Source of the DNA: Candidatus Eiseniibacteriota bacterium
GTDB taxonomy: Bacteria; Eisenbacteria; RBG-16-71-46; CAZAMP01
Direction: 5' to 3'
DNA length: 64,000 nucleotides
NCBI GenBank assembly: GCA_965224245.1
Contig: OZ245046.1
Location: 704,001-768,000 of the forward strand
Shown: positions 1 through 64,000 of the stretch, one piece after another
Layout of the letters: every line of letters starts with the position of its first letter
Position numbering within the stretch: position 1 is the first letter of the stretch
Notes under the pieces: model-generated
Told to the model about the DNA's origin: nothing
Database searches by the model: none
The model's input: only the letters and a program-made list of their open reading frames with translations
Position numbers and translations under genes: made by a program

Positions 1-1633
1 CGACCTCGTACCCGACGATGGCCTGTGCTCTGCCGAACGTGTCGCCGTCGCGGAGACCGGTGCCGTCGAAGACCCAGTGGCCGGCGTCGGTGACGGCATA
101 ACCGCCGTAGCCGTCGAACCAGTCGAACTCGGTGTCGTCGGGGATCGCCGACCCGCTGGACCAGTTCACGTTGCCGCCATGGCGCCAGCTGAGGGCCGTG
201 GCGAGCTCGGGGGGGCGCGGCGTCGGGAGCTCGTCCCACAGCCCGGTGACCTGCTTCGGATCGACGAGATGGTAAGGGTCCTGGTCGACCCGGTTCTTGT
301 AGCACACGAGTCGTTCGCTGGACCCCAGGTCCACCGGATCGCGGTCGCCGGCGAGGCGGGTCTGCCACCACATCGTGTTTCCGGAGAAGCACAGGAGCGA
401 TCCGCCGTTCGCGAGGAACGACTCGAGCGTGTTCCGCATCCGGCCGGTCCAGTACTCGCTGTGCCAGGTCAGAACGATCGCGCGATAGTGACGGAAGATG
501 GTGTCGTCGTGGTGGAGATCGTGGTCGGAGAACACCCCCGCCCGGATGCCTTCGCGGTGGAGCCATCGCACCAGGTGCACGGGTGTGTGATAGAAGCCCA
601 GGTAGCGGTGCTGGGTGGGGCGCTCGAAGCTGACCTCGTGGGTCCGGGTGGGCGGTGAGCCGTAGAAGTTCTTGCCGCCCCAGGCGTTGTAGGCCTGGTC
701 GGTGTGCGTTGGGATGACCACGGCGAGGTCGCCATCGCGGCCGTTCCCCGAGACGATCATCGTCTCCCACGTCGAGCGCTCGCCGTCGTCGACCACCACG
801 GTGTAGACCCCCGACGGCCAGTCGTCGCCCACGGGAATGGACACGCTCACCGGCCAGGCGCATCCGGCGCTGGAGACGTTCTCCGGGACCGGCTGCTCGA
901 CGAGGCCGCGCATCGTGCCGCGCCACACGACCCGGGGTGCCTCGCCCTCGTACCGCACCTCGACGGCGGCCGTGGGGCGGGTGGCGGACGCGTGAAGAGC
1001 GACCGGTGTTCCGGCGGTCACCGATGTCGGCCGGAGATAGAAATCCAGCGTCTCCAGCTCTCCGCCGAGCCGGAGGCGCACGTCGTCCAGCCAGAATCGC
1101 CCCTGGCGCAGGACGCGAGAGGCGTGGAGACCGAACGACAGGTAGCACCGCCCGGCGCCATCACCGAGCCGCGGGTTGAAGCGGACCCGGTACGTGCGGA
1201 ACGACGGCGCGAGCCGGCCCACGAGCTGCAAGAGCGGCGCCCGACCGGCCCACTCCCCGCTCGTCGTCTGATAGATGACGTCCACTTGAAACGGGGAGTC
1301 GGGCATCTCCACCTTCAACGTGAAGGTGGCCTCGTAGACCGCATTCATCGAAGGCAGCTGGACCGAGGGGGAGGCCAGACGGTAGTGGAGCGTGACCGGC
1401 GGAGCGTCCACGCGCACCGACGGTGCCTCGGCTCCGTACACCCGCGGCGCCCGTGAGACCTGGAAGTAGTCGACGGCCGCGTCGGGCTCCTTCCGCCAGC
1501 CCGGCGCCAGTCCGGTCTCGGGGTCGGCATCGACGAACGACTCGTTCAGGAGGACCTGTGCCGACAGGGGCTCGGTCGCGATGGTGACGGAGAGGATCAG
1601 GACACCCACGAGGCACGTAGAGGGCGAGCGCAT
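1..1633 (-). CDS. Secreted N,N-dimethylformamidase beta-subunit-like (DUF6605-type) protein, 3' end outside window
   Basis: Not in ORF track (no stop inside window). Hand translation from ATG 1633 (GGAGG upstream): signal-like MRSPSTCLVGVLILSVTIATEPLSA, then GCAWP..DDWPSGVY, TDQAYNAWGGKNFY, VSFERP, WHSEYWT, FSGNTMWWQ. Confidence 0.75.
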   Translation of the reverse strand, partial: MRSPSTCLVGVLILSVTIATEPLSAQVLLNESFVDADPETGLAPGWRKEPDAAVDYFQVSRAPRVYGAEAPSVRVDAPPVTLHYRLASPSVQLPSMNAVYEATFTLKVEMPDSPFQVDVIYQTTSGEWAGRAPLLQLVGRLAPSFRTYRVRFNPRLGDGAGRCYLSFGLHASRVLRQGRFWLDDVRLRLGGELETLDFYLRPTSVTAGTPVALHASATRPTAAVEVRYEGEAPRVVWRGTMRGLVEQPVPENVSSAGCAWPVSVSIPVGDDWPSGVYTVVVDDGERSTWETMIVSGNGRDGDLAVVIPTHTDQAYNAWGGKNFYGSPPTRTHEVSFERPTQHRYLGFYHTPVHLVRWLHREGIRAGVFSDHDLHHDDTIFRHYRAIVLTWHSEYWTGRMRNTLESFLANGGSLLCFSGNTMWWQTRLAGDRDPVDLGSSERLVCYKNRVDQDPYHLVDPKQVTGLWDELPTPRPPELATALSWRHGGNVNWSSGSAIPDDTEFDWFDGYGGYAVTDAGHWVFDGTGLRDGDTFGRAQAIVGYEV

Positions 1634-1882
1634 ACCGCCTCCAGCTGAGAGATGGGTCTGTTCGCGGAGGGGTACGACCGGAGAATAGCCGGCGGGGGCT
1701 CGAGGTTCCAGCTTTCGACGCCGTGAGGCGTCCGTGCGTCGATGCCACGCATGGGGCGTCTGGCGACCGAGCCCGAGAAACTTCCGGACCCCGTTCCAAC
1801 CTTCTGGTCGCCGGGGGAGTCCTACCTGATGACATCGCCGGAGCATCGACTCGCACCACCCTCGAACCCGGAGCTGAATACA

Positions 1883-4591
1883 ATGCCATTCCGACCCGCG
1901 TTCGTCGCCGGAGTCCGCATGCGCGTCGCGCTCGCCGCCGTCCTGCTGGCCGGTGCGGCGACGTCGGTCGACGCCGAGAAACGAGATGGACCTCCATCCC
2001 CCACCATGGCTCCCCCCGTGATCTCCAGCACCATCCGCGCGTTCCGACTCTCCTCGGACGTGCGGATCGACGGCGTGCTCGACGACGCGGCCTGGAAGCG
2101 TGCCCCCAACGACGGTCTCGTGCAGCACGAGCCGAGCAACGGCGCCAGGCCGATCCACCGGACCGACTGGTGGATTGCGTACGACGACGACGCCTTGTAC
2201 GCCGCGTTCCGCTGCTACGACTCGGCGCCGGACTCCATCGACACGTCGGTGGGTCGTCGCGACGCGTCGCTCCTGACCGACGAGGTGTACCTGGAGCTGG
2301 ACACGTTCAACGACGATCGGAACGGCTACCTGTTCGTGGCCGGAGCGGGCGGATACTTCCTGGACGCGGTCCTGTACAACGACGGCTGGTGGGACAGCTC
2401 CTGGGATGCGGTCTGGTCCACCGCGTCGGAGGTCGACCGGGAGGGGTGGTGCGCCGAGATGCGCATCCCGTTCTCCCAGCTCGCGTTCGCGCCCGGGGAC
2501 GAGCAGGTCTGGGGCGTCAACGTCGTTCGCAACTGCAAGCGCCTCCAGTCCACCGACTATCTCTTCCACAAGCCCCGCAACGAGTCGGGGTACGTGAGCC
2601 GATACCCGGACCTCGTGGGCATCTCGGGCATCGCACCGCCGTCGAACCGCGAGGGCACCATCTACGGGGCGAGCAAGGGCGAGTACCTGAGCGCCGAGGA
2701 TGGCGATCCGTTCAACGACGGCTCCGAGTACGCCGCCGACGTGGGCGGCGACCTGAAGTGGGGGCTCACGTCGAACCTCACGCTGAACGCGACGATCAAC
2801 CCGGACTTCGGGCAGGTCGAGGTGGATCCGGCGGTCGTCAACCTGTCGAACTTCGAGACCTTCTTCCCGGAGAAGCGACCGTTCTTCGTCCAGGACGCGA
2901 ACACGTTCCGCTTCGGTCGGGACGGCACCGCCAGCAACTGGGGCTTCAACTGGACCGATCCGATGCTCTTCTACAGCCGCCGGATCGGGCGCGCTCCCCA
3001 GCTCCGGGTAACGGGCGATGCCGACCACGTGAGAACGCCGCACGGCACGACCATCCTGGGAGCGGCCAAGGTCACCGGCAAGGTCGGTGGCACCTCGCTC
3101 GGCGTGCTGAGCGCGCTCACCGGCCGCGAGCACCACGACCTCGCGCTGGGAGACGGGCGCTCGCGCGAGCTCGCCGAGCCGCTGACGAGCTACAACCTCG
3201 TACGCGCCACCCGCACGTCCGACGCGTCGACGCACGCGATCGGCGCGATGTTCACCGGCACCGAGCGCGACCTGAGCGATGCCAGGAGCGTATCCGCGCT
3301 ACCACGCCGCGCCTACGCCGGCGGGGTGGACGGCTGGGCACGTCTCGACGACGACGGCGTGTGGGCCATGCGCGGGTACGTGGCCGGGAGCTGGATCGAG
3401 GGCGACGCCGATGCGATCGCCGCCCGCCAGCGCTCGTCGCTCCGGTACCTGCACCGGCCCGACGCCGACCATCTCGACTACGATCCGTCGCGCACGTCGC
3501 TGTCCGGATGGTCCTCGCGGGTCATGCTGAACAAGCAGAAGGGTGACTACTCGCTCAACACCGCGATCGGCGCGACGTCTCCTGGCTTCGAGGTCTCGGA
3601 TCTGGGCTTCCAGGGCCGAGGCGACATCGTCAACACCCACCTGGCGGTGGGCCGGAGCTGGGACGAGCCTCGCGGTGTTCTCCGCAGCCGGAACGTGAAC
3701 CTGCACACGTACTGGACGTGGGACTTCTCGGGCCTACACACCGGGGGCGGCGCCGGAGCCAGCTTCTGGACCGAGTTCACGAACTACTGGTCCGTGAACG
3801 GTGGCGTCTTCTACAACCCCGAGCGCAACAACACCACCATCACCCGTGGCGGGCCGGTGCTCCGCCGGCCGATCAACCGCGAGTTCAACGTCGGCTTCTC
3901 CAGCGACCGGCGAAAGGCCTGGCGGCTGTCGGGGTTCGGCTTCGGCAGCTGGGGCGGACCCGGCGAGTCCAGTGCGTACGCCGAGCTCGGCGTCGAGGTG
4001 AAGCCAACGAGCGCCCTCAAGCTGTCGGTGAGCCCGGGGTACACCTGGGAGCACAACACCTCCCAGTACGTGGACACGATCGAGGACGCGGCGGCCACGT
4101 CGACGTTCGGCAGCCGGTATCTCTTCGCCGACCTCGAGTACGTCGAGGCGTCGATGACGTTCCGCGTGGACTGGTCGTTCACGCCGAGGCTGACGCTGCA
4201 GTCGTACGTCCAGCCGCTGATCGCGGTCGGGGACTATCGCGGACTGAAGCAGTTCGCCGAGCCGGGCACGTTCGACTTCGACGTCTACGGGGAGACTCCG
4301 GGGTCGTCGATCTCCCACGAGCCGGGTGCCGAGTACGAGATCGATCCCGGCGACGGCGGCGACACGTTCACCGTGCGGGACCCCGACTTCAACTTCAAGT
4401 CGATCCGCCTGAATACCGTGCTGCGCTGGGAGTACAGCCCGGGCTCGACGTTCTATCTCGTCTGGACCCGCAACGGCACCAACTTCGACCACGCCGGTCA
4501 GTTCGACCTGGGTCGCGACGTCGGCGATCTGATGAACGCGCCGGGCGACGACGTGCTCCTGGTCAAGGTGACCCGCTGGTTCGATTTCTAG
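1883..4591 (+). CDS. Outer-membrane protein, CBM9-like N-terminus plus DUF5916 beta-barrel-type region
   Basis: IDGVLDDAAW, WCAEMRIPFSQL, NPDFGQVEVD, FFPEKRPFF, LFYSRRIG; terminal Phe. Start 1883 or 1919 gives a signal peptide. Confidence 0.8.
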   Translation: MPFRPAFVAGVRMRVALAAVLLAGAATSVDAEKRDGPPSPTMAPPVISSTIRAFRLSSDVRIDGVLDDAAWKRAPNDGLVQHEPSNGARPIHRTDWWIAYDDDALYAAFRCYDSAPDSIDTSVGRRDASLLTDEVYLELDTFNDDRNGYLFVAGAGGYFLDAVLYNDGWWDSSWDAVWSTASEVDREGWCAEMRIPFSQLAFAPGDEQVWGVNVVRNCKRLQSTDYLFHKPRNESGYVSRYPDLVGISGIAPPSNREGTIYGASKGEYLSAEDGDPFNDGSEYAADVGGDLKWGLTSNLTLNATINPDFGQVEVDPAVVNLSNFETFFPEKRPFFVQDANTFRFGRDGTASNWGFNWTDPMLFYSRRIGRAPQLRVTGDADHVRTPHGTTILGAAKVTGKVGGTSLGVLSALTGREHHDLALGDGRSRELAEPLTSYNLVRATRTSDASTHAIGAMFTGTERDLSDARSVSALPRRAYAGGVDGWARLDDDGVWAMRGYVAGSWIEGDADAIAARQRSSLRYLHRPDADHLDYDPSRTSLSGWSSRVMLNKQKGDYSLNTAIGATSPGFEVSDLGFQGRGDIVNTHLAVGRSWDEPRGVLRSRNVNLHTYWTWDFSGLHTGGGAGASFWTEFTNYWSVNGGVFYNPERNNTTITRGGPVLRRPINREFNVGFSSDRRKAWRLSGFGFGSWGGPGESSAYAELGVEVKPTSALKLSVSPGYTWEHNTSQYVDTIEDAAATSTFGSRYLFADLEYVEASMTFRVDWSFTPRLTLQSYVQPLIAVGDYRGLKQFAEPGTFDFDVYGETPGSSISHEPGAEYEIDPGDGGDTFTVRDPDFNFKSIRLNTVLRWEYSPGSTFYLVWTRNGTNFDHAGQFDLGRDVGDLMNAPGDDVLLVKVTRWFDF

Positions 4592-4685
4592 AACGGATCC
4601 GGGGCGCCGTCGCCCATCGGCGTGACGGCGCCCGCGCGGAGCCCGGCCGCGCCCGACTCCCTTCGGGTCGACGCGTCGCCCGACG

Positions 4686-5468
4686 TCATCGAGGCAGCAC
4701 GGTGAGTCGCGCCGTCTCGTTTCCAGACGCTCGGATCAGGCGGGCGAAGTAGACGCCGGGCGCCCAGCGCACGGCCCGATGCGAGCATCGCCGGCGGACT
4801 CGTCACGCCGGAGACAGGGACCGACACGGGGTCCTGGAAGACCAGCCCGAGATAGAAATGGCGGTCGTCCCGGTGTCGAAGCCGTCGGCGTCGATCACGA
4901 GCGCACCCGACGTGAACGTGAACGTGTGGATTCCCGCTTCCAGGACCCCGGAGTCGCCGAACGTGACCATACCCGGCTCGGAGATCCCCCCGGAGAACAC
5001 CGTTCCCGACGGACCGTCGATCCGGAGGTGCGCATTGGCCGCGCCGGCGGTGTTCGCGAAGCCGGAGACGTTGAACTCGGTGAGCGCCGACACGTCGAAG
5101 CTCGCGGTGATGCTGGCGTCCATCCCGGCCTGCGCGGTGGCGTCCGGGTTCTCGGCGTCGCGGATCGCGTGCGCGTTCGTGGATCCGGTCATCAGGATCA
5201 CCTCGGTTCCGACGTCGGAGAACTGCGAGGCGAGCGCGTACGCGGAGGATCCCTCGAGCAGGACCTCCGAATCGTCGAAGAGGTCGAGCGGCCCGGCGAC
5301 GTCCTCGACGGACGTATCGCCGTCGGCGAGGAACTCGATGCCGTCGCTGACCGCGGTCGACGTGCCGACACGCAGGCGGCGTGCTGGACGAACGACGTTC
5401 GAGCCCGATCTCGTGCTTCCGACGCGTCGGCGAAGAGGCGGGACTGAGCGTAACGCCATCGATGTCAT
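4686..5468 (-). pseudogene. Probable frameshifted or deleted secreted protein with a relic C-terminal FlgD/T9SS-like tail
   Basis: Beta-rich acidic ORF 5468..4803 is followed by out-of-frame fragments FYLGLVFQDPVSVP and RWAPGVYFARLIRASGNETARLTVLPR* (4769..4686). Confidence 0.5.
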
Positions 5469-5669
5469 GGTGTTGTGGCTCGGATGTCACGTGCTCCAGG
5501 GCGAGCTCGCCGCGGTGGGATTCGGATCGCGGGAGCGCCCGCCGGTCGCTCGCGCCACCCGCGCCGCTGCGGAGGCTGCGCCCTCCGGCCGCCGGGCTCC
5601 GTGATACCATCGTTGCTCGAACGGCGTTCCGTCTCTCGTCACTCTCCTCCCAGCCCGGAGCAGCACATC

Positions 5670-7898
5670 ATGCGCGTTCCCGCGTTCGCAGTCCTCTCGG
5701 TGGTCCTCTCCGCGCCCGCGGCCGCGGGCATCGTCATCAACGAGCTCCTCCCGAATCCCGCCGGCGACGACGTCGGAACCGAGCGAGTCGAGATCTACAA
5801 CGACGGGACCGACCCGATCGACGTGACCGGATGGGCCATCGACGACGCGGCGACGATCGACGACGTCAGCGTGCGCGCGCGCCTCCCGGAGGACTTCGAC
5901 ACGTCGGCGTGTTCGAGCAGTCCCGTGATCGGGCCCGGCGAGTTCCGTCTCGTCAAGGGGACCTCGACCGCGGCCTGGCTGAACAACTCCGGTGACGACG
6001 TCTACCTGATCAGCGACCGGACGGCCACGCCGACCGTCGTCGACGTGGTCACGTACCCGAGCGCGAGCTCCGAGGTGGACAACGTGTGGGCCTGCGTCCC
6101 CGACGGATCGCTGAACTTCGACTGGCGGGCGCAGAGCCTCTGCGGATCGAACGGGGGCAGCGGCAACGCGACCGCTCCCGACGCGATCACCGACCTCGGG
6201 GCCGGACCCGGGGCGTTCCCCGGCGAGATCGTGCTCACCTGGACGGCCACCGGAGACGACGGCTCCGCCGGCACGGCGAGCGAGTACGTCATCAAGGTGT
6301 CGGATGCGCCGATCGACGCGGGCAGCTTCGCCGCCGCGACCGACCTCGACTTCTGGCTGCACGAGCCGTTGCCGCAGGAAGCGGGTACGCCGGAGTCGCT
6401 GGTTGTGTCCGGGTTCGACCCGGCCGAGACGTACTTCTTCGCGATCACGGCGGTCGATGACGCGCTCAACGAGAGCCCCGTGTCGAACTCGCCCGGCACG
6501 ATGCCGGCCCCGGGCACGCTCCTCGACACGGACTTCGGTCTCTCCACCTACTTCGGCAACCTCCACTCGCACACGGGCTACTCCGACGGGGAGGACGCAC
6601 CGGCCGACGCATACGAGTACGCACGCTACGATGCGCAGACGCCGCTCGACTTCCTGGCGGTGACCGATCACAACCACTCCGGCGCCGGTCCGATGAGCCC
6701 GGCGCTCTATCAGGCCGGCCTCGCCGCCGCGGCCGCGGCGAACGAGGACGGCGGCTTCGTGGCCATCTACGGGCAGGAGTTCGGGCTGTCGGGGAACGGA
6801 CACGCCAACGTGTTCGAGTCGCCGGTGCTCTTCGGGTGGGAGGGTGGCAACTACGACGTCTTCGTGGCCGAGGGCGACTATGCGGCGCTCTACACCGCGG
6901 CCGTGAGCAACCCGCCGGCGGTGGGCCCGCCGTTGATTCTCTGGTGTCATCCGCAGTCGGGCGACTTCGACGGACTGGCGGTGACCGCCGACTCGCCGTC
7001 GGTCGTGAAGCTCATCTGTCTCGTGAACGGCCCGGCGTTCTCGACCGTGCAGGACGAGTCGGATGTCGGCAACACGGGGTTCGACGACACGTTCCAGGAC
7101 GCGCTTCGTCTCGGGCATCGGGTCTCCCCGACCGGCGACCAGGACAACCACAACGCGAACTGGGGAGCGTCCACGGAGAGCCGGACCGCGGTGCTCGCAT
7201 CCGAGCTCACGAAGTCGGCCATCCTGGAGGCGCTTCACGACGGACACAACTACGCGACGCAGGACCACGACGTCGTCGTGGGGCTCTCGGCCGACGGGCA
7301 CATGATGGGAGAGGCCTTCGTCCGATCCTCCGGGATCCGACTGGCGGTCGAGGTGTCCGACCCCGATCCCGGTGACGGGGTCGATCTGATCGAGCTGTAC
7401 CGGGGTGTGACCGGCGCATCGAACGCGACGCGAGTGGCGTTCAACGTGGGAAACACGCGCTTCGACTGGCGCGAGACCGAGTCCTTCGACCCGGGGACCG
7501 AGGTCCACTACTACGCGCGCATCCGTCAGAGCGACACCCAGCTCATCTGGACCGCGCCGGTCTACGTGACCTACGACGCGGCGCTGGCGACGTCGGATCC
7601 GGACCACGGTCCGGCCGCGAGGCCGCTCCTGGCCGTGCACCCGAATCCGACCGCAGGTGGTACGTCGGTCCAGTTCACGCTGCCGGATGACGACCGCATC
7701 GTGTCGCTGGACGTGCTGGACGTGTCGGGACGGCGGATCCGGCGGCTCGTGGGTGGCGCGCTGCCCCGTGGCGCATACGGCGTCGACTGGGACGGCCGCA
7801 CGCGGTCCGGGACACCGGTCTCACCGGGCATCTACTTCGTCCGTCTCGCATCGTCAGATGGACACACGGCAACGCAACGCGTGACTGTGCTTCGCTGA
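5670..7898 (+). CDS. Secreted lamin-tail + FN3-like + PHP-type (CehA/McbA-like) metallohydrolase + FlgD-Ig C-terminal domain
   Basis: Signal peptide; IVINELLPNP; LTWTATGDDG; GNLHSHTGYSDG, LAVTDHNH, GQE, GHAN, WCHP, GDQDNH; C-terminal PNP..WDG..PGIYFVRL. Confidence 0.8.
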   Translation: MRVPAFAVLSVVLSAPAAAGIVINELLPNPAGDDVGTERVEIYNDGTDPIDVTGWAIDDAATIDDVSVRARLPEDFDTSACSSSPVIGPGEFRLVKGTSTAAWLNNSGDDVYLISDRTATPTVVDVVTYPSASSEVDNVWACVPDGSLNFDWRAQSLCGSNGGSGNATAPDAITDLGAGPGAFPGEIVLTWTATGDDGSAGTASEYVIKVSDAPIDAGSFAAATDLDFWLHEPLPQEAGTPESLVVSGFDPAETYFFAITAVDDALNESPVSNSPGTMPAPGTLLDTDFGLSTYFGNLHSHTGYSDGEDAPADAYEYARYDAQTPLDFLAVTDHNHSGAGPMSPALYQAGLAAAAAANEDGGFVAIYGQEFGLSGNGHANVFESPVLFGWEGGNYDVFVAEGDYAALYTAAVSNPPAVGPPLILWCHPQSGDFDGLAVTADSPSVVKLICLVNGPAFSTVQDESDVGNTGFDDTFQDALRLGHRVSPTGDQDNHNANWGASTESRTAVLASELTKSAILEALHDGHNYATQDHDVVVGLSADGHMMGEAFVRSSGIRLAVEVSDPDPGDGVDLIELYRGVTGASNATRVAFNVGNTRFDWRETESFDPGTEVHYYARIRQSDTQLIWTAPVYVTYDAALATSDPDHGPAARPLLAVHPNPTAGGTSVQFTLPDDDRIVSLDVLDVSGRRIRRLVGGALPRGAYGVDWDGRTRSGTPVSPGIYFVRLASSDGHTATQRVTVLR

Positions 7899-8075
7899 TC
7901 GCAGGGCCGGAACGGCCCCACCGCTACCCATACCTGACCGTCGTCCTGCCCGAGCAAGAGCGTAGGCCCGGTTTCCAACCGTGGCCGCATTCGAGTGCAC
8001 CGGTCGTCCGATCTGTGGCATGTTTGCCGCGTATCGGTTTCTGGAGATCCGAGCTGGGCCTCGAGGAGGACTGTC

Positions 8076-8771
8076 ATGACACGATCGATGTCGAAGACGG
8101 TGTGCCGGAGGGCATGCGCCGCCCTCACGGTGGTGATCCTGTGGGCGCCGGGCGCTCACGCGTACGAGCAGTGGTCGCAGAACGGCGGCGACGCGACCAA
8201 CTGCGGGACCTGCCACGGCGACTTCCGGAACGCCGACTACACGTCGCCGAGCGATGGCATGAACTGGGGAAACCTGCACAACCTTCACCGCTCGACGATG
8301 CTCAGCGGCGACTGTGACGTGTGTCACTCCGGCAGCAGTCGGTTTCCGGTCCTGATCGACGTCTCGAACGGGGGAGACGGGCTCGCTGGCATCTCCTGCA
8401 TGGGCTGCCACGGACGCGCGGCCGACGACACGCCGGAGAACCCGGAGTTCCCGAACGGCGCCGGCGCCGGGCTGCGCCAGCATCACCACAACGCCGGAGC
8501 CACCGTGTGCGCCGATTGCCACGACGATGCGGACCCGGCGAACTACGTTCCGGTGGGCGAGCACGTTCTGCCCGAGTACTACGCGAACCCGGGCAACAAT
8601 CACCCCGCGATGCCGCAGAGTCCGTGCAACGGCTCGGGGACCGAGGACTTCGCCGGGAGCGCGGACGGTCTGGACAACGACGGCGACCTGGACTACGACG
8701 CGACCGACGCCGACTGCTCCACGCCCGTGCGGGAGACCACGTGGGGTCGGATCCGAGCGTCCTATCGGTAG
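8076..8771 (+). CDS. Secreted tetraheme c-type cytochrome with an Asp-rich motif and TWG tail
   Basis: GAGGAGG RBS; signal peptide ending AHA; CGTCH, CDVCH, CMGCH, CADCH; DGLDNDGDLDYDATDADC; ends TPVRETTWGRIRASYR. Confidence 0.8.
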   Translation: MTRSMSKTVCRRACAALTVVILWAPGAHAYEQWSQNGGDATNCGTCHGDFRNADYTSPSDGMNWGNLHNLHRSTMLSGDCDVCHSGSSRFPVLIDVSNGGDGLAGISCMGCHGRAADDTPENPEFPNGAGAGLRQHHHNAGATVCADCHDDADPANYVPVGEHVLPEYYANPGNNHPAMPQSPCNGSGTEDFAGSADGLDNDGDLDYDATDADCSTPVRETTWGRIRASYR

Positions 8772-8814
8772 TGCGAAGAGCGGGCGCACCATGGCGAGAC
8801 CGACCGAGGGCCTG

Positions 8815-10107
8815 ATGAGAGCGTCCCGCGGAACACCGGTGGCGATGGTCTTGCTCGTGGCATCTCTGACACCGGGAGAGAAGGCCGACGCGTCGGACGC
8901 CGCGTTCACCGACCGCGTCGGCACGCTCTCCCTCTCCGCCGAGCTCGACAGCCGCGGCTCCCTCGGCGGCGTGTGCGTCGACCGCCTCGGCTTCGTCTAC
9001 GTGGCCAACTTCCGCGACAAGCTCTGGCGCATCGACCCCGAGGGCGAGGTCACGCTTCTCTCGGACGCACTCTACGGCGCGTCCGGCAATGCCGTGGACT
9101 CCCGGGGACGCCTCTACCAGTCGAACTTCCAGGGCCACACGATCTCCCGCATCTGGCGTGACGGCCGGATCGAGCCCTTCGCGACGGATGGGCTCCAGGG
9201 GCCGGTCGGCATCGCGATCAACGCCGGAGACTCGCTCTTCGTCTGCAATTGCCAGGGGAACACCATCTCACGGGTCACGCCGGAGGGTCGGGTCGAGCTC
9301 TTCGCCACGCATCCCTCGTTCGCGTGTCCGAACGGGATCGTGCTGGCCGACGACGGGAACCTCTACGTCGCGAGCTTCCAGAGCCACGACCTCGTCCGCA
9401 TCACGCCCGACGGCGAGACCAGCGTGTTCGTCACCATTCCCGGGGGTGCCGGCAACACGCACCTGACGGTGGCCAAGGGGTTCCTGTTCCTGACGAAGCT
9501 GGTTGCGAACCGCGTCGTGAAGGTGTCGCTCGATACCGGTGAGGTGACGTCGCTGGCCGGCACCGGGCAGCCGGGACACGCGGACGGACCGGCGCCGGAG
9601 GCCACGTTCAGCAGCCCGAACGGCATCGCGGCGTCGCCCTCGGGAGATCGTCTCTACCTGAACACGCTGGTCGGTGAGCGCGGCTGGGGTGAGCCGACCC
9701 GGATCTCGGTCCGTACGATCGAACTCGTGCGACTGGCGGACCTCCTCCGCGACGCGCTGGACGAGGCCGGCGATGGGGATCCGCTCGCAGCGATGCGTGA
9801 CGTGTACCACCGGTACCGGGCCGATCCGGTGCGAGGGCAGGAGAACACCCTGTCCGAGATGATCACGTTCGGATACGACCTTCTGTCGAGCCGCCGCCTG
9901 TCCGAGGCCGTGACGGTGTTCCGGCTCAATGCCGAGTCGTACCCCGACGTCGCCGCGGCGCACTACCACCTCGGCGAGGCCTATCGGTATTCGGGCCAGT
10001 CCGAGAAGGCCGCGAGCGAGTACGAGAGGGTCCTCGAGATCGCAGCCGATCACGCGCTGGCGCGCGCGAGGCTCGACGCCGTCCGGGCCGCGCTCGAGGC
10101 ACAGTAG
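8815..10107 (+). CDS. NHL/SMP-30-like beta-propeller protein with C-terminal TPR
   Basis: Repeats GPVGIAIN, CPNGIVL, SPNGIAAS, LAGTGQPGHADG; TPR AHYHLGEAYRYSG. Start 8791 is also possible. Confidence 0.75.
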   Translation: MRASRGTPVAMVLLVASLTPGEKADASDAAFTDRVGTLSLSAELDSRGSLGGVCVDRLGFVYVANFRDKLWRIDPEGEVTLLSDALYGASGNAVDSRGRLYQSNFQGHTISRIWRDGRIEPFATDGLQGPVGIAINAGDSLFVCNCQGNTISRVTPEGRVELFATHPSFACPNGIVLADDGNLYVASFQSHDLVRITPDGETSVFVTIPGGAGNTHLTVAKGFLFLTKLVANRVVKVSLDTGEVTSLAGTGQPGHADGPAPEATFSSPNGIAASPSGDRLYLNTLVGERGWGEPTRISVRTIELVRLADLLRDALDEAGDGDPLAAMRDVYHRYRADPVRGQENTLSEMITFGYDLLSSRRLSEAVTVFRLNAESYPDVAAAHYHLGEAYRYSGQSEKAASEYERVLEIAADHALARARLDAVRAALEAQ

Positions 10108-10138
10108 AACGCTTCACGACCGGGATCCTCTAGCACCG

Positions 10139-11914
10139 TCACCTCGACCCCGCGCCGGCCCCGAGCTGCTGGAGCGCGGTCCGCGCCGGTCCGAAGCCCG
10201 GCTGAAGCCGGGCGGCGGTCTCGTACTCCCGCACCGCGTCGGCTCTCCGGCCGGCGCGGAGGTACGCGTTTCCCAGATGAAAGTGCGTCAGGTACCAGTC
10301 GGGCTGCCGCTGGAGCGACATCTGGAGGCGGGCGATGGCGTCCTCGACCGAGCCGAGCTCGAGCAGCACGAAGCCGAGCGCGGTCAGGGCCCTCGCGTCG
10401 CGCGGCTCGAGCCGCGTGGCCATCTCGAGCTGCTCGCGCGCCGCGGCGAAGCGCTTGAGCTGAAGGAGGTAGTTCCCGAACGAAAGTCGCAGTGTGGCGT
10501 CGTTGGGGTTGGCGGTCACGCCCTCGCGGTAGACGGCGATGCCCTCCTCGGGCCGGTCGTGCTCGCGCAGCAGCGACGCCCAGTCCACGTACAGCTGGGT
10601 ACACCGGGAGTCCACGTCGACTCCCTCGCGATAGGCCGCGAACGCACCGTCGAGGTCGCCTGCCCGGGCCGACGCGAGCGCGAGGCGATCGAAGCCCATG
10701 CCGCGCTGCCCCAGCATGAACGGCGTGTCCGCGGGAACGTCGACCCCGCGCCGGAAGAACGCCCGCGCCTTCTCGTAGTTCCCCCGGAAGAGATGGACCT
10801 GCCCGAGGCTCATGCAGGCCATCGCGTGCATGGGCTCCTCGCGGAGTATGCGCTCCCACTCCACCACGGCGGCGGTGGTGTCGCCGAGGGCCTCCAGCGT
10901 CATCGCGTACTCGTGTCGGATGTTGGCGTAGGTGGGATCGATCTCGAGCGCGATCGCCAGGTTGTCGCGCGCCTCGCGAACGCGGGCCGGATCCCGGCCC
11001 CCCGGACCCGGTCGCAAGAGGAAGCGCCCCATGGCCATCCTCACGTCGCGCTCGCGTGGGGCCACCTCGACCGCCCGCCGCAGCAGCCGCTCGGCGCGGA
11101 CCGTGTCGCCCCAGCTCTGGGCGATCTGAGCCTCCGTGACGAGGATGTCGCCGGTGCTCGAGAGCATGTAGAGGTTGTGCACGAGGGGATCGAGCATGGC
11201 CAGACCGATGTCCGAGCCCAGCTCTTCGTGTCGCCGGGCGTCGTCCTCCCGGCCCAGTGCCCCGTAAGCGAGCGCGAGCATGCGGTGCGCGGGACCGTAG
11301 TTCGGGTGCGCGGCCACCGCGCCCTCGAGGACTCGTGCCGCCTCGACCCACTGACCGCCATCGCCGTGGACGCGGGCCATGCCCACCGCCGCGTGCGGAT
11401 GCGTGGGATCGGTCTCCAGGGCCTTCCGAAACGCGTGCTCGGCCTCCTCGATCGACCCGGCCCGGAAGTAGAGCTGCCCCAGCCGCGCCCACGAGTGGGC
11501 GTCGCCGGGATCCAGCTCGACCGCCTGCGACAGGAACGTGATCGCGCGTTCGTTCTGTCCGTTCTTCACCTCGAGCACGCCCAGCAGATGCGGCCACCGA
11601 GGCTCCTTGGGCGCGACCTTCATCGCCAGGCGATAGGCGATGCGGGCCGGCTCGAGGAACGCATTCGCGTGATACGCCATGGCCAGCGCACCCACGGCCT
11701 CGCCGGAGCCCGGATGCGCGCGCGCCTCGGCGTCGGCCTGGCTGAGCTGCGCCTGGATCGCCGGGGAGTAGCGTGCCAGCTCGGGAAGGGGCGGGAGCTC
11801 GGCCAGGAGCGTTCGGTTCGTCGCGTAGCGAATGCCCGTGATCAGGAGCGCCCCGGCCACGATGGCGACGGCGGCGAGGACGATCCATCCGCGAGCCTGG
11901 CCGCGCGCGTTCAT
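10139..11914 (-). CDS. Membrane-anchored tetratricopeptide repeat protein
   Basis: Start MNARGQ overlaps the upstream stop (ATGA); N-terminal TM helix; many TPRs. Confidence 0.85.
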   Translation of the reverse strand: MNARGQARGWIVLAAVAIVAGALLITGIRYATNRTLLAELPPLPELARYSPAIQAQLSQADAEARAHPGSGEAVGALAMAYHANAFLEPARIAYRLAMKVAPKEPRWPHLLGVLEVKNGQNERAITFLSQAVELDPGDAHSWARLGQLYFRAGSIEEAEHAFRKALETDPTHPHAAVGMARVHGDGGQWVEAARVLEGAVAAHPNYGPAHRMLALAYGALGREDDARRHEELGSDIGLAMLDPLVHNLYMLSSTGDILVTEAQIAQSWGDTVRAERLLRRAVEVAPRERDVRMAMGRFLLRPGPGGRDPARVREARDNLAIALEIDPTYANIRHEYAMTLEALGDTTAAVVEWERILREEPMHAMACMSLGQVHLFRGNYEKARAFFRRGVDVPADTPFMLGQRGMGFDRLALASARAGDLDGAFAAYREGVDVDSRCTQLYVDWASLLREHDRPEEGIAVYREGVTANPNDATLRLSFGNYLLQLKRFAAAREQLEMATRLEPRDARALTALGFVLLELGSVEDAIARLQMSLQRQPDWYLTHFHLGNAYLRAGRRADAVREYETAARLQPGFGPARTALQQLGAGAGSR

Positions 11915-13269
11915 GGCAGGTCGTCTCCCCAGTGGTTGGTCCAGAGCGTGATGCGTCCGATCCGGTCGAACGGTGGATACAGGTTCATGCTGCCCGTCAC
12001 CGCGTCGATGCGTCCGTCGCCGTCCATGTCCGCGACATCCACGGTGACGAGATGCGTCGGGGCCTCGGCCAGGTCGCGTCCCACGAACGTGCCGGCGCGG
12101 TTCTCCCACCAGACCATGCTCTGCGCGCCCGGACGATCCCACCAGTTGAACGCGCTCACCGAGAGCACGTCCAGGTCCCCGTCCCGGTCCAGGTCGGCGG
12201 CGCAGGGGTCGTAGGCGCCGGGGAACGTGCCCAGCCGGCGAAACTCGAACGACCAGCCCCCGACGTTCTCCAGCCACTGCACGCCGTGGCTGGGGAGCGG
12301 CCGGTAGTCGGTGGCGACGAACGCATCGCCGTTGGCCCAGATGATGTCGGGGTCGCCGTCGGCGTCCAGATCGCCGATGCCGATGCCGGAGCTGCCGTAG
12401 TCGTCGTCGGCCACGCCGTACAGGATGCGCGTCTTGAACCGGCCGTGCCCGTCGTTCTCGAAGGCGTAGACCTCCTCCCACTCCTGGGAGACGAGAGCGA
12501 CGATGTCGAGATCGCCGTCTCCGTCCAGATCGACCACCGGCGTGTGGATCGTGCCCGAGAGCGAGAGCAGGATCTCGCTCTCGAAGTGCCAGTCGCCGTC
12601 GTTGCGCATCCAGCGGATCTCGCCCTGGTCGTACCCGAACTGTCCGACGGCGAGGTCCACGTCGCCGTCGCCGTCGAGATCACCGCACTGAACGTCCGTG
12701 ACGCGGGCGATCTCGTCGGCCAGGACGTGCTGGGTGAAGCGCTCCTCGCCGTCGTTCTCCAGCACGATCACCTTCCCGATGCGATCGTTGTTGGGCAGGA
12801 TCATGCCCATGCTGGCGACCAGCACGTCGAGATCCCCGTCCAGATCCACGTCGCATGCCTCGGCGTGCGCGGGGCCGCCGATGTCCGGTCCGATCGCGCG
12901 CTCGGTGTACACGCCGCGCGGAGCCTGCCGGATCCACTTCACGCGGCGCGCGAGCACGTCACAGACGATCACGTCGGGGAGCCCGTCGGCGTCCAGGTCG
13001 GTGACGGCCACGTGCGCGATCGTGGCCTTCTCGTCCGGCGTGTCGCCGATCGGCTGGGGAGACATGAACGGGATCGGGTCGTCCCGGAGATTCTCGGTAG
13101 GGGACGTCGGCGCCTCGCCCTCTGTGGCCTGTCGCGTGATCCGCGCGAACACCTCACCGTACGAGAGTCCCGTACGCTGGCTCTCGTAGGCCAGAAGTGC
13201 CAGTGGCAGCCCCACGAGCACCAGCGGCAGGATCAGAAGCGGCGACGGTGCCCGGCGAGTCCTCTTCAT
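11911..13269 (-). CDS. FG-GAP/VCBS repeat beta-propeller protein
   Basis: N-terminal hydrophobic helix; seven D-[LM]-D-x-D-G-x-x-D repeats. Confidence 0.85.
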   Translation of the reverse strand: MKRTRRAPSPLLILPLVLVGLPLALLAYESQRTGLSYGEVFARITRQATEGEAPTSPTENLRDDPIPFMSPQPIGDTPDEKATIAHVAVTDLDADGLPDVIVCDVLARRVKWIRQAPRGVYTERAIGPDIGGPAHAEACDVDLDGDLDVLVASMGMILPNNDRIGKVIVLENDGEERFTQHVLADEIARVTDVQCGDLDGDGDVDLAVGQFGYDQGEIRWMRNDGDWHFESEILLSLSGTIHTPVVDLDGDGDLDIVALVSQEWEEVYAFENDGHGRFKTRILYGVADDDYGSSGIGIGDLDADGDPDIIWANGDAFVATDYRPLPSHGVQWLENVGGWSFEFRRLGTFPGAYDPCAADLDRDGDLDVLSVSAFNWWDRPGAQSMVWWENRAGTFVGRDLAEAPTHLVTVDVADMDGDGRIDAVTGSMNLYPPFDRIGRITLWTNHWGDDLP

Positions 13270-13279
13270 CGATCGATCC

Positions 13280-15265
13280 TCATGCCGTCACGAACCACAG
13301 TATACCTCCGGTCACGGCGAGCAAGAGCGCCGCGACCGGTGTCATCCCGCGGAGCATTCGATGGTCGTCCGACGTCTCGGCCGCCCACACCCGACGCGCG
13401 GTCTTCAGCGCGGCCCCGGCTCCGATCAGGACCAGGCACGCCTGGATCCACGGGATCGCCTCTGGCCAGAGCTGCTTCCAGGGATGCCCCGCGGTGCCGA
13501 ACAGATTCCAGCCCCAGCCGAACGGATCGGAGAGCGTGGAGAGCACGAACGATCCCTCCACCATGAACATCTGCACCGCGAACGCCATCCAGGTGAAGAG
13601 CCCGAGCGGCACCAGCGGTGACGTGTTGCGAGGCACCAGCCGAGACAGTGGGGCGGAGACGCCGGCCGCCCGTGCGCCCAGCGCGGTCACCGCGGCCATC
13701 AGCGACGGCACGAGGCCGAGCGCGATGATCCACAGCGACGCGGTGTATACCGCGAAGAGATCCCAGTTGTTCTTGTCGACCACGTTCACCATGTCGCGAA
13801 GCGCGTGCCAGGGACCCAGGAACGTGACGCAGTAGACCACGGCCAGCGTCATCATCACACCGGCCTGGAGTGCCTCGTCGCGGCCCTCGACCAGCCGCTG
13901 GAGACCGAACGGCCGCCAGGTCAGCGACACGTTCCGATACGAGCAGGTGCGCAGGCACTCCAGACAGAGGCCGCACTCGGCGTTGCTGTCGATCTCGGAC
14001 ACGGTCAGGCCGTAGGGACAGGCCCAGCCGCAGTCGTTCCCCTTGTGGCAGGTCTCGAGGTCCCGCTCGTGACAGCGATGACAGACGTTCTGTCGCTGGG
14101 ATCGGAGTGCCAGCCGACCCATGGGGGCATAGAGGCTGATGAAGCTGTTGATCGGGCACAGAAAACGGCAGAACGCACGCAGCTCGAAGACCAGCGGCAG
14201 GAGCGTCGCGAGCAGCATCAACAGCACCAGCGCCCAGCCGGTCCAGCGCGGCTGGCTGATCACCAGCACGCTCACGGTGCCGAATCCCAGGAAGAAGAGC
14301 GTGCGGGGAACGCGGTTCGACAGCCGCCGGGGCCACGGCCGCATCAGCCCGAAGAACCGGTTGCGATAGCCGCCGGTCCCGCCCGCGCCCACCGTTCGCA
14401 CGCCCACGGTCGCGCCACGCTGGATGGCGTCTCCGAACATCGGGATGGGGCACACCGTGCACCACACGCGTCCGCCGAGCGGAACGAACACGACGACGAG
14501 CACGAACAGCCACACCACCCACAACAGGAGCACGCCGAGATTGCCGCCGGCCATCTTCGTGCCCAGGAGCGACGTCAGGAGGATCACGTACGCGAGCACG
14601 CTCATCACGCTCATGAGCCAGAACTGCAGCCCCTGCGTGGCGAGGAGCCCCCGGAGCCTCGGCCAGCGCTCGAAGAGGTTCACGATGACGGGACGCTCGC
14701 TCGGGTGCAGGTCGCCGGCCGGGCCGCCCTGCGGGGTCGGGTCGCGTCGTCGCCGGAGCCCGAGGAGTCCGATCAGCGGAAGCCCGACCAGAAGCCCCAT
14801 CGAGCCACCGAAGAGATAGTTGGGCTCCACGATCAGGAAGCCCTGCTCGAACGCGTGCATCTCGCCGCAGTACACGTGGCAGCGAAACCGGGACTTCGTG
14901 TTGAAGAACCCCGCGAGCCCCGGGCGGCCCGCCTCCACGACGACCTCTTTCATGACCTCGGGCTCGCCGTGCGGATCGCTGGGACGCGCGACCTCCACCT
15001 CCCGCGAGTTGGGGCTGACCTTCACGTCGAGGTCGTACTCCTGGAGAAAGAAGCTGTGCGGTGTGTCGCGCGCCGAGAACGTGAACACCAGGCGATCGCC
15101 CCGATTGGCGTGGATGACCTCGGGCTGGCTGCCATAGCGGAAGAGATCGATGTGGATTCGACGGATCTGGGGCTCGTCGGCGAACAGCATCGTGACGCCG
15201 ACACCGGCGGCGAAGAACGCCGTGCCGATGGTCAGGTTCAGGGCGATGGTGCGAAGGCGTCTCAT
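13280..15265 (-). CDS. Cupredoxin (CuA-like) domain fused to NapH/MauN/NosR-like membrane 4Fe-4S binding protein
   Basis: PHSFFL...RCHVYCGEMH; multiple TM helices; WCTVCP, FCRFLCP, CHRCH..C..CP, CGLCLECLRTC. Confidence 0.8.
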   Translation of the reverse strand: MRRLRTIALNLTIGTAFFAAGVGVTMLFADEPQIRRIHIDLFRYGSQPEVIHANRGDRLVFTFSARDTPHSFFLQEYDLDVKVSPNSREVEVARPSDPHGEPEVMKEVVVEAGRPGLAGFFNTKSRFRCHVYCGEMHAFEQGFLIVEPNYLFGGSMGLLVGLPLIGLLGLRRRRDPTPQGGPAGDLHPSERPVIVNLFERWPRLRGLLATQGLQFWLMSVMSVLAYVILLTSLLGTKMAGGNLGVLLLWVVWLFVLVVVFVPLGGRVWCTVCPIPMFGDAIQRGATVGVRTVGAGGTGGYRNRFFGLMRPWPRRLSNRVPRTLFFLGFGTVSVLVISQPRWTGWALVLLMLLATLLPLVFELRAFCRFLCPINSFISLYAPMGRLALRSQRQNVCHRCHERDLETCHKGNDCGWACPYGLTVSEIDSNAECGLCLECLRTCSYRNVSLTWRPFGLQRLVEGRDEALQAGVMMTLAVVYCVTFLGPWHALRDMVNVVDKNNWDLFAVYTASLWIIALGLVPSLMAAVTALGARAAGVSAPLSRLVPRNTSPLVPLGLFTWMAFAVQMFMVEGSFVLSTLSDPFGWGWNLFGTAGHPWKQLWPEAIPWIQACLVLIGAGAALKTARRVWAAETSDDHRMLRGMTPVAALLLAVTGGILWFVTA

Positions 15266-15516
15266 CGAAACCTCGATCGGACGCGGTCCTCACGCCGTGA
15301 GGGTCGCGAAAGAACAACCGGCGACTATATCACATCGGCCGGCGCCGCCACCGTCATCGACGCCGGGAGCGGGGCTCGCGGGCACTCGACCGCGGTGGCT
15401 GGTCTCAGCCCGTCGGGGCGGAGATCGTGGACCCTCGGGGAAGGGAGCCGTGGCGGCGGCACGTGCCGGCGTGTGACAGCGCCGCCGGCACCGGGGGACG
15501 TGAGGGTCCGCGGAGG

Positions 15517-16398
15517 CTAGGCGATCGACCACTCCGCGGCGTCGAGGTGACGTCGCTCCTCGTCCGTCAGCTCGATCGCGTCGGCCAGCGTGGAGCTGAG
15601 ACCGTTCTTCTCGCTGCGTGCTCCCGGGATGACGAAGACGGTCGGGCCCTGGGCGAGCACCCAGGCGAGCACGACCTCGTGCGGAGTCGCGTCGCGCGAG
15701 GCGGCGATGGCTCGCGACACCTCGTGGTGCGGGAGCTTCTGATTCAGCCGGCCGCCCCCCACCGGGCTGTAGGCGAGAAAGCCGATGTGATGCTCGGCGC
15801 AATGTGCGACCACCCCGGTCTCGATCGCCTCGCGGAAGAACGGGTTGAGACGGTTCTGCACGGTCGTGATCGGGACGATGGCCCGGGCCTCGTCGATCTG
15901 GGATACGCTCACGTTGGAGAGTCCGATCCAGCGGATCTTGCCCTCGTCACGAAGACGCGCCAGCGCGCCGACGCTCTCGGCGAACGGGACGCGGTCGTCG
16001 GGCGCGTGCAGCTGGTACAGGTCGATGCAGTCCGTACCGAGCCCGGCCAGCGAGTCCTCGCACGCCCGGCAGAGGGAGTCCGGGCGGCCGTCTCGCTCCC
16101 ACCGCCCGTCCGGCCGGGTCATGCCCCCCTTGGTCGCGATCACCACCGCGTCGCGGTCACCGTCCCACGTCCGGACGGCCTCGGCGCACAGGCGCTCGTT
16201 GTGACCGATGTCCGTGTGATCGAGGCAGTATACGTTCGCGGTGTCGATGAGCCGGACCCCGGCCTCCAGAACCGCATGAATGACCCGGATCCCGGTGTCG
16301 TGGTCGGGACGACCATGGAGCGACAGCGGCATCCCGCCGAACCCCACGCGGGCGAGACGAGGACAGTCGGGCTGGGGACCGAGTGGGATCGTCTTCAT
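15517..16398 (-). CDS. Aldo/keto reductase
   Basis: GFGGM, IDTANVY, IATKGG, IDLYQLH, GKIRWIGLSN, AYSPVGGG, IPGARS. Confidence 0.92.
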   Translation of the reverse strand: MKTIPLGPQPDCPRLARVGFGGMPLSLHGRPDHDTGIRVIHAVLEAGVRLIDTANVYCLDHTDIGHNERLCAEAVRTWDGDRDAVVIATKGGMTRPDGRWERDGRPDSLCRACEDSLAGLGTDCIDLYQLHAPDDRVPFAESVGALARLRDEGKIRWIGLSNVSVSQIDEARAIVPITTVQNRLNPFFREAIETGVVAHCAEHHIGFLAYSPVGGGRLNQKLPHHEVSRAIAASRDATPHEVVLAWVLAQGPTVFVIPGARSEKNGLSSTLADAIELTDEERRHLDAAEWSIA

Positions 16399-16613
16399 GC
16401 CGATCCTCCCATGTCTGGCGGCGTGACGAGACCTCGTGAGCGTCGGGAGCTCGGGCGGTCGCGGCGACGCGCGGGGGGCGATGTCGTGGGCGCATCGAGA
16501 CGATCATTCTCGATCAGTCGAGCTCGTGCTTCAACCGTAACCGGACTCCGGCGTGAAATCCGCGCACGCACCGAACGTCCGGCCTCGTGAGCGGTGTTCG
16601 CAAGCCGGGCCGG

Positions 16614-18098
16614 TCAGCGTGGGCGGATGAACGACGAGTAGAACTCCGGAAGCGTGAACGGACTCACGCGAAGCGCGACCGACTCGGGAGCGGCCATGCC
16701 GACCCAGGCGTCCGCCTGATCACGGAGCTCGGCCAGTCGTCCGCGTAGCTCGCGCCGGAGGGCACGTGCGGCACGTGTGCGATCCGTGGGCGAGTCCGCG
16801 TCGGCGAGCGAGGTTCGCCAGCTCTCCACGCGTGCCCGATGGCCGTCACGCTCCGCCGTGGCCACGACTCCGAGCGCCGTCAGGTGATCGATGACCGAGA
16901 TCGCGCTGGATGCGTGGGCCTCGGCCGCCTCCACCGCGAAGCGCGCGACGTCGGCGGCTCGCGCCCGCATCGCGTCGCCGATCCGGTTCACCGACCGCGA
17001 CGACGTGTCCACGAGCACGAATGCGACCACGTCCAGGAGGTCGCCGTCCAGCGTCACACGAAGGTCGTGACCGGTCGCGACGGCGTCGAGCGGGCGAACG
17101 CCGTCCCCATCCAGCCGCCATGCGGCGGCGTCCGCTCGACCGGCCACGTCGACCACCGCGTCGTCGTCGGAGGCGCCGATCGCGAGCTCGAAGCCCGGCT
17201 TGCTGCGTCGCACGATCACGAGCGAGAGGCCGTCCCGATCGATCCGCGCCGCGCGGATCCCGCGGGTTCGTGACGTCGCGCCGCCGCGGGTCTCGGAACC
17301 CGCGAGCAGGTGTCCGCCGAGCACCTCCAGCTCGTTGCCGATGATCGCGGCCTCCGCGAGTCGCTCTCGACCCCACCCGTAGCGATCGAACAGGCCGAAC
17401 TCGGGCCACAGGAACACGCCACGCGCGCCGTGCGAGACCGCGGTCCAGAAGATCAGCCGAAACTGGGAGCCGTCGACGATCGTGCTCTGCTGGCGGGCGT
17501 CGAGGCCGAACCGACGATGCTGAGAGTAGATTCCGCTGCACTGGACCGTCGTCCACAGCCGCTCCCGTCCGACCCCGTAGCGGAGCTCGTCGAGGAAGCC
17601 GTCCGCGTACTCGTCGATCGTCTGCTGTGGGAACGGATAGGCATACGGCGAGTAGACGTCGAGGAGCTCCGCGAACGGACGATCGCTCTCGACCGTCCGC
17701 CCGTTCTCGAACGCGAAGGTCGGATGCTCGGTGTCGACCCGGCGGATCATCTCGAGACGCTTCCGACACGTGGCGAGATCGGCCTCCCCGGCGGCGTCGT
17801 CCACCAGGAACCAGGCGGCGAGCGCGGGCTCGCGGGCGAACCACGCCGCCTCGGTGGGGTTTCGCGGGCGGGCGACCACACGGAGACCGTGATGCGCGGC
17901 CTCCCGGGCCAGGACGGTGTCGGCGCCCACGTAGCACGCGGTGAAGCGGTGCTCGGCCAGATCGGCGGGCGACGCGCCATGGAGCCACAGGAGGCCGTAC
18001 AGGAAGAACGTCGGGTCGGGGGATACCCGCGTGGCGGCGGTGGCGGTCGCCGCGAGCATCGCCATCAGCGCCGAGGCCGCGATGGCTCGCGTGTTCAT
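16614..18098 (-). CDS. Secreted hypothetical protein, possible glycoside-hydrolase-like TIM barrel
   Basis: Signal peptide; AWFLVDD, DTEHPT, DVYSPYAYP, AVSHGARGVFLW. Start overlaps the upstream stop. Confidence 0.5.
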   Translation of the reverse strand: MNTRAIAASALMAMLAATATAATRVSPDPTFFLYGLLWLHGASPADLAEHRFTACYVGADTVLAREAAHHGLRVVARPRNPTEAAWFAREPALAAWFLVDDAAGEADLATCRKRLEMIRRVDTEHPTFAFENGRTVESDRPFAELLDVYSPYAYPFPQQTIDEYADGFLDELRYGVGRERLWTTVQCSGIYSQHRRFGLDARQQSTIVDGSQFRLIFWTAVSHGARGVFLWPEFGLFDRYGWGRERLAEAAIIGNELEVLGGHLLAGSETRGGATSRTRGIRAARIDRDGLSLVIVRRSKPGFELAIGASDDDAVVDVAGRADAAAWRLDGDGVRPLDAVATGHDLRVTLDGDLLDVVAFVLVDTSSRSVNRIGDAMRARAADVARFAVEAAEAHASSAISVIDHLTALGVVATAERDGHRARVESWRTSLADADSPTDRTRAARALRRELRGRLAELRDQADAWVGMAAPESVALRVSPFTLPEFYSSFIRPR

Positions 18099-19498
18099 CG
18101 CAGCTCCAGTCGCACCATGTACTCGCCACGCTCGGCTGACTTCCCCGGCCGACGGATCGTCATGTCGCGACGTCCGCTCACGATCACGCCGCTCCGGCCG
18201 TGATCAGTGTCGCCATCGAGCCCCACGTAGATGTAGTCCGTGTCGAGGGTCCGAAAGCGGACCTCGTTGTCGCCGCGCCGGATCGTCCCCAGGTCGACCG
18301 GAAGCGCGTGCCAGCCGGCGCGTCCGAGCTCGGTCACCGATCCGCGGGCGATCGTGCGGCCGTTGACGTCGATCTCCATCCGGCCCCACCGAGCGGCGTC
18401 GGGCACGGCGGGATCGAACCAGCTGCGCGTCGTCTTGTCCCACGGGTCTCGTTCCATCCGGTAGTGGAGCCGCGCTTGCTCGTACCGGGTGGGGTCGGCG
18501 TCGACGACCAGCACCTTCACCAGCTCGTCCGTCGGACGCGACAGGAGACCGTACGCCGGTGGATCCGCCTCGCCGTCGTCGTCGACGACGAGAAGCCGCT
18601 CCGTGGACGACCCGACACGTCCGGCGAGGCGCGCGTCGGCCGGCGACGTGGCGCAGGTGACCGAGAGACGGCCCGACTCCCGCCGGATGAGCACCGCATG
18701 GGCGACGCCGGGCGGTAGCGGAAACGTCGCCGATCCGTTCGCGGGAACCACGTCGGAGAACGCGCGCACCCAGGTCTCGGCGGTGATCTCGCGGAAGACC
18801 AGTGTGGTCGCGGAGCCGTCGGCGCCGCCCGCGACGGTCAGCCGCCCCGTGTCGGCGCGCGGCGCAATGGACGCGAGCGCCCAGCTCTCGAGGTTGGCCG
18901 GATGGGGAAGTGGGCGAACCGGACCCCGGCGACCGGTGCGAGGAGAAGCCGGCGCGGGGGCGCGATCGATCGTCGCGGGCGCTCCATCGGCGAGTTCGAC
19001 CGCGACGAGGTAGAGGAGATGCCTCGGGTTCTCGGCCTTCTCGGTCTCGTAGAGGTCCAGAGGCAACGATCGCGTCCAGTCCTCGCGTTCATCACCGGAA
19101 CGCCACAAGAAGCCCGTGCGGCGATCCCCCACCGTGATCGGCGTGACGTCGCTCGTGAATCCCGACGCGCGAGGCTCGCGCGCGCGAGGACGTGATCGGG
19201 CGGCGTCGACGACGCCGTCACCTCCCAGAAGGAACACGACCGATCCCGGCGCGCTCGCGAGCCGATAGGGGATCGGATCGATCGGATGTTCGGGCGTCGG
19301 CAGCGGAGCCGCCGTGTCGACACGCACCACGATCGGCTCGCGAGCGGGCGCAACGTCCGGATCCGGTGCGCGGACGTACCGTGGCGTCTCGAGACCGGTG
19401 CCTTCGGCACAGGCCGTCACGAGCGTCGCGGCCGTCACCGCGATCCAGGCCAGCGGCGGTACCGTGTCGGGGCGAACGCGGTGCGGGATGTCGATCAC
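18095..19498 (-). CDS. Hypothetical lipoprotein
   Basis: Lipobox-like LVTAC after a hydrophobic stretch; C-terminal beta-sandwich-like IRRGDNEVRF. Start uncertain. Confidence 0.5.
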   Translation of the reverse strand: MIDIPHRVRPDTVPPLAWIAVTAATLVTACAEGTGLETPRYVRAPDPDVAPAREPIVVRVDTAAPLPTPEHPIDPIPYRLASAPGSVVFLLGGDGVVDAARSRPRAREPRASGFTSDVTPITVGDRRTGFLWRSGDEREDWTRSLPLDLYETEKAENPRHLLYLVAVELADGAPATIDRAPAPASPRTGRRGPVRPLPHPANLESWALASIAPRADTGRLTVAGGADGSATTLVFREITAETWVRAFSDVVPANGSATFPLPPGVAHAVLIRRESGRLSVTCATSPADARLAGRVGSSTERLLVVDDDGEADPPAYGLLSRPTDELVKVLVVDADPTRYEQARLHYRMERDPWDKTTRSWFDPAVPDAARWGRMEIDVNGRTIARGSVTELGRAGWHALPVDLGTIRRGDNEVRFRTLDTDYIYVGLDGDTDHGRSGVIVSGRRDMTIRRPGKSAERGEYMVRLELR

Positions 19499-19780
19499 TC
19501 CTTCGTGTGCTCGCTCGGAGTGCGGTGGCGCCTCGGCGCACGCAGGGCCGGATTGTACGGGACGCCGACCGTGCCTCGAAGCACATCCCGTGCGGTGATC
19601 GAGCGAGAGGAGCGCGCGCGCCGCGGCGGCCCGCGAGGCCGGCGAGCCGGGCGCGATGCCACGTTCGTCGTCGCGCATCCGCCTCCGAGGGCATAGAATC
19701 CAGCGTCGGCGACCGATCGACATACGGGAGTCGAAGCCGCGACGCGACATGGGGTGCGCGCGGCACAGAAAGGAGCCGTC

Positions 19781-20173
19781 ATGAGAGTCGCACGATGGGT
19801 CGTCCCGCTGGCCGCGCTGATTGCCTCCTCTGCGTTCGCCACCGAGGAGACGTCCCTCATGGTCGAGCGGGCGGTGACGCTCGACGAGCTACCCGCCGCG
19901 GTCCGATCGACGATCCTCGAGGAGGCCGACGGGGCCGAGCTCACGGAGATCGAGGAGATCACGATCGACGACGTGCGGCGCTACGAGGCCGAGTGGATCG
20001 TCGGCGACACCGAGTTCGAGGTGCTCGTCTCCGCGGACGGCGAGGTTCTCGGTCGTGATTCCGAGAGCGTGGTCGACGGCGACGACGACGACGACCACGA
20101 CGACGATGACGATGGCGACGAGGACGACGGCGCCCCCGGCTCGTCGGCCGCCGACGACGAGGCCGACGACTGA
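19781..20173 (+). CDS. Secreted PepSY/BLIP-like domain protein with Asp-rich tail
   Basis: AAGGAG RBS; signal peptide ending AFA; LDELPAAVRSTI...YEAE...EVLVSADGEVL; poly-Asp tail. Confidence 0.75.
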   Translation: MRVARWVVPLAALIASSAFATEETSLMVERAVTLDELPAAVRSTILEEADGAELTEIEEITIDDVRRYEAEWIVGDTEFEVLVSADGEVLGRDSESVVDGDDDDDHDDDDDGDEDDGAPGSSAADDEADD

Positions 20174-20246
20174 CCGCGAGCAAGCGCTCGGGATGAGGCG
20201 TCCACCGCCCCGGCGGCCACGGCCCGATCCGTGACCGGGCTCCGCG

Positions 20247-20266
20247 CATGATGCAATTGCATCATG
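20247..20266. promoter_or_regulatory. Perfect 20-bp palindrome, candidate operator
   Basis: CATGATGCAA|TTGCATCATG, AT-rich, about 90 bp upstream of the monooxygenase start. Confidence 0.55.
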
Positions 20267-20357
20267 GACCCGTACGTGATTCGGGAGACATGATGAGAGG
20301 TTGAGCCGCTCCGACGCGGTTCCGTCTCACTCGCATTCGACGAATGGGGGCCCCACG

Positions 20358-21641
20358 ATGTCGCGAGTCAAACGAGTCGGTGTCTTGATCGCCGGCGCCG
20401 GTCCCGTCGGTCTGCTGGCCGCCATCGCGTTGCGACAACGCAACACGGACGTGGTCATCTTCGATCAGGGGCCGCGCCCCACGACGCGCAGCTACGCACT
20501 GGCGTTGCACCCCGCGACGGTCGCGCTCCTGGACAGCTACGGACTCGGCCCGCGCCTGATGGCCGAGGGCCGGGTGATCGAGACGATGTCGTTTCACGAC
20601 GCGGAGCGCCCGCGCGCCGAGCTGCACTTCCGCGCGGCCCGCGAGGACTTCCCGCACCTGGTCGTCATGCCGCAGGCGAGCCTCGAGCGCATGCTCCAGG
20701 ACCTGCTCGGCGAGCTCGGCACCACCGTCAAGTGGGATCACCGGGTCGCGCGCGTGATGCCGTCGTCCGATGGACCTGCCGCGGTGACGATCGCGAAGCT
20801 CGGCGACGATTCGGTCGGCTATCCGGTGGCACGCACCGAGCGCATCGTCACCAAGGAGCTGGAGTACGAGGCCGACGTCGTGCTCGGCATGGACGGCCAC
20901 CGCTCGGCGGTCCGCCAGAACCTGTTCATCGACTACCCCGAGGTGGACGCGCCGGACATCTTCGCCGTGTTCGAGACCGAGCTGGACACCCCGCTCCCGG
21001 ACATCGCGCGCGTCGGCCTCTCGGAGGCCACGACCGACGTCGTGTGGCCGCTCACCGGCAACGGCTGCCGGTTCGGCTTCCGGCTCGAGGACACCGGCGA
21101 GCCCATCGCACCCCGGCTGAAGAGCCGCCTCCTGGTCGAGCTCCACGACGACGTGTACCGCACGGTTCCCGCCGAGGCGCTCGATCCGTTCATCGCCGAG
21201 CGACTCCCGTGGTTCGACATCGGCGTGCGAGCGATCCGCTGGTCCGCGCTCGTGAAGTTCGAACGCCGACTCGCCGCGTCCTTCGGTCAGGGCAACGTAT
21301 GGCTCGCCGGGGATGCGGCCCATCTGGCCAGCCCGCTGTCGGGGGTCAGCATGAACGTCGGTCTCCAGGAAGGCGATGAGCTGGCGAGGCTCGCGGCCGG
21401 TGTCGTGAGCGGGGCCAGCAGCGTGGCCGACCTGGAAGCCTACGGTCGGCGTCGGACGAGCGTGTGGCACGATCTCCTCGGACTGGAATCGAGCGTGGCG
21501 CCGCTCACGTCGTGCGACGAGTGGGTCGCGGCGAACGCGTCCCGGATCGCGGCGTGCTTGCCCGCGTCCGGGGAGGACCGGGTCCGCCTGGCCAAGGCCC
21601 TCGGGCTGGCGATCTCGACGCCGAACGACGTCGCGGTCTGA
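20358..21641 (+). CDS. FAD-dependent monooxygenase (UbiH/PheA-like)
   Basis: VLIAGAGPVGL, GMDGHRSAVR, WLAGDAAH..SPLSGVSMNVGLQE. Confidence 0.85.
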   Translation: MSRVKRVGVLIAGAGPVGLLAAIALRQRNTDVVIFDQGPRPTTRSYALALHPATVALLDSYGLGPRLMAEGRVIETMSFHDAERPRAELHFRAAREDFPHLVVMPQASLERMLQDLLGELGTTVKWDHRVARVMPSSDGPAAVTIAKLGDDSVGYPVARTERIVTKELEYEADVVLGMDGHRSAVRQNLFIDYPEVDAPDIFAVFETELDTPLPDIARVGLSEATTDVVWPLTGNGCRFGFRLEDTGEPIAPRLKSRLLVELHDDVYRTVPAEALDPFIAERLPWFDIGVRAIRWSALVKFERRLAASFGQGNVWLAGDAAHLASPLSGVSMNVGLQEGDELARLAAGVVSGASSVADLEAYGRRRTSVWHDLLGLESSVAPLTSCDEWVAANASRIAACLPASGEDRVRLAKALGLAISTPNDVAV

Positions 21642-21749
21642 GCGGCCGGTCCCGGCCGGCCGGCGCCAGGGGTGAACGCACGTTCGGGAACTACGTAGCT
21701 CGGCGACCGCAGTCACGTATGTCGCACGCGCCCTCACCTCGTCGATAGT

Positions 21750-21763
21750 TCCGGATATCCGGA
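21750..21763. promoter_or_regulatory. Perfect 14-bp palindrome, candidate ArsR-family autoregulatory operator
   Basis: TCCGGATATCCGGA lies between a -10-like GATAGT and the GAGGAGG RBS of the ArsR gene. Confidence 0.5.
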
Positions 21764-21781
21764 TACGTCGAGGAGGTGGAG

Positions 21782-22114
21782 ATGACGTCGGATACGACCC
21801 CACACGTCGATCTCGATCGGTTCGTCCACGACCGGACGCTCGTCGAGCACCGCGCCGGGATCCTGCGGGCGCTCGGCAACCCCGTCCGGCTGCGGCTCAT
21901 CGCGGTGCTGTGCGATCGAGACTGCACGGTCGGTGAGCTGATTGCGCGCGTCGAGCTTCCCCAGTCGTCCGTCTCGCGCCAGCTGGCCTGGCTTCGCCTG
22001 CACGGACTGGTGACCGACCACATCCACGGCCGGCAACGCACGTATCGCCTGGCCATCCCCGAGGTCGTCAATCTCGTCCGCTGCCTGGCCCGCTGCGGCC
22101 ACGCGCCCACGTAG
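21782..22114 (+). CDS. ArsR/SmtB-family repressor, possibly persulfide sensing
   Basis: LRALGNPVRLRLI, TVGEL, QSSVSRQLAWLR; Cys pairs CDRDC and CLARC; leads the psr operon. Confidence 0.85.
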   Translation: MTSDTTPHVDLDRFVHDRTLVEHRAGILRALGNPVRLRLIAVLCDRDCTVGELIARVELPQSSVSRQLAWLRLHGLVTDHIHGRQRTYRLAIPEVVNLVRCLARCGHAPT

Positions 22115-22130
22115 TCGAAGGAGCGACGTC

Positions 22131-24344
22131 ATGTCTCGCGTCTCGCGGCGATCGTTCATCAAGGTCGGGGGGGCCGCATCCGCCGGTGTCGCGATGTCCG
22201 GGCTCACCAGCAACTGGTGGGGGCTCGATCCCGATCGCGTCCACGATCCGTCAACCGACGGAGATCGGGTGGTGCCGACGTTCTGTGAGCTGTGCTTCTG
22301 GAAGTGCGGCGTTCTCGCTCACGTCACGAACGGTCGGGTCACGAAGATCGTGGGCAACCCCGCGCACCCGCTCTCACGCGGGCGGCTCTGTCCCCGCGGG
22401 ACCGGCGGCGTGGGGCTTCTGTACGACCCCGATCGCCTCCGGCAGCCGCTGCTCCGGGTCTCGAAACGCGGCTCCGACGAGTTCGAGCCGGTCAGCTGGG
22501 ACACCGCGCTCGATCACGTGGCCACGAACCTGGCCAGGATCCGGGACGAGCACGGTCCCGAGGCGGTCGCACTCTACAGCCACGGCTACGGCGGCTCGTG
22601 GTTCAAGCACCTCATGCATGCGTACGGGTCGCCGAACGTCGCCGCGCCGTCCTACGCGCAGTGCCGTGGACCGCGCGAGGTCGGCTTTCAGCTCACGTTC
22701 GGCTCCGGGGTCGGATCGCCGGAGAACACGGACATGCCCAACGCCCGCGTCATCACGCTGATCGGCTCGCATCTCGGTGAGAACATGCACAACACGCAGG
22801 TGCAGGATCTCGCCGAAGCCCTCGACCGGGGCGCGGAGCTGATCGTCGTCGATCCGCGGTTCTCGACCGCGGCCGGGAAGGCGCGCCACTGGCTGCCGAT
22901 CAAGCCCGGAACCGACATCGCGCTCCTTCTGGCGTGGATGCACGTGATCATCGAGGAGAAGCTCTACGCGCGCGACTACGTCGAGCGCTACGCGACGGGG
23001 TTCGATGCGCTGCGTGCCCACGTGCGCGACAAGACGCCGGAGTGGGCGTTCACCCGGACGACCATTCCGCCCGAGACGATCGTGGCCACCGCGCGCCTGA
23101 TGGCCGGGGCGAGCCCGGCGTCGCTCGTCCACCCCGGGCGTCACGTCACGTGGTACGGCGACGACACCCAGCGCAGCCGGGCCATCGCGATCCTGAACGC
23201 GCTGCTCGGCGCGTGGGGACATCGTGGCGGCTTCGTCCTGCCGACGGCGATGTCGATCCCGCCGTATCCGTACGCGCATCCAGGTGTGAGGATGCCCGCG
23301 AGCGCGGACATGCCGAGGGATACGGTCTACCCGATGGCCGGCGCCACGCTGGCGTCCGGTCTCTGTGACGCATCGATCCCCGGAACGGCCGACTACGACA
23401 TCCGGTCCTGGATCGTCTACGGCACCAACCTGATCCAGTCACTTCCCGATCCCCGGAAAACGCGCCGGGCGCTGGCCGAGCTCGACTTCGTGGTCGCGAT
23501 CGACGTGCTGCCGATGGAGATCGTCGGCTGGGCCGACGTGGTGCTGCCCGAGGCCACGTATCTCGAGCGCTGTGACGAAGTGCACGCGCCGCCGTTCCGG
23601 ACGCCGTTCCTCGCGGTGCGTCAGCCCGTGGTCGAGCCGATGTACGACACGAGGCCCGGCTGGCGGATCGCGCGGGAGATCGGCACACGGCTCGGTCTCG
23701 ACGAGTACTTCCCGTGGACCGACAGCGTCGAGTATGCCAAGCGTCGAGTGTCGGATGCGGGTCTCGACTGCGAGACGCTGATGACGACGGGCGTGATCGA
23801 GGGGCCTCCATCGCCGATCACGATCGAGGACGGCCTCGAGCCCTCGTTCGCCACGCCATCGGGCAAGATCGAGCTCTACTCACGACAGCTCGCCGACTCG
23901 GGCTTCGATCCGATGCCGGTCTATCGGGCCCCGGAGGAGCCGCCGCCGGGGTCGTTCCGGCTGCTCTTCGGACGGGCGCCGATGCACACGTTCGGCCGCA
24001 CCACCAACAACCGCTTCCTGTCGGAGGTTCACGACGAAAACGAGGTGTGGGTAAACGCCCGGATCGCCCGCGAGCGCGGGATCGCCGACCGTGAGCGGGT
24101 CACCCTCGTCAACCAGGACGGAGTGCGCTCCGCCCCGATCCGCGTACGTGCCACCGAGCGGATCCGACCGGACTGCGTCTACATGGTTCATGGGTATGGT
24201 CACACCGCGAAGGGTCTCCGCTTCGCGCGCGGCCGGGGGGCGAGCGACGCCGAGCTCGTCACCCGCGTCGCCGTGGATCCGATCATGGGTGGCACCGGGA
24301 TGAACGTGAACGTCGTCACGATCGAAAAGGGGGCGCCGGCATGA
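22131..24344 (+). CDS. psrA: Polysulfide/thiosulfate reductase catalytic Mo-bisPGD subunit (PsrA/PhsA family)
   Basis: Tat motif SRRSFIK; CELCFWKC...C Fe-S motif; SYAQCRGPR; HPGRH; FATPSGKIEL. Confidence 0.85.
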   Translation: MSRVSRRSFIKVGGAASAGVAMSGLTSNWWGLDPDRVHDPSTDGDRVVPTFCELCFWKCGVLAHVTNGRVTKIVGNPAHPLSRGRLCPRGTGGVGLLYDPDRLRQPLLRVSKRGSDEFEPVSWDTALDHVATNLARIRDEHGPEAVALYSHGYGGSWFKHLMHAYGSPNVAAPSYAQCRGPREVGFQLTFGSGVGSPENTDMPNARVITLIGSHLGENMHNTQVQDLAEALDRGAELIVVDPRFSTAAGKARHWLPIKPGTDIALLLAWMHVIIEEKLYARDYVERYATGFDALRAHVRDKTPEWAFTRTTIPPETIVATARLMAGASPASLVHPGRHVTWYGDDTQRSRAIAILNALLGAWGHRGGFVLPTAMSIPPYPYAHPGVRMPASADMPRDTVYPMAGATLASGLCDASIPGTADYDIRSWIVYGTNLIQSLPDPRKTRRALAELDFVVAIDVLPMEIVGWADVVLPEATYLERCDEVHAPPFRTPFLAVRQPVVEPMYDTRPGWRIAREIGTRLGLDEYFPWTDSVEYAKRRVSDAGLDCETLMTTGVIEGPPSPITIEDGLEPSFATPSGKIELYSRQLADSGFDPMPVYRAPEEPPPGSFRLLFGRAPMHTFGRTTNNRFLSEVHDENEVWVNARIARERGIADRERVTLVNQDGVRSAPIRVRATERIRPDCVYMVHGYGHTAKGLRFARGRGASDAELVTRVAVDPIMGGTGMNVNVVTIEKGAPA

Positions 24345-24883
24345 GCGCGAAACGCTACGCGATGGCCGTCGACACGCGCCTCTGTGTCGGCTGCAGCGCC
24401 TGCGTGCTGGCCTGCAAGGCGGAGAACGACGTCCCCGATGGTTACTGCCGGGACTGGATCGTCGAGGAGGTGCGCGGAACGTATCCGGACCTCCGCGCCG
24501 AGATCCGGTCCGAGCGCTGCAATCACTGCAGCCGTCCGCCCTGTGTGTCGTCGTGCCCCACGGGGGCGAGCCACCTGAGCGACGGCGGGGTGGTGCTGGT
24601 CACGCACGACAGGTGCACCGGATGCAAGGCATGCATCGCGTCGTGTCCGTACGATGCGCGGTTCGTGCATCCTGACGGATACGTCGACAAGTGCACGTTC
24701 TGTCTGCACCGCGTGCGCCACGGCGAGGAGCCGGCCTGCGTTGCGGTGTGTCCCACGCGATGTCTGACGTTCGGCGATCTGAACGATCCGGACTCGCGCC
24801 TCTCCATGCTCCTTCGGACGCGAGAGCACACGGTCAATCATCCCGAGACCGGGTGCGACCCCAACGTCTACTTCCTGGTGTGA
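24341..24883 (+). CDS. psrB: Polysulfide reductase 4Fe-4S subunit (PsrB/NrfC/DmsB family)
   Basis: CVGCSACVLAC, CNHCSRPPCVSSCP, CTGCKACIASCP, KCTFC...C..VCP; ATGA overlap. Confidence 0.88.
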   Translation: MSAKRYAMAVDTRLCVGCSACVLACKAENDVPDGYCRDWIVEEVRGTYPDLRAEIRSERCNHCSRPPCVSSCPTGASHLSDGGVVLVTHDRCTGCKACIASCPYDARFVHPDGYVDKCTFCLHRVRHGEEPACVAVCPTRCLTFGDLNDPDSRLSMLLRTREHTVNHPETGCDPNVYFLV

Positions 24884-24896
24884 GGAGGAGAGAGTC

Positions 24897-25811
24897 ATGT
24901 CGCTCGCATCGGTCCCCGTCGAGATCCTGCACGGGAGACACAATCCTCACATCGATCCGGTGCTCCACGTCTGGGGCTGGGAGATTCCCGTCTACCTGTT
25001 CCTCGGTGGACTGGCTGCCGGGCTCATCGTGCTGTCGGCGATCCTCGCCCGACGGCCGGACGCCGGGGAGCTGCCGGCGCGTATCCGGCGCATGCCGCTG
25101 GTCGCGCTCGGGCTCCTGAGCGTTGGAATGGGGGCGCTGCTCCTCGATCTCGAGTATCCGTCCCACGTACTCCGCTTCTTCGCGAGCTTCCAGCCGGCGT
25201 CTCCGATGTCGTGGGGGTCGTGGATCCTCGTGCTCGTGTACCCGTCCGCCCTGGCGCTGGCCTGGCGACTCGAGCGCCGGAAGCCCGTCGGGTCCGGCGT
25301 TGCGATGCTGGCCGTTGCCGCGGGGGTCGCGCTCGGCATCTACACCGGCGTCCTTCTCGGCGCGCTCGGTGCGCGGCCGCTCTGGAACTCGGCGGTGCTG
25401 GGCCCGCTGTTCCTGGTCTCGGGGCTGTCGACCGGCGCCGCGCTGATGCTCCTCGCCCGTCCCGGTCCTCGCGCGGCGGCACGCCTGACCCGCTGGGACA
25501 CCGGCCTCATCGTGCTGGAGCTCGTCCTGATCGGGGTGTTCGTCATCGGCCTGGCGTCGGGTGGACGCGCGGCCGCGCACTCCCTCGCGCTGATTCTCGG
25601 CGGACCCTACACGCCGATCTTCTGGGCGCTCGTGGTGATCGCGGGACTCCTGGTTCCGCTCCTCGTGAACGGGCTCGAGATCAGCCACCGGGTCCCGGTC
25701 AACGCGGTGGCGCCGATCCTCGTGCTCGTCGGCGGCCTGGCGCTCCGGTGGGTGCTCGTCGTCGCCGGGCAGCACTCGACGGTGGGTCTGTCGGCTCTCG
25801 TGGGGAGGTGA
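24897..25811 (+). CDS. psrC: NrfD/PsrC membrane anchor
   Basis: WGWEIPVYLFLGGLAAG, LDL, SPMSWGSW, YTGVLL, RPLWN, GGLALRW. Confidence 0.85.
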   Translation: MSLASVPVEILHGRHNPHIDPVLHVWGWEIPVYLFLGGLAAGLIVLSAILARRPDAGELPARIRRMPLVALGLLSVGMGALLLDLEYPSHVLRFFASFQPASPMSWGSWILVLVYPSALALAWRLERRKPVGSGVAMLAVAAGVALGIYTGVLLGALGARPLWNSAVLGPLFLVSGLSTGAALMLLARPGPRAAARLTRWDTGLIVLELVLIGVFVIGLASGGRAAAHSLALILGGPYTPIFWALVVIAGLLVPLLVNGLEISHRVPVNAVAPILVLVGGLALRWVLVVAGQHSTVGLSALVGR

Positions 25812-25831
25812 CACCGTGGACGTGAAACTAT

Positions 25832-26317
25832 GTGGCCGGCGTCGTGCTGGGGCTCGTGCTGCTGACCTCGTTCCTCGTGCTGGGGATGGGGCTCGGCTCA
25901 TCGGGCGCCGTGACCCGACTCGGCGTCGGCATCTCTCATCTGATCGCTCCGGACGCCGTCGAGAGCAACGCGTACCTGTCGCGGTACGTCGGTCCGGGAA
26001 AGTCGCACGTGCTCGATGACTGGCTCGTGTTCCTGGTGCTCGGCGTGTTCCTGGGCGGTGCCGTGGGTGCGCTGAGCGGGGGCCGGCTCCGCCGGGAGGT
26101 CGTGCGCGGACCGCGAATGTCGGCGCTCGGCCGCATCCTGCTGGCCGTCGCGGGCGGCGTGCTGATGGGCGTGGCCGCTCGCTTCGCCCGCGGCTGCACC
26201 TCGGGACAGGCGCTCTCGGGGGGAGCCCTGCTGTCCGTGGGGTCGTGGGTGTTCATGCTCGCGGTGTTCGCCGGCGGCTATCTCCTGGCGCCGGTGGTGC
26301 GGAGGCAATGGCGATGA
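25832..26317 (+). CDS. YeeE/YedE sulfur-compound transporter (first unit), N-terminus irregular
   Basis: GLGSSG, ARGCTSGQALSGG, four TM helices; in-frame TGA at 25823-25825 just upstream. Confidence 0.75.
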   Translation: MAGVVLGLVLLTSFLVLGMGLGSSGAVTRLGVGISHLIAPDAVESNAYLSRYVGPGKSHVLDDWLVFLVLGVFLGGAVGALSGGRLRREVVRGPRMSALGRILLAVAGGVLMGVAARFARGCTSGQALSGGALLSVGSWVFMLAVFAGGYLLAPVVRRQWR

Positions 26318-27492
26318 CGACGCTTCCACTCTACATGAACGACGCGTTCGGGTATCCGGTGGGCCTGGTCCTGGCGGTCGTGATCGGCTTCGGGTTCGGC
26401 TTCGCGCTGGAGCGGGCCGGGTTCGGCCGGGCATCGGTGCTGGCCGCGCAGTTCTATCTCACCGACATGCGTGTCCTGAAGGTGATGTTCACCGCGATCG
26501 TGACCGCGCTGATCGGGACGACGATCGCATCGGCGGTCGGCGTGCTCGATCTCTCGCAGGTCGCGGTGCCCCACACCTACCTCTGGCCGCAGCTCGTGGG
26601 CGGGCTCCTGCTCGGTGCGGGCTTCATCGTGTCCGGCTACTGCCCGGGGACCGGCGTCGTGGCGGCCGCATCGGGTAAGCTCGACGGACTCGCCGCGATC
26701 GCGGGCGTGATGCTCGGCTCGGTTCTGTTCGGGCTCGCGTACCCGTGGGTGGAGTCGTTCCACCTGTCGGGTGATCTCGGTGTCTTTCGTCTCACCGATC
26801 TCATACACCTCTCCCAGCCGATCCTCGCACTCCTGGTCACCGCGATGGCGCTGGCCATGTTCCTCGGAGGCGAGGCACTCGAGCGGTGGCAGGCCACTCG
26901 CGATCGCAGCACGCCGCCCGAGGTGTCGCGCGCGCCGCGCCGCCGCGCTCTCGTGGGCCTGGGCGTGGGCGCGCTGGCCGGGCTGGCCACGCTTCTGGTC
27001 CCGGTCCGAGTGACGTCCGATGAGCCCGTCCCGGCGCCGGGACGGATCTCCGCGCTCCAGCTCGCGGAGGTGCTCGTGCGCGACCCGTCGTCGCTCTTCG
27101 TGATCGACGTGCGCCCCGACGGGGGCGGCGATCCGATCCCGGGCGCGATGCGCGTCCCGGCGGGCGACACGCTGGAGTCGTTCGTGGCGCGCCTGCCGGG
27201 CACGCGTCTTCTCGTGGTCTACGACGAGCGCGGGGAATCGGATGCGCTCGAGGAGGCGGTCGGCGGATTCGACGGTCGCGTCGCGACGCTCACGGGTGGA
27301 TACGAGGCGTTCGATCGCACGATCCTGTCGCCGCCGGAGCCGATCGAGAGCCCGAGCGCCGACGACGTCGCGCTGCATCGCCTGCGCGCGGCGCTTCATG
27401 CACACTTCACCGGATCCAGCCAGTCCGCGCCGCCGCCCGTGGTGCCGAAGAAGGCGGTGCAGCGTTCGACCACGCGTGCCGGAGGGTGCTGA
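26314..27492 (+). CDS. YeeE/YedE transporter fused to a rhodanese-like domain with C-terminal GGC
   Basis: FGFALERAGFG, DMRVLKVMF, SGYCPGTG; IDVR..IPGA..LTGGY; Pro-rich linker ending RAGGC. Confidence 0.8.
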   Translation: MTTLPLYMNDAFGYPVGLVLAVVIGFGFGFALERAGFGRASVLAAQFYLTDMRVLKVMFTAIVTALIGTTIASAVGVLDLSQVAVPHTYLWPQLVGGLLLGAGFIVSGYCPGTGVVAAASGKLDGLAAIAGVMLGSVLFGLAYPWVESFHLSGDLGVFRLTDLIHLSQPILALLVTAMALAMFLGGEALERWQATRDRSTPPEVSRAPRRRALVGLGVGALAGLATLLVPVRVTSDEPVPAPGRISALQLAEVLVRDPSSLFVIDVRPDGGGDPIPGAMRVPAGDTLESFVARLPGTRLLVVYDERGESDALEEAVGGFDGRVATLTGGYEAFDRTILSPPEPIESPSADDVALHRLRAALHAHFTGSSQSAPPPVVPKKAVQRSTTRAGGC

Positions 27493-27604
27493 GAGCCGCC
27501 TGCATCAGGGTCTCGCGGGGCTCGCCGATGGGCCGCGATCCCGGCGGACGCGCACTACGGTGCGGGAGCGTGACCGCTGGCGACCCATGCGCGCTGTGTG
27601 GCCG

Positions 27605-29461
27605 TCACATCACCGCGTGCATCGGCGCCAGCTCGGCGGCCCGGAGTGGAACCCCGAGCGCGATCGCCCCGGGGATCGCGCGATGGGCGAAGTGGAACGC
27701 CGTCTGCACCTTGTTGTGAAGGAACGCCGCCTCGGGCGTCCCGGCCAGCCACGCGGCCAGCGCGCGAGGATCGTCCGTGACCTCCGCCTCGGCACGAAGC
27801 GCGGCCAGGCGTGACTCGGCGATGACGGCCTGCTCCAGGAGGTAGTGGCCGCCGAGCGCATGACCAAACATGTCGAGCACCGGAACGGCGTTCATCAGGA
27901 GCACCATCTGGCCGTCCCGACGCTCCGCGGCCATCGCCGAGACCTCCTGGATCTGTTGCAGGAGCTTGCCCAGGAGCTTGGCCGCGCGCGCGATCGGATC
28001 GGTGTCGGCGTTCTCGCGGGCCATCAGCGTCTGCACCGTCGCGCCGGCCATGCCGAGGAGCTCCTTGATCGGCTGCCCGTCGTTGGCCGGGAGCTTGCGC
28101 ATCACGAGATCGAGCGCCTGGATGCCGTTCGTGCCCTCGTAGATCGACGCGATCTTCGCGTCGCGGAGATACTGCTCGACCGGGTACTCGCGCGTGTAGC
28201 CGTATCCGCCGAACACCTGGAGACACCACTCGGTCACCCGGAAGCCCCAGTCCGAGCCCCACGCCTTGCAGATCGGGGTGAGGACGTCCACGTAGGACTG
28301 GAAGCGCGCGCGCTCGTCGCCCTCGGTGACGCGTGTCTTGTCGATGTAGAACGACGTGCGCAGAAGGAGCGCACGCATGGCCTCGACGTAGGCCCCCGAC
28401 GTGAAGAGCATCCGTCTGACGTCGGGGTGCTCGATGATCGCGGCGGGCGGGGCATCACGATCGGCCAGCTTCGTCCAGTGCCGGCTCTGCTTGCGCTCGC
28501 GCGCAAAGCGTAGCGCCGCCTCGTGGGCCGCGCCGGCCAGCGCCTGGCCCTGCAGACCCACCTCGATGCGGGCGGGGTTCATCATGTGGAACATGAGCCG
28601 CATGCCGGCGTTCTCCTCGCCGAGGAGATACCCCTCACAGCCGTCGGACTGGCCGAACACCAGCGAGCAGGTGGGCGAGGCGTGAATGCCGAGCTTCTCC
28701 TCGACGCCGCCGCAGGCGACGTCGTTGGGCTCTCCCAGCGAGCCGTCCGGATTGACGCGGATCTTGGGCACGATGAACAGCGACAGGCCGCGCGTGCCCT
28801 CCGGCGCGCCTTCGACGCGCGCGAGGACCGCGTGGATGATGTTGTCGGTCAGGTCGTGATCACCACCGGTGATGAAGATTTTCTCGCCCGTGATCGCGTA
28901 ACGGCCGTCGCCCAGCCGGACGGCCTTCGTCCGTGCCGCGCCGACGTCCGATCCGGCCTGCGGCTCGGTGAGGCACATCGTGCCCGCCCAGGTTCCGGCA
29001 TACATTTTCTCGCAGAAGCGCGCGCGCTGGTCGTCGGTGCCGAAGTCCTCGATGAGGGCGGCCGCGCCGCGCGTGAGGAGCGTGGTCAGCGAGAGCGACA
29101 TGTTGGCGCCGAAGAAGAACTCGTTCGTGACGTTGCCGACGATCTCGGGGAGACCCATGCCGCCGTACTCGGGGTTGTTGATGCAGCCGATCCATCCGCC
29201 CTCGGCCAGGACGTCGTAGGCAGGCTTGAAGGACGGCGGAAGCGTGACCGTTCCGTCGCGCCAGGTGACCCCGATCCGATCTCCCTCGGCGTTCGTGGGG
29301 GCCCAGCTCTCCTGGGCGATCTTGAGCGCTTCCTGGATCACCATCTCGATGCTGGCGCGATCCCACTCCGCGAAACGCTCGTGCGAGAGGATCTCGTCGA
29401 TGGGCAGCCAGTCGAAGAGCTGAAACGTCACGTCGCGCAGGTTGACGTCGTAGTTCACCAC
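27605..29461 (-). CDS. Acyl-CoA dehydrogenase (long, DmdC-like architecture)
   Basis: GTMCLTEPQAGSD, GEKIFITGGDHD, EEKLGIHASPTC, QVFGGYGY, IYEGTNGIQALDL. Confidence 0.93.
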   Translation of the reverse strand: MVNYDVNLRDVTFQLFDWLPIDEILSHERFAEWDRASIEMVIQEALKIAQESWAPTNAEGDRIGVTWRDGTVTLPPSFKPAYDVLAEGGWIGCINNPEYGGMGLPEIVGNVTNEFFFGANMSLSLTTLLTRGAAALIEDFGTDDQRARFCEKMYAGTWAGTMCLTEPQAGSDVGAARTKAVRLGDGRYAITGEKIFITGGDHDLTDNIIHAVLARVEGAPEGTRGLSLFIVPKIRVNPDGSLGEPNDVACGGVEEKLGIHASPTCSLVFGQSDGCEGYLLGEENAGMRLMFHMMNPARIEVGLQGQALAGAAHEAALRFARERKQSRHWTKLADRDAPPAAIIEHPDVRRMLFTSGAYVEAMRALLLRTSFYIDKTRVTEGDERARFQSYVDVLTPICKAWGSDWGFRVTEWCLQVFGGYGYTREYPVEQYLRDAKIASIYEGTNGIQALDLVMRKLPANDGQPIKELLGMAGATVQTLMARENADTDPIARAAKLLGKLLQQIQEVSAMAAERRDGQMVLLMNAVPVLDMFGHALGGHYLLEQAVIAESRLAALRAEAEVTDDPRALAAWLAGTPEAAFLHNKVQTAFHFAHRAIPGAIALGVPLRAAELAPMHAVM

Positions 29462-29708
29462 TCACCTCCCAGGTGAGAATGCCGTTCCGCACGGCACGGA
29501 GCCGGGACGTCCCGGGGACGCGTCGCCGCGCCCGCCAGGAAAGCCGGCCAGTGTGACGCAACGACGAGTCGCTCGCAACCGTGGACTCGTGGCCACGAAT
29601 GGCCGTGTCGCGCGGATTCGGATGACGTTCGGAGACGGGCCCGGCACGTCACGGGACGTTGCGCTCGGGTGCGCGGTTCCCGGTGTCCGCGGTCGGCGCA
29701 CGAGGTCC

Positions 29709-31238
29709 TCAGTCGGCGGGTGTCGTCGGGCGCTGCGGGGTCCAGTGCCAGCTGGATCCGGCGGCCGAATCGAGGATGGTGACACCGATGGCCTCGAGCT
29801 CGTCCCGGATGCGGTCCGCGTCGGCGAAGAGCTTCTCCTCTCGCGCACGCTGACGCTCGTCGAGCCTGGCGTCGATGTCGTCGCTGGATTCGGTCACGTG
29901 CTCCGGCCTGAGATCGAGGTCACGGACCGACGTGTCGAGGAGGTCGAGTCCGAGCGCGAGGTCGTAGATGGCGATCAGTCGCAGACGTTCGTCCACCGAG
30001 AGCTCGTTCGTGGTGGCGACCTTGCTCAGGAGCGCAAGCGCCTTGCCCGTGTTGAGGTCGGCGCTGATCGCCTCGTCGAACTCCGTGATCCACGGGCTGG
30101 TCTCGTCCAGGTCGCCCAGCGCGCCCCGGATGGCCGGTGCGAACGAGGCACCGCGCGAGAATCGCACCTCGCGGAACGGCCGCGCCCAGTCGGCGTCGGC
30201 ATCGCGCCTCAGCTCCTCGATCCGGCTCACCAGCCGGGTCAGGCCCGTATGGGCCGCCACCAGCGCGTCGAAGCTGAACTCGACCTGCTGGCGATAGTGC
30301 GACATCAACAGAAAGTACCGGTACACGAGGGGGTGGATGCCCCACGACACGAGGTTCTGAAGGCGCAGGATCTTGCCGCGCGACTTCGACATCTTCTCCA
30401 TCTCGGAGATCAGGAACTCGTTGTGCAGCCAGTACCGGACGCCGGAGTCGTCCGTGTCGAGAAATGCCTGGTTCTGCGCGATCTCGTTGCAGTGATGAAC
30501 CTGGCGGTGATCCACCCCGCCGGTGTGGATGTCGAACGGGGCATCGAGGTACTTGATGCTCATGACCGAGCACTCGAGATGCCATCCCGGCGCGCCGACG
30601 CCCCAGGGGCTCGTCCACTCCATCAGTCGGTTGCTGCTCTCCGGCGACCGACGCCAGACGGCGAAGTCCTCCGGGCTGCGCTTGTCGTCGGCGCTCACCC
30701 TTCTGCCGGCCTCCTGGCCCTCACGGCTCGCGCGGGCCAGCCGCCCGTAGTCCGCGACCTTGGACGTGTCGAAGTAGAGCCCGTCTTCGATCTCGTAGGT
30801 GTAGCCGGCGCGTTCGAGACGTGCGGCGAAGGCGATCATCTCCTGGATGTGATCGGTGGCCTTTGGCCAGACCGACGGCGGCAGGACGCGGAGCGCCTCC
30901 AGCGACTCGCGGAAGTCCGACGCGTAGTGCTCGGCGATCTCCCAGACGGATCGCTTCTCGGCGCGCGCGGCCTTCTCCATCTTGTCCTCACCCTCGTCCT
31001 CGTCGCTCGTGAGGTGCCCGACGTCGGTGATGTTCATCACGTGGAGCACGTCGTAGCCCTTCCACTGGAGGGTGCGCCGGAGCGTGTCGGTGAAGACGTA
31101 CGCGCGGAGGTTGCCGAGGTGTTGATACGCGTAGACCGTGGGCCCGCACGTGTACAGGTGGACGATGTTCGGTCGGATGGACTCGAACGGGACCAGCTCG
31201 CGCTCCATGCTCGAATACAGCGTCAGCGTCGCAGCCAC
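29709..31238 (-). CDS. cysS: Cysteine--tRNA ligase
   Basis: YTCGPTVY, HLGN, NITDVGH, PGWHLECS, DIHTGGVD, KMSKS. Confidence 0.95.
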   Translation of the reverse strand: MAATLTLYSSMERELVPFESIRPNIVHLYTCGPTVYAYQHLGNLRAYVFTDTLRRTLQWKGYDVLHVMNITDVGHLTSDEDEGEDKMEKAARAEKRSVWEIAEHYASDFRESLEALRVLPPSVWPKATDHIQEMIAFAARLERAGYTYEIEDGLYFDTSKVADYGRLARASREGQEAGRRVSADDKRSPEDFAVWRRSPESSNRLMEWTSPWGVGAPGWHLECSVMSIKYLDAPFDIHTGGVDHRQVHHCNEIAQNQAFLDTDDSGVRYWLHNEFLISEMEKMSKSRGKILRLQNLVSWGIHPLVYRYFLLMSHYRQQVEFSFDALVAAHTGLTRLVSRIEELRRDADADWARPFREVRFSRGASFAPAIRGALGDLDETSPWITEFDEAISADLNTGKALALLSKVATTNELSVDERLRLIAIYDLALGLDLLDTSVRDLDLRPEHVTESSDDIDARLDERQRAREEKLFADADRIRDELEAIGVTILDSAAGSSWHWTPQRPTTPAD

Positions 31239-31404
31239 GTGATCGTCACTCCGTCTCGGGGATGGCCCCGGGGGGCCGGTGCCGTGCGTCTCCAGCCGGC
31301 GTGTCATCGGAGGCCGGATACGATACAAGACGCGCGGCCCGGATACCACGCCCGAGGGCAGGATCGGCCGAGCTGCGGCGGTGACCGAGATCCGCCGGGA
31401 TCCG

Positions 31405-32301
31405 CTACCGGAACAGCACCGCGGTTCCCGCCACGGCGAGGATCGCCCCCAGCACGGCCCGGCGTGTGACGCGCTCGCCGAGCCCCCACCGTGAGACGGG
31501 CAGAATCACGACCGGCGTGATCGACATGATCGTGGCCGCGATGCCCGCGGCGGTGTGCTGCACCGCGACCAGCGAGAGCGACACCCCGAGAAACGGCCCG
31601 AAGACGGCGCCGATCGTGATCCGCGTCATGGCGTGGCCGTGCCGGACCGCGCGCCCGACACGCGGCCACATACCCGAGGCGGTGAAGATGACCGCGAAGC
31701 CCGCGATCGCCGCCAGCACGCGAATCTGATTGGCGGCGAAAGCGTCGTAGTCCGCCATCCCGTGCTTGCTCAGGATGAGGCCCACGGCCTGTCCGGTCGC
31801 ACCGCCGAGCCCGAGGAGCACACCGACCCATGACGGGCGCCCGGAGGGCCGGTCGGCAGCCGGGGCACGTTCGACGATCACCCAGGCGACACCCGTCAGC
31901 GTCATGGTCATGCCGACCCAGTCCTTCGCGGCCAGTGTCTCGCCGAGGGCGACGAACCCGAGCAGCGCGGCCAGAGGAGGCGCGAGCGCCATCATCAGCA
32001 TCGACAGACGCGCGCCGATCAGCACGAACGCTCGGAAGAGACAGAGGTCGCCGAGCGTGAAACCGACGAGACCCGACAGCCCGAGCCACGTCCATGCGTG
32101 GCGCGGCGCGTCGAGCGGCAAGGGGGACCCGTGGCGAACCCAGACCACCGGGACGAGGAGGATCGACGCCACGAGGAGCCGGATCAGGTTGACCGGGAGC
32201 GACCCGACGCGCTTGCCGGCCGACTCGAAGGCCAGCGCGGTGATCGCCCAGCAGCACGCCGTGCCCAGCGCGGCGCTCTCACCGAGATAAGACACGTCCA
32301 T
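31405..32301 (-). CDS. DMT/EamA family transporter
   Basis: About ten TM helices in two EamA repeats (LGETL, LGERVT). Confidence 0.9.
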   Translation of the reverse strand: MDVSYLGESAALGTACCWAITALAFESAGKRVGSLPVNLIRLLVASILLVPVVWVRHGSPLPLDAPRHAWTWLGLSGLVGFTLGDLCLFRAFVLIGARLSMLMMALAPPLAALLGFVALGETLAAKDWVGMTMTLTGVAWVIVERAPAADRPSGRPSWVGVLLGLGGATGQAVGLILSKHGMADYDAFAANQIRVLAAIAGFAVIFTASGMWPRVGRAVRHGHAMTRITIGAVFGPFLGVSLSLVAVQHTAAGIAATIMSITPVVILPVSRWGLGERVTRRAVLGAILAVAGTAVLFR

Positions 32302-32636
32302 CGGCGGGTTCTACGCCATCACGCGTCGCGATGCCAGAACGAACGCTCGGTCGGGGAGTGGCGTGCGCATAGTCTCTTCCACGGCAGGCGCATACGCTGC
32401 CATGGGGTGGGCGGGGACGGCGTGTATCGGTTGCTCTCAACCGGGAGATCGCCGCCACGCGACGTGGGACGGCCGCGGTGGACGCGTCGTCCTCGATGTC
32501 GCACCTGAAACCGCGACACACACCGCATGCGGCAAGCTGGTAGAATGTACACCTGGAACACTGGAATGTCGCACCGTCGAAACGTGGGCGGGGGTGCGAC
32601 GACTCGGAAGGAGTCCCCCATCTCTGGAGAGCAAAC

Positions 32637-34895
32637 ATGAACGGTCGGCCCCTCGTTCGTTTCCTCGTGCTGTTCGGCGTCGCGGCCGCAGCAACGGCAG
32701 CGCCGGCGTTGGCCGGCGGGGAAACACAATCTGTCGCGCGTCAATGGAACGAGCGCCTGCTCGAAGCGATCCGCGTCGACTTCGCGCGTCCCACAGTTCA
32801 CGCACGCAACCTGTTTCACACGTCGGTGGCCATGTACGACGCCTGGGCGGCGTACGACGACGTCGCGGTTCCGTGGTTTCTGGGACGCTGGCGCGGGAGC
32901 TATTTCTGTGAGTTCGACGGCGTGCCCGAGCCCGTGGACGTGCAGGCGGCCCGCGAGGAGGCGATCTCGTACGCGACCTACCGGCTGCTGAAGCACCGGT
33001 TCGCCGACTCGCCGGGGGCCGACCGCTCGGTGCCCCAGATCGATTCGCTCTTCGTCGCACTGGGCTACGACTCGCTCTACACCGCGACCGACTACACCGG
33101 CGGCGACGCGGCGGCGCTCGGCAACTACATCGCCGAGAAGCTCATCGACTTCGGTTACCAGGACGGCTCGAACGAGCTGAACGGCTACGAGAACCAGTAC
33201 TACGAGCCGGTGAACGAGCCGCTTCTGCCCGAGCTCCCCGGCAATCCCGACATGGAGTTCCCGAACCGCTGGCAGCCGCTCGGGTTCGACGTGTTCATCG
33301 ACCAGTCCGGGAATCCGATCGCGGACACGGTGCCGCCGTTCCTGAGCCCCGAGTGGGGACAGGTGGTGCCGTTCTCGCTGGACGAGGAGCACCTCACGAT
33401 CTTCCACCGGGACGGGTTCGACTACTGGGTCTACTACGATCCGGGCTTTCCGCCGCCCCTGTTGCCGGTCGGGTACTTCACGCCGCACTACCAGTGGAAC
33501 CACACGCTGGTCGCGATCTGGTCGTCGCACCTCGATCCCGCGGACGGCGTGATGTGGGACATCTCGCCCGCGTCGATCGGCAACATCCAGTACTACCCGA
33601 CCGATCGTGAGGAGCATCCGGACTTCTACGACCTGTACGAGGGCGGTGACCCCGGCATCGGCTGGGATCTGAACCCGGTCACCGGCGAGCCGTACGAGCC
33701 GCAGATCGTCCCGCGGGCCGACTACGCGCGCTGCCTCGCCGAGTTCTGGGCCGACGGACCGAAGTCGGAGACGCCGCCCGGCCATTGGTTCACGATCCTG
33801 AACTACGTAAACGATCATCCGCTGTTCGAGAAGCGCTTCAAGGGCGAGGGCGCGATCCTCGACGAGCTCGAGTGGGACGTGAAGGCGTACTTCATCCTCG
33901 GCGGCACGATGCACGACTGCGCGGTGACCGCATGGGGCATCAAGGGCTGGTACGACTACGTACGTCCGATCTCGGCCATCCGCTACATGAACGAGGTCGG
34001 GCAGTGCACCGATCCCGGTCAGGCGCGGTACGACCTGGCCGGCATGCCGCTCCACCCCGGGTTCGTCGAGGTCGTGGAGGTCGGAGATCCGCTGGCGTCT
34101 GATCCCGAGGCCATCGGTCGCCTGAAGCTCTTCGCGTGGAAGGGACCGGAGTTCATCGAGGACCCGGAGACGGATGTGGCCGGCGTGGACTGGATCCTGG
34201 CCGACAACTGGTGGCCGTATCAGCGACCCACGTTCGTGACGCCACCGTTCGCCGGGTACGTTTCGGGGCACTCGACGTTCTCGCGCGCGGCCGCCGAGGT
34301 CATGACGCTGTTGACCGGCGACGAGTTCTTCCCGGGCGGCATGGGTGAGTTCTTCTGCCCGCAGAACGAGTTCCTGGTCTTCGAGGACGGACCGAGCGTG
34401 GACCTGACGCTCCAGTGGGCCACGTATCGCGACGCATCCGATCAGACCAGCCTGTCGCGGATCTGGGGCGGCATCCACCCGCCGGCCGACGACATTCCGG
34501 GCCGGCTGATCGGCATCGAGCTCGGGCCCGACGCGTTCCACTACGCGGAGGCGTACTTCAACGGCAGTGCGGTCTCAGTGGGGGACGGGAGCGCGCCGAC
34601 GCCGCGTTTCGTCGCCCGGAACGCGCCGAACCCGTTCAACCCGAGGACCACGGTCCGCTACTCGGTGCCCGAGGCGGCCGACATCACGCTCGTCGTGCAC
34701 GACGCGCAGGGTCGCGAGGTGGCGACGCTGGTCACCGGGCCCCGGGACGCCGGGATGCACCAGGTGGTGTGGGACGGCCGGAGCAGCGACGGCCTGAAGG
34801 TCGCCAGCGGCACGTACTTCCTCCAGATGACCGCGGTGACGGCGGCCACCGGTCAGGAGTTCGTCACGTCCGGCAAGATGGTGATGATCAAGTAA
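32637..34895 (+). CDS. Secreted vanadium-dependent haloperoxidase-like (PAP2 superfamily) protein with FlgD-Ig C-terminal domain
   Basis: Signal peptide; ARQWNE, KGWYDYVRP, PPFAGYVSGHS, SRIWGGIH; PNPFNP..WDG..SGTYF. Confidence 0.85.
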   Translation: MNGRPLVRFLVLFGVAAAATAAPALAGGETQSVARQWNERLLEAIRVDFARPTVHARNLFHTSVAMYDAWAAYDDVAVPWFLGRWRGSYFCEFDGVPEPVDVQAAREEAISYATYRLLKHRFADSPGADRSVPQIDSLFVALGYDSLYTATDYTGGDAAALGNYIAEKLIDFGYQDGSNELNGYENQYYEPVNEPLLPELPGNPDMEFPNRWQPLGFDVFIDQSGNPIADTVPPFLSPEWGQVVPFSLDEEHLTIFHRDGFDYWVYYDPGFPPPLLPVGYFTPHYQWNHTLVAIWSSHLDPADGVMWDISPASIGNIQYYPTDREEHPDFYDLYEGGDPGIGWDLNPVTGEPYEPQIVPRADYARCLAEFWADGPKSETPPGHWFTILNYVNDHPLFEKRFKGEGAILDELEWDVKAYFILGGTMHDCAVTAWGIKGWYDYVRPISAIRYMNEVGQCTDPGQARYDLAGMPLHPGFVEVVEVGDPLASDPEAIGRLKLFAWKGPEFIEDPETDVAGVDWILADNWWPYQRPTFVTPPFAGYVSGHSTFSRAAAEVMTLLTGDEFFPGGMGEFFCPQNEFLVFEDGPSVDLTLQWATYRDASDQTSLSRIWGGIHPPADDIPGRLIGIELGPDAFHYAEAYFNGSAVSVGDGSAPTPRFVARNAPNPFNPRTTVRYSVPEAADITLVVHDAQGREVATLVTGPRDAGMHQVVWDGRSSDGLKVASGTYFLQMTAVTAATGQEFVTSGKMVMIK

Positions 34896-34912
34896 CGGCC
34901 TGCCACCGCCCG

Positions 34913-34945
34913 ATGGGCGCTCTCGGTGCCGGCGAGAGCGCCCGT
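34913..34945. terminator. GC-rich hairpin between convergent genes
   Basis: GGGCGCTCTCG-N7-CGAGAGCGCCC; weak U-tract. Confidence 0.45.
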
Positions 34946-35068
34946 GTCCGTTTCGGGCCGGGGAGTCTTCCCTCCGTGGACGCTCCCCGGCCTTTCTCGT
35001 GCTCGTTGCGCGCGGACGGATCTCCGGGCTTCCTCGGATCGCAGCCGGCCGGTGCACCCGTCCGATCG

Positions 35069-36502
35069 CTACTCGGTGTCCCCGTGAAGTCGCGCGTGGA
35101 TCGACGGCGACATGTCCGACAGCGCCGGAGTCCGGACGGTCGCATAGTGGCAGTGGCTGCACGTCCCGCGGCGTGGATGCGGTCCCAGGATGCGTGCGAT
35201 GCCGTCACTGGCCGCCGGATCGATCTCGGCTCCGTCCGCGCCGGAGATCGCCTTCCACACGTCCTCGAAGATCCGGTGGGCCAGCTCGAGGTTGTGCACG
35301 CCCAGCTCGACCGTGATCTCGGCCAGGCGGGCCTCGGCGTGGTCGAGCGACGCGGCGGAGACACCTCGATCGCGAAGCGAGTTGATGAGCGCCTCCAGCG
35401 ACGCGCGGCGCATGCGGATGCCCTCCTGCCACCACTCGAGCACGCGATCGTAGCCATCGGGGTGACACGCGATGCACTCCGCGGCTCCCGCGCGCACCGC
35501 ATGGGCCCGCTGGGCGCCGTTCACACCATCCGGCGCGGCGCCCCGATGACACCCGCGGCAGCTCATGCCGTCGAGGAACTTGGCGCTCGGAACCGCGTTC
35601 GTCTCGTCGGCGAGCCCGAGCACGAACCGCTGGATGTCGACGTGCACCTCGTCGTGGCACGAGTGGCATCCCTCGGCCGCCTCCTCGGCCGTCAGCTCGA
35701 TCTCGTGGTCACCGGGATGACAGATCGCACAGTCGAGTGCGACCACGCCGCTCATCGCCTCGATGGCGTGTACCGGTCGCTCATGGCACCGCGTGCAGGA
35801 GAGACCCCGGTGGACGTCGTGAAGCGCCTGCCGATCCGTGGGATCGGCGGTGAGCGTCTCCAGCGGCGACGGCTGGGGACGGGGCGGCCCATCCGCATCG
35901 CTCGTCCACGGCTCCACGTGACACCCGGTGCAGCGTCGCTCGTCGACGTGGGTCTCCACGTTGGCCGCGTCGTAGTGACAGCGCGTGCACGACACCCCGA
36001 GCCGGGCGAAGCGTTCGTGCGGGATCGCGGTCCCGTCGGGCGTCAGCGAGATGTGGGTCGGTGAGATGTGGCACTCGCGACACGCGCTCGGGTCGCGACC
36101 CGATACCGCGTCCGCATGGCAGAGGTAGCACGCGTCGCTGGACCCGGGCAGCCGGACCTCACCGGGTGCGTGCACGTGGCAGTTCGCGCAGGCGGCCCCT
36201 ACGTCGAGGCCCCCGTGGCCCCGATGGCGAAACGTCACGCCGTGCCGCGTCGCGCGATAGGGGCCGCCGTCACTGTGGCATCCCGCGGCCAGACAGGCCC
36301 CGTCCGGCACCGAGGCCCGGTGCGTCGCGATCGACGTGGGACCCTCGTGACACGTCGCGCAGGCCAGCTCGACGTGACCGGACGGTGCGGACTCGCCGGC
36401 GGGCGGCCGCTCGTCGGTGCCGGCGACACAGCCGACGACACCGATCAGCCCCGCCGCCACGGCGGCGGCGGTGAGCACGCGATTCAGGAGATGAGTGCCC
36501 AT
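35069..36502 (-). CDS. Multiheme c-type cytochrome lipoprotein (13 heme motifs)
   Basis: Lipobox-like VVGC; 12 CXXCH plus 1 CX4CH (CLAAGCH). The upstream part of the track ORF is a shadow of the cytochrome b gene. Confidence 0.85.
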   Translation of the reverse strand: MGTHLLNRVLTAAAVAAGLIGVVGCVAGTDERPPAGESAPSGHVELACATCHEGPTSIATHRASVPDGACLAAGCHSDGGPYRATRHGVTFRHRGHGGLDVGAACANCHVHAPGEVRLPGSSDACYLCHADAVSGRDPSACRECHISPTHISLTPDGTAIPHERFARLGVSCTRCHYDAANVETHVDERRCTGCHVEPWTSDADGPPRPQPSPLETLTADPTDRQALHDVHRGLSCTRCHERPVHAIEAMSGVVALDCAICHPGDHEIELTAEEAAEGCHSCHDEVHVDIQRFVLGLADETNAVPSAKFLDGMSCRGCHRGAAPDGVNGAQRAHAVRAGAAECIACHPDGYDRVLEWWQEGIRMRRASLEALINSLRDRGVSAASLDHAEARLAEITVELGVHNLELAHRIFEDVWKAISGADGAEIDPAASDGIARILGPHPRRGTCSHCHYATVRTPALSDMSPSIHARLHGDTE

Positions 36503-37398
36503 AGGATCATCCCGATGACGGCCAGCCCGGAGGCCAGCGCGAGGTGACCGAAGAGCGCCGCCACGAACGTCGTGCGAGGCCCCGGTGCGGGTGCCGGCAG
36601 ATCGGGCCGCTGGTCGTCGCCCGAGGGCGGCAGGTGCGCATGACGGCGGATCGAGTCGGCGATCTCGGGGTGCTCCTCCTCCATGTAGTGCACCGTCGCC
36701 CGACCGGTGAACATGACCGCGTCCATCGGAAACTTGTCGGGGCGGAGGTGCACGTTGAAGAAGTGCACGGCGAACAGGAAGCAGATCGCGATCAGCGCCT
36801 CGTACCCGTGGAAGATCGTCGCCACGTTGAAGATCCAGCCGGGGAGGATCTGCCCGAAGAAGACCGGGAACCACAGGAGCAGGCCGGATCCGCCGATCAC
36901 GACGAACCCCCAGATCTCGCCCCAGTAGTCGAGCTTCTCCATGTAGCTGTATCGCGCGAACGCCGGACGCGGGCCGAGACCGAACATCCAGCGCCACTGC
37001 CTCACGAAGTCGACGACGTCGCGCGGCTGCGGCACCAGCGAGTCGGGCCCCCACAACAATGCCTTCCGGCTGGGCGCCCGCGCGATCTGCAGCCCCACGT
37101 AGACGAAGTGGATCGTGCCGTAGATCAGCGTCAGCGCGCCGGCGATACGATGCAGGATGCCGGCGCGCTCCACGCCACCGATCAGGCTCATCGCGGGCGC
37201 CGCCCACGGCGCCTCGGGGAAGCGCAACGGTAGTCCGGTCGACACGAGGACGTAGAACGTCACGATCGCCAGCGCGTGTGTGATGCGATGGAATCGGTTG
37301 AACCGCCAGACATAGCCGCCGCCGCCGCGCTGGGCGGAGTCCAGCGGTGTGCGTCCCCGCTGATCGGGTCCGTGCGTCTCGGGCAGCGTGGACGTCAT
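36484..37398 (-). CDS. Cytochrome b membrane subunit (FdnI-like; CbcL b-domain-like)
   Basis: RFNRFHRITH, STGLPL, LHR, IH, YMEKLDYW, HGYEA, VHFFNVHLRP, EEEHP. Confidence 0.88.
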   Translation of the reverse strand: MTSTLPETHGPDQRGRTPLDSAQRGGGGYVWRFNRFHRITHALAIVTFYVLVSTGLPLRFPEAPWAAPAMSLIGGVERAGILHRIAGALTLIYGTIHFVYVGLQIARAPSRKALLWGPDSLVPQPRDVVDFVRQWRWMFGLGPRPAFARYSYMEKLDYWGEIWGFVVIGGSGLLLWFPVFFGQILPGWIFNVATIFHGYEALIAICFLFAVHFFNVHLRPDKFPMDAVMFTGRATVHYMEEEHPEIADSIRRHAHLPPSGDDQRPDLPAPAPGPRTTFVAALFGHLALASGLAVIGMILWALIS

Positions 37399-38642
37399 GA
37401 CTCCGATCCTCCCGAAGGCAGGTCGCCCGGCGTCTCATGGGCGCCGCGCCGTGCGCGCTCGATGGCGGCCAGGCCGCGCCGGCGCTGGATCATGATCCGG
37501 ATCCACCACACGAGCGTGTGAAGACCGAACACGCCGAGCACGCCGATCAGGAGCACGTTCATGAACACGTAGCTCACGAAGAGCTGCGGGTTCTTGTCGA
37601 AGCTCCTCGGATCGGGATGTGCCTCGAACGCGACGAAGCTCGGTCGGGCCTCGGCGTGGCAGCGGCCGCACGTCGCGACCAGGCGGTCGGGGTGTACGCG
37701 CGAGCCCTCCACGCCGGCGGGCAGGATGTCGTGTGCGCCGTGGCAGTCCGAGCACACCGCCGCCTCGCGGGATCGGAGTCGAGCCGCCTTCGTGTGATAC
37801 GTGTCTCCCGACGTGGCGCCATACTCGGCGTGGCACGCGGCGCAGCGATCGATCTCGTACACGCGGAATCCGTCGTCGCCGGGGCCTCGCATCGGATGCG
37901 CCAGATGGCAGCCGGTGCACGCCGGGGCCGTGTCGGTGGTCGCCGTCAGGTCGGTCACGCCGATCTCGCCCGCGAGCACGGCCTGTCCGTGCACGTCGCG
38001 CCGCCACGTCGCGGCCAGCGAGTCGTGACACGCGCCGCAGGTCTCGACCTGGCGCGCCGGCGAGATCCGGGCCAGCGCGTCGTCGGCCCGCCGGATCGTG
38101 TGCGCCCCGTGGCACTCGTGACATGCGGCCTTCCCGCGGTGCGGATCGGCGTGTCCCGTGGCCGCGGGCGACTCCCGGTGACAGCCGGCGCACGTCGCGT
38201 CGGCGATCAGGCGGTCCTCGTCGGATCCAAGGCGCGCGATCGGCATCACGTCGTGCACGCCGTGACAGCTCTCACAGCTCGCGGCACCCCGGCCGTGGAT
38301 GCTCTCGCTCCAGCCCTCGGCCTCGGAGTCGTGGCAGTCCGCGCAGCTCGGGCGGTCCGGTAGGGGGCGCGCGTGCGGATAGTCGTCGATGCCCTCGTGA
38401 CAGTCGGCGCAGGTGACGTCGGCGTGCACGGATCGAGCGCGCGCCAGCGGGTCCACGTAGTGCCCGCGCGCGGCCGGCCACGACCCGATGCGCGTGGCCA
38501 GGAGCTCGGCGTCGCCGTGACACCGGAGGCAGTCGTCGTCGCCGTTGGACGCGGCGGCCGGCCACGGCGACGGTGCGGTCGCGAGCGCAACGGCGAGCCC
38601 GAGGGCGATTGCGCGTGCTGATGGGGTGGTGGTGCGGCTCAT
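37395..38642 (-). CDS. Periplasmic 11-heme cytochrome c with C-terminal TM helix (CbcL c-domain-like)
   Basis: Signal peptide; 11 CXXCH; FMNVLLIGVLGVFGLHTLVWWIR; ATGA overlaps at both ends. Confidence 0.85.
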   Translation of the reverse strand: MSRTTTPSARAIALGLAVALATAPSPWPAAASNGDDDCLRCHGDAELLATRIGSWPAARGHYVDPLARARSVHADVTCADCHEGIDDYPHARPLPDRPSCADCHDSEAEGWSESIHGRGAASCESCHGVHDVMPIARLGSDEDRLIADATCAGCHRESPAATGHADPHRGKAACHECHGAHTIRRADDALARISPARQVETCGACHDSLAATWRRDVHGQAVLAGEIGVTDLTATTDTAPACTGCHLAHPMRGPGDDGFRVYEIDRCAACHAEYGATSGDTYHTKAARLRSREAAVCSDCHGAHDILPAGVEGSRVHPDRLVATCGRCHAEARPSFVAFEAHPDPRSFDKNPQLFVSYVFMNVLLIGVLGVFGLHTLVWWIRIMIQRRRGLAAIERARRGAHETPGDLPSGGSES

Positions 38643-39829
38643 CGTACCCAGGCCCCCAGAGCGATCACGAGCGCCTGACAGGTGCCGTGCGCCAGAAGCG
38701 ATGCCACCCACCCGAATCGCAGGTACAGATACCCCAGAATCAGCGCCGGAGCGGTGGCCGTGGCCGCGAGAAAGCCGGCGGTGGTCGCGGCGTGCGGCAT
38801 GCCCAGCGAGAGAACGCCGGGCAGGTTCGCCAGCGTCTCGATCACCGCGGCGCCGACGATGGCCCCGATCGCGGCCAGGGCGATGGATCGTCGGCTCAGG
38901 CGCTCGAGGATCGTGGTCACGATCGCGAGCCGGAACACCACGCCCAGGATCACGACCTCTCCCACGCCGCGGACGATCGCGTGGGGCAGATCGACGCCGT
39001 CGGCGAACGTGGGGACGAAGCTCGGCGGGCCGTGGAAGAGAAGCACCGACGCGGCCATCAGGACACCCCCGGCCGCCGCCGCCATCAGTCCGACGGCGCG
39101 CATGCCCGCGTCGCCGGCCAGCGTGAGCGACGGAGGGTGCACGAGCCGCGCCCGCCGCCGCAAGCCGAGCGTGACGCCGGGCCCCACGAACCAGGTCACG
39201 ATCACGATCGCCAGGAGGACGAGCGCATCGGCCGGAAGCGAGATCCGGTTCCAGAGCACGCGCGGCCCCGGGCTCACGAGCTCGGCGATCAGGGCGATCA
39301 GCGAGAGGAGGGTGGCCGTCGCCCCGAGGCGCCACTCGGGCCAGCGCCGGAACGCGGTCACGATGGCCCGGGTTCCCTGGACCGCGGCGGTCACCGTGAC
39401 GGCGGCGGCGATGATCCATCCCGACGCGACGGCGACCGTCGGCCCCAGGGCTCCCCGCGCCCAGAGGGTCTCGGTCATGGCGACCACCCCGGCGACGCCC
39501 CAGAGCGCGGCCACCGCCGGCAGGGTGTACATCGACGAGATCCCGACGGCCGTCCACGCCTCGGGGACCGACTTCCAGTGCCGTCGTCCGACGACCCCGA
39601 GGAAGGCGCCGTGCAGGAGGCCGATCAGCGCCCCCACGAAGAACCGGACGCTGCTGTCGAGCCAGATCGCGGACGGGGTTTCGGCCGAGGCGCCGAAGAA
39701 CGCCGGCCAGACGCCGCCGACGACGATTCCGCCCGCGGACGTCCAGGAGACGACGACCGCCCCGGTCAGCCCGACCTCGCGCACCATGCGGTGCGCCGCC
39801 ATCTGGCGATGCGTGATCGTCGTGGACAT
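38639..39829 (-). CDS. Polytopic membrane protein with a degenerate CPBP-like C-terminal region
   Basis: GGAGAGG RBS; about ten hydrophobic segments; LLHGA; GEVVILGVVFR and GYLYLRFGWVASLLAHG. Confidence 0.65.
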   Translation of the reverse strand: MSTTITHRQMAAHRMVREVGLTGAVVVSWTSAGGIVVGGVWPAFFGASAETPSAIWLDSSVRFFVGALIGLLHGAFLGVVGRRHWKSVPEAWTAVGISSMYTLPAVAALWGVAGVVAMTETLWARGALGPTVAVASGWIIAAAVTVTAAVQGTRAIVTAFRRWPEWRLGATATLLSLIALIAELVSPGPRVLWNRISLPADALVLLAIVIVTWFVGPGVTLGLRRRARLVHPPSLTLAGDAGMRAVGLMAAAAGGVLMAASVLLFHGPPSFVPTFADGVDLPHAIVRGVGEVVILGVVFRLAIVTTILERLSRRSIALAAIGAIVGAAVIETLANLPGVLSLGMPHAATTAGFLAATATAPALILGYLYLRFGWVASLLAHGTCQALVIALGAWVR

Positions 39830-39876
39830 GACCTCTCCGATGTGACGAAGCCAACCACGCTATCGGCCGCCCGGGG

Positions 39877-39902
39877 TCGTGGAAAATACGGACTTTCCAC
39901 GA
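39877..39902. promoter_or_regulatory. 9-8-9 inverted repeat in the divergent promoter of the cytochrome island
   Basis: TCGTGGAAA-ATACGGAC-TTTCCACGA. Confidence 0.5.
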
Positions 39903-39953
39903 GGCGACGGTGCGTCATGATGACGGGCTTCTCGGCGACCTCCGGAGGCGGAC

Positions 39954-41282
39954 GTGGTCTTCACGACGCGGCATCCGACCGCGACGACCCTCATCGGGAC
40001 GATCGTGCTCGTTCTGGGTGCGGGGACGACCGCCCTGGTCACGCTGTCCCACCGGGAATCCTTGACCAACGATCGGTTCTGCGTCTCGTGCCATCCGTCC
40101 GACGTCCATGCGTCGCTCGGGATCGGGGGGCACGAGCTGTCCTGCGCGAGCTGTCACGCCAGCACGCGCCTGGACGCCGCGGTGCTCGGACTGGCCCGTC
40201 TCGTCGGCGCCCGCGGCATGGATGCCACGCACGGCGAGGTTCCGGACGCCGGGTGCGTCTCCTGCCACGTCGATGGACGCGAGGAGGAGGGGCTGATCGG
40301 ACGATCACCCGGCCATCTCGCCCACCTGAGGCCGCCCGCACGCGCGCGGGCGGAGGCGGGGCTCCACTGCGTGCGGTGTCACCACGCGTCGGGCAGTCGT
40401 CCGGATGCGCTGGACTGCCGGAGCTCCGGGTGTCACGAGCTCGTCCGCGATCGACTCGGCGACATGGTGCTGGAGTCCGACGTCGAGTGCATGGTCTGTC
40501 ACGAGTTCACGTCGGCCCCACACGCGCCGGCGTTCGCGGCCACCGGCGACCACCCCGCACGTCCACCCATGGACGCGCTCTTCGAGACCGGGCGGCGTCC
40601 TCACGAGGCGTGCCTCGGCTGTCACGCCGGGCAGCGCCGCACCGACGTCGCGTTCGTGGGCGACCTCGCGCACGGCGGCCTCTGCGCCGCGTGTCACGAC
40701 CCGCATCGGGACACCGACCCGGTCGACGCGTGGCGTTCGTGCGCGGGCCTCGGCTGCCACGCCAGCGCGTCGCGGGAGTCGGCCTTTCACCGGGGACTCG
40801 CCCCCGACGTGCTGCCCGACTGCTCCCGCTGCCACGAGCACCACACGTGGTTCGCGGCGGGCGGGGACTGTGCCGCCTGCCACGCTCCATCCGCCCTCGT
40901 CCCGGGAGCGGTGTTCTCGCACGCCCGGCACACCGAGCTCGGGTGCGAGCGCTGCCATCGCGGGGCCGGGGAGAGCGGGACGCATGGCGAGCTCCGCGTC
41001 TGGCAGCGGGAGGACTGCATGGCGTGCCACGCGTCACACCATCGCCCCGAGGCGTCGTGCCGGAGCTGCCATCCCGCCGCTCGCGTGGCCGGGCACACGG
41101 ACGCGGCGCACGCCGGGTGCTCGGGGACCGGTTGCCACACGACGACGGTGCTGGCGCAGCTCCGGCCCACGCGGCCGGTGTGTCTGGTGTGCCACCAGGA
41201 CCGGGTCGATCACGAGGTGGAGGACAGCTGCGTGGACTGCCACGACGTCGAGGGCTTTCCGTCGGCGGCGAGTGGAGACTAG
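39954..41282 (+). CDS. N-terminally anchored multiheme cytochrome c (17 heme motifs)
   Basis: One hydrophobic helix, then NapC-like NDRFCVSCH; 14 CXXCH plus 3 CX4CH. Confidence 0.85.
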   Translation: MVFTTRHPTATTLIGTIVLVLGAGTTALVTLSHRESLTNDRFCVSCHPSDVHASLGIGGHELSCASCHASTRLDAAVLGLARLVGARGMDATHGEVPDAGCVSCHVDGREEEGLIGRSPGHLAHLRPPARARAEAGLHCVRCHHASGSRPDALDCRSSGCHELVRDRLGDMVLESDVECMVCHEFTSAPHAPAFAATGDHPARPPMDALFETGRRPHEACLGCHAGQRRTDVAFVGDLAHGGLCAACHDPHRDTDPVDAWRSCAGLGCHASASRESAFHRGLAPDVLPDCSRCHEHHTWFAAGGDCAACHAPSALVPGAVFSHARHTELGCERCHRGAGESGTHGELRVWQREDCMACHASHHRPEASCRSCHPAARVAGHTDAAHAGCSGTGCHTTTVLAQLRPTRPVCLVCHQDRVDHEVEDSCVDCHDVEGFPSAASGD

Positions 41283-41465
41283 GTCCGGCGGCCCGCTCGG
41301 CCTTGCGCCGGCGCCCCGCGCTCGGGCTCGACGCGGTCCCGGACCGGCCCGCCGCCTCGCACGATCCCTGCTTGACCCGGCGCTCCGATCCGCGAGACAG
41401 TGTCCCACTTCGATGCCCCGGCGCCTCGTCGGAGTCCGATCCGTTCCTGAGCCAGTGGAGAGCTC

Positions 41466-43040
41466 GTGAAGCCCCAAACCCGTTTTCCATCTACGGTTTA
41501 CAACATCATCAGCCTCGTCGGCCTTGCGGTCGCGCTGTTCGGCCTGGCCGCCATCCTGATCCTGTACGTGCTCTCGTCCCTGGGGGGCTCCAACCCCTAC
41601 CTGGGGATCGTGATGCTCGTCGTGCTGCCCGCGATCATGGTCGTCGGCCTCCTCCTGATCCCCGTCGGCATGTGGCGGGAGCGGCAGCTGCGGCTCTCGG
41701 GCCGCCGCAAGGCGCTGATCATCAACGTGGCCAAGCGCGGTCACCGCAACGCGATCATCACGTTCGGGGTCGGCACCAGCATCTTCCTGTTCCTGACCAC
41801 CATCGGCATGTTCGAGACGTACGAGTTCACCGAGTCCAGCACGTTCTGCGGCGAGGTTTGCCACACGACGATGGCGCCCGAGTACACCGCGTGGCACGAG
41901 TCGCCGCACGCGCGCGTGGGGTGTGTCGACTGTCACGTGGGCGAGGGGTTCGACTGGTTCGTGAAGGCGAAGATCAGCGGCGTGCGGCAGGTCTGGCAGA
42001 TGGTCAATCGCAGCTGGCCCACGCCCATCCCCACGCCGATCCACGATCTGCGTCCCGCACGCGAGACCTGCGAGCACTGCCACTGGCCGGGCAAGTCCTA
42101 CGCATCGAAGGAGATCGTCCGCGATTACTTCCTCGGTGACGAGGCCAACACGCACTGGCGAATCCGGCTCCTGTTGCACGTGGGCGAGACGTCCACCCAG
42201 TCCGGACGGCGGGCCTGGGGCATTCACTGGCACGTGGATCCGCGCAACCGCGTCGAGTACGTGGCCGGCGACGACAAACGTCTGTCGGTCTCGCAGGTCA
42301 CCTGGTGGCAGAACGGAGAGCCGGTCGTCTACTCCGAGACCGGCCAGCCGCTCTCGCCGGACGAGATCGTGGAGGCCGAGCTCGAGGGCCGCGTGCGCAC
42401 GATGGACTGCATCGACTGCCACAATCGTCCCGCGCACGTCTACCTGCCGCCCACGCTGGCCGTGAACGGGGCGCTGTCCCACGGGGCGCTCGATCGGGAC
42501 CTGCCGTTCGCGAAGCGCGAGGCGGTCCGGGCGCTCTCGGCCGCATACGGCACCCGCGACGCCGGGCGCGACTCGATCCGGACCGTGCTCGAGCGCGTGT
42601 ACGCCGACATCGGCATCGACGTGCCCCAGAGCGCGGTGGCGGCGGTGATCGATCTCTACGAGCGAAACATGTTCCCGGAGATGGGTGTGCGCTGGAACGA
42701 GTACCCGGTGCACAACAGCCACATGGAGAGCCCGGGGTGCTTCCGGTGCCACGGCTCGAACCTGCGCAACGCGGCCGGCGAACGCATTCGCGACGACTGC
42801 GATCTCTGTCACAAGATCATCGCCCAGGGCCCGGTCGAGGACGACCACGAGTTCGGCCCGTCGCACTGGACCGGAGTCGACGAGGCCGTGACCGGCGTCG
42901 AGTTCGAGCATCCGATCTCGATCGACGGCGCACAGCGCGAGATGCGGTGCTGGGAGTGTCACTCCGGGGACGACTCGATCTATCTCGAAGGCGTCCCAAC
43001 GATTCCGAACGCGGCTCTGACCGCCGAGGTCGCGCCGTGA
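41466..43040 (+). CDS. imcH: ImcH-like NapC/NirT-family inner-membrane heptaheme cytochrome
   Basis: Three N-terminal TM helices with NPYLGI; ESSTFCGEVCH..M.PEY; CVDCH, RPARETCEHCHWP, GIHWH, MDCIDCHNRPAH, GCFRCH, CDLCH, CWECH. Confidence 0.8.
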   Translation: MKPQTRFPSTVYNIISLVGLAVALFGLAAILILYVLSSLGGSNPYLGIVMLVVLPAIMVVGLLLIPVGMWRERQLRLSGRRKALIINVAKRGHRNAIITFGVGTSIFLFLTTIGMFETYEFTESSTFCGEVCHTTMAPEYTAWHESPHARVGCVDCHVGEGFDWFVKAKISGVRQVWQMVNRSWPTPIPTPIHDLRPARETCEHCHWPGKSYASKEIVRDYFLGDEANTHWRIRLLLHVGETSTQSGRRAWGIHWHVDPRNRVEYVAGDDKRLSVSQVTWWQNGEPVVYSETGQPLSPDEIVEAELEGRVRTMDCIDCHNRPAHVYLPPTLAVNGALSHGALDRDLPFAKREAVRALSAAYGTRDAGRDSIRTVLERVYADIGIDVPQSAVAAVIDLYERNMFPEMGVRWNEYPVHNSHMESPGCFRCHGSNLRNAAGERIRDDCDLCHKIIAQGPVEDDHEFGPSHWTGVDEAVTGVEFEHPISIDGAQREMRCWECHSGDDSIYLEGVPTIPNAALTAEVAP

Positions 43041-44122
43041 GGGCTCGCCATCGTTCCCGGATCCCCGGGGTCGAGATCTCCTTCGGAGCGATCCCGGCGG
43101 GAGCGATCGTCGCGGCGACCATCCTCGTGATCGGCGCCGGGTGCGGCCCCGTCGATCACACCGCCGGTGAGGCGGCGCCCGCGGACACGCTGGCCGATCT
43201 GTCGCCGTCCGAGCGTCCCGCCGGGTCGCCGCGGATGGAGGCGCTCTTCCGATCCGCCGCGGCCGGGACGTTCGACGAGGATCCGCATCGCTTCGAGTGT
43301 GCGCGATGCCACACGGGAGAGTCCGATCCGGAGGACCGGACGCTGTGGCGATTCCGGTGCCAGACGTCGGACTGTCACCCCCGGGCATGGACGGAGACCG
43401 TCTACCACCGGCTCGCACCCTCCACGTTCACGGTCTGCGTGAACTGTCACGTGCCGCACGTGTGGACCGCGAACGGCGAGGATTGCCGATCCTGTCACGG
43501 CGACATGAACGGTCCCCGGGGATCGGTCGAGCAGCACGTCCTGGCCACGTCGAAGCACTTCGAGCACTCGCTCCACTGGGACGTGGACTGCCGCCGGTGC
43601 CACGAGACGAAGAGCCACCACGCGTCGCGCGGACCCGCGTCGTCGGCCACGTGCATGTCGTGTCACCACGGTACCCAGATGAGCGCCGACTGCTCGAGCT
43701 GCCACGACCCGGGGAGCATCGCCCCGCTGGTGACCACGCGGGTGGCGTTCGACATCGGCGGCACCGAGTACGACCGCGAGGTGTCGTTCCCGCATCCGAT
43801 CCACGTGGATCTCGAGTGCTCGGACTGCCACACGTCACGCGAGAACGTGCGTGACGTGGAGGCGTGCGTGTCCTGCCACGACTTCCATCACGACCCCGGC
43901 GCGTCGTGCGTGTCGTGTCACACGCCCCCGCCGAGCGACGCGCACGACGTCGAGGTGCACGAGGAAGCCTGCTCGTCGTGCCACGAGCGGACCGAGTTCG
44001 ACGCGGCCTCGTTGAGCCGGGAGGTCTGCCTCGTGTGCCACCGGGCGCCGCCCGATCACGACCTCGAGGACGAAGAGGCGTGCACGTCGTGTCACGACAT
44101 GCCGGAGCGGAGTCTGGACTGA
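43037..44122 (+). CDS. Multiheme cytochrome c lipoprotein (13 heme motifs)
   Basis: GTGA overlap with the imcH-like stop; lipobox-like GAGC; 12 CXXCH plus CQTSDCH; FEHSLH and FPHPIH c7/c3-like His motifs. Confidence 0.85.
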   Translation: MRARHRSRIPGVEISFGAIPAGAIVAATILVIGAGCGPVDHTAGEAAPADTLADLSPSERPAGSPRMEALFRSAAAGTFDEDPHRFECARCHTGESDPEDRTLWRFRCQTSDCHPRAWTETVYHRLAPSTFTVCVNCHVPHVWTANGEDCRSCHGDMNGPRGSVEQHVLATSKHFEHSLHWDVDCRRCHETKSHHASRGPASSATCMSCHHGTQMSADCSSCHDPGSIAPLVTTRVAFDIGGTEYDREVSFPHPIHVDLECSDCHTSRENVRDVEACVSCHDFHHDPGASCVSCHTPPPSDAHDVEVHEEACSSCHERTEFDAASLSREVCLVCHRAPPDHDLEDEEACTSCHDMPERSLD

Positions 44123-44170
44123 GCGGTTTCGCTCGGGGAGCGCGCCGGTGCGCGCCCCCCGGGATCGCGC

Positions 44171-46147
44171 CTAGCGCACCCGCACGATCCGCTCGCTGGT
44201 GACGGCCCGATCCGCCTCGAGCGTCACGTAGTACACGCCCGGCGCCGCCGGATGCCCGTCCTCGCCGAGGCCGTCCCACGCGAGCCGGAGCGTCCCCACG
44301 TCGATCGGCCCGCGGTGAACCGTGGCCACTTGCCGTCCCGTCGTGTCGTAGAGCCGCACCGTCGCGTCGTCGTACGGGCGACCGCTCCGGAGCTCGATCG
44401 AGACCACGCCCGCCGAGGGCTGGGGCGCCACCCGCGTCACCCGTGCGGTGACCGCCGATGCGACGTCGGGCGTCCCGACCGCGGTGACCTCCTCGTGCCA
44501 GTCGAGGATCCAGTTGTCGGGATCGAACACGATCGCCGTCGGCGTTCCGGTCAGGACGTCGAGCGTGAAGACCTGATACGGTGCGTCGTTCCAGATCGTG
44601 AATCGCTCGGTGCCCGAGGTCGTGACCACGTCGACCTCGATCGGCATCGTGAACAGGTTGGACTGCTGCTGATCGAGGGTCAGGACCACGTCGCCGGCTC
44701 CGTCGACCGTATACGCATACTGGTAGTCGGGACGACCGGGTCCGTAGATCCACTCGTCGAAGAAGTACGACAGATCCTGTCCGCTCCGCGACTCCATCAC
44801 GGCCTGGAGATCCTCGGTGGTCGCATGGGAGTACGCGTGCGCCGCGCGGTAGTCCAGAACGCCGGCCCAGAAGTCGTCCTCACCCAAGACGCCGCGCAGC
44901 ATGTGCACGACCCATGCGCCCTTGCGATACACGACGCCCGAGAAGATCTCCCATGGGTTCGTCAGGTCGTAGCGATACACTGGTGTGTCGAAGCCGTCGG
45001 GATCGTCGATCCAGTCCATGTAGTCCGCGTAGCCCCCGGGCACCTGGGATCCGTACCAGACGCCCTCCGACCAGGTCGCGAACCCCTCGTTGAGCCAGAT
45101 GTGCCCCCAGTCGGCGCACGTGACGAGATCGCCCCACCACTGATGTGCCAGCTCGTGCGCGATGATGAGCTCCGAGCCGACGCAGCAGGAGCCCATGGAC
45201 GTCATCGTCTGGTGCTCCATCGCGCCGCCGAACGGAAACTCCACCATCCCGTAGCGTTCGGCCAGGAACGGGTACTCGCCGAACACGGTCCGGTAGAGCT
45301 CGATCTGCTCGGCCACGACCGGCCACGAGGAGAGCGATTCGCTCTCGTCCTCGGGGTACACGTAGTACTCGAGCGGCATCTCGGTGCCGTCGCCCGCGAC
45401 GTAGATGTCCGTCCAGGTCGTGAAGTTCGTGACGGTCGCCGCGATCAGATACGTCGCGATCGGATAGTCGGTGTGGTGCCGGTACGTCTTCGTGGCGCCG
45501 TCGTCGTCGACGCCGACGAGGAGACCGTTCGAGACGGCGACGTACTCGGACGGCACGGTGATCGCGACGTCACACGTGGCCTTGTCGGTCGGGGTCTCCT
45601 TGCACGGCCACCACGTGCGGGCGAACCAGGGCTCGCTCAGTGATGCCGCCAGCGGCGTGCCCGCGTGCGTGTCGAAGACGAAGCTCTGGAGGCCTTCCTC
45701 GGGCGGCGTGCCGTTGTACGCGATCGTGATCGCGAACGCGTCGTCCTCGCTCATCGCGGCGTCGAGGGTGATCGACACGCGGTGATCGGCGCGCGTGAAG
45801 GTGAGGGGAGTGCCGTCGTGATCGATGGACGTGATCGTCAGATCGTCATGAAGATCGATCGGCACCGACAGGAGGTTCGGGATCAGGCTGACCGCCGAGA
45901 TCGTACAGGCCCCGTCCACCGTGTGCGCGTCGAGGTCGATCGCGAGATCGAGATCGTAGTGCTGCACGTCGAACGTGGTGACGGGCGGCGGAGGCCCCAG
46001 CACCGCGGCTCGGAGACGCTCGGACTTGATGGCGCTACAGCCCTGCGAGGGATCGAGATCAGCAAGGCTCGGCACCTCGGCGCGTGCGGCGACCGCCGCG
46101 ATCAGGAGAACCGTCGAGAGCATGGGGAAGGCGCGCGAGACGCACAT
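44171..46147 (-). CDS. Secreted M1-family aminopeptidase with FlgD/T9SS-like C-terminal domain
   Basis: GGAMEH, HELAHQWWG, WLNEGFAT, VYRKG; PQP..WDG..PGVYYV. Confidence 0.9.
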   Translation of the reverse strand: MCVSRAFPMLSTVLLIAAVAARAEVPSLADLDPSQGCSAIKSERLRAAVLGPPPPVTTFDVQHYDLDLAIDLDAHTVDGACTISAVSLIPNLLSVPIDLHDDLTITSIDHDGTPLTFTRADHRVSITLDAAMSEDDAFAITIAYNGTPPEEGLQSFVFDTHAGTPLAASLSEPWFARTWWPCKETPTDKATCDVAITVPSEYVAVSNGLLVGVDDDGATKTYRHHTDYPIATYLIAATVTNFTTWTDIYVAGDGTEMPLEYYVYPEDESESLSSWPVVAEQIELYRTVFGEYPFLAERYGMVEFPFGGAMEHQTMTSMGSCCVGSELIIAHELAHQWWGDLVTCADWGHIWLNEGFATWSEGVWYGSQVPGGYADYMDWIDDPDGFDTPVYRYDLTNPWEIFSGVVYRKGAWVVHMLRGVLGEDDFWAGVLDYRAAHAYSHATTEDLQAVMESRSGQDLSYFFDEWIYGPGRPDYQYAYTVDGAGDVVLTLDQQQSNLFTMPIEVDVVTTSGTERFTIWNDAPYQVFTLDVLTGTPTAIVFDPDNWILDWHEEVTAVGTPDVASAVTARVTRVAPQPSAGVVSIELRSGRPYDDATVRLYDTTGRQVATVHRGPIDVGTLRLAWDGLGEDGHPAAPGVYYVTLEADRAVTSERIVRVR

Positions 46148-46407
46148 GGCGCAACTCCTCGAGGAGGCAGGGGGGGATGTCCGGCGAGAATCGCCAACGG
46201 AACCCTCCACGATGCGCCGGGCGGGTCGAGCGCCGCAATCGTGGGTTCCCCGTATGTACGGGGATTCCACGATTCAACCGGACCGGCACCCATCTAGAAT
46301 GATCGGTCGAATTGTGGTCGCCGCTGCTCGCATCCGCACTCGCGGGTCGGCGTCGCGCCGATCCCGGCTGTGGGCGCAATGGATCGACTCCAGACCGGGA
46401 GGAGCTC

Positions 46408-48642
46408 ATGGGGTCCCTCGCTCGCCTGCCGCGCCCGGTGCTCCACGCCGCCACCGGCGTCGCGTGCGGTATCGTGGTCACGTTCGTCACACCCGGGACC
46501 GCGTCCGCCGACGGCGCCTGCTTCAACTACCTCGAGAGCCTCCGTTGGTCGGTCGCGGATGCCTCTCTCGGCTACGTGGAAGAGACGGCACTCGTCGGAG
46601 ACCGGCTCTACGCGCTGAGCACGTATCCCACGGTGCTGCACGTTCTCGACGTCGGCGATCCGGACGCGCCGGTCGAGCTGGGGTCGCTCGGGCTCGCCGG
46701 CGAAGGAGAGGCGGACTACCGGCTCCACGTCGATGGATCTCTCGTCTACGTCCCGCGTCCGACCGGCCTCTGGATCGTGGACGTGTCGGATCCCACCGAC
46801 CCGACCCTGCGGGGACAGGTCACGACCGGCGCCCCGGCCTACGACGTGACGGTCGTGGCCAGCCATGCTTACGTGTCCTACGGCCACTCCGCCACATCGC
46901 TCGGACTCGGGGTCGTGGACGTCTCCGATCCCGACGCCCCCACGCTCGTCACGGAGCTCGAGCGCCCGGCGTGGTCTCCGGTCCTCGCGGTGAGTGGCTA
47001 CGTCGTCGTTGCGAAGGACGAGGGCCTCGACGTGCTGGATGTCTCCGATCCGAGCGCGCCGACGCCCGCCGAGACCTGGGCGCTGGGAGGCCCCGCCGTC
47101 GACCTCGACGTCCGGAACGGGCGCCTGTACGCCGTGGCGAACACCGAGCTGACCGTGCTCGACGTGACCACCCCGACGACGCTGAGCTTCGTCGCGTCGT
47201 TCGACGTCGAGCTTCCGGTGTCGCGACTCGCCGTGGACGACACCAGCGCGTACGTGATCGTCGATCACGGAATGGTGTACGCCAGCCGGCTCGTGATCGT
47301 CGGTCTCCTGGGAGGCCCCCACGCGGTGGGCGCGATCGCGGCGCCCGACTACGCGAACGGCGTCACCGTCGGCTCCGAGCGGGCCTACGTCGGCGGCCAG
47401 GATGCGGGACTCCTCGTCGCCGATCTCCGGTACCCGGGCACCGCGCCGAAGGTGGGCCACCTGGCGACCGCGTTTCCGGTCGCGGACGTGGTCGTCGCGC
47501 ACCCGTACGCCTACGTGGCCGGCGGCTTCGGGGGTGGGCTGGGTGTGATCGACATCTCCACGCCCACCGCGCCCACCGCGGTGGGCAACCTGACGACGCT
47601 GGGGACCGCGATCCGGGTGGCCGTATCGGGACCGATCGCGGCGCTGTCCGACGACCAGACGTTGCGCATCGTCGACGTCTCGGCTCCGGCGAGCCCGACC
47701 GAGATGGGGTCGGTTGCGCTGCCCTCCACCGCACGAGGCTCGGAGTTCGACGGCGGCATCGTGTTCGTGGCCGCCGACGACGCGGGGCTTCAGGTCGTCG
47801 ACGCCTCGACCCCCGAGGCGCCGTCGATCTGCGCGTCGATCGCGTCACCCGATGGCGCCTACGACGTCGCACTCCACGGCAACTACGTCTACCTGGCCAC
47901 CGAGGCCCGCACGCTGATGGTGGTGGACGTAACCGATCCCTGCATGCCGGCGCTCGTGACGAGCGTTCCCACGCCGGGCTATGCGTACGTCGTGCACGTC
48001 CTCGGCGACCGGGCGTACGTCGGCGACTCGACCGGCCTGACGATCTTCGACCTGACCGACCCGGCAGCGCCGAAGCTCGAGAGCTCGCTGGCCACCGGGG
48101 CTGTCTGGGGCATCCAGGTCCGGGGGTGGTACGCCTACCTGATCGGCCCCACCGGGATGCGGGTCGCGTACGTGGCCGACGAGATGAGCCCGGCGCTGAT
48201 GGGCGGGGTGACGTCGAACGCGTTCGCACGTGGCGTCGGGGTGACGGACACACACGTGTTCGTGGCCGACCAGGGTGACGGCCTCGCCGTCTACGAGATC
48301 GAGTGCGAGGGTGTGGTGCCGATCCTGGAGCCCGCGGACCATCCATCGCTCACACCCGCGCGCACGTGGCTCGGCACCGCGGCGCCGAACCCGTTCAACC
48401 CCATCACGCGGATCGCGTTCGCGGTGCGAGACCGCGATCCACTGAGCCTCGCGATCTACGACACGGCGGGCCGCCTGGTGCGACGTCTAGCAGATGGGCG
48501 TTCGCTCGCGCCCGGCACCTACGACGCACGGTGGGACGGACGGGACGACGCCGGTCGCGCGGCCCCGAGCGGGACGTACGTCGTCCGGCTCTGGACGCGG
48601 CGAGGGATCGACGAGCATCGGAAGATCTCGCTGATCCGGTGA
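46408..48642 (+). CDS. LVIVD-repeat protein with FlgD-Ig C-terminal domain
   Basis: GGAGGAG RBS; repeated L.[IV]VDVSDP..P units; PNPFNP..WDG..SGTYVVRL. Confidence 0.85.
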   Translation: MGSLARLPRPVLHAATGVACGIVVTFVTPGTASADGACFNYLESLRWSVADASLGYVEETALVGDRLYALSTYPTVLHVLDVGDPDAPVELGSLGLAGEGEADYRLHVDGSLVYVPRPTGLWIVDVSDPTDPTLRGQVTTGAPAYDVTVVASHAYVSYGHSATSLGLGVVDVSDPDAPTLVTELERPAWSPVLAVSGYVVVAKDEGLDVLDVSDPSAPTPAETWALGGPAVDLDVRNGRLYAVANTELTVLDVTTPTTLSFVASFDVELPVSRLAVDDTSAYVIVDHGMVYASRLVIVGLLGGPHAVGAIAAPDYANGVTVGSERAYVGGQDAGLLVADLRYPGTAPKVGHLATAFPVADVVVAHPYAYVAGGFGGGLGVIDISTPTAPTAVGNLTTLGTAIRVAVSGPIAALSDDQTLRIVDVSAPASPTEMGSVALPSTARGSEFDGGIVFVAADDAGLQVVDASTPEAPSICASIASPDGAYDVALHGNYVYLATEARTLMVVDVTDPCMPALVTSVPTPGYAYVVHVLGDRAYVGDSTGLTIFDLTDPAAPKLESSLATGAVWGIQVRGWYAYLIGPTGMRVAYVADEMSPALMGGVTSNAFARGVGVTDTHVFVADQGDGLAVYEIECEGVVPILEPADHPSLTPARTWLGTAAPNPFNPITRIAFAVRDRDPLSLAIYDTAGRLVRRLADGRSLAPGTYDARWDGRDDAGRAAPSGTYVVRLWTRRGIDEHRKISLIR

Positions 48643-48797
48643 TCAGGGGCGGGTGCGGCCGACGCCACCGTCGGGCTGCGCCCGGCGTGTCCGCCGGCGG
48701 CACGGACGTCGTGCCGCCGGTCGCCGCCTCCACCCTGTCGCTTGCTCTGCGCATCGGTCGGGCGTACCGTGCCCCACTTTCCTTGCCGGAGACCGCG

Positions 48798-50198
48798 ATG
48801 AGCCCGACGACGCCGGAGCTGACCCGGCGCGCCATGCGCCTCTCGATCTGGGAAGGCGTCGTCTGGGCGCTGATGGTCGGGCTGGGCGAGACGTACTTCG
48901 TGGCGGATGCGGTGCGGCTTGGGGCGACCGCGCTCGAGCTGGGGCTCGTGGTGACGTTGCCCTTGGCGCTCGCCGGGATCGGTCCCCTGGTGACGCTCTC
49001 GCTTCTGCGGGTGCGGAGCCGACGGGCTCTGGCCACGCTGGGGGCGTCCGCGCAGACCCTCACGCTGGCCGTGCTCGCCACGCTGGAGTGGACGGGCATC
49101 CTCACGCCGAGATCGCTGATCGCGGTGGCCTGCATCTATGCGATGGCGGGACAGGCCGCCGGCACCGCGTGGTCGTCGTGGTACGGGGACCTGGTGCCGG
49201 CCGCCGAGCGCGGTCGCTACTTCGCCCGCCGGAACCGCGCCATCTACGTCACGACGTGTCTCGGGCTCGTCCTCGGCGGGTTGCTCCTCCAGCGTCTGGA
49301 GCCGGCATCCGCCGGGGCGGCGGTCGCCGCAGGCGGGGGGCTCGGGTTCGCGGTCATCTTCACGATCGCCGTGGCCTGCCGGGCGGCCTCGGCGATCCTG
49401 CTCGCACGTTCTCCCGAGCCGCCGTTTCGTGGCATCGCCGACCGCCACGAGACCCGTGCCTTCTTCACGAGCCGCCCCGGACGGCGCGCACTGTCGCTCC
49501 TGGCGGTGGCGACGACGTTCCACTTCGCGGCCTATCTCAGCTCGCCGTACTTCGGGCCCTTCATGCTGGAGACGCTCCGCTTCACCTACGTCGAGTACAT
49601 GATCGCCAGCGTGTGGGTGGTCGTGATCAAGGCGCTGTCGACGCTCTGGTGGGGACGGGGCGTGGATCGCTTCGGTGCCGGACGGATGTTCCGGCTGGCC
49701 TTGTTCCTGGTGGGGCTCGTGCCCGTGCCCTGGATCGTCGCTCACGACCTCTGGATCGTGCTGCTCGGTCAGGGCCTTTCGGGGCTCGCCTGGTGCGGGT
49801 ACGAGCTCGGGTTCTTCACGTCGATGCTGGAGTCCACGACGCCGGCGACGCGACCGAGCGTGTTCGCGGCCCAGAGTCTGGTCGTCGGATGGGCGCAGCT
49901 CGCGGCCGGTGTCATCGCCGCGCACCTCCTGGGGGCGCTCGACGGCGGGTTCCGGACGCTCTTCGCGATCAGCGCCGGGCTTCGCCTCGGGATCGCCGCG
50001 CTGATGCCGCTGTGGATGCGCCGGGACGTGGTCCTGGTCCCGGTGAGGACCGCCGCGCTCTCGTTCCGCTCTCTCGGATTCCGGCCGAGCGGCGGGCTGT
50101 CCCGCCGGCCGGTGTTCGATGCGCCCGACGAGGTCGAGGGCGACCCGATCGGGGCTCTGCCGGAGACGGCCGCGCCGGAGGCCTCGTCGCGGGACTGA
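48798..50198 (+). CDS. MFS transporter
   Basis: About 12 TM helices; WYGDLVPAAERGRYF, WGRGVDRFG. Confidence 0.85.
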   Translation: MSPTTPELTRRAMRLSIWEGVVWALMVGLGETYFVADAVRLGATALELGLVVTLPLALAGIGPLVTLSLLRVRSRRALATLGASAQTLTLAVLATLEWTGILTPRSLIAVACIYAMAGQAAGTAWSSWYGDLVPAAERGRYFARRNRAIYVTTCLGLVLGGLLLQRLEPASAGAAVAAGGGLGFAVIFTIAVACRAASAILLARSPEPPFRGIADRHETRAFFTSRPGRRALSLLAVATTFHFAAYLSSPYFGPFMLETLRFTYVEYMIASVWVVVIKALSTLWWGRGVDRFGAGRMFRLALFLVGLVPVPWIVAHDLWIVLLGQGLSGLAWCGYELGFFTSMLESTTPATRPSVFAAQSLVVGWAQLAAGVIAAHLLGALDGGFRTLFAISAGLRLGIAALMPLWMRRDVVLVPVRTAALSFRSLGFRPSGGLSRRPVFDAPDEVEGDPIGALPETAAPEASSRD

Positions 50199-50349
50199 GC
50201 GAGGACGGTTTTCCGGATCGCGTTCGCGGAGCGACGCGCTACTCTGGGTCCCACGATGTGTGCGGCGACGTCGGGACCTCCGAGCGCCGGCGACACTCCG
50301 GCACGAGCACGGGGTGAACTCGAGGCCCGCCAGGGGGTGGAGCGAACGC

Positions 50350-51234
50350 ATGGATCTACTCGTCACGAGCTTCAGGGATGAATGGAACGGTCTCATCCGG
50401 CTCCTGCCGAGGTTGCTGGTGGCGGCGGGCGTGTTCGTGGTCATCGCGTGGGGCGGACGCGCCGCCACGCGTCCGCTTCTCCGCCTGCTCGGCCGGAGCC
50501 AGCTCCGCGCGATCCACCTCGGGTTCATCCGGAACGTCATGCGGTGGATCTTCGCGCTCCTGGGGCTGGTGGTGGCCCTGAACGTGCTGGGCCTCCGGGG
50601 TGTCGCCGGGAGCCTGCTGGCCGGCGGGGGCGTGACCGCGATCGTCGTCGGGTTCGCGTTTCGCGCCGTGGTCGAGAACTTCCTGGCCGGGCTGTTCCTG
50701 GTCATGGGGCGCTCGTTCAAGGTGGGAGATCTGATCGCGTCCGGCGACTTCGAGGGCGTCGTTCGGGGCATCGAGCTCCGGCACACCCACATCCGCACCG
50801 TCGACGGCCGGGACGTCTTCATCCCCAGCATCGAGCTCTTCACCAAGCCGCTGGTCAACTACACGCTGGACGGCCTGCGCCGGCTCTCGTTCCGGGTGGG
50901 CATCGACTATCGCGACGACGTCGAGCGGGCGCGGCAGCTCCTCCTGGACGCGGTGATGCGCTCGGGCTTCGTGCTCACCGACCCGGTGCCGCTGGTCACG
51001 ATCGGTGAGCTGGCCACGAACGCGGTGGTCCTGCAGGTGTCGTACTGGATCGACACGTTCGATCCGGCCCCACCCGGGATCTCGGTGCCGAGCGAGCTGA
51101 TGGATCGCTGTCGCCGGGTGATCCTGGAGAACGGGTTCACGATCAGCTCCGAGGTGAGCACGGCGATCGTCTTCGGTGAGGGAGCCCCGGTCGGCGTGCG
51201 GCTCGAGCGCGAGGATGCCCCGAGATCCGGGTGA
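50350..51234 (+). CDS. MscS-family small-conductance mechanosensitive channel
   Basis: GFAFR..VENFLAG, FKVGDLI, EGVV..IELRHT, TVDG, VGIDY. Confidence 0.9.
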   Translation: MDLLVTSFRDEWNGLIRLLPRLLVAAGVFVVIAWGGRAATRPLLRLLGRSQLRAIHLGFIRNVMRWIFALLGLVVALNVLGLRGVAGSLLAGGGVTAIVVGFAFRAVVENFLAGLFLVMGRSFKVGDLIASGDFEGVVRGIELRHTHIRTVDGRDVFIPSIELFTKPLVNYTLDGLRRLSFRVGIDYRDDVERARQLLLDAVMRSGFVLTDPVPLVTIGELATNAVVLQVSYWIDTFDPAPPGISVPSELMDRCRRVILENGFTISSEVSTAIVFGEGAPVGVRLEREDAPRSG

Positions 51235-51395
51235 CCATCCGGGTGACCGCCCAGTATCGAACTTCCAGCGTGCGACTGTCCTCTGATTCGGCGTTCTTAC
51301 GTTGTACGATTCCGATCGTGCGATTGGGGGGCGACTCCGCGGCATCTCGAAATCGAGATGTTGCGGATGCCACGCGCAACCTTGGAGGTCTCCGC

Positions 51396-54047
51396 ATGAG
51401 AAGAGCGTTCCTCTGCCTGCTCTCGATGTCGTTCGCCGGCCTGGCCACGGCCGCCGACTTCCGTCTGGCAGACGAGTCCGAGCCCTACCAGCTCCAACAG
51501 GATCGGCCCTGCCTCTCGGAGACAGATCGCGCGGCGATCAAGGAGCGTCTTCGCGCTCAACGCGAGCGGCTTCGGGAAGCCGGCATCATCGGTCCGGTGG
51601 ATCGCAGCGCCGTCGTTCTGTACCAGTGGCCGCTGGCACCGCGGCCGGGCTTCCCGGACTTCGGCTACCACGGCATCTCCAACTTCGTCGATCAGGATCC
51701 CGACTTTCCCGATGAGCTGCTCGACTACAACTGCGGTGATCGGACGTACGACCTCGAGGGGGGGTACAACCACCAGGGGGTCGACATGTTCACGACGCCG
51801 TTCTCGTGGCTGAAGATGGACAACGGCGACGTCCGGATCGTGGCCGCGGCCGACGGCGTGATCCTCGACAAGTTCGACGGTAACGACGATCGAAGCTGCG
51901 ACTTCGGCGGCTCCTGGAACGCCGTCTACGTCGAGCACGCGGACGGCTCGGTGGCCTGGTACGGCCACATGAAGAACGGCTCCACCACGTACAAGGAGAT
52001 CGGGGAGAGCGTCAGCGCCGGCGAATACCTCGGCGTGGTGGGCAGTTCCGGCAGCTCGACCGGTCCTCATCTGCACCTGGAGTCGTACGACGCGGACGGC
52101 AACCTGATCGAGCCCTACGCCGGACCGTGCAACATGATGAACGACGACTCGTGGTGGGCCAGCCAGCGTCCCTACTACGACAGCGCGATCAACGCGCTGC
52201 TCACGCACTCGATGGCTCCGGACTACCCGCCGTGTCCGGATCAGGAGACTCCGAACACGAGCGATGCGTTCATGCCTGGACAGGCGATCCGGTTCTCGGC
52301 GTACTACCGGGACCAGCTCGACCCGCAGGTCACGACGTACACCGTGCTCAAGCCCGACGATTCCGTGCAGTGGACGTGGATGCACGACAGCGACGCGGAT
52401 CACTACTCCGCCGTGTCGTGGTCCTGGAACGACGTGCTCCCCGGCGACGCGCCGACCGGCACCTGGACGTTCCGCGCCGAGTACGAGGGACAGACGTACA
52501 ACCATCCCTTCCGCGTATGTGACGATCCGGGCGGAGACCCCACCGTCGACTGTCCGTCTCCGATCACCGTCGAGTGCGTGATGCACGGCGGGGCGCCCGA
52601 CGAGCTGCCCGCGATCGATGCGTTCCTGAACGGGGCCACCGGCAGCGGTCCGTGCGACCAGACGCTGAGCTTCACCAACGACGGTCCCGCGTTCTTCCCG
52701 CTGGGGACGACCACGGTCACGTTCACGGGCACCGACGACTTCGGCCAGGAGACCTCGTGCTCCTCGACGGTCACGGTGGAGGACACGACGGATCCCGTCA
52801 TCACGTGTCCGTCCGACATCACCGTGGAGTGCACCCAGCACGGCGGGACCCCGGACGACGATCCGGCCATCGCCGCGTTCCTGGCCGGTGCATCGGCGAC
52901 CGACATCTGTGACCCGAACCCGGCCATCACGCACGACGGCCCGCCGGTGTTCCCGCTCGGAACGACGGTCGTCACGTTCACGGCCACCGACGCGTCCGGG
53001 AACGACGCGACGTGCACGGCGTCGGTCACGGTCGAGGACACGACGCCGCCGACGATCGACGTCACGCTCAGTCAGACGATGCTCTGGCCGCCGAACCACA
53101 AGATGGTCGACATCACGGCCATCGTGGAGGTCGAGGACATCTGCGACCCGAACCCGACCTTCGAGCTCGTGTCGATCGAGAGCAACGAGCCCGACAACGG
53201 GCTCGGCGACGGCGACTTCCCGGATGACATCCAGGGCGACGACCTCGGCACCGACGACGTCGAGTTCCAGCTGCGCGCCGAGCGTGCCGGTCCGGGCGAC
53301 GGTCGGATCTACACGATCAACTACCTGGCCAGCGACATGTCCGGCAACACGACGCCCGCCACCGTCGAGGTCGAGGTGCCGCACGATCAGTCCGGGGCCG
53401 CGATGGCCGGCCGCGGGTTCACGCCCGACGGTACCGACTTCGAGGGGGCGAAGTACACGCTGGTGATCCCGGGGAGCGCCGAGCTGGACGTGACCCGGAT
53501 CGACGTGTCACGGGTCCACGTGATCAACGACATGGGCGCGGTGCTGCCCCTCGAACATCGCATGCTGGACTTCGACGGCGACGGCAACGACGACCTCGAG
53601 GTGTCGTTCGACGCCGCGGCCACGCTGGTGTTCGCGCGGGATCCCGAGGCGCTGCAGCCCGCGTCGATCCTGTACCCGCACGATTCGGGCGTCGTGTTCA
53701 GCGCCATCGACATCTTCGCCCTCGCGCCCGTCGTGGCGGTGGACGAGATGGTCGACACGCCGGTGGTCGCGCTGATGCGTCCGATTCCGAACCCGTTCAA
53801 CGACCGGACGCGCGTCGCGTACGAGGTGCCCGAGGGGCCCTCGGTCTCGGTCGAGATCGCGGTCTACGACGTCGGGGGACGCCGGGTCCGAGAGCTCGTG
53901 AACGCGATCCAGGCTCCGGGCGTGTATGACGTCACCTGGGACCGTCGTGCGGACGGCGGCCAGAGCGTCTCGCCGGGGATCTACTACCTGAAGCAGTCGA
54001 CCAGGCACGGCCTGCGAAACGTCGCGCGGCTGATCGTCATCGAGTAG
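51396..54047 (+). CDS. Secreted M23 peptidase with two HYR-like repeats and FlgD-Ig C-terminal domain
   Basis: GGAGG RBS; signal peptide; HQGVD, YGHM, GSSGSSTGPHLH; LWPPNHKMV domain; PNPFN..WDR..PGIYY. Confidence 0.85.
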   Translation: MRRAFLCLLSMSFAGLATAADFRLADESEPYQLQQDRPCLSETDRAAIKERLRAQRERLREAGIIGPVDRSAVVLYQWPLAPRPGFPDFGYHGISNFVDQDPDFPDELLDYNCGDRTYDLEGGYNHQGVDMFTTPFSWLKMDNGDVRIVAAADGVILDKFDGNDDRSCDFGGSWNAVYVEHADGSVAWYGHMKNGSTTYKEIGESVSAGEYLGVVGSSGSSTGPHLHLESYDADGNLIEPYAGPCNMMNDDSWWASQRPYYDSAINALLTHSMAPDYPPCPDQETPNTSDAFMPGQAIRFSAYYRDQLDPQVTTYTVLKPDDSVQWTWMHDSDADHYSAVSWSWNDVLPGDAPTGTWTFRAEYEGQTYNHPFRVCDDPGGDPTVDCPSPITVECVMHGGAPDELPAIDAFLNGATGSGPCDQTLSFTNDGPAFFPLGTTTVTFTGTDDFGQETSCSSTVTVEDTTDPVITCPSDITVECTQHGGTPDDDPAIAAFLAGASATDICDPNPAITHDGPPVFPLGTTVVTFTATDASGNDATCTASVTVEDTTPPTIDVTLSQTMLWPPNHKMVDITAIVEVEDICDPNPTFELVSIESNEPDNGLGDGDFPDDIQGDDLGTDDVEFQLRAERAGPGDGRIYTINYLASDMSGNTTPATVEVEVPHDQSGAAMAGRGFTPDGTDFEGAKYTLVIPGSAELDVTRIDVSRVHVINDMGAVLPLEHRMLDFDGDGNDDLEVSFDAAATLVFARDPEALQPASILYPHDSGVVFSAIDIFALAPVVAVDEMVDTPVVALMRPIPNPFNDRTRVAYEVPEGPSVSVEIAVYDVGGRRVRELVNAIQAPGVYDVTWDRRADGGQSVSPGIYYLKQSTRHGLRNVARLIVIE
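52539..53045 (+). repeat. Two tandem ~84-aa HYR-like repeats
   Basis: CPS.ITVEC..HGG.PD..PAI.AFL.GA...CD.....T.DGP..FPLGTT.VTFT.TD..G....C...VTVEDTT occurs twice. Confidence 0.8.
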
Positions 54048-54066
54048 GCGCCGGCGTCATCGTCGA

Positions 54067-54099
54067 GGCTCGGGAGCTCACGAGGTGGGCTCCCGAGCC
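54067..54099 (+). terminator. 15-bp stem hairpin after the M23 gene
   Basis: GGCTCGGGAGCTCAC-GAG-GTGGGCTCCCGAGCC with one G-U pair; weak U-tract. Confidence 0.45.
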
Positions 54100-54283
54100 G
54101 ATTCCTCGACCGCTCCGTCATCTCGCGGCCTCGTCGCCGACAGGAGGAGCCACCGGCTCGCCCCGGCACGTGTCCTCGTTCCTCGCCCGCGATGCGTTCG
54201 GACCCCGTCTGTGGCAGAATGCGCCTCCGATGGGTCCAGCCTGGACCCACCCGGCCCCGTCCACGAGACGATGGGAGGAGTCC

Positions 54284-54808
54284 GTGAGTTCGTTTCCCGA
54301 TCGAATGGTCCGCGCGGCGAAGCTCGACGTGTCGCTCTACGAGGAGGTCGAGGCCGACGACGGAGCGACGCTGCAGGCGCTCCTGGTCGTCGTGCTCGCG
54401 AACGTGGCCACCGCCATCGGCACCTGGGGGATGTCCACCGGCGGCAATCCGCTCCAGGCCCTGGTCGGAGCACTCGTCGGGTGGGCGCTGTTCGCCGCGT
54501 CGATCTACCTGGTCGGAGCGAAGCTCATGGCGAGCGAGACGACGGACGCGAGCGTTCCCCAGCTGCTCCGCACGATCGGCTTCGCGGCGTCCCCGGCGCT
54601 TCTGAACGTCGTGGGCATCGTGCCGCTGCTGGGCATCATCGTCGTGCCGATCACGTGCGTGTGGGTGCTGGCGGCCACGGTCATCGCGGTGCGCCAGGCA
54701 CTCGACTACACGAGCACCGCTCGCGCGATCGCGGTGTGCATCCTCGGCGTCGTCGTGTTCGCGATCGGGCGTATGCTGGTGAGCGTGCTGACCGCGGGCC
54801 TCGTCTAG
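54284..54808 (+). CDS. YIP1-family membrane protein
   Basis: GGAGGAG RBS then GTG; YEEVEAD..AT.QA, LLRTIGFA.SP, IAVRQALD. Confidence 0.8.
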   Translation: MSSFPDRMVRAAKLDVSLYEEVEADDGATLQALLVVVLANVATAIGTWGMSTGGNPLQALVGALVGWALFAASIYLVGAKLMASETTDASVPQLLRTIGFAASPALLNVVGIVPLLGIIVVPITCVWVLAATVIAVRQALDYTSTARAIAVCILGVVVFAIGRMLVSVLTAGLV

Positions 54809-54847
54809 GCACCCGGCCCGCCGGCATCGCACCGGGCCGCGGCCGGG

Positions 54848-55261
54848 TCAGTGGGGCAGCCGGGGCCGCGCCGCGGCGTAGGCGAGCATGCCGATCAGCG
54901 CCCCACCCAGCGTGGCCAGCGCCGGCCACTCGCCGCTTCCGATCTGGGCGTAGATGGGGCCCGGACACGCCCCGGTGATCGCCCAGCCCATCCCGAACAG
55001 CGCGCCGCCCACGATCACCCCCGTGTGGTAGCGCTTGGGCTCGTACACGATGCGACGACCGTCGAGATCGCGGACGCCGATGCGACGGATCAGGGCCATC
55101 GCGATCACGCCCACCCCCAGCGCCGAGCCCAGGACCAGGTACATGTACGGCTCCTCGAAGCGAAACATCCGCTGGATCCGGAACCAGGACGCCACCTCGG
55201 ACTTGACCAGGACGATGCCGAACGCGAGTCCGACCAGGAAGATCCGCGCCTTGGAGGTCAT
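54848..55261 (-). CDS. YeeE/YedE-family small membrane protein (second of pair)
   Basis: SWFRIQRMFRF, FGMGWAITGACPGP; ATGA overlap. Confidence 0.85.
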   Translation of the reverse strand: MTSKARIFLVGLAFGIVLVKSEVASWFRIQRMFRFEEPYMYLVLGSALGVGVIAMALIRRIGVRDLDGRRIVYEPKRYHTGVIVGGALFGMGWAITGACPGPIYAQIGSGEWPALATLGGALIGMLAYAAARPRLPH

Positions 55262-55743
55262 GGCCGCCCCCCGCCCCCGAGGATTGCCGTCATCAGGAGG
55301 CCGCCGGCGAAGAAGAACACGGTCGCGAGGAGGCTCGGCCAGTTGAGGTTCGAGATGCCCGTGAGCGTGTGACCGGACGTGCATCCATCAGCGTAGCGGG
55401 TGCCGAACCCCACCAGCACGCCCCCGATCGCGAGTCGGGCCAGACCGCTCGGCGACCCGAACTCCTCGGGGAGCAAGCGCGCCGGCGCGCCGTGCGAGAG
55501 CCCCGCGGCGACGGCGGCCCCGACCAGGATGCCGGCCACGAACACGAGATTCCAGACGTCGCCGCGCCAGTCGTTGTCGCGGAGGTAGGCGAGCCTGGAC
55601 TTGGGGAGGCAAGCCGAGCCGATGTGCTGGAGGCTCGTCGAGATGCCGAAGGCCTTGCCGCCCAGGATGTACAGCGCGGGCACGGTGAGGCCGATCAGGG
55701 GGCCGGAGACGTACCACGGCCACGAGTCTTGGAGCCAGTTCAC
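55258..55743 (-). CDS. YeeE/YedE-family small membrane protein (first of pair)
   Basis: WPWYVSGPLIG, FGIS, GTRYADGCTSGH. Confidence 0.85.
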   Translation of the reverse strand: MNWLQDSWPWYVSGPLIGLTVPALYILGGKAFGISTSLQHIGSACLPKSRLAYLRDNDWRGDVWNLVFVAGILVGAAVAAGLSHGAPARLLPEEFGSPSGLARLAIGGVLVGFGTRYADGCTSGHTLTGISNLNWPSLLATVFFFAGGLLMTAILGGGGRP

Positions 55744-55792
55744 GCGTCACTCCGTCGATGGGGTCTTCGCCGCGGACCGGCCGCGGGGCACG

Positions 55793-55821
55793 AAAAACCC
55801 CGGGGCCGTCCGGCCCCGGGG
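55793..55821 (-). terminator. Rho-independent terminator of the GAPDH-like gene
   Basis: Minus strand reads CCCCGGGGCC-GGAC-GGCCCCGGGG-TTTTT. Confidence 0.85.
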
Positions 55822-55869
55822 CGGCAGTTCTCCCAGGAAGCTTCGGCGCCGGCGGCATGAGCCGTGGAG

Positions 55870-56940
55870 TCAAATCTCCTGAAAGAAATACTCGCGAAGC
55901 GTCCGGATGCGCTCGTCGTACACCGACGGGTTCACGAACCACTGCATGATCGACACCGAGCTCAGGATCGAGTTGCCGTCCTGCGGGGTGAAGCAGAACC
56001 CGACGACGTCCTTGCCGTTGACGGCGAGCGTGGGCATCGACACCACGGTCTGGTTGTAGATGCGGCCGTACAGGCCGTGATCGCGTCCGAACGAGAAGAC
56101 GGTGTTCGCCGAGCTGCGGTCGGTGATGGCGATTCTCGGATTCTCGCGCAGGCGCTCGACGACCGCGTCGCGCGAGACGGGCTTCTTCAGACGCAGATGG
56201 AACTGGATCGTGTGCATGTACTGCGAGTTCAGCTTCACGGCCGACGAGTACAGGTTGAGGTCGTGGCCGAGCGTCTGGAACAGGTGCCACGCGTCGCGGG
56301 CGTGGTGGGTGCCGAACCGCTCGTCGTCGTGCTTGCCGACCGCCGGGGACGGTACGAACGACGAGTCCTGGCTGATGTCGTTGGCCCGCCGCATGCAGAC
56401 GAAGCGGCCTTCCTCGAGGTTGGAGTCGTCGCCGTTGAACGCGATGGACTTGATCAGGACCGCGAGATTGTGCGTGTTGCACGAGACCACGTGGATGTAC
56501 TTGTCCTCGTCGCGGTTCAGCGCCTGGTCGTTGATGCCGCGCGCGTACATCTTGCCGAAGCCGAACTCCGAGCCCTGGGCGACGAACCCGAGCGTGTTGT
56601 CCTCGTACTTCGTGAAGACCTCTTCCTTGTGCTTGAGGCCCCCTCCGGTCGACGTGCAGTCGATGACGACCGTGGCCTGGCCGAGCGCCTCGTCGAGCGT
56701 CATGGCGACGGGCTGATCGCACGCCGCGAAGGCATCGATCGCATCCCCCTCGGCCGCCAGCTTGCCGCCCTTCGAGATGAGCTGCCGAACCTTGGACGTG
56801 TCTTTGCGGCCCGCCGTCCGCTTCGAGAACGTCACCTGATCGATGTAGAGCTCATCCTTCTTTTGCAGGAGCAGTGCGATGAGTGGCTCCCCGATCGTAC
56901 CCGTGCCAACGACGTGCACGGACACCGGACTACCAGGCAT
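55870..56940 (-). CDS. Archaeal-type (class II) glyceraldehyde-3-phosphate dehydrogenase-like protein
   Basis: AAGGAG RBS; VGTGTIG, VIDCT, AQGSE, VVSCNTH, RRANDIS, THHARD, YMH. Confidence 0.7.
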   Translation of the reverse strand: MPGSPVSVHVVGTGTIGEPLIALLLQKKDELYIDQVTFSKRTAGRKDTSKVRQLISKGGKLAAEGDAIDAFAACDQPVAMTLDEALGQATVVIDCTSTGGGLKHKEEVFTKYEDNTLGFVAQGSEFGFGKMYARGINDQALNRDEDKYIHVVSCNTHNLAVLIKSIAFNGDDSNLEEGRFVCMRRANDISQDSSFVPSPAVGKHDDERFGTHHARDAWHLFQTLGHDLNLYSSAVKLNSQYMHTIQFHLRLKKPVSRDAVVERLRENPRIAITDRSSANTVFSFGRDHGLYGRIYNQTVVSMPTLAVNGKDVVGFCFTPQDGNSILSSVSIMQWFVNPSVYDERIRTLREYFFQEI

Positions 56941-57286
56941 TGGGGACGTCTCCTTGTGGAAGAGCGTGGAGCGCCCGCCCCTCGGACGCGAGTGACACTC
57001 CCGCGTGAGGCGCGAGCACGTAACAGTATCGGAGCCCCCGGCATCAGGCAAGAGGGAGAATCCGACATGACAACCCGGCTGAGGTCGACGCTCTCGTGGA
57101 TTGAAACAAAAGGACTTGGGTCGACTCATGTTCGCCTGGTCGCGATCACCCGGGGAGGGTCGTGGCCGGTTGACTGGGAGGGACGCGGCGTTATCCTCTG
57201 GGCGGTCTGACCCGGGTCCGGGCGGGCTCGATCACGACCGTCCAGCGCGCACGATCCGCCCATCGGCACGTGACGGGAGGGGAGAC

Positions 57287-57961
57287 ATGCCACGTCTCAC
57301 GTTCCTGGGCCACTCGGCCTTTCTGATCGAGGGCGGCGGTAGCCGCATCCTCGTGGACCCGTTTCTGACGGGCAATCCGAAGGCCTCGACGTCACCGGGC
57401 GACGTCGAGTGCGACTACATCATCTTGACGCACGCGCACGGCGACCACGTCGGCGACACGGCCGACATCGCCAGGCGGACCGGCGCGCCGATCATCTCCA
57501 ACTACGAGATCGTCACCTACTTCGAGGGCAAGGGCCTCAGCGGCCATCCGATGAACACCGGCGGGTCCTGGACGTTTCCGTTCGGTCGGGTCAAGTTCAC
57601 GATCGCCCATCACAGCTCGACGTTTCCGGACGGCACGAACGGCGGCAACCCGTCGGGCATCATCCTGTGGCTGGACGGCAAGGCGATCCACCACGCCGGG
57701 GACACCGCGCTGACGCACAACATGTCGTTCGTCGGAGAGGAGGGGATCGACCTGGCGATGCTGCCGATCGGAGACAACTTCACGATGGGGATCTCGGACG
57801 CGGTGCGGGCGCTCGACTTCATCAAGCCGAAGAAGGTGATCCCCATCCACTTCGACACGTTCCCGTTCGTCGAGGTGGACGTCCAGGATTTCCGGAACCG
57901 GAGCGAGGCCAAGGGCGTGGAATGCGTGGTGCTGGAGCCGGGACAGACGCACGAGGTCTGA
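57287..57961 (+). CDS. UPF0173-type metal-dependent hydrolase (MBL fold)
   Basis: LGHS, DPFL, THAHGDH, AHHSS, HAGDT, LPIGDNFTM, PIHFDTF. Confidence 0.9.
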   Translation: MPRLTFLGHSAFLIEGGGSRILVDPFLTGNPKASTSPGDVECDYIILTHAHGDHVGDTADIARRTGAPIISNYEIVTYFEGKGLSGHPMNTGGSWTFPFGRVKFTIAHHSSTFPDGTNGGNPSGIILWLDGKAIHHAGDTALTHNMSFVGEEGIDLAMLPIGDNFTMGISDAVRALDFIKPKKVIPIHFDTFPFVEVDVQDFRNRSEAKGVECVVLEPGQTHEV

Positions 57962-57992
57962 GGGTGACGGCGGAGGAGGCGGAAACCGGCCG

Positions 57993-58445
57993 TTACGACC
58001 CGGGCTCCTCTCGGCCCGTCGGGTCGGCGTCCGGACGCCGCTCTCCGAGCGGCGTGCCCATGCGCTCGGTCACCCAGCTCGGAAATCGATGGGGCTTGAA
58101 TTCGGCGTCCACGGAGACCAGCTTCGTCCAGCCCGTGGCCAGGAGCGTCCGATCGCGGCGGACCTCGTATGCGAACGTCACCCGGCGCGACTCCAGCTTG
58201 GCCAGCCAGGTGTCGACGAGGAGGTCGTCGCCGTAGCGCGCGGGAGCGATCAGCCGATAGTACGTCTCCGACACGGGCAGCACGACGCCGCGCCGCTCGA
58301 TTTCGTGATAGGGAAGTCCCCGCCGGGCCATGTAGCCTGTCCTGGCAACCTCGAACCACACGGGGTACACGCCGTAGTAGGCGATGCCCATCTGATCGGT
58401 CTCGGCATATCGGACGGAAATCGGAATGGACTCGATCGCGGCCAC
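57993..58445 (-). CDS. Acyl-CoA thioesterase (YbgC/4HBT family)
   Basis: GAGGAG RBS then GTG; VRYAETDQMG..YY..Y..WFEVAR, PARYGD. Confidence 0.88.
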   Translation of the reverse strand: MAAIESIPISVRYAETDQMGIAYYGVYPVWFEVARTGYMARRGLPYHEIERRGVVLPVSETYYRLIAPARYGDDLLVDTWLAKLESRRVTFAYEVRRDRTLLATGWTKLVSVDAEFKPHRFPSWVTERMGTPLGERRPDADPTGREEPGS

Positions 58446-58593
58446 GGTTTCTCCTCGGCGACGCGCGCTCGACGCGACGTCACCGCGTGCACGCGGCTCG
58501 TCGGCGTCCGAGCGACGTCGTTCGCCGGGCGAGGGTAACAGATCGCGGCCGCGCCTCGCGCGTGCCGTTCTCGCTACCGCCGCCCGGCGACGC

Positions 58594-60246
58594 GTGCCCC
58601 TGCGGGCGACGACGGTCCTGACAGCGCTCGCTTCGCTCGTCGCGGTGGCCGAGGAGGCGCCGCCGTCGGCCCCCGGCACGCCGCCGGCCGACATCGAGGC
58701 GGTACCGGCGGCGGCCCCCGCCGACACGACGACGACCGCCGTTCCCGACTCGACCGTCCCCGGCTCGACCGTCCCGGTCCCGAGCCTTCCGGGTCCGGCC
58801 GGTCCCGGGTCGAGCGATCCCGCTGCCGCCGGTGCCGACTCCGCCCGCACCCCTCCGGGTGTCGACGACGCCGTTGTGCCGGCCGACATCCCCGCGATCG
58901 ATGCTCGAGCGGAGTTTCTCCGGCTCCGTCGCCTGACGATCCCGGTGGGCGGCGACAGCGAGCGGCTCTGGACGCTCACGCCCGAGGGCGCGTTCGTGGT
59001 GGACGGTCGCACGGCCACCCGGACGCTGACCGCGTCGAGCTGGCAGGGTGATCTGGCGACGTTCGCGACCACGACGCGCGGGTATCTGCTGGCCACGTCC
59101 GAGGGCGTCTGGGAGATGCGCCTCAACGACGGCGACGTGCGGTTCCTGCCCGAGCTGGAGCCCGAGGGCGTGTATCGCTTCCACCAGGACGCGGCCTTCA
59201 CGGCGTCGCGGGTGTATCGCCTGGACCGGCCCTGGGAGCGATACCCGTACGAGGGCTTCACGTTCGACCAGCTGAACGACGTGCTGCAGATCGCCGACAC
59301 GCTGCTCGTCGCCACGACCAAGGGACTCAAGCGCCTTCTGTGGGATCGGCGCGCCTGGGACGACGCGCCGATCGGTCGCGAAGCCGAGACTGCGCACCTC
59401 GTGCGCTTCTTGCCGCCGTCCACGCACAACCAGATCCTGAGCCCCGACAGCTCGATGATTGCGACGCCGCCGCTGGTGGTGGGCCGACGCGAGCTGCTGT
59501 TCGAGCAGCCGGGGGCGCGCGACTGGCTCCCGGTCGAGGGCCTCGCGTTCCGGCCGGTCAGTCGTGCGGACGCGGACAGCACGTACCGGCAGATCGATCG
59601 CCTCCTGTTTCAGGACGACGCGAAGGGTCGCGAGGCCGACGTGTGGCGGCGCTGGCTCGTGATGCCGACCGGCGTGTGCCGGCTCGAGCTGCCCGCCGGC
59701 GGGACGCCGTTCGTGACGATGAAGTTCCCGCTCACCGGGGACGTCCGGGCCACCTGGGAGCAAGACGAGACGTTCGCCTGGGTGGCCACCACGAGGGATC
59801 TGTTCTGTGTGGATCGAGAGTTCGAGCAGGTCTACCGCTTCTTCGAGGAGAACTACTTCGTGTGGGGCTTCCTCGGCGAGCCGCGACGGTTCTCGCAGGA
59901 AGTCACCGACGAGCGCGGCTGGTACTGTCTGGCGTCGGACGGCGTGATCGAGGTGTTCACCGATTCGTGGACCTGGGAGTCCTACGGACCGGGCGGCGTA
60001 CGGGTCGACGACGTGCTCGCGACCGCGGCCGACGAGGACGGGTTCTGGATCGGCACCACGCACGGCCTCCGGTGGTTCGACGCGCTGGGCCGCGCGTGGA
60101 GGCCGCGCGACCTGCCCGGGCCGCTGGCCGAGGGCGCCGTGCTGAAGCTCGAGTGGCAGGGGAACGACCTCTTCGCGGTGACCGACGACCGGGTGTACGT
60201 CTCCACGTTCCGGTCGCGGCAGTGGACCGAGGTCGGTCGGCTGTGA
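58594..60246 (+). CDS. Secreted hypothetical protein with Pro-rich linker and beta-propeller-like repeats
   Basis: Hydrophobic N-terminus; LATSEGVW, VATTKGL, WVATTRDL, WIGTTHGL; coupled to ggt. Start uncertain. Confidence 0.6.
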   Translation: MPLRATTVLTALASLVAVAEEAPPSAPGTPPADIEAVPAAAPADTTTTAVPDSTVPGSTVPVPSLPGPAGPGSSDPAAAGADSARTPPGVDDAVVPADIPAIDARAEFLRLRRLTIPVGGDSERLWTLTPEGAFVVDGRTATRTLTASSWQGDLATFATTTRGYLLATSEGVWEMRLNDGDVRFLPELEPEGVYRFHQDAAFTASRVYRLDRPWERYPYEGFTFDQLNDVLQIADTLLVATTKGLKRLLWDRRAWDDAPIGREAETAHLVRFLPPSTHNQILSPDSSMIATPPLVVGRRELLFEQPGARDWLPVEGLAFRPVSRADADSTYRQIDRLLFQDDAKGREADVWRRWLVMPTGVCRLELPAGGTPFVTMKFPLTGDVRATWEQDETFAWVATTRDLFCVDREFEQVYRFFEENYFVWGFLGEPRRFSQEVTDERGWYCLASDGVIEVFTDSWTWESYGPGGVRVDDVLATAADEDGFWIGTTHGLRWFDALGRAWRPRDLPGPLAEGAVLKLEWQGNDLFAVTDDRVYVSTFRSRQWTEVGRL

Positions 60247-62036
60247 CGGGCGCGCGCACGGCGCTCCTCGTGGCGCTCGTGTTCGGGCTCCCGGCGGCCG
60301 CGGCGGCCGCGGCGGCCGGCTCGGGTCCGGAGGCGGTCTGGCCGCCCCCGCAGTGGATGGACCTCGATGTCGACCCCACGCCCGTGGCCGTCGGATCCCG
60401 CGCGATGGTGACCACCGCGAACGCGTGGGCCACTCAGGCCGGGCTCGATGCGCTGGAGCGCGGCGGCTCGGCGATCGACGCGGCGGTCGCGATCCAGTTC
60501 GTCCTGAACGTCGTCGAGCCGCAGTCCTCGGGCATCGGCGGCGGCTGCTTCATCGTGTATCTGCCCCCCGGCGCCGACGCTCCGATCACGATCGACGGGC
60601 GGGAGACCGCCCCCGCGGCGGCCACGCCCGAGCTGTTCCTGGAGCCGTCGGGCGAGCCCATCCGCTATCTCCCGGACCGCGTGACCGGGGGGCTCGCGGT
60701 GGGGGTCCCGGGGACGCTCGCGGCGCTCGCGGAGGCACACGCACGGCACGGACGGCTCGACTGGGCCGAGCTGATCGAGCCGGCGATCGAGCTGGCCGAG
60801 AGGGGATTTCCGGTCAGTCGCCGCCTCCACGAGACCATCCGCTTCGAGCGGGCGCGTCTGTCACGATTTCCCGCCACCCGGGACGCGCTGTTCGAGCCCG
60901 ACGGATCGGCGCTTCGCGTCGGACGTCGCTGGCGGCAGCCCGAGCTCGCCGCGACGTTCCGTCGCATCGCGCGCGACGGGGTGGATGCGTTCTACCGAGG
61001 TGAGATCGCCGAGGACGTGGCCGGGTGCGTGGCCGGCGCGCCGGTGCGACCGGGGTTGATGACGGTGGCGGACCTCGCCGCGTACCGCGCGATCCGGCGC
61101 GAGCCCGTGCGCGGGCGCTACCGCGGTGTCGACGTGTTCGGCATCGGGCCGCCGTCGTCCGGCGGAACGACTCTGATCGAGATCCTCCAGATCCTCGACG
61201 GCTTCGATCTCGGCTCCGCGCCGCTATCGGTCGAGGCGATGCATCGGATGCTCGAGGCATCCCGGCTCGCGTTCGCCGACCGCAACCGCTACGTCGGTGA
61301 CCCCGACTTCGTCGACGTGCCCACCTCGATGCTGACCGACGCCGGCTTCGCCGCCACGCGACGTGCGGAGATCGATCCCGCGCGTGCCGCCGAGGGCGTG
61401 GTCGGAGCCGCCGATGTCGGGGCGCGCGAGAGCCAGGAGACCTCGCACTACTCGGTGTACGCGCCCGACGGGGGCATTCTGGCCGTCACGACCACGCTCG
61501 AGCAGAACTTCGGGTCCGGCATGATCGTGCCGGGTCGCGGGTTCTTCCTGAACAACGAGCTCTCGGACTTCGACGCCGTGCCGGTGGACGCCGAGGGGCG
61601 CGCTCTTCCCAACCGCGTGCAGGCGGGAAAGCGGCCGCGCTCGAGCATGGCGCCGACGCTCCTCGTGAAGGACGGCCGGCCGTTCATGGCCGTGGGATCG
61701 CCGGGCGGGTCGCGGATCATCGGCATCACGCTGATGGTGATTCTCGGCGTCGTCGACTGGCAGCTCGACGTGCAGCAGGCGATCGATCTGCCGCGTGCGT
61801 TCAACAGGGGTCGCGACGTCTCCGAGGCGGAGATCCTGTACTTCGATGCGCCGTCGCTGGAGGCGCTCTACGGACGATCGGGTCTCGTGGACTCGCTCGA
61901 GGCCATGGGTCATCGATTGCTCCGGCCGAAGCAGGGCTACCGGGGCGTCGGCGGGGTCCACGCGATCGTGGTCGAGAGCGGCCGGGTCACCGGCGGAGCC
62001 GATCCGCGCCGCGAAGGAGTGGCGCTTGGGTACTGA
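60243..62036 (+). CDS. ggt: Gamma-glutamyltransferase
   Basis: GGSAIDAAVA, EPQSSGIGGG, DGRETAP, PPSSGG, ETSHYS, LNNELSDF, KRPRSSMAPT, GSPGGSRI, GGADPRR. Confidence 0.93.
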   Translation: MTGARTALLVALVFGLPAAAAAAAAGSGPEAVWPPPQWMDLDVDPTPVAVGSRAMVTTANAWATQAGLDALERGGSAIDAAVAIQFVLNVVEPQSSGIGGGCFIVYLPPGADAPITIDGRETAPAAATPELFLEPSGEPIRYLPDRVTGGLAVGVPGTLAALAEAHARHGRLDWAELIEPAIELAERGFPVSRRLHETIRFERARLSRFPATRDALFEPDGSALRVGRRWRQPELAATFRRIARDGVDAFYRGEIAEDVAGCVAGAPVRPGLMTVADLAAYRAIRREPVRGRYRGVDVFGIGPPSSGGTTLIEILQILDGFDLGSAPLSVEAMHRMLEASRLAFADRNRYVGDPDFVDVPTSMLTDAGFAATRRAEIDPARAAEGVVGAADVGARESQETSHYSVYAPDGGILAVTTTLEQNFGSGMIVPGRGFFLNNELSDFDAVPVDAEGRALPNRVQAGKRPRSSMAPTLLVKDGRPFMAVGSPGGSRIIGITLMVILGVVDWQLDVQQAIDLPRAFNRGRDVSEAEILYFDAPSLEALYGRSGLVDSLEAMGHRLLRPKQGYRGVGGVHAIVVESGRVTGGADPRREGVALGY

Positions 62037-62072
62037 CCGGCCCGACGGCGCGCCGCACGCGAGGCACACCGC

Positions 62073-64000
62073 GTGAGCGAGTGGGTGCATCCCCTCGACG
62101 TCGCCCGGGTCGGCCTGGCGGCCGCGTGGCTCCTCGTGCCGGGCGTCGCGCTGGCGGTACGGCTCCGCTCCGGCATCTGGCAGACCCTGGTCGCCGGCGT
62201 CGCGCTGGGGCTGGTGTTCGGCGTTCTGGTGGCCTGGGGGCTCGCGCGCCTGGGGGCCTCACTGCCGGTGCTCCTCGCCGTCCTCGGGGTGTCGTCGACG
62301 GTGGCGCTCGTCGACCTCGCGCGCCATGCTCGATCGCGTGTCGCGAGCGCGCGAGCACGAGGATCCGAGCCGGTGCCGTCCGACCACGCCGCGGCGACGT
62401 CGGCCGGTGCCGCGGCGTGGGTGCTCGGGCGAGGCGATGCGATCACCGCGTGGGGGCTCGCGATCGGACTCGTCGTGTTCGGGATGGCGTCCACGCGTCC
62501 GATCGCCTCGTACAGCGATGTGCCGGACCATCTGGGCACGATCCGGACCACGATCGAGACCGGCGCGCTGGAGCCCAACGACGTCTTCTACGCCGGCGGC
62601 GACGGCATGCGCCCCGATGCCCGGAAGGGGTTCTTCCACGCGTGGCTGGCCGCGGTCGCCCGCGTGTCGGGACTGGATGCGGTGGCGTTCTGGTACGCGG
62701 TCCGTCCGTGGCTCGTCGGGCTGGTCGCGATGGCGGGCGCGTTCCTGGCCTGGGCCGCCGGCCTTCGCGGGGTCGGCTTTCGCGTCGCGCTGGTCGCGGT
62801 TCCGCTCGTGACGCACGGAAACGCGGCCTGGTTTCTCGACACCGCGGCCTATCCGCGAAACGCGAGCTGGATCCCGATCTGGGTGCTCTGGGGCGTCGTC
62901 CTGCGATCGATCGGGGAGGGGAGCGACCGCGCGCCGGCGCGGTCGCCGCGCATCCTCCAGGTGGCGGTGGTCCTGCTGTCGCTGTCGCTGGCGCCGTTTC
63001 ACGTCTTCGCGCCCGTGCTCGCGCTGTGTGGCCTGGCCAGCGTCGTGGCCGCGCTGATCGTCGGGCGTGAGGTCGCCGTCGTCAGGCGGCTGGGGCCGAT
63101 GCTGGCAATCGCGGGCGTCTGCGCGGTCGGTCCGCTCCTGGTGCGCCTCGTCCGGACCTACGCCCCGATCAATCCGCTTCACACGAACGTCAGCGAGGTC
63201 TTCTACCTGACCGACCGGCTGTCGCTGCACGCGCTGGGCCCGATGTTCACGAAGTTCTCCGCGACCGCGATCGGTCTGGCCGCGCTCTCGGTCTTCTGGC
63301 TCGTCCGTCGTCCGGTGCGGTCGCCGCAGCGGCTGGCCCTGGCGGGACTGGCCTGGGCGCCGCTCCTGGTGAGCCTGAACCCGATCGCGGGGGGGCTCCT
63401 CCAGCCCAAGATCGGGTACCTGTTCGTGCGCTTTCTCGGCATCGTGCCGTATCCGGTGATCGCGGGGGCGCTGGTCGCCGACGCGTGGCGCGCCCGATGG
63501 CGCGGATGGGAGCGCGCGCTGGTGCTGGTCGCGGTCCTCGTCGTGCTCGGCGGGCGGGTCATGCCGCTCGCCAACCGCTGTCGGCCCTCCGCCGCGATGG
63601 CCGACCTGGCCGTCAGTCCCGAGCGATGGAAGGGCGGGTTGACGGCGGCTCGCGCGGCGATCGACGAGCCGCGCGCCACCGTCCTCACCGATCCCTTCAC
63701 GTCGTACGGGCTCCCGGCCTACGCCGGGCTGCGCGTCGTGGCCACGCTGGACCAGCATTCGTCTCCGTCGGACAGCACGCTGGGGCCTCGTCTCGAGGAT
63801 GTGGCGCGGGCGCTGAGTCCGCATCGGCCGCTGGCCGAGGCGATCGACGTGCTCGAGCGGCGCGGCGTCCGGTACGTGCTCGTGAACACGGCCATGTCAC
63901 ACGTTCAGGAGACTCACTTCGACGTGCGGCATCCGGCGGACGCGCCCGCCGCGCGGGAGCGCTTCGCCTCGTCGGGCGCGTTTCGCACGATCTCGTCCGA
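62073..64000 (+). CDS. Polytopic membrane protein, GT-C glycosyltransferase-like, 3' end outside window
   Basis: Not in ORF track (no stop inside window). Hand translation from GTG 62073: LLVPG, several TM helices, loop SDVPDH, later VLTDPFTSYGLPAYAG and GVRYVLV. Confidence 0.55.
   Translation, partial: MSEWVHPLDVARVGLAAAWLLVPGVALAVRLRSGIWQTLVAGVALGLVFGVLVAWGLARLGASLPVLLAVLGVSSTVALVDLARHARSRVASARARGSEPVPSDHAAATSAGAAAWVLGRGDAITAWGLAIGLVVFGMASTRPIASYSDVPDHLGTIRTTIETGALEPNDVFYAGGDGMRPDARKGFFHAWLAAVARVSGLDAVAFWYAVRPWLVGLVAMAGAFLAWAAGLRGVGFRVALVAVPLVTHGNAAWFLDTAAYPRNASWIPIWVLWGVVLRSIGEGSDRAPARSPRILQVAVVLLSLSLAPFHVFAPVLALCGLASVVAALIVGREVAVVRRLGPMLAIAGVCAVGPLLVRLVRTYAPINPLHTNVSEVFYLTDRLSLHALGPMFTKFSATAIGLAALSVFWLVRRPVRSPQRLALAGLAWAPLLVSLNPIAGGLLQPKIGYLFVRFLGIVPYPVIAGALVADAWRARWRGWERALVLVAVLVVLGGRVMPLANRCRPSAAMADLAVSPERWKGGLTAARAAIDEPRATVLTDPFTSYGLPAYAGLRVVATLDQHSSPSDSTLGPRLEDVARALSPHRPLAEAIDVLERRGVRYVLVNTAMSHVQETHFDVRHPADAPAARERFASSGAFRTISS

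Follow-up and report, generated by a model that had tools for sequence, protein, structure and literature searches.

A compact gene island in the genome of a Candidatus Eiseniibacteriota bacterium (assembly GCA_965224245.1, contig OZ245046.1) encodes two cytochrome modules, assigned by homology to the ImcH and CbcL families, which would oxidise quinol and feed multihaem chains leading from the quinol pool to the outside of the cell; we give this reading a probability of about 60%. The entry points of extracellular respiration that have been studied best are ImcH and CbcL, and the knowledge on them comes almost entirely from Geobacter, in which the imcH and cbcL genes are unlinked. The island is a known kind of system and reveals no new mechanism: its parts belong to known families, and their pairing recurs in many phyla and is not special to this genome.

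The window (the whole stretch of 64,000 nucleotides that was analysed) contains the island at 35069-44122, where seven genes form two divergent operons, D-C-B-A on the minus strand and E-F-G on the plus strand (Table 1), and convergent, unrelated genes bound the ends of both arms. Junctions overlap by ATGA at D/C and C/B, by 19 nt at B/A and by GTGA at F/G; judging from these overlaps, both operons are translationally coupled. The haem-c motifs are 12 CXXCH and one CX4CH in both A and G, 11 CXXCH in C, 14 CXXCH and three CX4CH in E, and six CXXCH and one CX3CH in F. The total is 61 (13+11 in the minus arm and 17+7+13 in the plus arm), in addition to one cytochrome b, B. The chance level was estimated with 2000 composition-preserving shuffles per protein, which for A, C, E, F and G gave means of 0.33, 0.22, 0.73, 0.05 and 0.52 motifs, and maxima of 3, 3, 6, 2 and 5, the real counts being far above. 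The initial annotation, made by a model from the letters and a list of open reading frames, had already described 61 haems with exactly this distribution, in two divergent operons with a cytochrome b, and our recount, gene calls and homology searches confirmed it; its list of multihaem genes and cytochrome b was right, but D had been overlooked. All the cysteines of C, E and F fall within haem motifs (34 out of 34 in E), and A and G have a single non-motif cysteine each, the lipobox-like Cys25 and Cys36, respectively. This near-absence of cysteines outside motifs also lends support to the CX3CH and CX4CH sites, which are non-canonical. Moreover, the histidines of the island cytochromes are sufficient in number for bis-His ligation of all haems.

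Table 1. Features of the island, in positions of the window.
Feature	Position	Strand	Description
D	38639..39829	-	396-aa polytopic membrane protein; first gene of the operon
C	37395..38642	-	415 aa; assigned as c-subunit of split CbcL-family cytochrome
B	36484..37398	-	304 aa; b-type cytochrome subunit, 5 TM
A	35069..36502	-	477 aa; 13-haem putative lipoprotein
E	39954..41282	+	442-aa cytochrome, 17 haem motifs
F	41466..43040	+	524 aa; assigned to the ImcH family
G	43037..44122	+	361-aa 13-haem putative lipoprotein, GTG start
Perfect 9-nt inverted repeat TCGTGGAAA-N8-TTTCCACGA	39877..39902		in the 124-bp D/E intergenic region

The plus arm is centred on F, which aligns over its full length with the ImcH orthologue of Geomonas oryzae (37.5% identity, 509 columns, E 1.9e-125), a protein of 507 aa that matches GSU3259 in length and motif spacing; this identity falls inside the range of 31.5-49% reported for ImcH homologues outside Geobacter (PMC6295460). 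A Kyte-Doolittle scan of F revealed three N-terminal transmembrane (TM) helices, with hydropathy peaks at 14-32, 47-65 and 97-115, to be compared with 13-35, 45-67 and 100-122 given for GSU3259 in Table S3 of the same survey, where proteins of the Geobacter group measure 495-519 aa vs 524 aa for F (PMC6295460). The motif CGEVCH (CX3CH) at residue 128 adjoins TM3, and the spacing of the CXXCH motifs at 153, 202, 315, 425, 445 and 495 parallels that of GSU3259. Among the key residues described for ImcH, namely the haem-1 ligands H137 and Q179 together with E127, K173 and Y188 (10.1101/2023.05.03.539133), four out of five are kept in F, as E123, H133, K169 and Q175, whereas W184 stands in place of Y188. 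F is like GSU3259 in the three TM helices, the CX3CH by TM3, the near-identical spacing of six CXXCH and the size (524 vs 507 aa); it is unlike it in the Trp replacing Y188 and in the position of its gene, which has a large multihaem gene on either side and a CbcL-type operon in divergent orientation, whereas the Geomonas ImcH gene has no CbcL-type gene within 10 kb. Full-length homology and the defining motifs assign F to the ImcH family, in agreement with the ImcH-like module first proposed.

In the minus arm, C has a signal peptide, its 11 CXXCH and one C-terminal TM helix (354-372) with a conserved His, and matches residues 30-328 of Geomonas CbcL (31% identity, 322 columns, E 2e-38), a protein of 616 aa in which CXXCH motifs occupy exactly the GSU0274 positions. 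B finds a single match in the Geomonas oryzae genome (45% identity, E 1.8e-63) and aligns with residues 344-612 of the same CbcL (42% identity, 279 columns); against the Pfam model of prokaryotic cytochrome b561 (PF01292) it scores 29.0 bits, just below the cut-off of 30.1. The membrane histidines described for CbcL are one each in TM1, TM2 and TM3, and two in TM5 (10.1101/2021.04.15.440034), and all five align here, that of TM1 on C and those of TM2, TM3 and TM5 on B. Of the six TM helices, the first belongs to the polypeptide C and the other five to B; the split point lies after TM1, in the interval from about residue 328 to residue 344 of CbcL. In a 50-row tree, B and Geomonas CbcL fall in one clade with a support of 100/97. 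The same gene is fused in the sister genome G083 (735 aa, with a B part 49% identical) and split in a second genome, G022 (46% identical), and these fused and split forms are sisters in the tree; hence, we read C and B as a split member of the CbcL family, rather than a separate family, and the fused homologues are also the ground for pairing the two subunits. On the evidence of sequence and tree, C and B together are assigned as a CbcL-family cytochrome split after TM1, in line with the CbcL-like module of the initial annotation. The 11 motifs of C are in the range of 3-23 CXXCH reported for c domains of CbcL, MtrH and MtoC (PMC6295460). The likeness to GSU0274 lies in the order of domains (a multihaem c domain in the periplasm, then a HydC/FdnI-like b domain with six helices), in the identity of the b part (42-45%) and c part (31%), in the five membrane histidines and in the common clade; the differences are two polypeptides instead of one, 11 vs 9 haem motifs, a 13-haem lipoprotein-like gene (A) after C/B, and a CPBP-like gene (D) before them.

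CbcBA (GSU0593-0594 region) was also considered, as it has a c subunit with a His-bearing C-terminal TM helix and a separate b subunit (10.1101/2021.04.15.440034). On the other hand, CbcB is described as a protein with four TM helices that lacks sequence homology to CbcL (10.1101/2021.04.15.440034), whereas B, compared with CbcB by description, has five helices and a CbcL-like sequence, and the island, unlike the cbcBA region, has no sigma-54 regulator or BccR-like gene. With five helices, a CbcL-like B and no such regulator in or beside the island, membership of C/B in CbcBA was rejected. We also rejected the reading as accessory subunits of formate dehydrogenase, hydrogenase or Nrf, a grouping that would have contradicted the original proposal: the scores of all seven proteins stay under the curated cut-offs for subunits of formate dehydrogenase, hydrogenase or nitrite reductase (for B, 30 bits with FdnI models that require 115.85 and 341), and no catalytic subunit or reductase gene was found in the island or its flanks.

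The remaining cytochromes are the haem-dense partners A, E and G. The contexts of Cys25 in A (LIGVVGC) and of Cys36 in G (VIGAGC) fit the PROSITE-style lipobox pattern. The lipobox Cys is kept in both of the nearest A-like partners, which are encoded after CbcL-type genes in G022 and G083, and the lipobox in only 3 out of 11 close homologue clusters of G; A and G are, from their N-termini, putative lipoproteins. In A, a helical region precedes the last haem. A-like domains are present in 64 of the 201 genomes of a phylum sample, and the matches of A-like proteins from relatives were confined to generic c3, c7 and MtrC-domain families, none of them catalytic. E has one N-terminal hydrophobic helix and Pfam matches to c7 and c3 families, and is paralogous to G (31% identity, E 3e-16). 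For G we found 15 homologue clusters at E<=1e-30, and 13-haem homologues, 37-41% identical, are encoded near ImcH genes in three genomes (G004, G028 and G008). The AlphaFold2 model of G was poor (mean pLDDT 62.9, pTM 0.36, from a 30-row alignment), and Foldseek retrieved no PDB structure at E<=0.001, the top row being the dodecahaem GSU1996 with a non-significant E of 0.24. A search of PDB sequences gave no match for F at E<=0.01 and none for B at E<=1, and only weak matches of c7, c3 or NrfB type for A, C, E and G (best E 7e-4).

On these bases, the island would provide two separate membrane modules, side by side, that join the (mena)quinol pool to extended series of c-type haems in the periplasm. 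F, a member of the NapC/NirT superfamily, would by analogy with Geobacter ImcH oxidise quinol at its first haem, which has His/Gln ligands, and discharge both electrons and protons into the periplasm; its gene lies between those of the paralogous, haem-dense E, with its membrane helix, and G, the probable lipoprotein. C and B would form one CbcL-type bc cytochrome, in which the 11-haem C would give one His to the b-haem set of B, and this complex would pass electrons to A; D would be co-translated with the three of them. From sequence, the export of electrons to outside acceptors, possibly insoluble ones, is plausible, and ImcH, CbcL, CbcBA and CymA are counted with the best markers available for putative extracellular electron transfer (PMC12977616).

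The search for an outer-membrane conduit bears directly on this point. The profile PF11854 (MtrB/PioB-type barrel) gave no match in this genome (97.4% complete), nor any above cut-off in 14 control genomes, so its sensitivity is unproven; tblastn gave no genome match at E<=1e-3, either for a putative beta-barrel of L066, a Bacteroidota locus of similarly divergent layout, or for the 16-haem partners from G022 and G083. No porin-cytochrome conduit was found by the PF11854 profile and tblastn with these queries. This would suit a periplasmic electron-distribution hub, CymA or NapC/NrfH-like, which delivers quinol electrons to acceptors that are soluble or periplasmic, or to detoxifying enzymes whose genes lie elsewhere, nothing crossing the outer membrane. 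F belongs to the NapC/NirT superfamily also by profile (35.3 bits against PF03264; 50.6 bits against the NrfH model, below its cut-off of 134.2), and most A-like domains within the phylum are joined to NapC-type anchors, in ~600-aa proteins with 18 haems, in families that are largely without ImcH. We nevertheless consider such a hub unlikely: the island has no reductase gene in or beside it, its three haem-dense partners, with 43 haems, would exceed the shuttle need of one enzyme, and at L066 the putative beta-barrel lies between multihaem genes.

The direction of the flow could also be questioned, since relatives of CbcL, MtrH and MtoC occur in Fe(II)-oxidising bacteria, where they are proposed to be bidirectional (PMC6295460), so that electrons could move either way. 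Fe(II), reduced humics, a cathode or a partner cell would then supply electrons that travel along the multihaem chains and reduce quinone, as proposed for MtoC. However, quinol oxidation is the only role linked to ImcH homologues to date, according to the same survey (PMC6295460), no mtoAB-like genes were found in the genome, and B falls in the clade of Geomonas CbcL, in a tree that included no MtoC sequence; we regard inward flow as very unlikely, and export from quinol as the preferred reading.

The pairing of the two families was then considered in other genomes. A CbcL-type gene is located within 10 kb in 32 of 80 ImcH loci (~40%), from many phyla, and only one of these 32, L066, has the divergent layout. 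Each arm is also found alone in related genomes, and no F homologue was found at E<=1e-20 in G022 and G083. Recurrence was thereby shown for both arms and for the ImcH/CbcL linkage. The same genome, with 37 open frames holding four or more CXXCH, encodes elsewhere a second, unlinked ImcH (40.4% identity to Geomonas, E 1.6e-145) and a fused CbcL (40.7% over 614, E 5e-132), both scoring higher against their Geomonas counterparts than do F and C/B, respectively; for this reason, the island may be an accessory set. The stretch was found in four sequencing runs, all from one study and perhaps from the source sample, and no RNA data set containing it was listed. As both families are widespread (PMC6295460), the pairing recurs, the arms occur alone and second copies exist, to call the island an undescribed system, as was first done, was an overstatement. 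In the literature consulted there is no statement of imcH and cbcL homologues as neighbours, of which Figures 5 and 7 of PMC6295460 may show cases, nor one that CbcL occurs split.

D and E are separated by the 124-bp region containing the inverted repeat, which has no second copy in the 6.9-Mb genome, also under the relaxed pattern GGAAA-N8-TTTCC, and could be a candidate shared operator or an RNA hairpin. Consensus scans detected no sigma-70-like promoter in this region; they also gave two terminator-like sites, a number that is not informative against a shuffle mean of 1.3. D itself (GC3 0.91) has many hydrophobic segments and no Pfam family, even at E 0.1. It scores 17.5 bits against the NCBIfam model CPBP_JDVT_MrtJ, whose cut-off is 75, and its best atlas cluster (score 0.93) has PF02517 on 13% of the members; by these matches D appears weakly CPBP/Rce1-like, and no D homologue was found beside CbcL-type genes in the other loci examined. 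The control region shared by the two operons, with its genome-unique palindrome, would fit a co-regulated pair, switched from the intergenic region, in which acceptors of high potential fall to the ImcH arm and those of low potential to the CbcL arm, in line with the redox-potential-switchable system of the initial annotation, as would the physical linkage of the families and the requirement of Geobacter for ImcH above about -0.1 V and for CbcL at or below it (PMC5322298). Such a pair seems improbable, however: cbcL is reported to be constitutive in Geobacter and CbcL itself to be regulated by redox potential (preprint 10.1101/2022.08.31.506072), so that gene linkage is unnecessary for switching; moreover, the arms occur alone in relatives, both families have a second copy in the genome and there is no regulator gene in the island. 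The preferred reading remains that of two modules exporting electrons from quinol.

The island offers a compact and well-delimited example, from a little-known high-GC lineage, of both families with dedicated multihaem partners, and its naturally split CbcL gives a handle on how the b-haems are ligated. The neighbour pattern of ImcH and CbcL may matter more than the island itself, and their neighbourhood could sharpen the prediction of electroactive bacteria from marker genes in metagenomes. A broader view, which we consider a long shot, is that outside Geobacter the ImcH and CbcL types would form a linked 'dual-entry' respiratory unit in many phyla, here with both driven from one 124-bp region with a palindromic operator, and that the split of CbcL would be a recurrent assembly route, with a b-haem ligand on the c subunit. 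If this were true, the potential-dependent branching of Geobacter would be hard-wired as a single regulated locus.

Long spurious frames abound in the window because of its high G+C content (65–73%), and gene calls were chosen by third-position G+C and start-codon context. The result was seven genes, A to G, spanning 35069–44122 and organised in two divergent arms, D-C-B-A and E-F-G. The junctions D/C and C/B overlap by ATGA, B/A by 19 nt and F/G by GTGA, and the intergenic region between D and E is 124 bp long. Convergent unrelated genes bound the ends of both arms, and CysRS, an EamA transporter, an M1 peptidase and secreted proteins with FlgD_ig tails are encoded in the flanks. The divergent two-operon island described in the initial annotation was confirmed as an observation, but gene D had been overlooked. 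Its count of haem-c motifs (13+11 and 17+7+13, for a sum of 61) was the same as in our recount, which includes one CX3CH and five CX4CH; shuffled sequences of preserved composition contained on average 0.05–0.73 motifs per protein, with a maximum of 6. All the cysteines of C, E and F fall inside haem motifs, and the sole non-motif cysteine of A (LIGVVGC) and that of G (VIGAGC) have surroundings resembling a lipobox. The number of histidines makes two axial His per haem possible, and the haem density is 1 per 28 residues in G and 1 per 26 in E.

Table. Window coordinates of the island genes, with haem-c motif and His counts, and of the secreted proteins carrying FlgD_ig
Feature	Coordinates	Strand	Haem-c motifs	His
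D	38639-39829	minus		
C	37395-38642	minus	11	28
B	36484-37398	minus		
A	35069-36502	minus	13	37
E	39954-41282	plus	17	42
F	41466-43040	plus	7	23
G	43037-44122	plus	13	32
Lamin-tail-domain (LTD) protein with FlgD_ig	5454-7898			
Vanadium-haloperoxidase-like protein with FlgD_ig	32544-34895			
M1 peptidase with FlgD_ig	44171-46273			
LVIVD-repeat protein with FlgD_ig	46303-48642			
M23/HYR protein with FlgD_ig	51180-54047			

Elsewhere in the window, the FlgD_ig domain is C-terminal in five large secreted proteins and is probably a common sorting tail. At 21749–26317, roughly 9 kb away from the island, genes for an ArsR-type regulator, a molybdopterin oxidoreductase, an NrfD-type membrane subunit and a sulphur-transport protein resemble a Psr/Phs-like reductase locus that has a quinol anchor of its own. 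At 7938–10107, the frame of a small multihaem cytochrome with 4 CXXCH either overlaps an NHL/SGL-repeat beta-propeller protein or directly adjoins it.

F reached the Pfam cut-off for NapC/NirT and scored 50.6 bits with the NrfH model, against a cut-off of 134.2. Its relatives are numerous, at least 4999 of 8000 scored candidates at E ≤ 0.001, the closest among the matches listed being 62% identical. It has been reported that ImcH homologues possess three TM helices, an atypical CX3CH beside the membrane domain and six CXXCH (PMC6295460, Zhong & Shi 2018), and that those of the Geobacter group are 495–519 aa long (PMC6295460); F, of 524 aa, displays all three defining features. The scan of species-representative genomes provided a Geomonas oryzae locus (L073) whose 507-aa protein has the length and motif spacing of Geobacter ImcH, GSU3259, in Table S3 of PMC6295460, and F aligned with this protein at 37.5% identity over 509 columns (E 1.9e-125). 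According to the alignment, four of the conserved ImcH residues E127, H137, K173, Q179 and Y188 (Pimenta et al., 10.1101/2023.05.03.539133) are kept in F, Trp replacing Y188. The ImcH-like module proposed by the initial annotation is, therefore, supported by full-length homology to the Geomonas protein and by the defining features of the family. A second ImcH-like gene with 7 motifs is present in the genome (G000:C1:1422705-1424267), close to a 4-haem gene and 11-haem genes; compared with Geomonas ImcH (40.4%, E 1.6e-145), it scores higher than F.

In the minus arm, B fell slightly below the cut-off of PF01292 and far below those of the FdnI models. Its single match at E ≤ 0.001 in the Geomonas oryzae genome (45% identity, E 1.8e-63) is a 616-aa protein with nine CXXCH, located at exactly the positions of those of Geobacter CbcL, GSU0274 (PMC6295460 Table S2). 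C and B align to consecutive stretches of this one protein, residues 30–328 (31%, E 2e-38) and 344–612 (42%, E 3e-69), respectively, and thus represent a single CbcL-type cytochrome split in the loop following TM1. One TM helix is predicted in C and five in B, and all five candidate b-haem His of CbcL, in TM1, TM2, TM3 and two in TM5 (Joshi et al., 10.1101/2021.04.15.440034), align, C carrying that of TM1 and B the remaining four. In a b-domain tree of 50 rows, with three long branches flagged and a midpoint root for drawing only, B lies in a clade with 100/97 support whose other members include Geomonas CbcL, the fused copy of the window's genome, and forms of both kinds, fused and split, from other phyla; fused forms of about 630–900 aa are placed in a second clade. 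The subunit layout of C and B is similar to that of CbcBA; however, CbcB is described as a four-helix protein unrelated in sequence to CbcL (Joshi et al., 10.1101/2021.04.15.440034), whereas B is plainly CbcL-like, and we therefore rejected a CbcBA identity for the pair. The CbcL-like module, also anticipated by the initial annotation, is upheld by the homology of C and B to Geomonas CbcL, the five membrane His and the position in the tree. The fused copy, a 991-aa frame with 19 haems (G000:C1:1128438-1131413) followed by an 8-haem gene, matches Geomonas CbcL at 40.7% over 614 columns and scores higher against it than the island's copy.

The remaining cytochromes A, E and G matched only generic c3, c7 and MtrC-domain families in Pfam, and no close solved relative was found by PDB sequence searches. 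E and G are paralogues (31% identity, E 3e-16), and the relationship between A and G is weak by sequence comparison. Most close G homologues (clusters P0123-P0128 and P0132-P0134), unlike G, have an additional N-terminal CXXC pair that no His follows; a disulphide, a metal site and a degenerate haem site are all conceivable. No Pfam family was found for D; a CPBP/Rce1-like family is suggested by a weak NCBIfam match and by its best atlas cluster.

To examine the pairing of the two modules in other genomes, the best 80 ImcH loci of 589 confirmed relatives in species-representative genomes were considered, a locus being linked if a CbcL-type b domain occurred at E<1e-15 within a flank of 10 kb or less. 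Since related loci are not independent, only counts are given: 32 of the 80 were linked, 20 of them within 300 bp, with the b domain on the same strand in 31/32 and upstream in 26/32; among the other 48, at least 3 kb of flank was available on both sides in 30. By record title, linked loci belong to Ignavibacteriota, Bacteroidota, Latescibacterota, KSB1, Zixibacteria, Omnitrophota, Verrucomicrobiota, Calditrichota and others. No CbcL-type gene was found within 10 kb of the Geomonas ImcH locus. The divergent layout of the island recurred in only one of the 32, L066 from a Bacteroidota MAG, in which a split CbcL-type pair, a fused CbcL-type gene, a putative beta-barrel and further multihaem genes face the ImcH gene. 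This putative barrel of L066, encoded between multihaem genes (2260-3537, minus strand), is a non-haem protein of 425 aa that has a signal peptide and a weak LptD-type barrel match (E 2e-4), and it may be an outer-membrane pore; no homologue was found by tblastn in the window's genome. In many loci (L013, L026, L053, L056, L080, L066, L034, L065 and L071) ImcH has a CbcL-type gene of each b-domain clade nearby. They stem from Ignavibacteriota, Bacteroidota and other phyla, one CbcL-type protein being fused (~630–900 aa) and the other, with 19 haems, split or fused at ~925 aa.

In a sample of 201 genomes of the same phylum, all of one class and including the window's own, homologues of F were present in 43 genomes, of B in 104, of A in 64 and of G in 8. 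Among the nearest ImcH loci, three (G004, G028, G008) have a 13-haem G homologue downstream, 37–41% identical, and in G051, G100 and G135 a fused or CbcL-like gene adjoins ImcH. The minus arm occurs alone in G022, as C-like and B-like (46%) genes and then a 21-haem A/G-like lipoprotein, and in G083, with CbcL fused (735 aa; B part 49%); in both, a 16-haem gene follows, and no F homologue was found at E ≤ 1e-20 in either genome. F is also absent from the sole other sampled genome of the window's family, and A-like matches lie mostly in families largely without ImcH. Thus, since related genomes also carry the arms separately, the island consists of two independently occurring modules placed side by side; no other genome searched showed precisely this arrangement of seven genes. 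In the same phylum we also observed ~600-aa 18-haem proteins (L124, L125, L127-L131) that are fusions of a NapC/NrfH-type anchor with an A-like domain; of 8 loci examined, 6 have an 8–9-haem gene directly upstream, and CbcL-type genes are often on the same contig.

By homology, F would oxidise quinol at its first haem and pass electrons along its seven haems to periplasmic partners; Geobacter ImcH reduces Ppc cytochromes and is electroneutral (Pimenta et al., 10.1101/2023.05.03.539133). The C-B complex would oxidise quinol via b-haems and deliver electrons to its domain of 11 haems. Given their predicted co-transcription with these genes, E, G and A would be the most evident electron acceptors, and their haem density suggests that they may form wires. 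Electron export to extracellular acceptors is plausible: the genome contains 37 frames in which CXXCH occurs four or more times, and such quinone oxidoreductases have been ranked with the best markers for putative extracellular electron transfer (PMC12977616). Frames with as many as 16 and 26 haem motifs lie around G000:C1:448-451 kb. However, an outer-membrane conduit was not found in the genome with the PF11854 profile or by tblastn with barrel and 16-haem partners, and Fe(II) oxidisers also carry CbcL relatives (PMC6295460). A division of labour by potential is known in Geobacter (PMC5322298). The intergenic region shared by the two arms contains a patch richer in A+T and, within it, a perfect inverted repeat of 9 nt, TCGTGGAAA-N8-TTTCCACGA (39877–39902), which is the sole copy in the 6.9-Mb genome and is a candidate operator.

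The nearest named F homologue is labelled Eisenbacteria (46–47% identity), which NCBI places under candidate phyla, not in the FCB group. It has already been documented that the ImcH and CbcL families are widespread, in 12 and 15 phyla, respectively (PMC6295460). The available text of the literature searched contains no statement of the two families as neighbours, or of CbcL occurring split. The homologues of the Geobacteraceae MAG GWB2_52_12 are tagged A2X80_11560 (ImcH) and A2X80_11570 (CbcL) in Tables S2 and S3 of PMC6295460; these are near neighbours, with no remark on their proximity in the available text of that paper. The initial annotation had ranked the island first in the window as a candidate for an undescribed system; this was not borne out, both families and their wide distribution having been published (PMC6295460). 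The island is not an undescribed system; it varies a known type, with a split CbcL paired divergently with ImcH and a 13-haem partner belonging to each arm.
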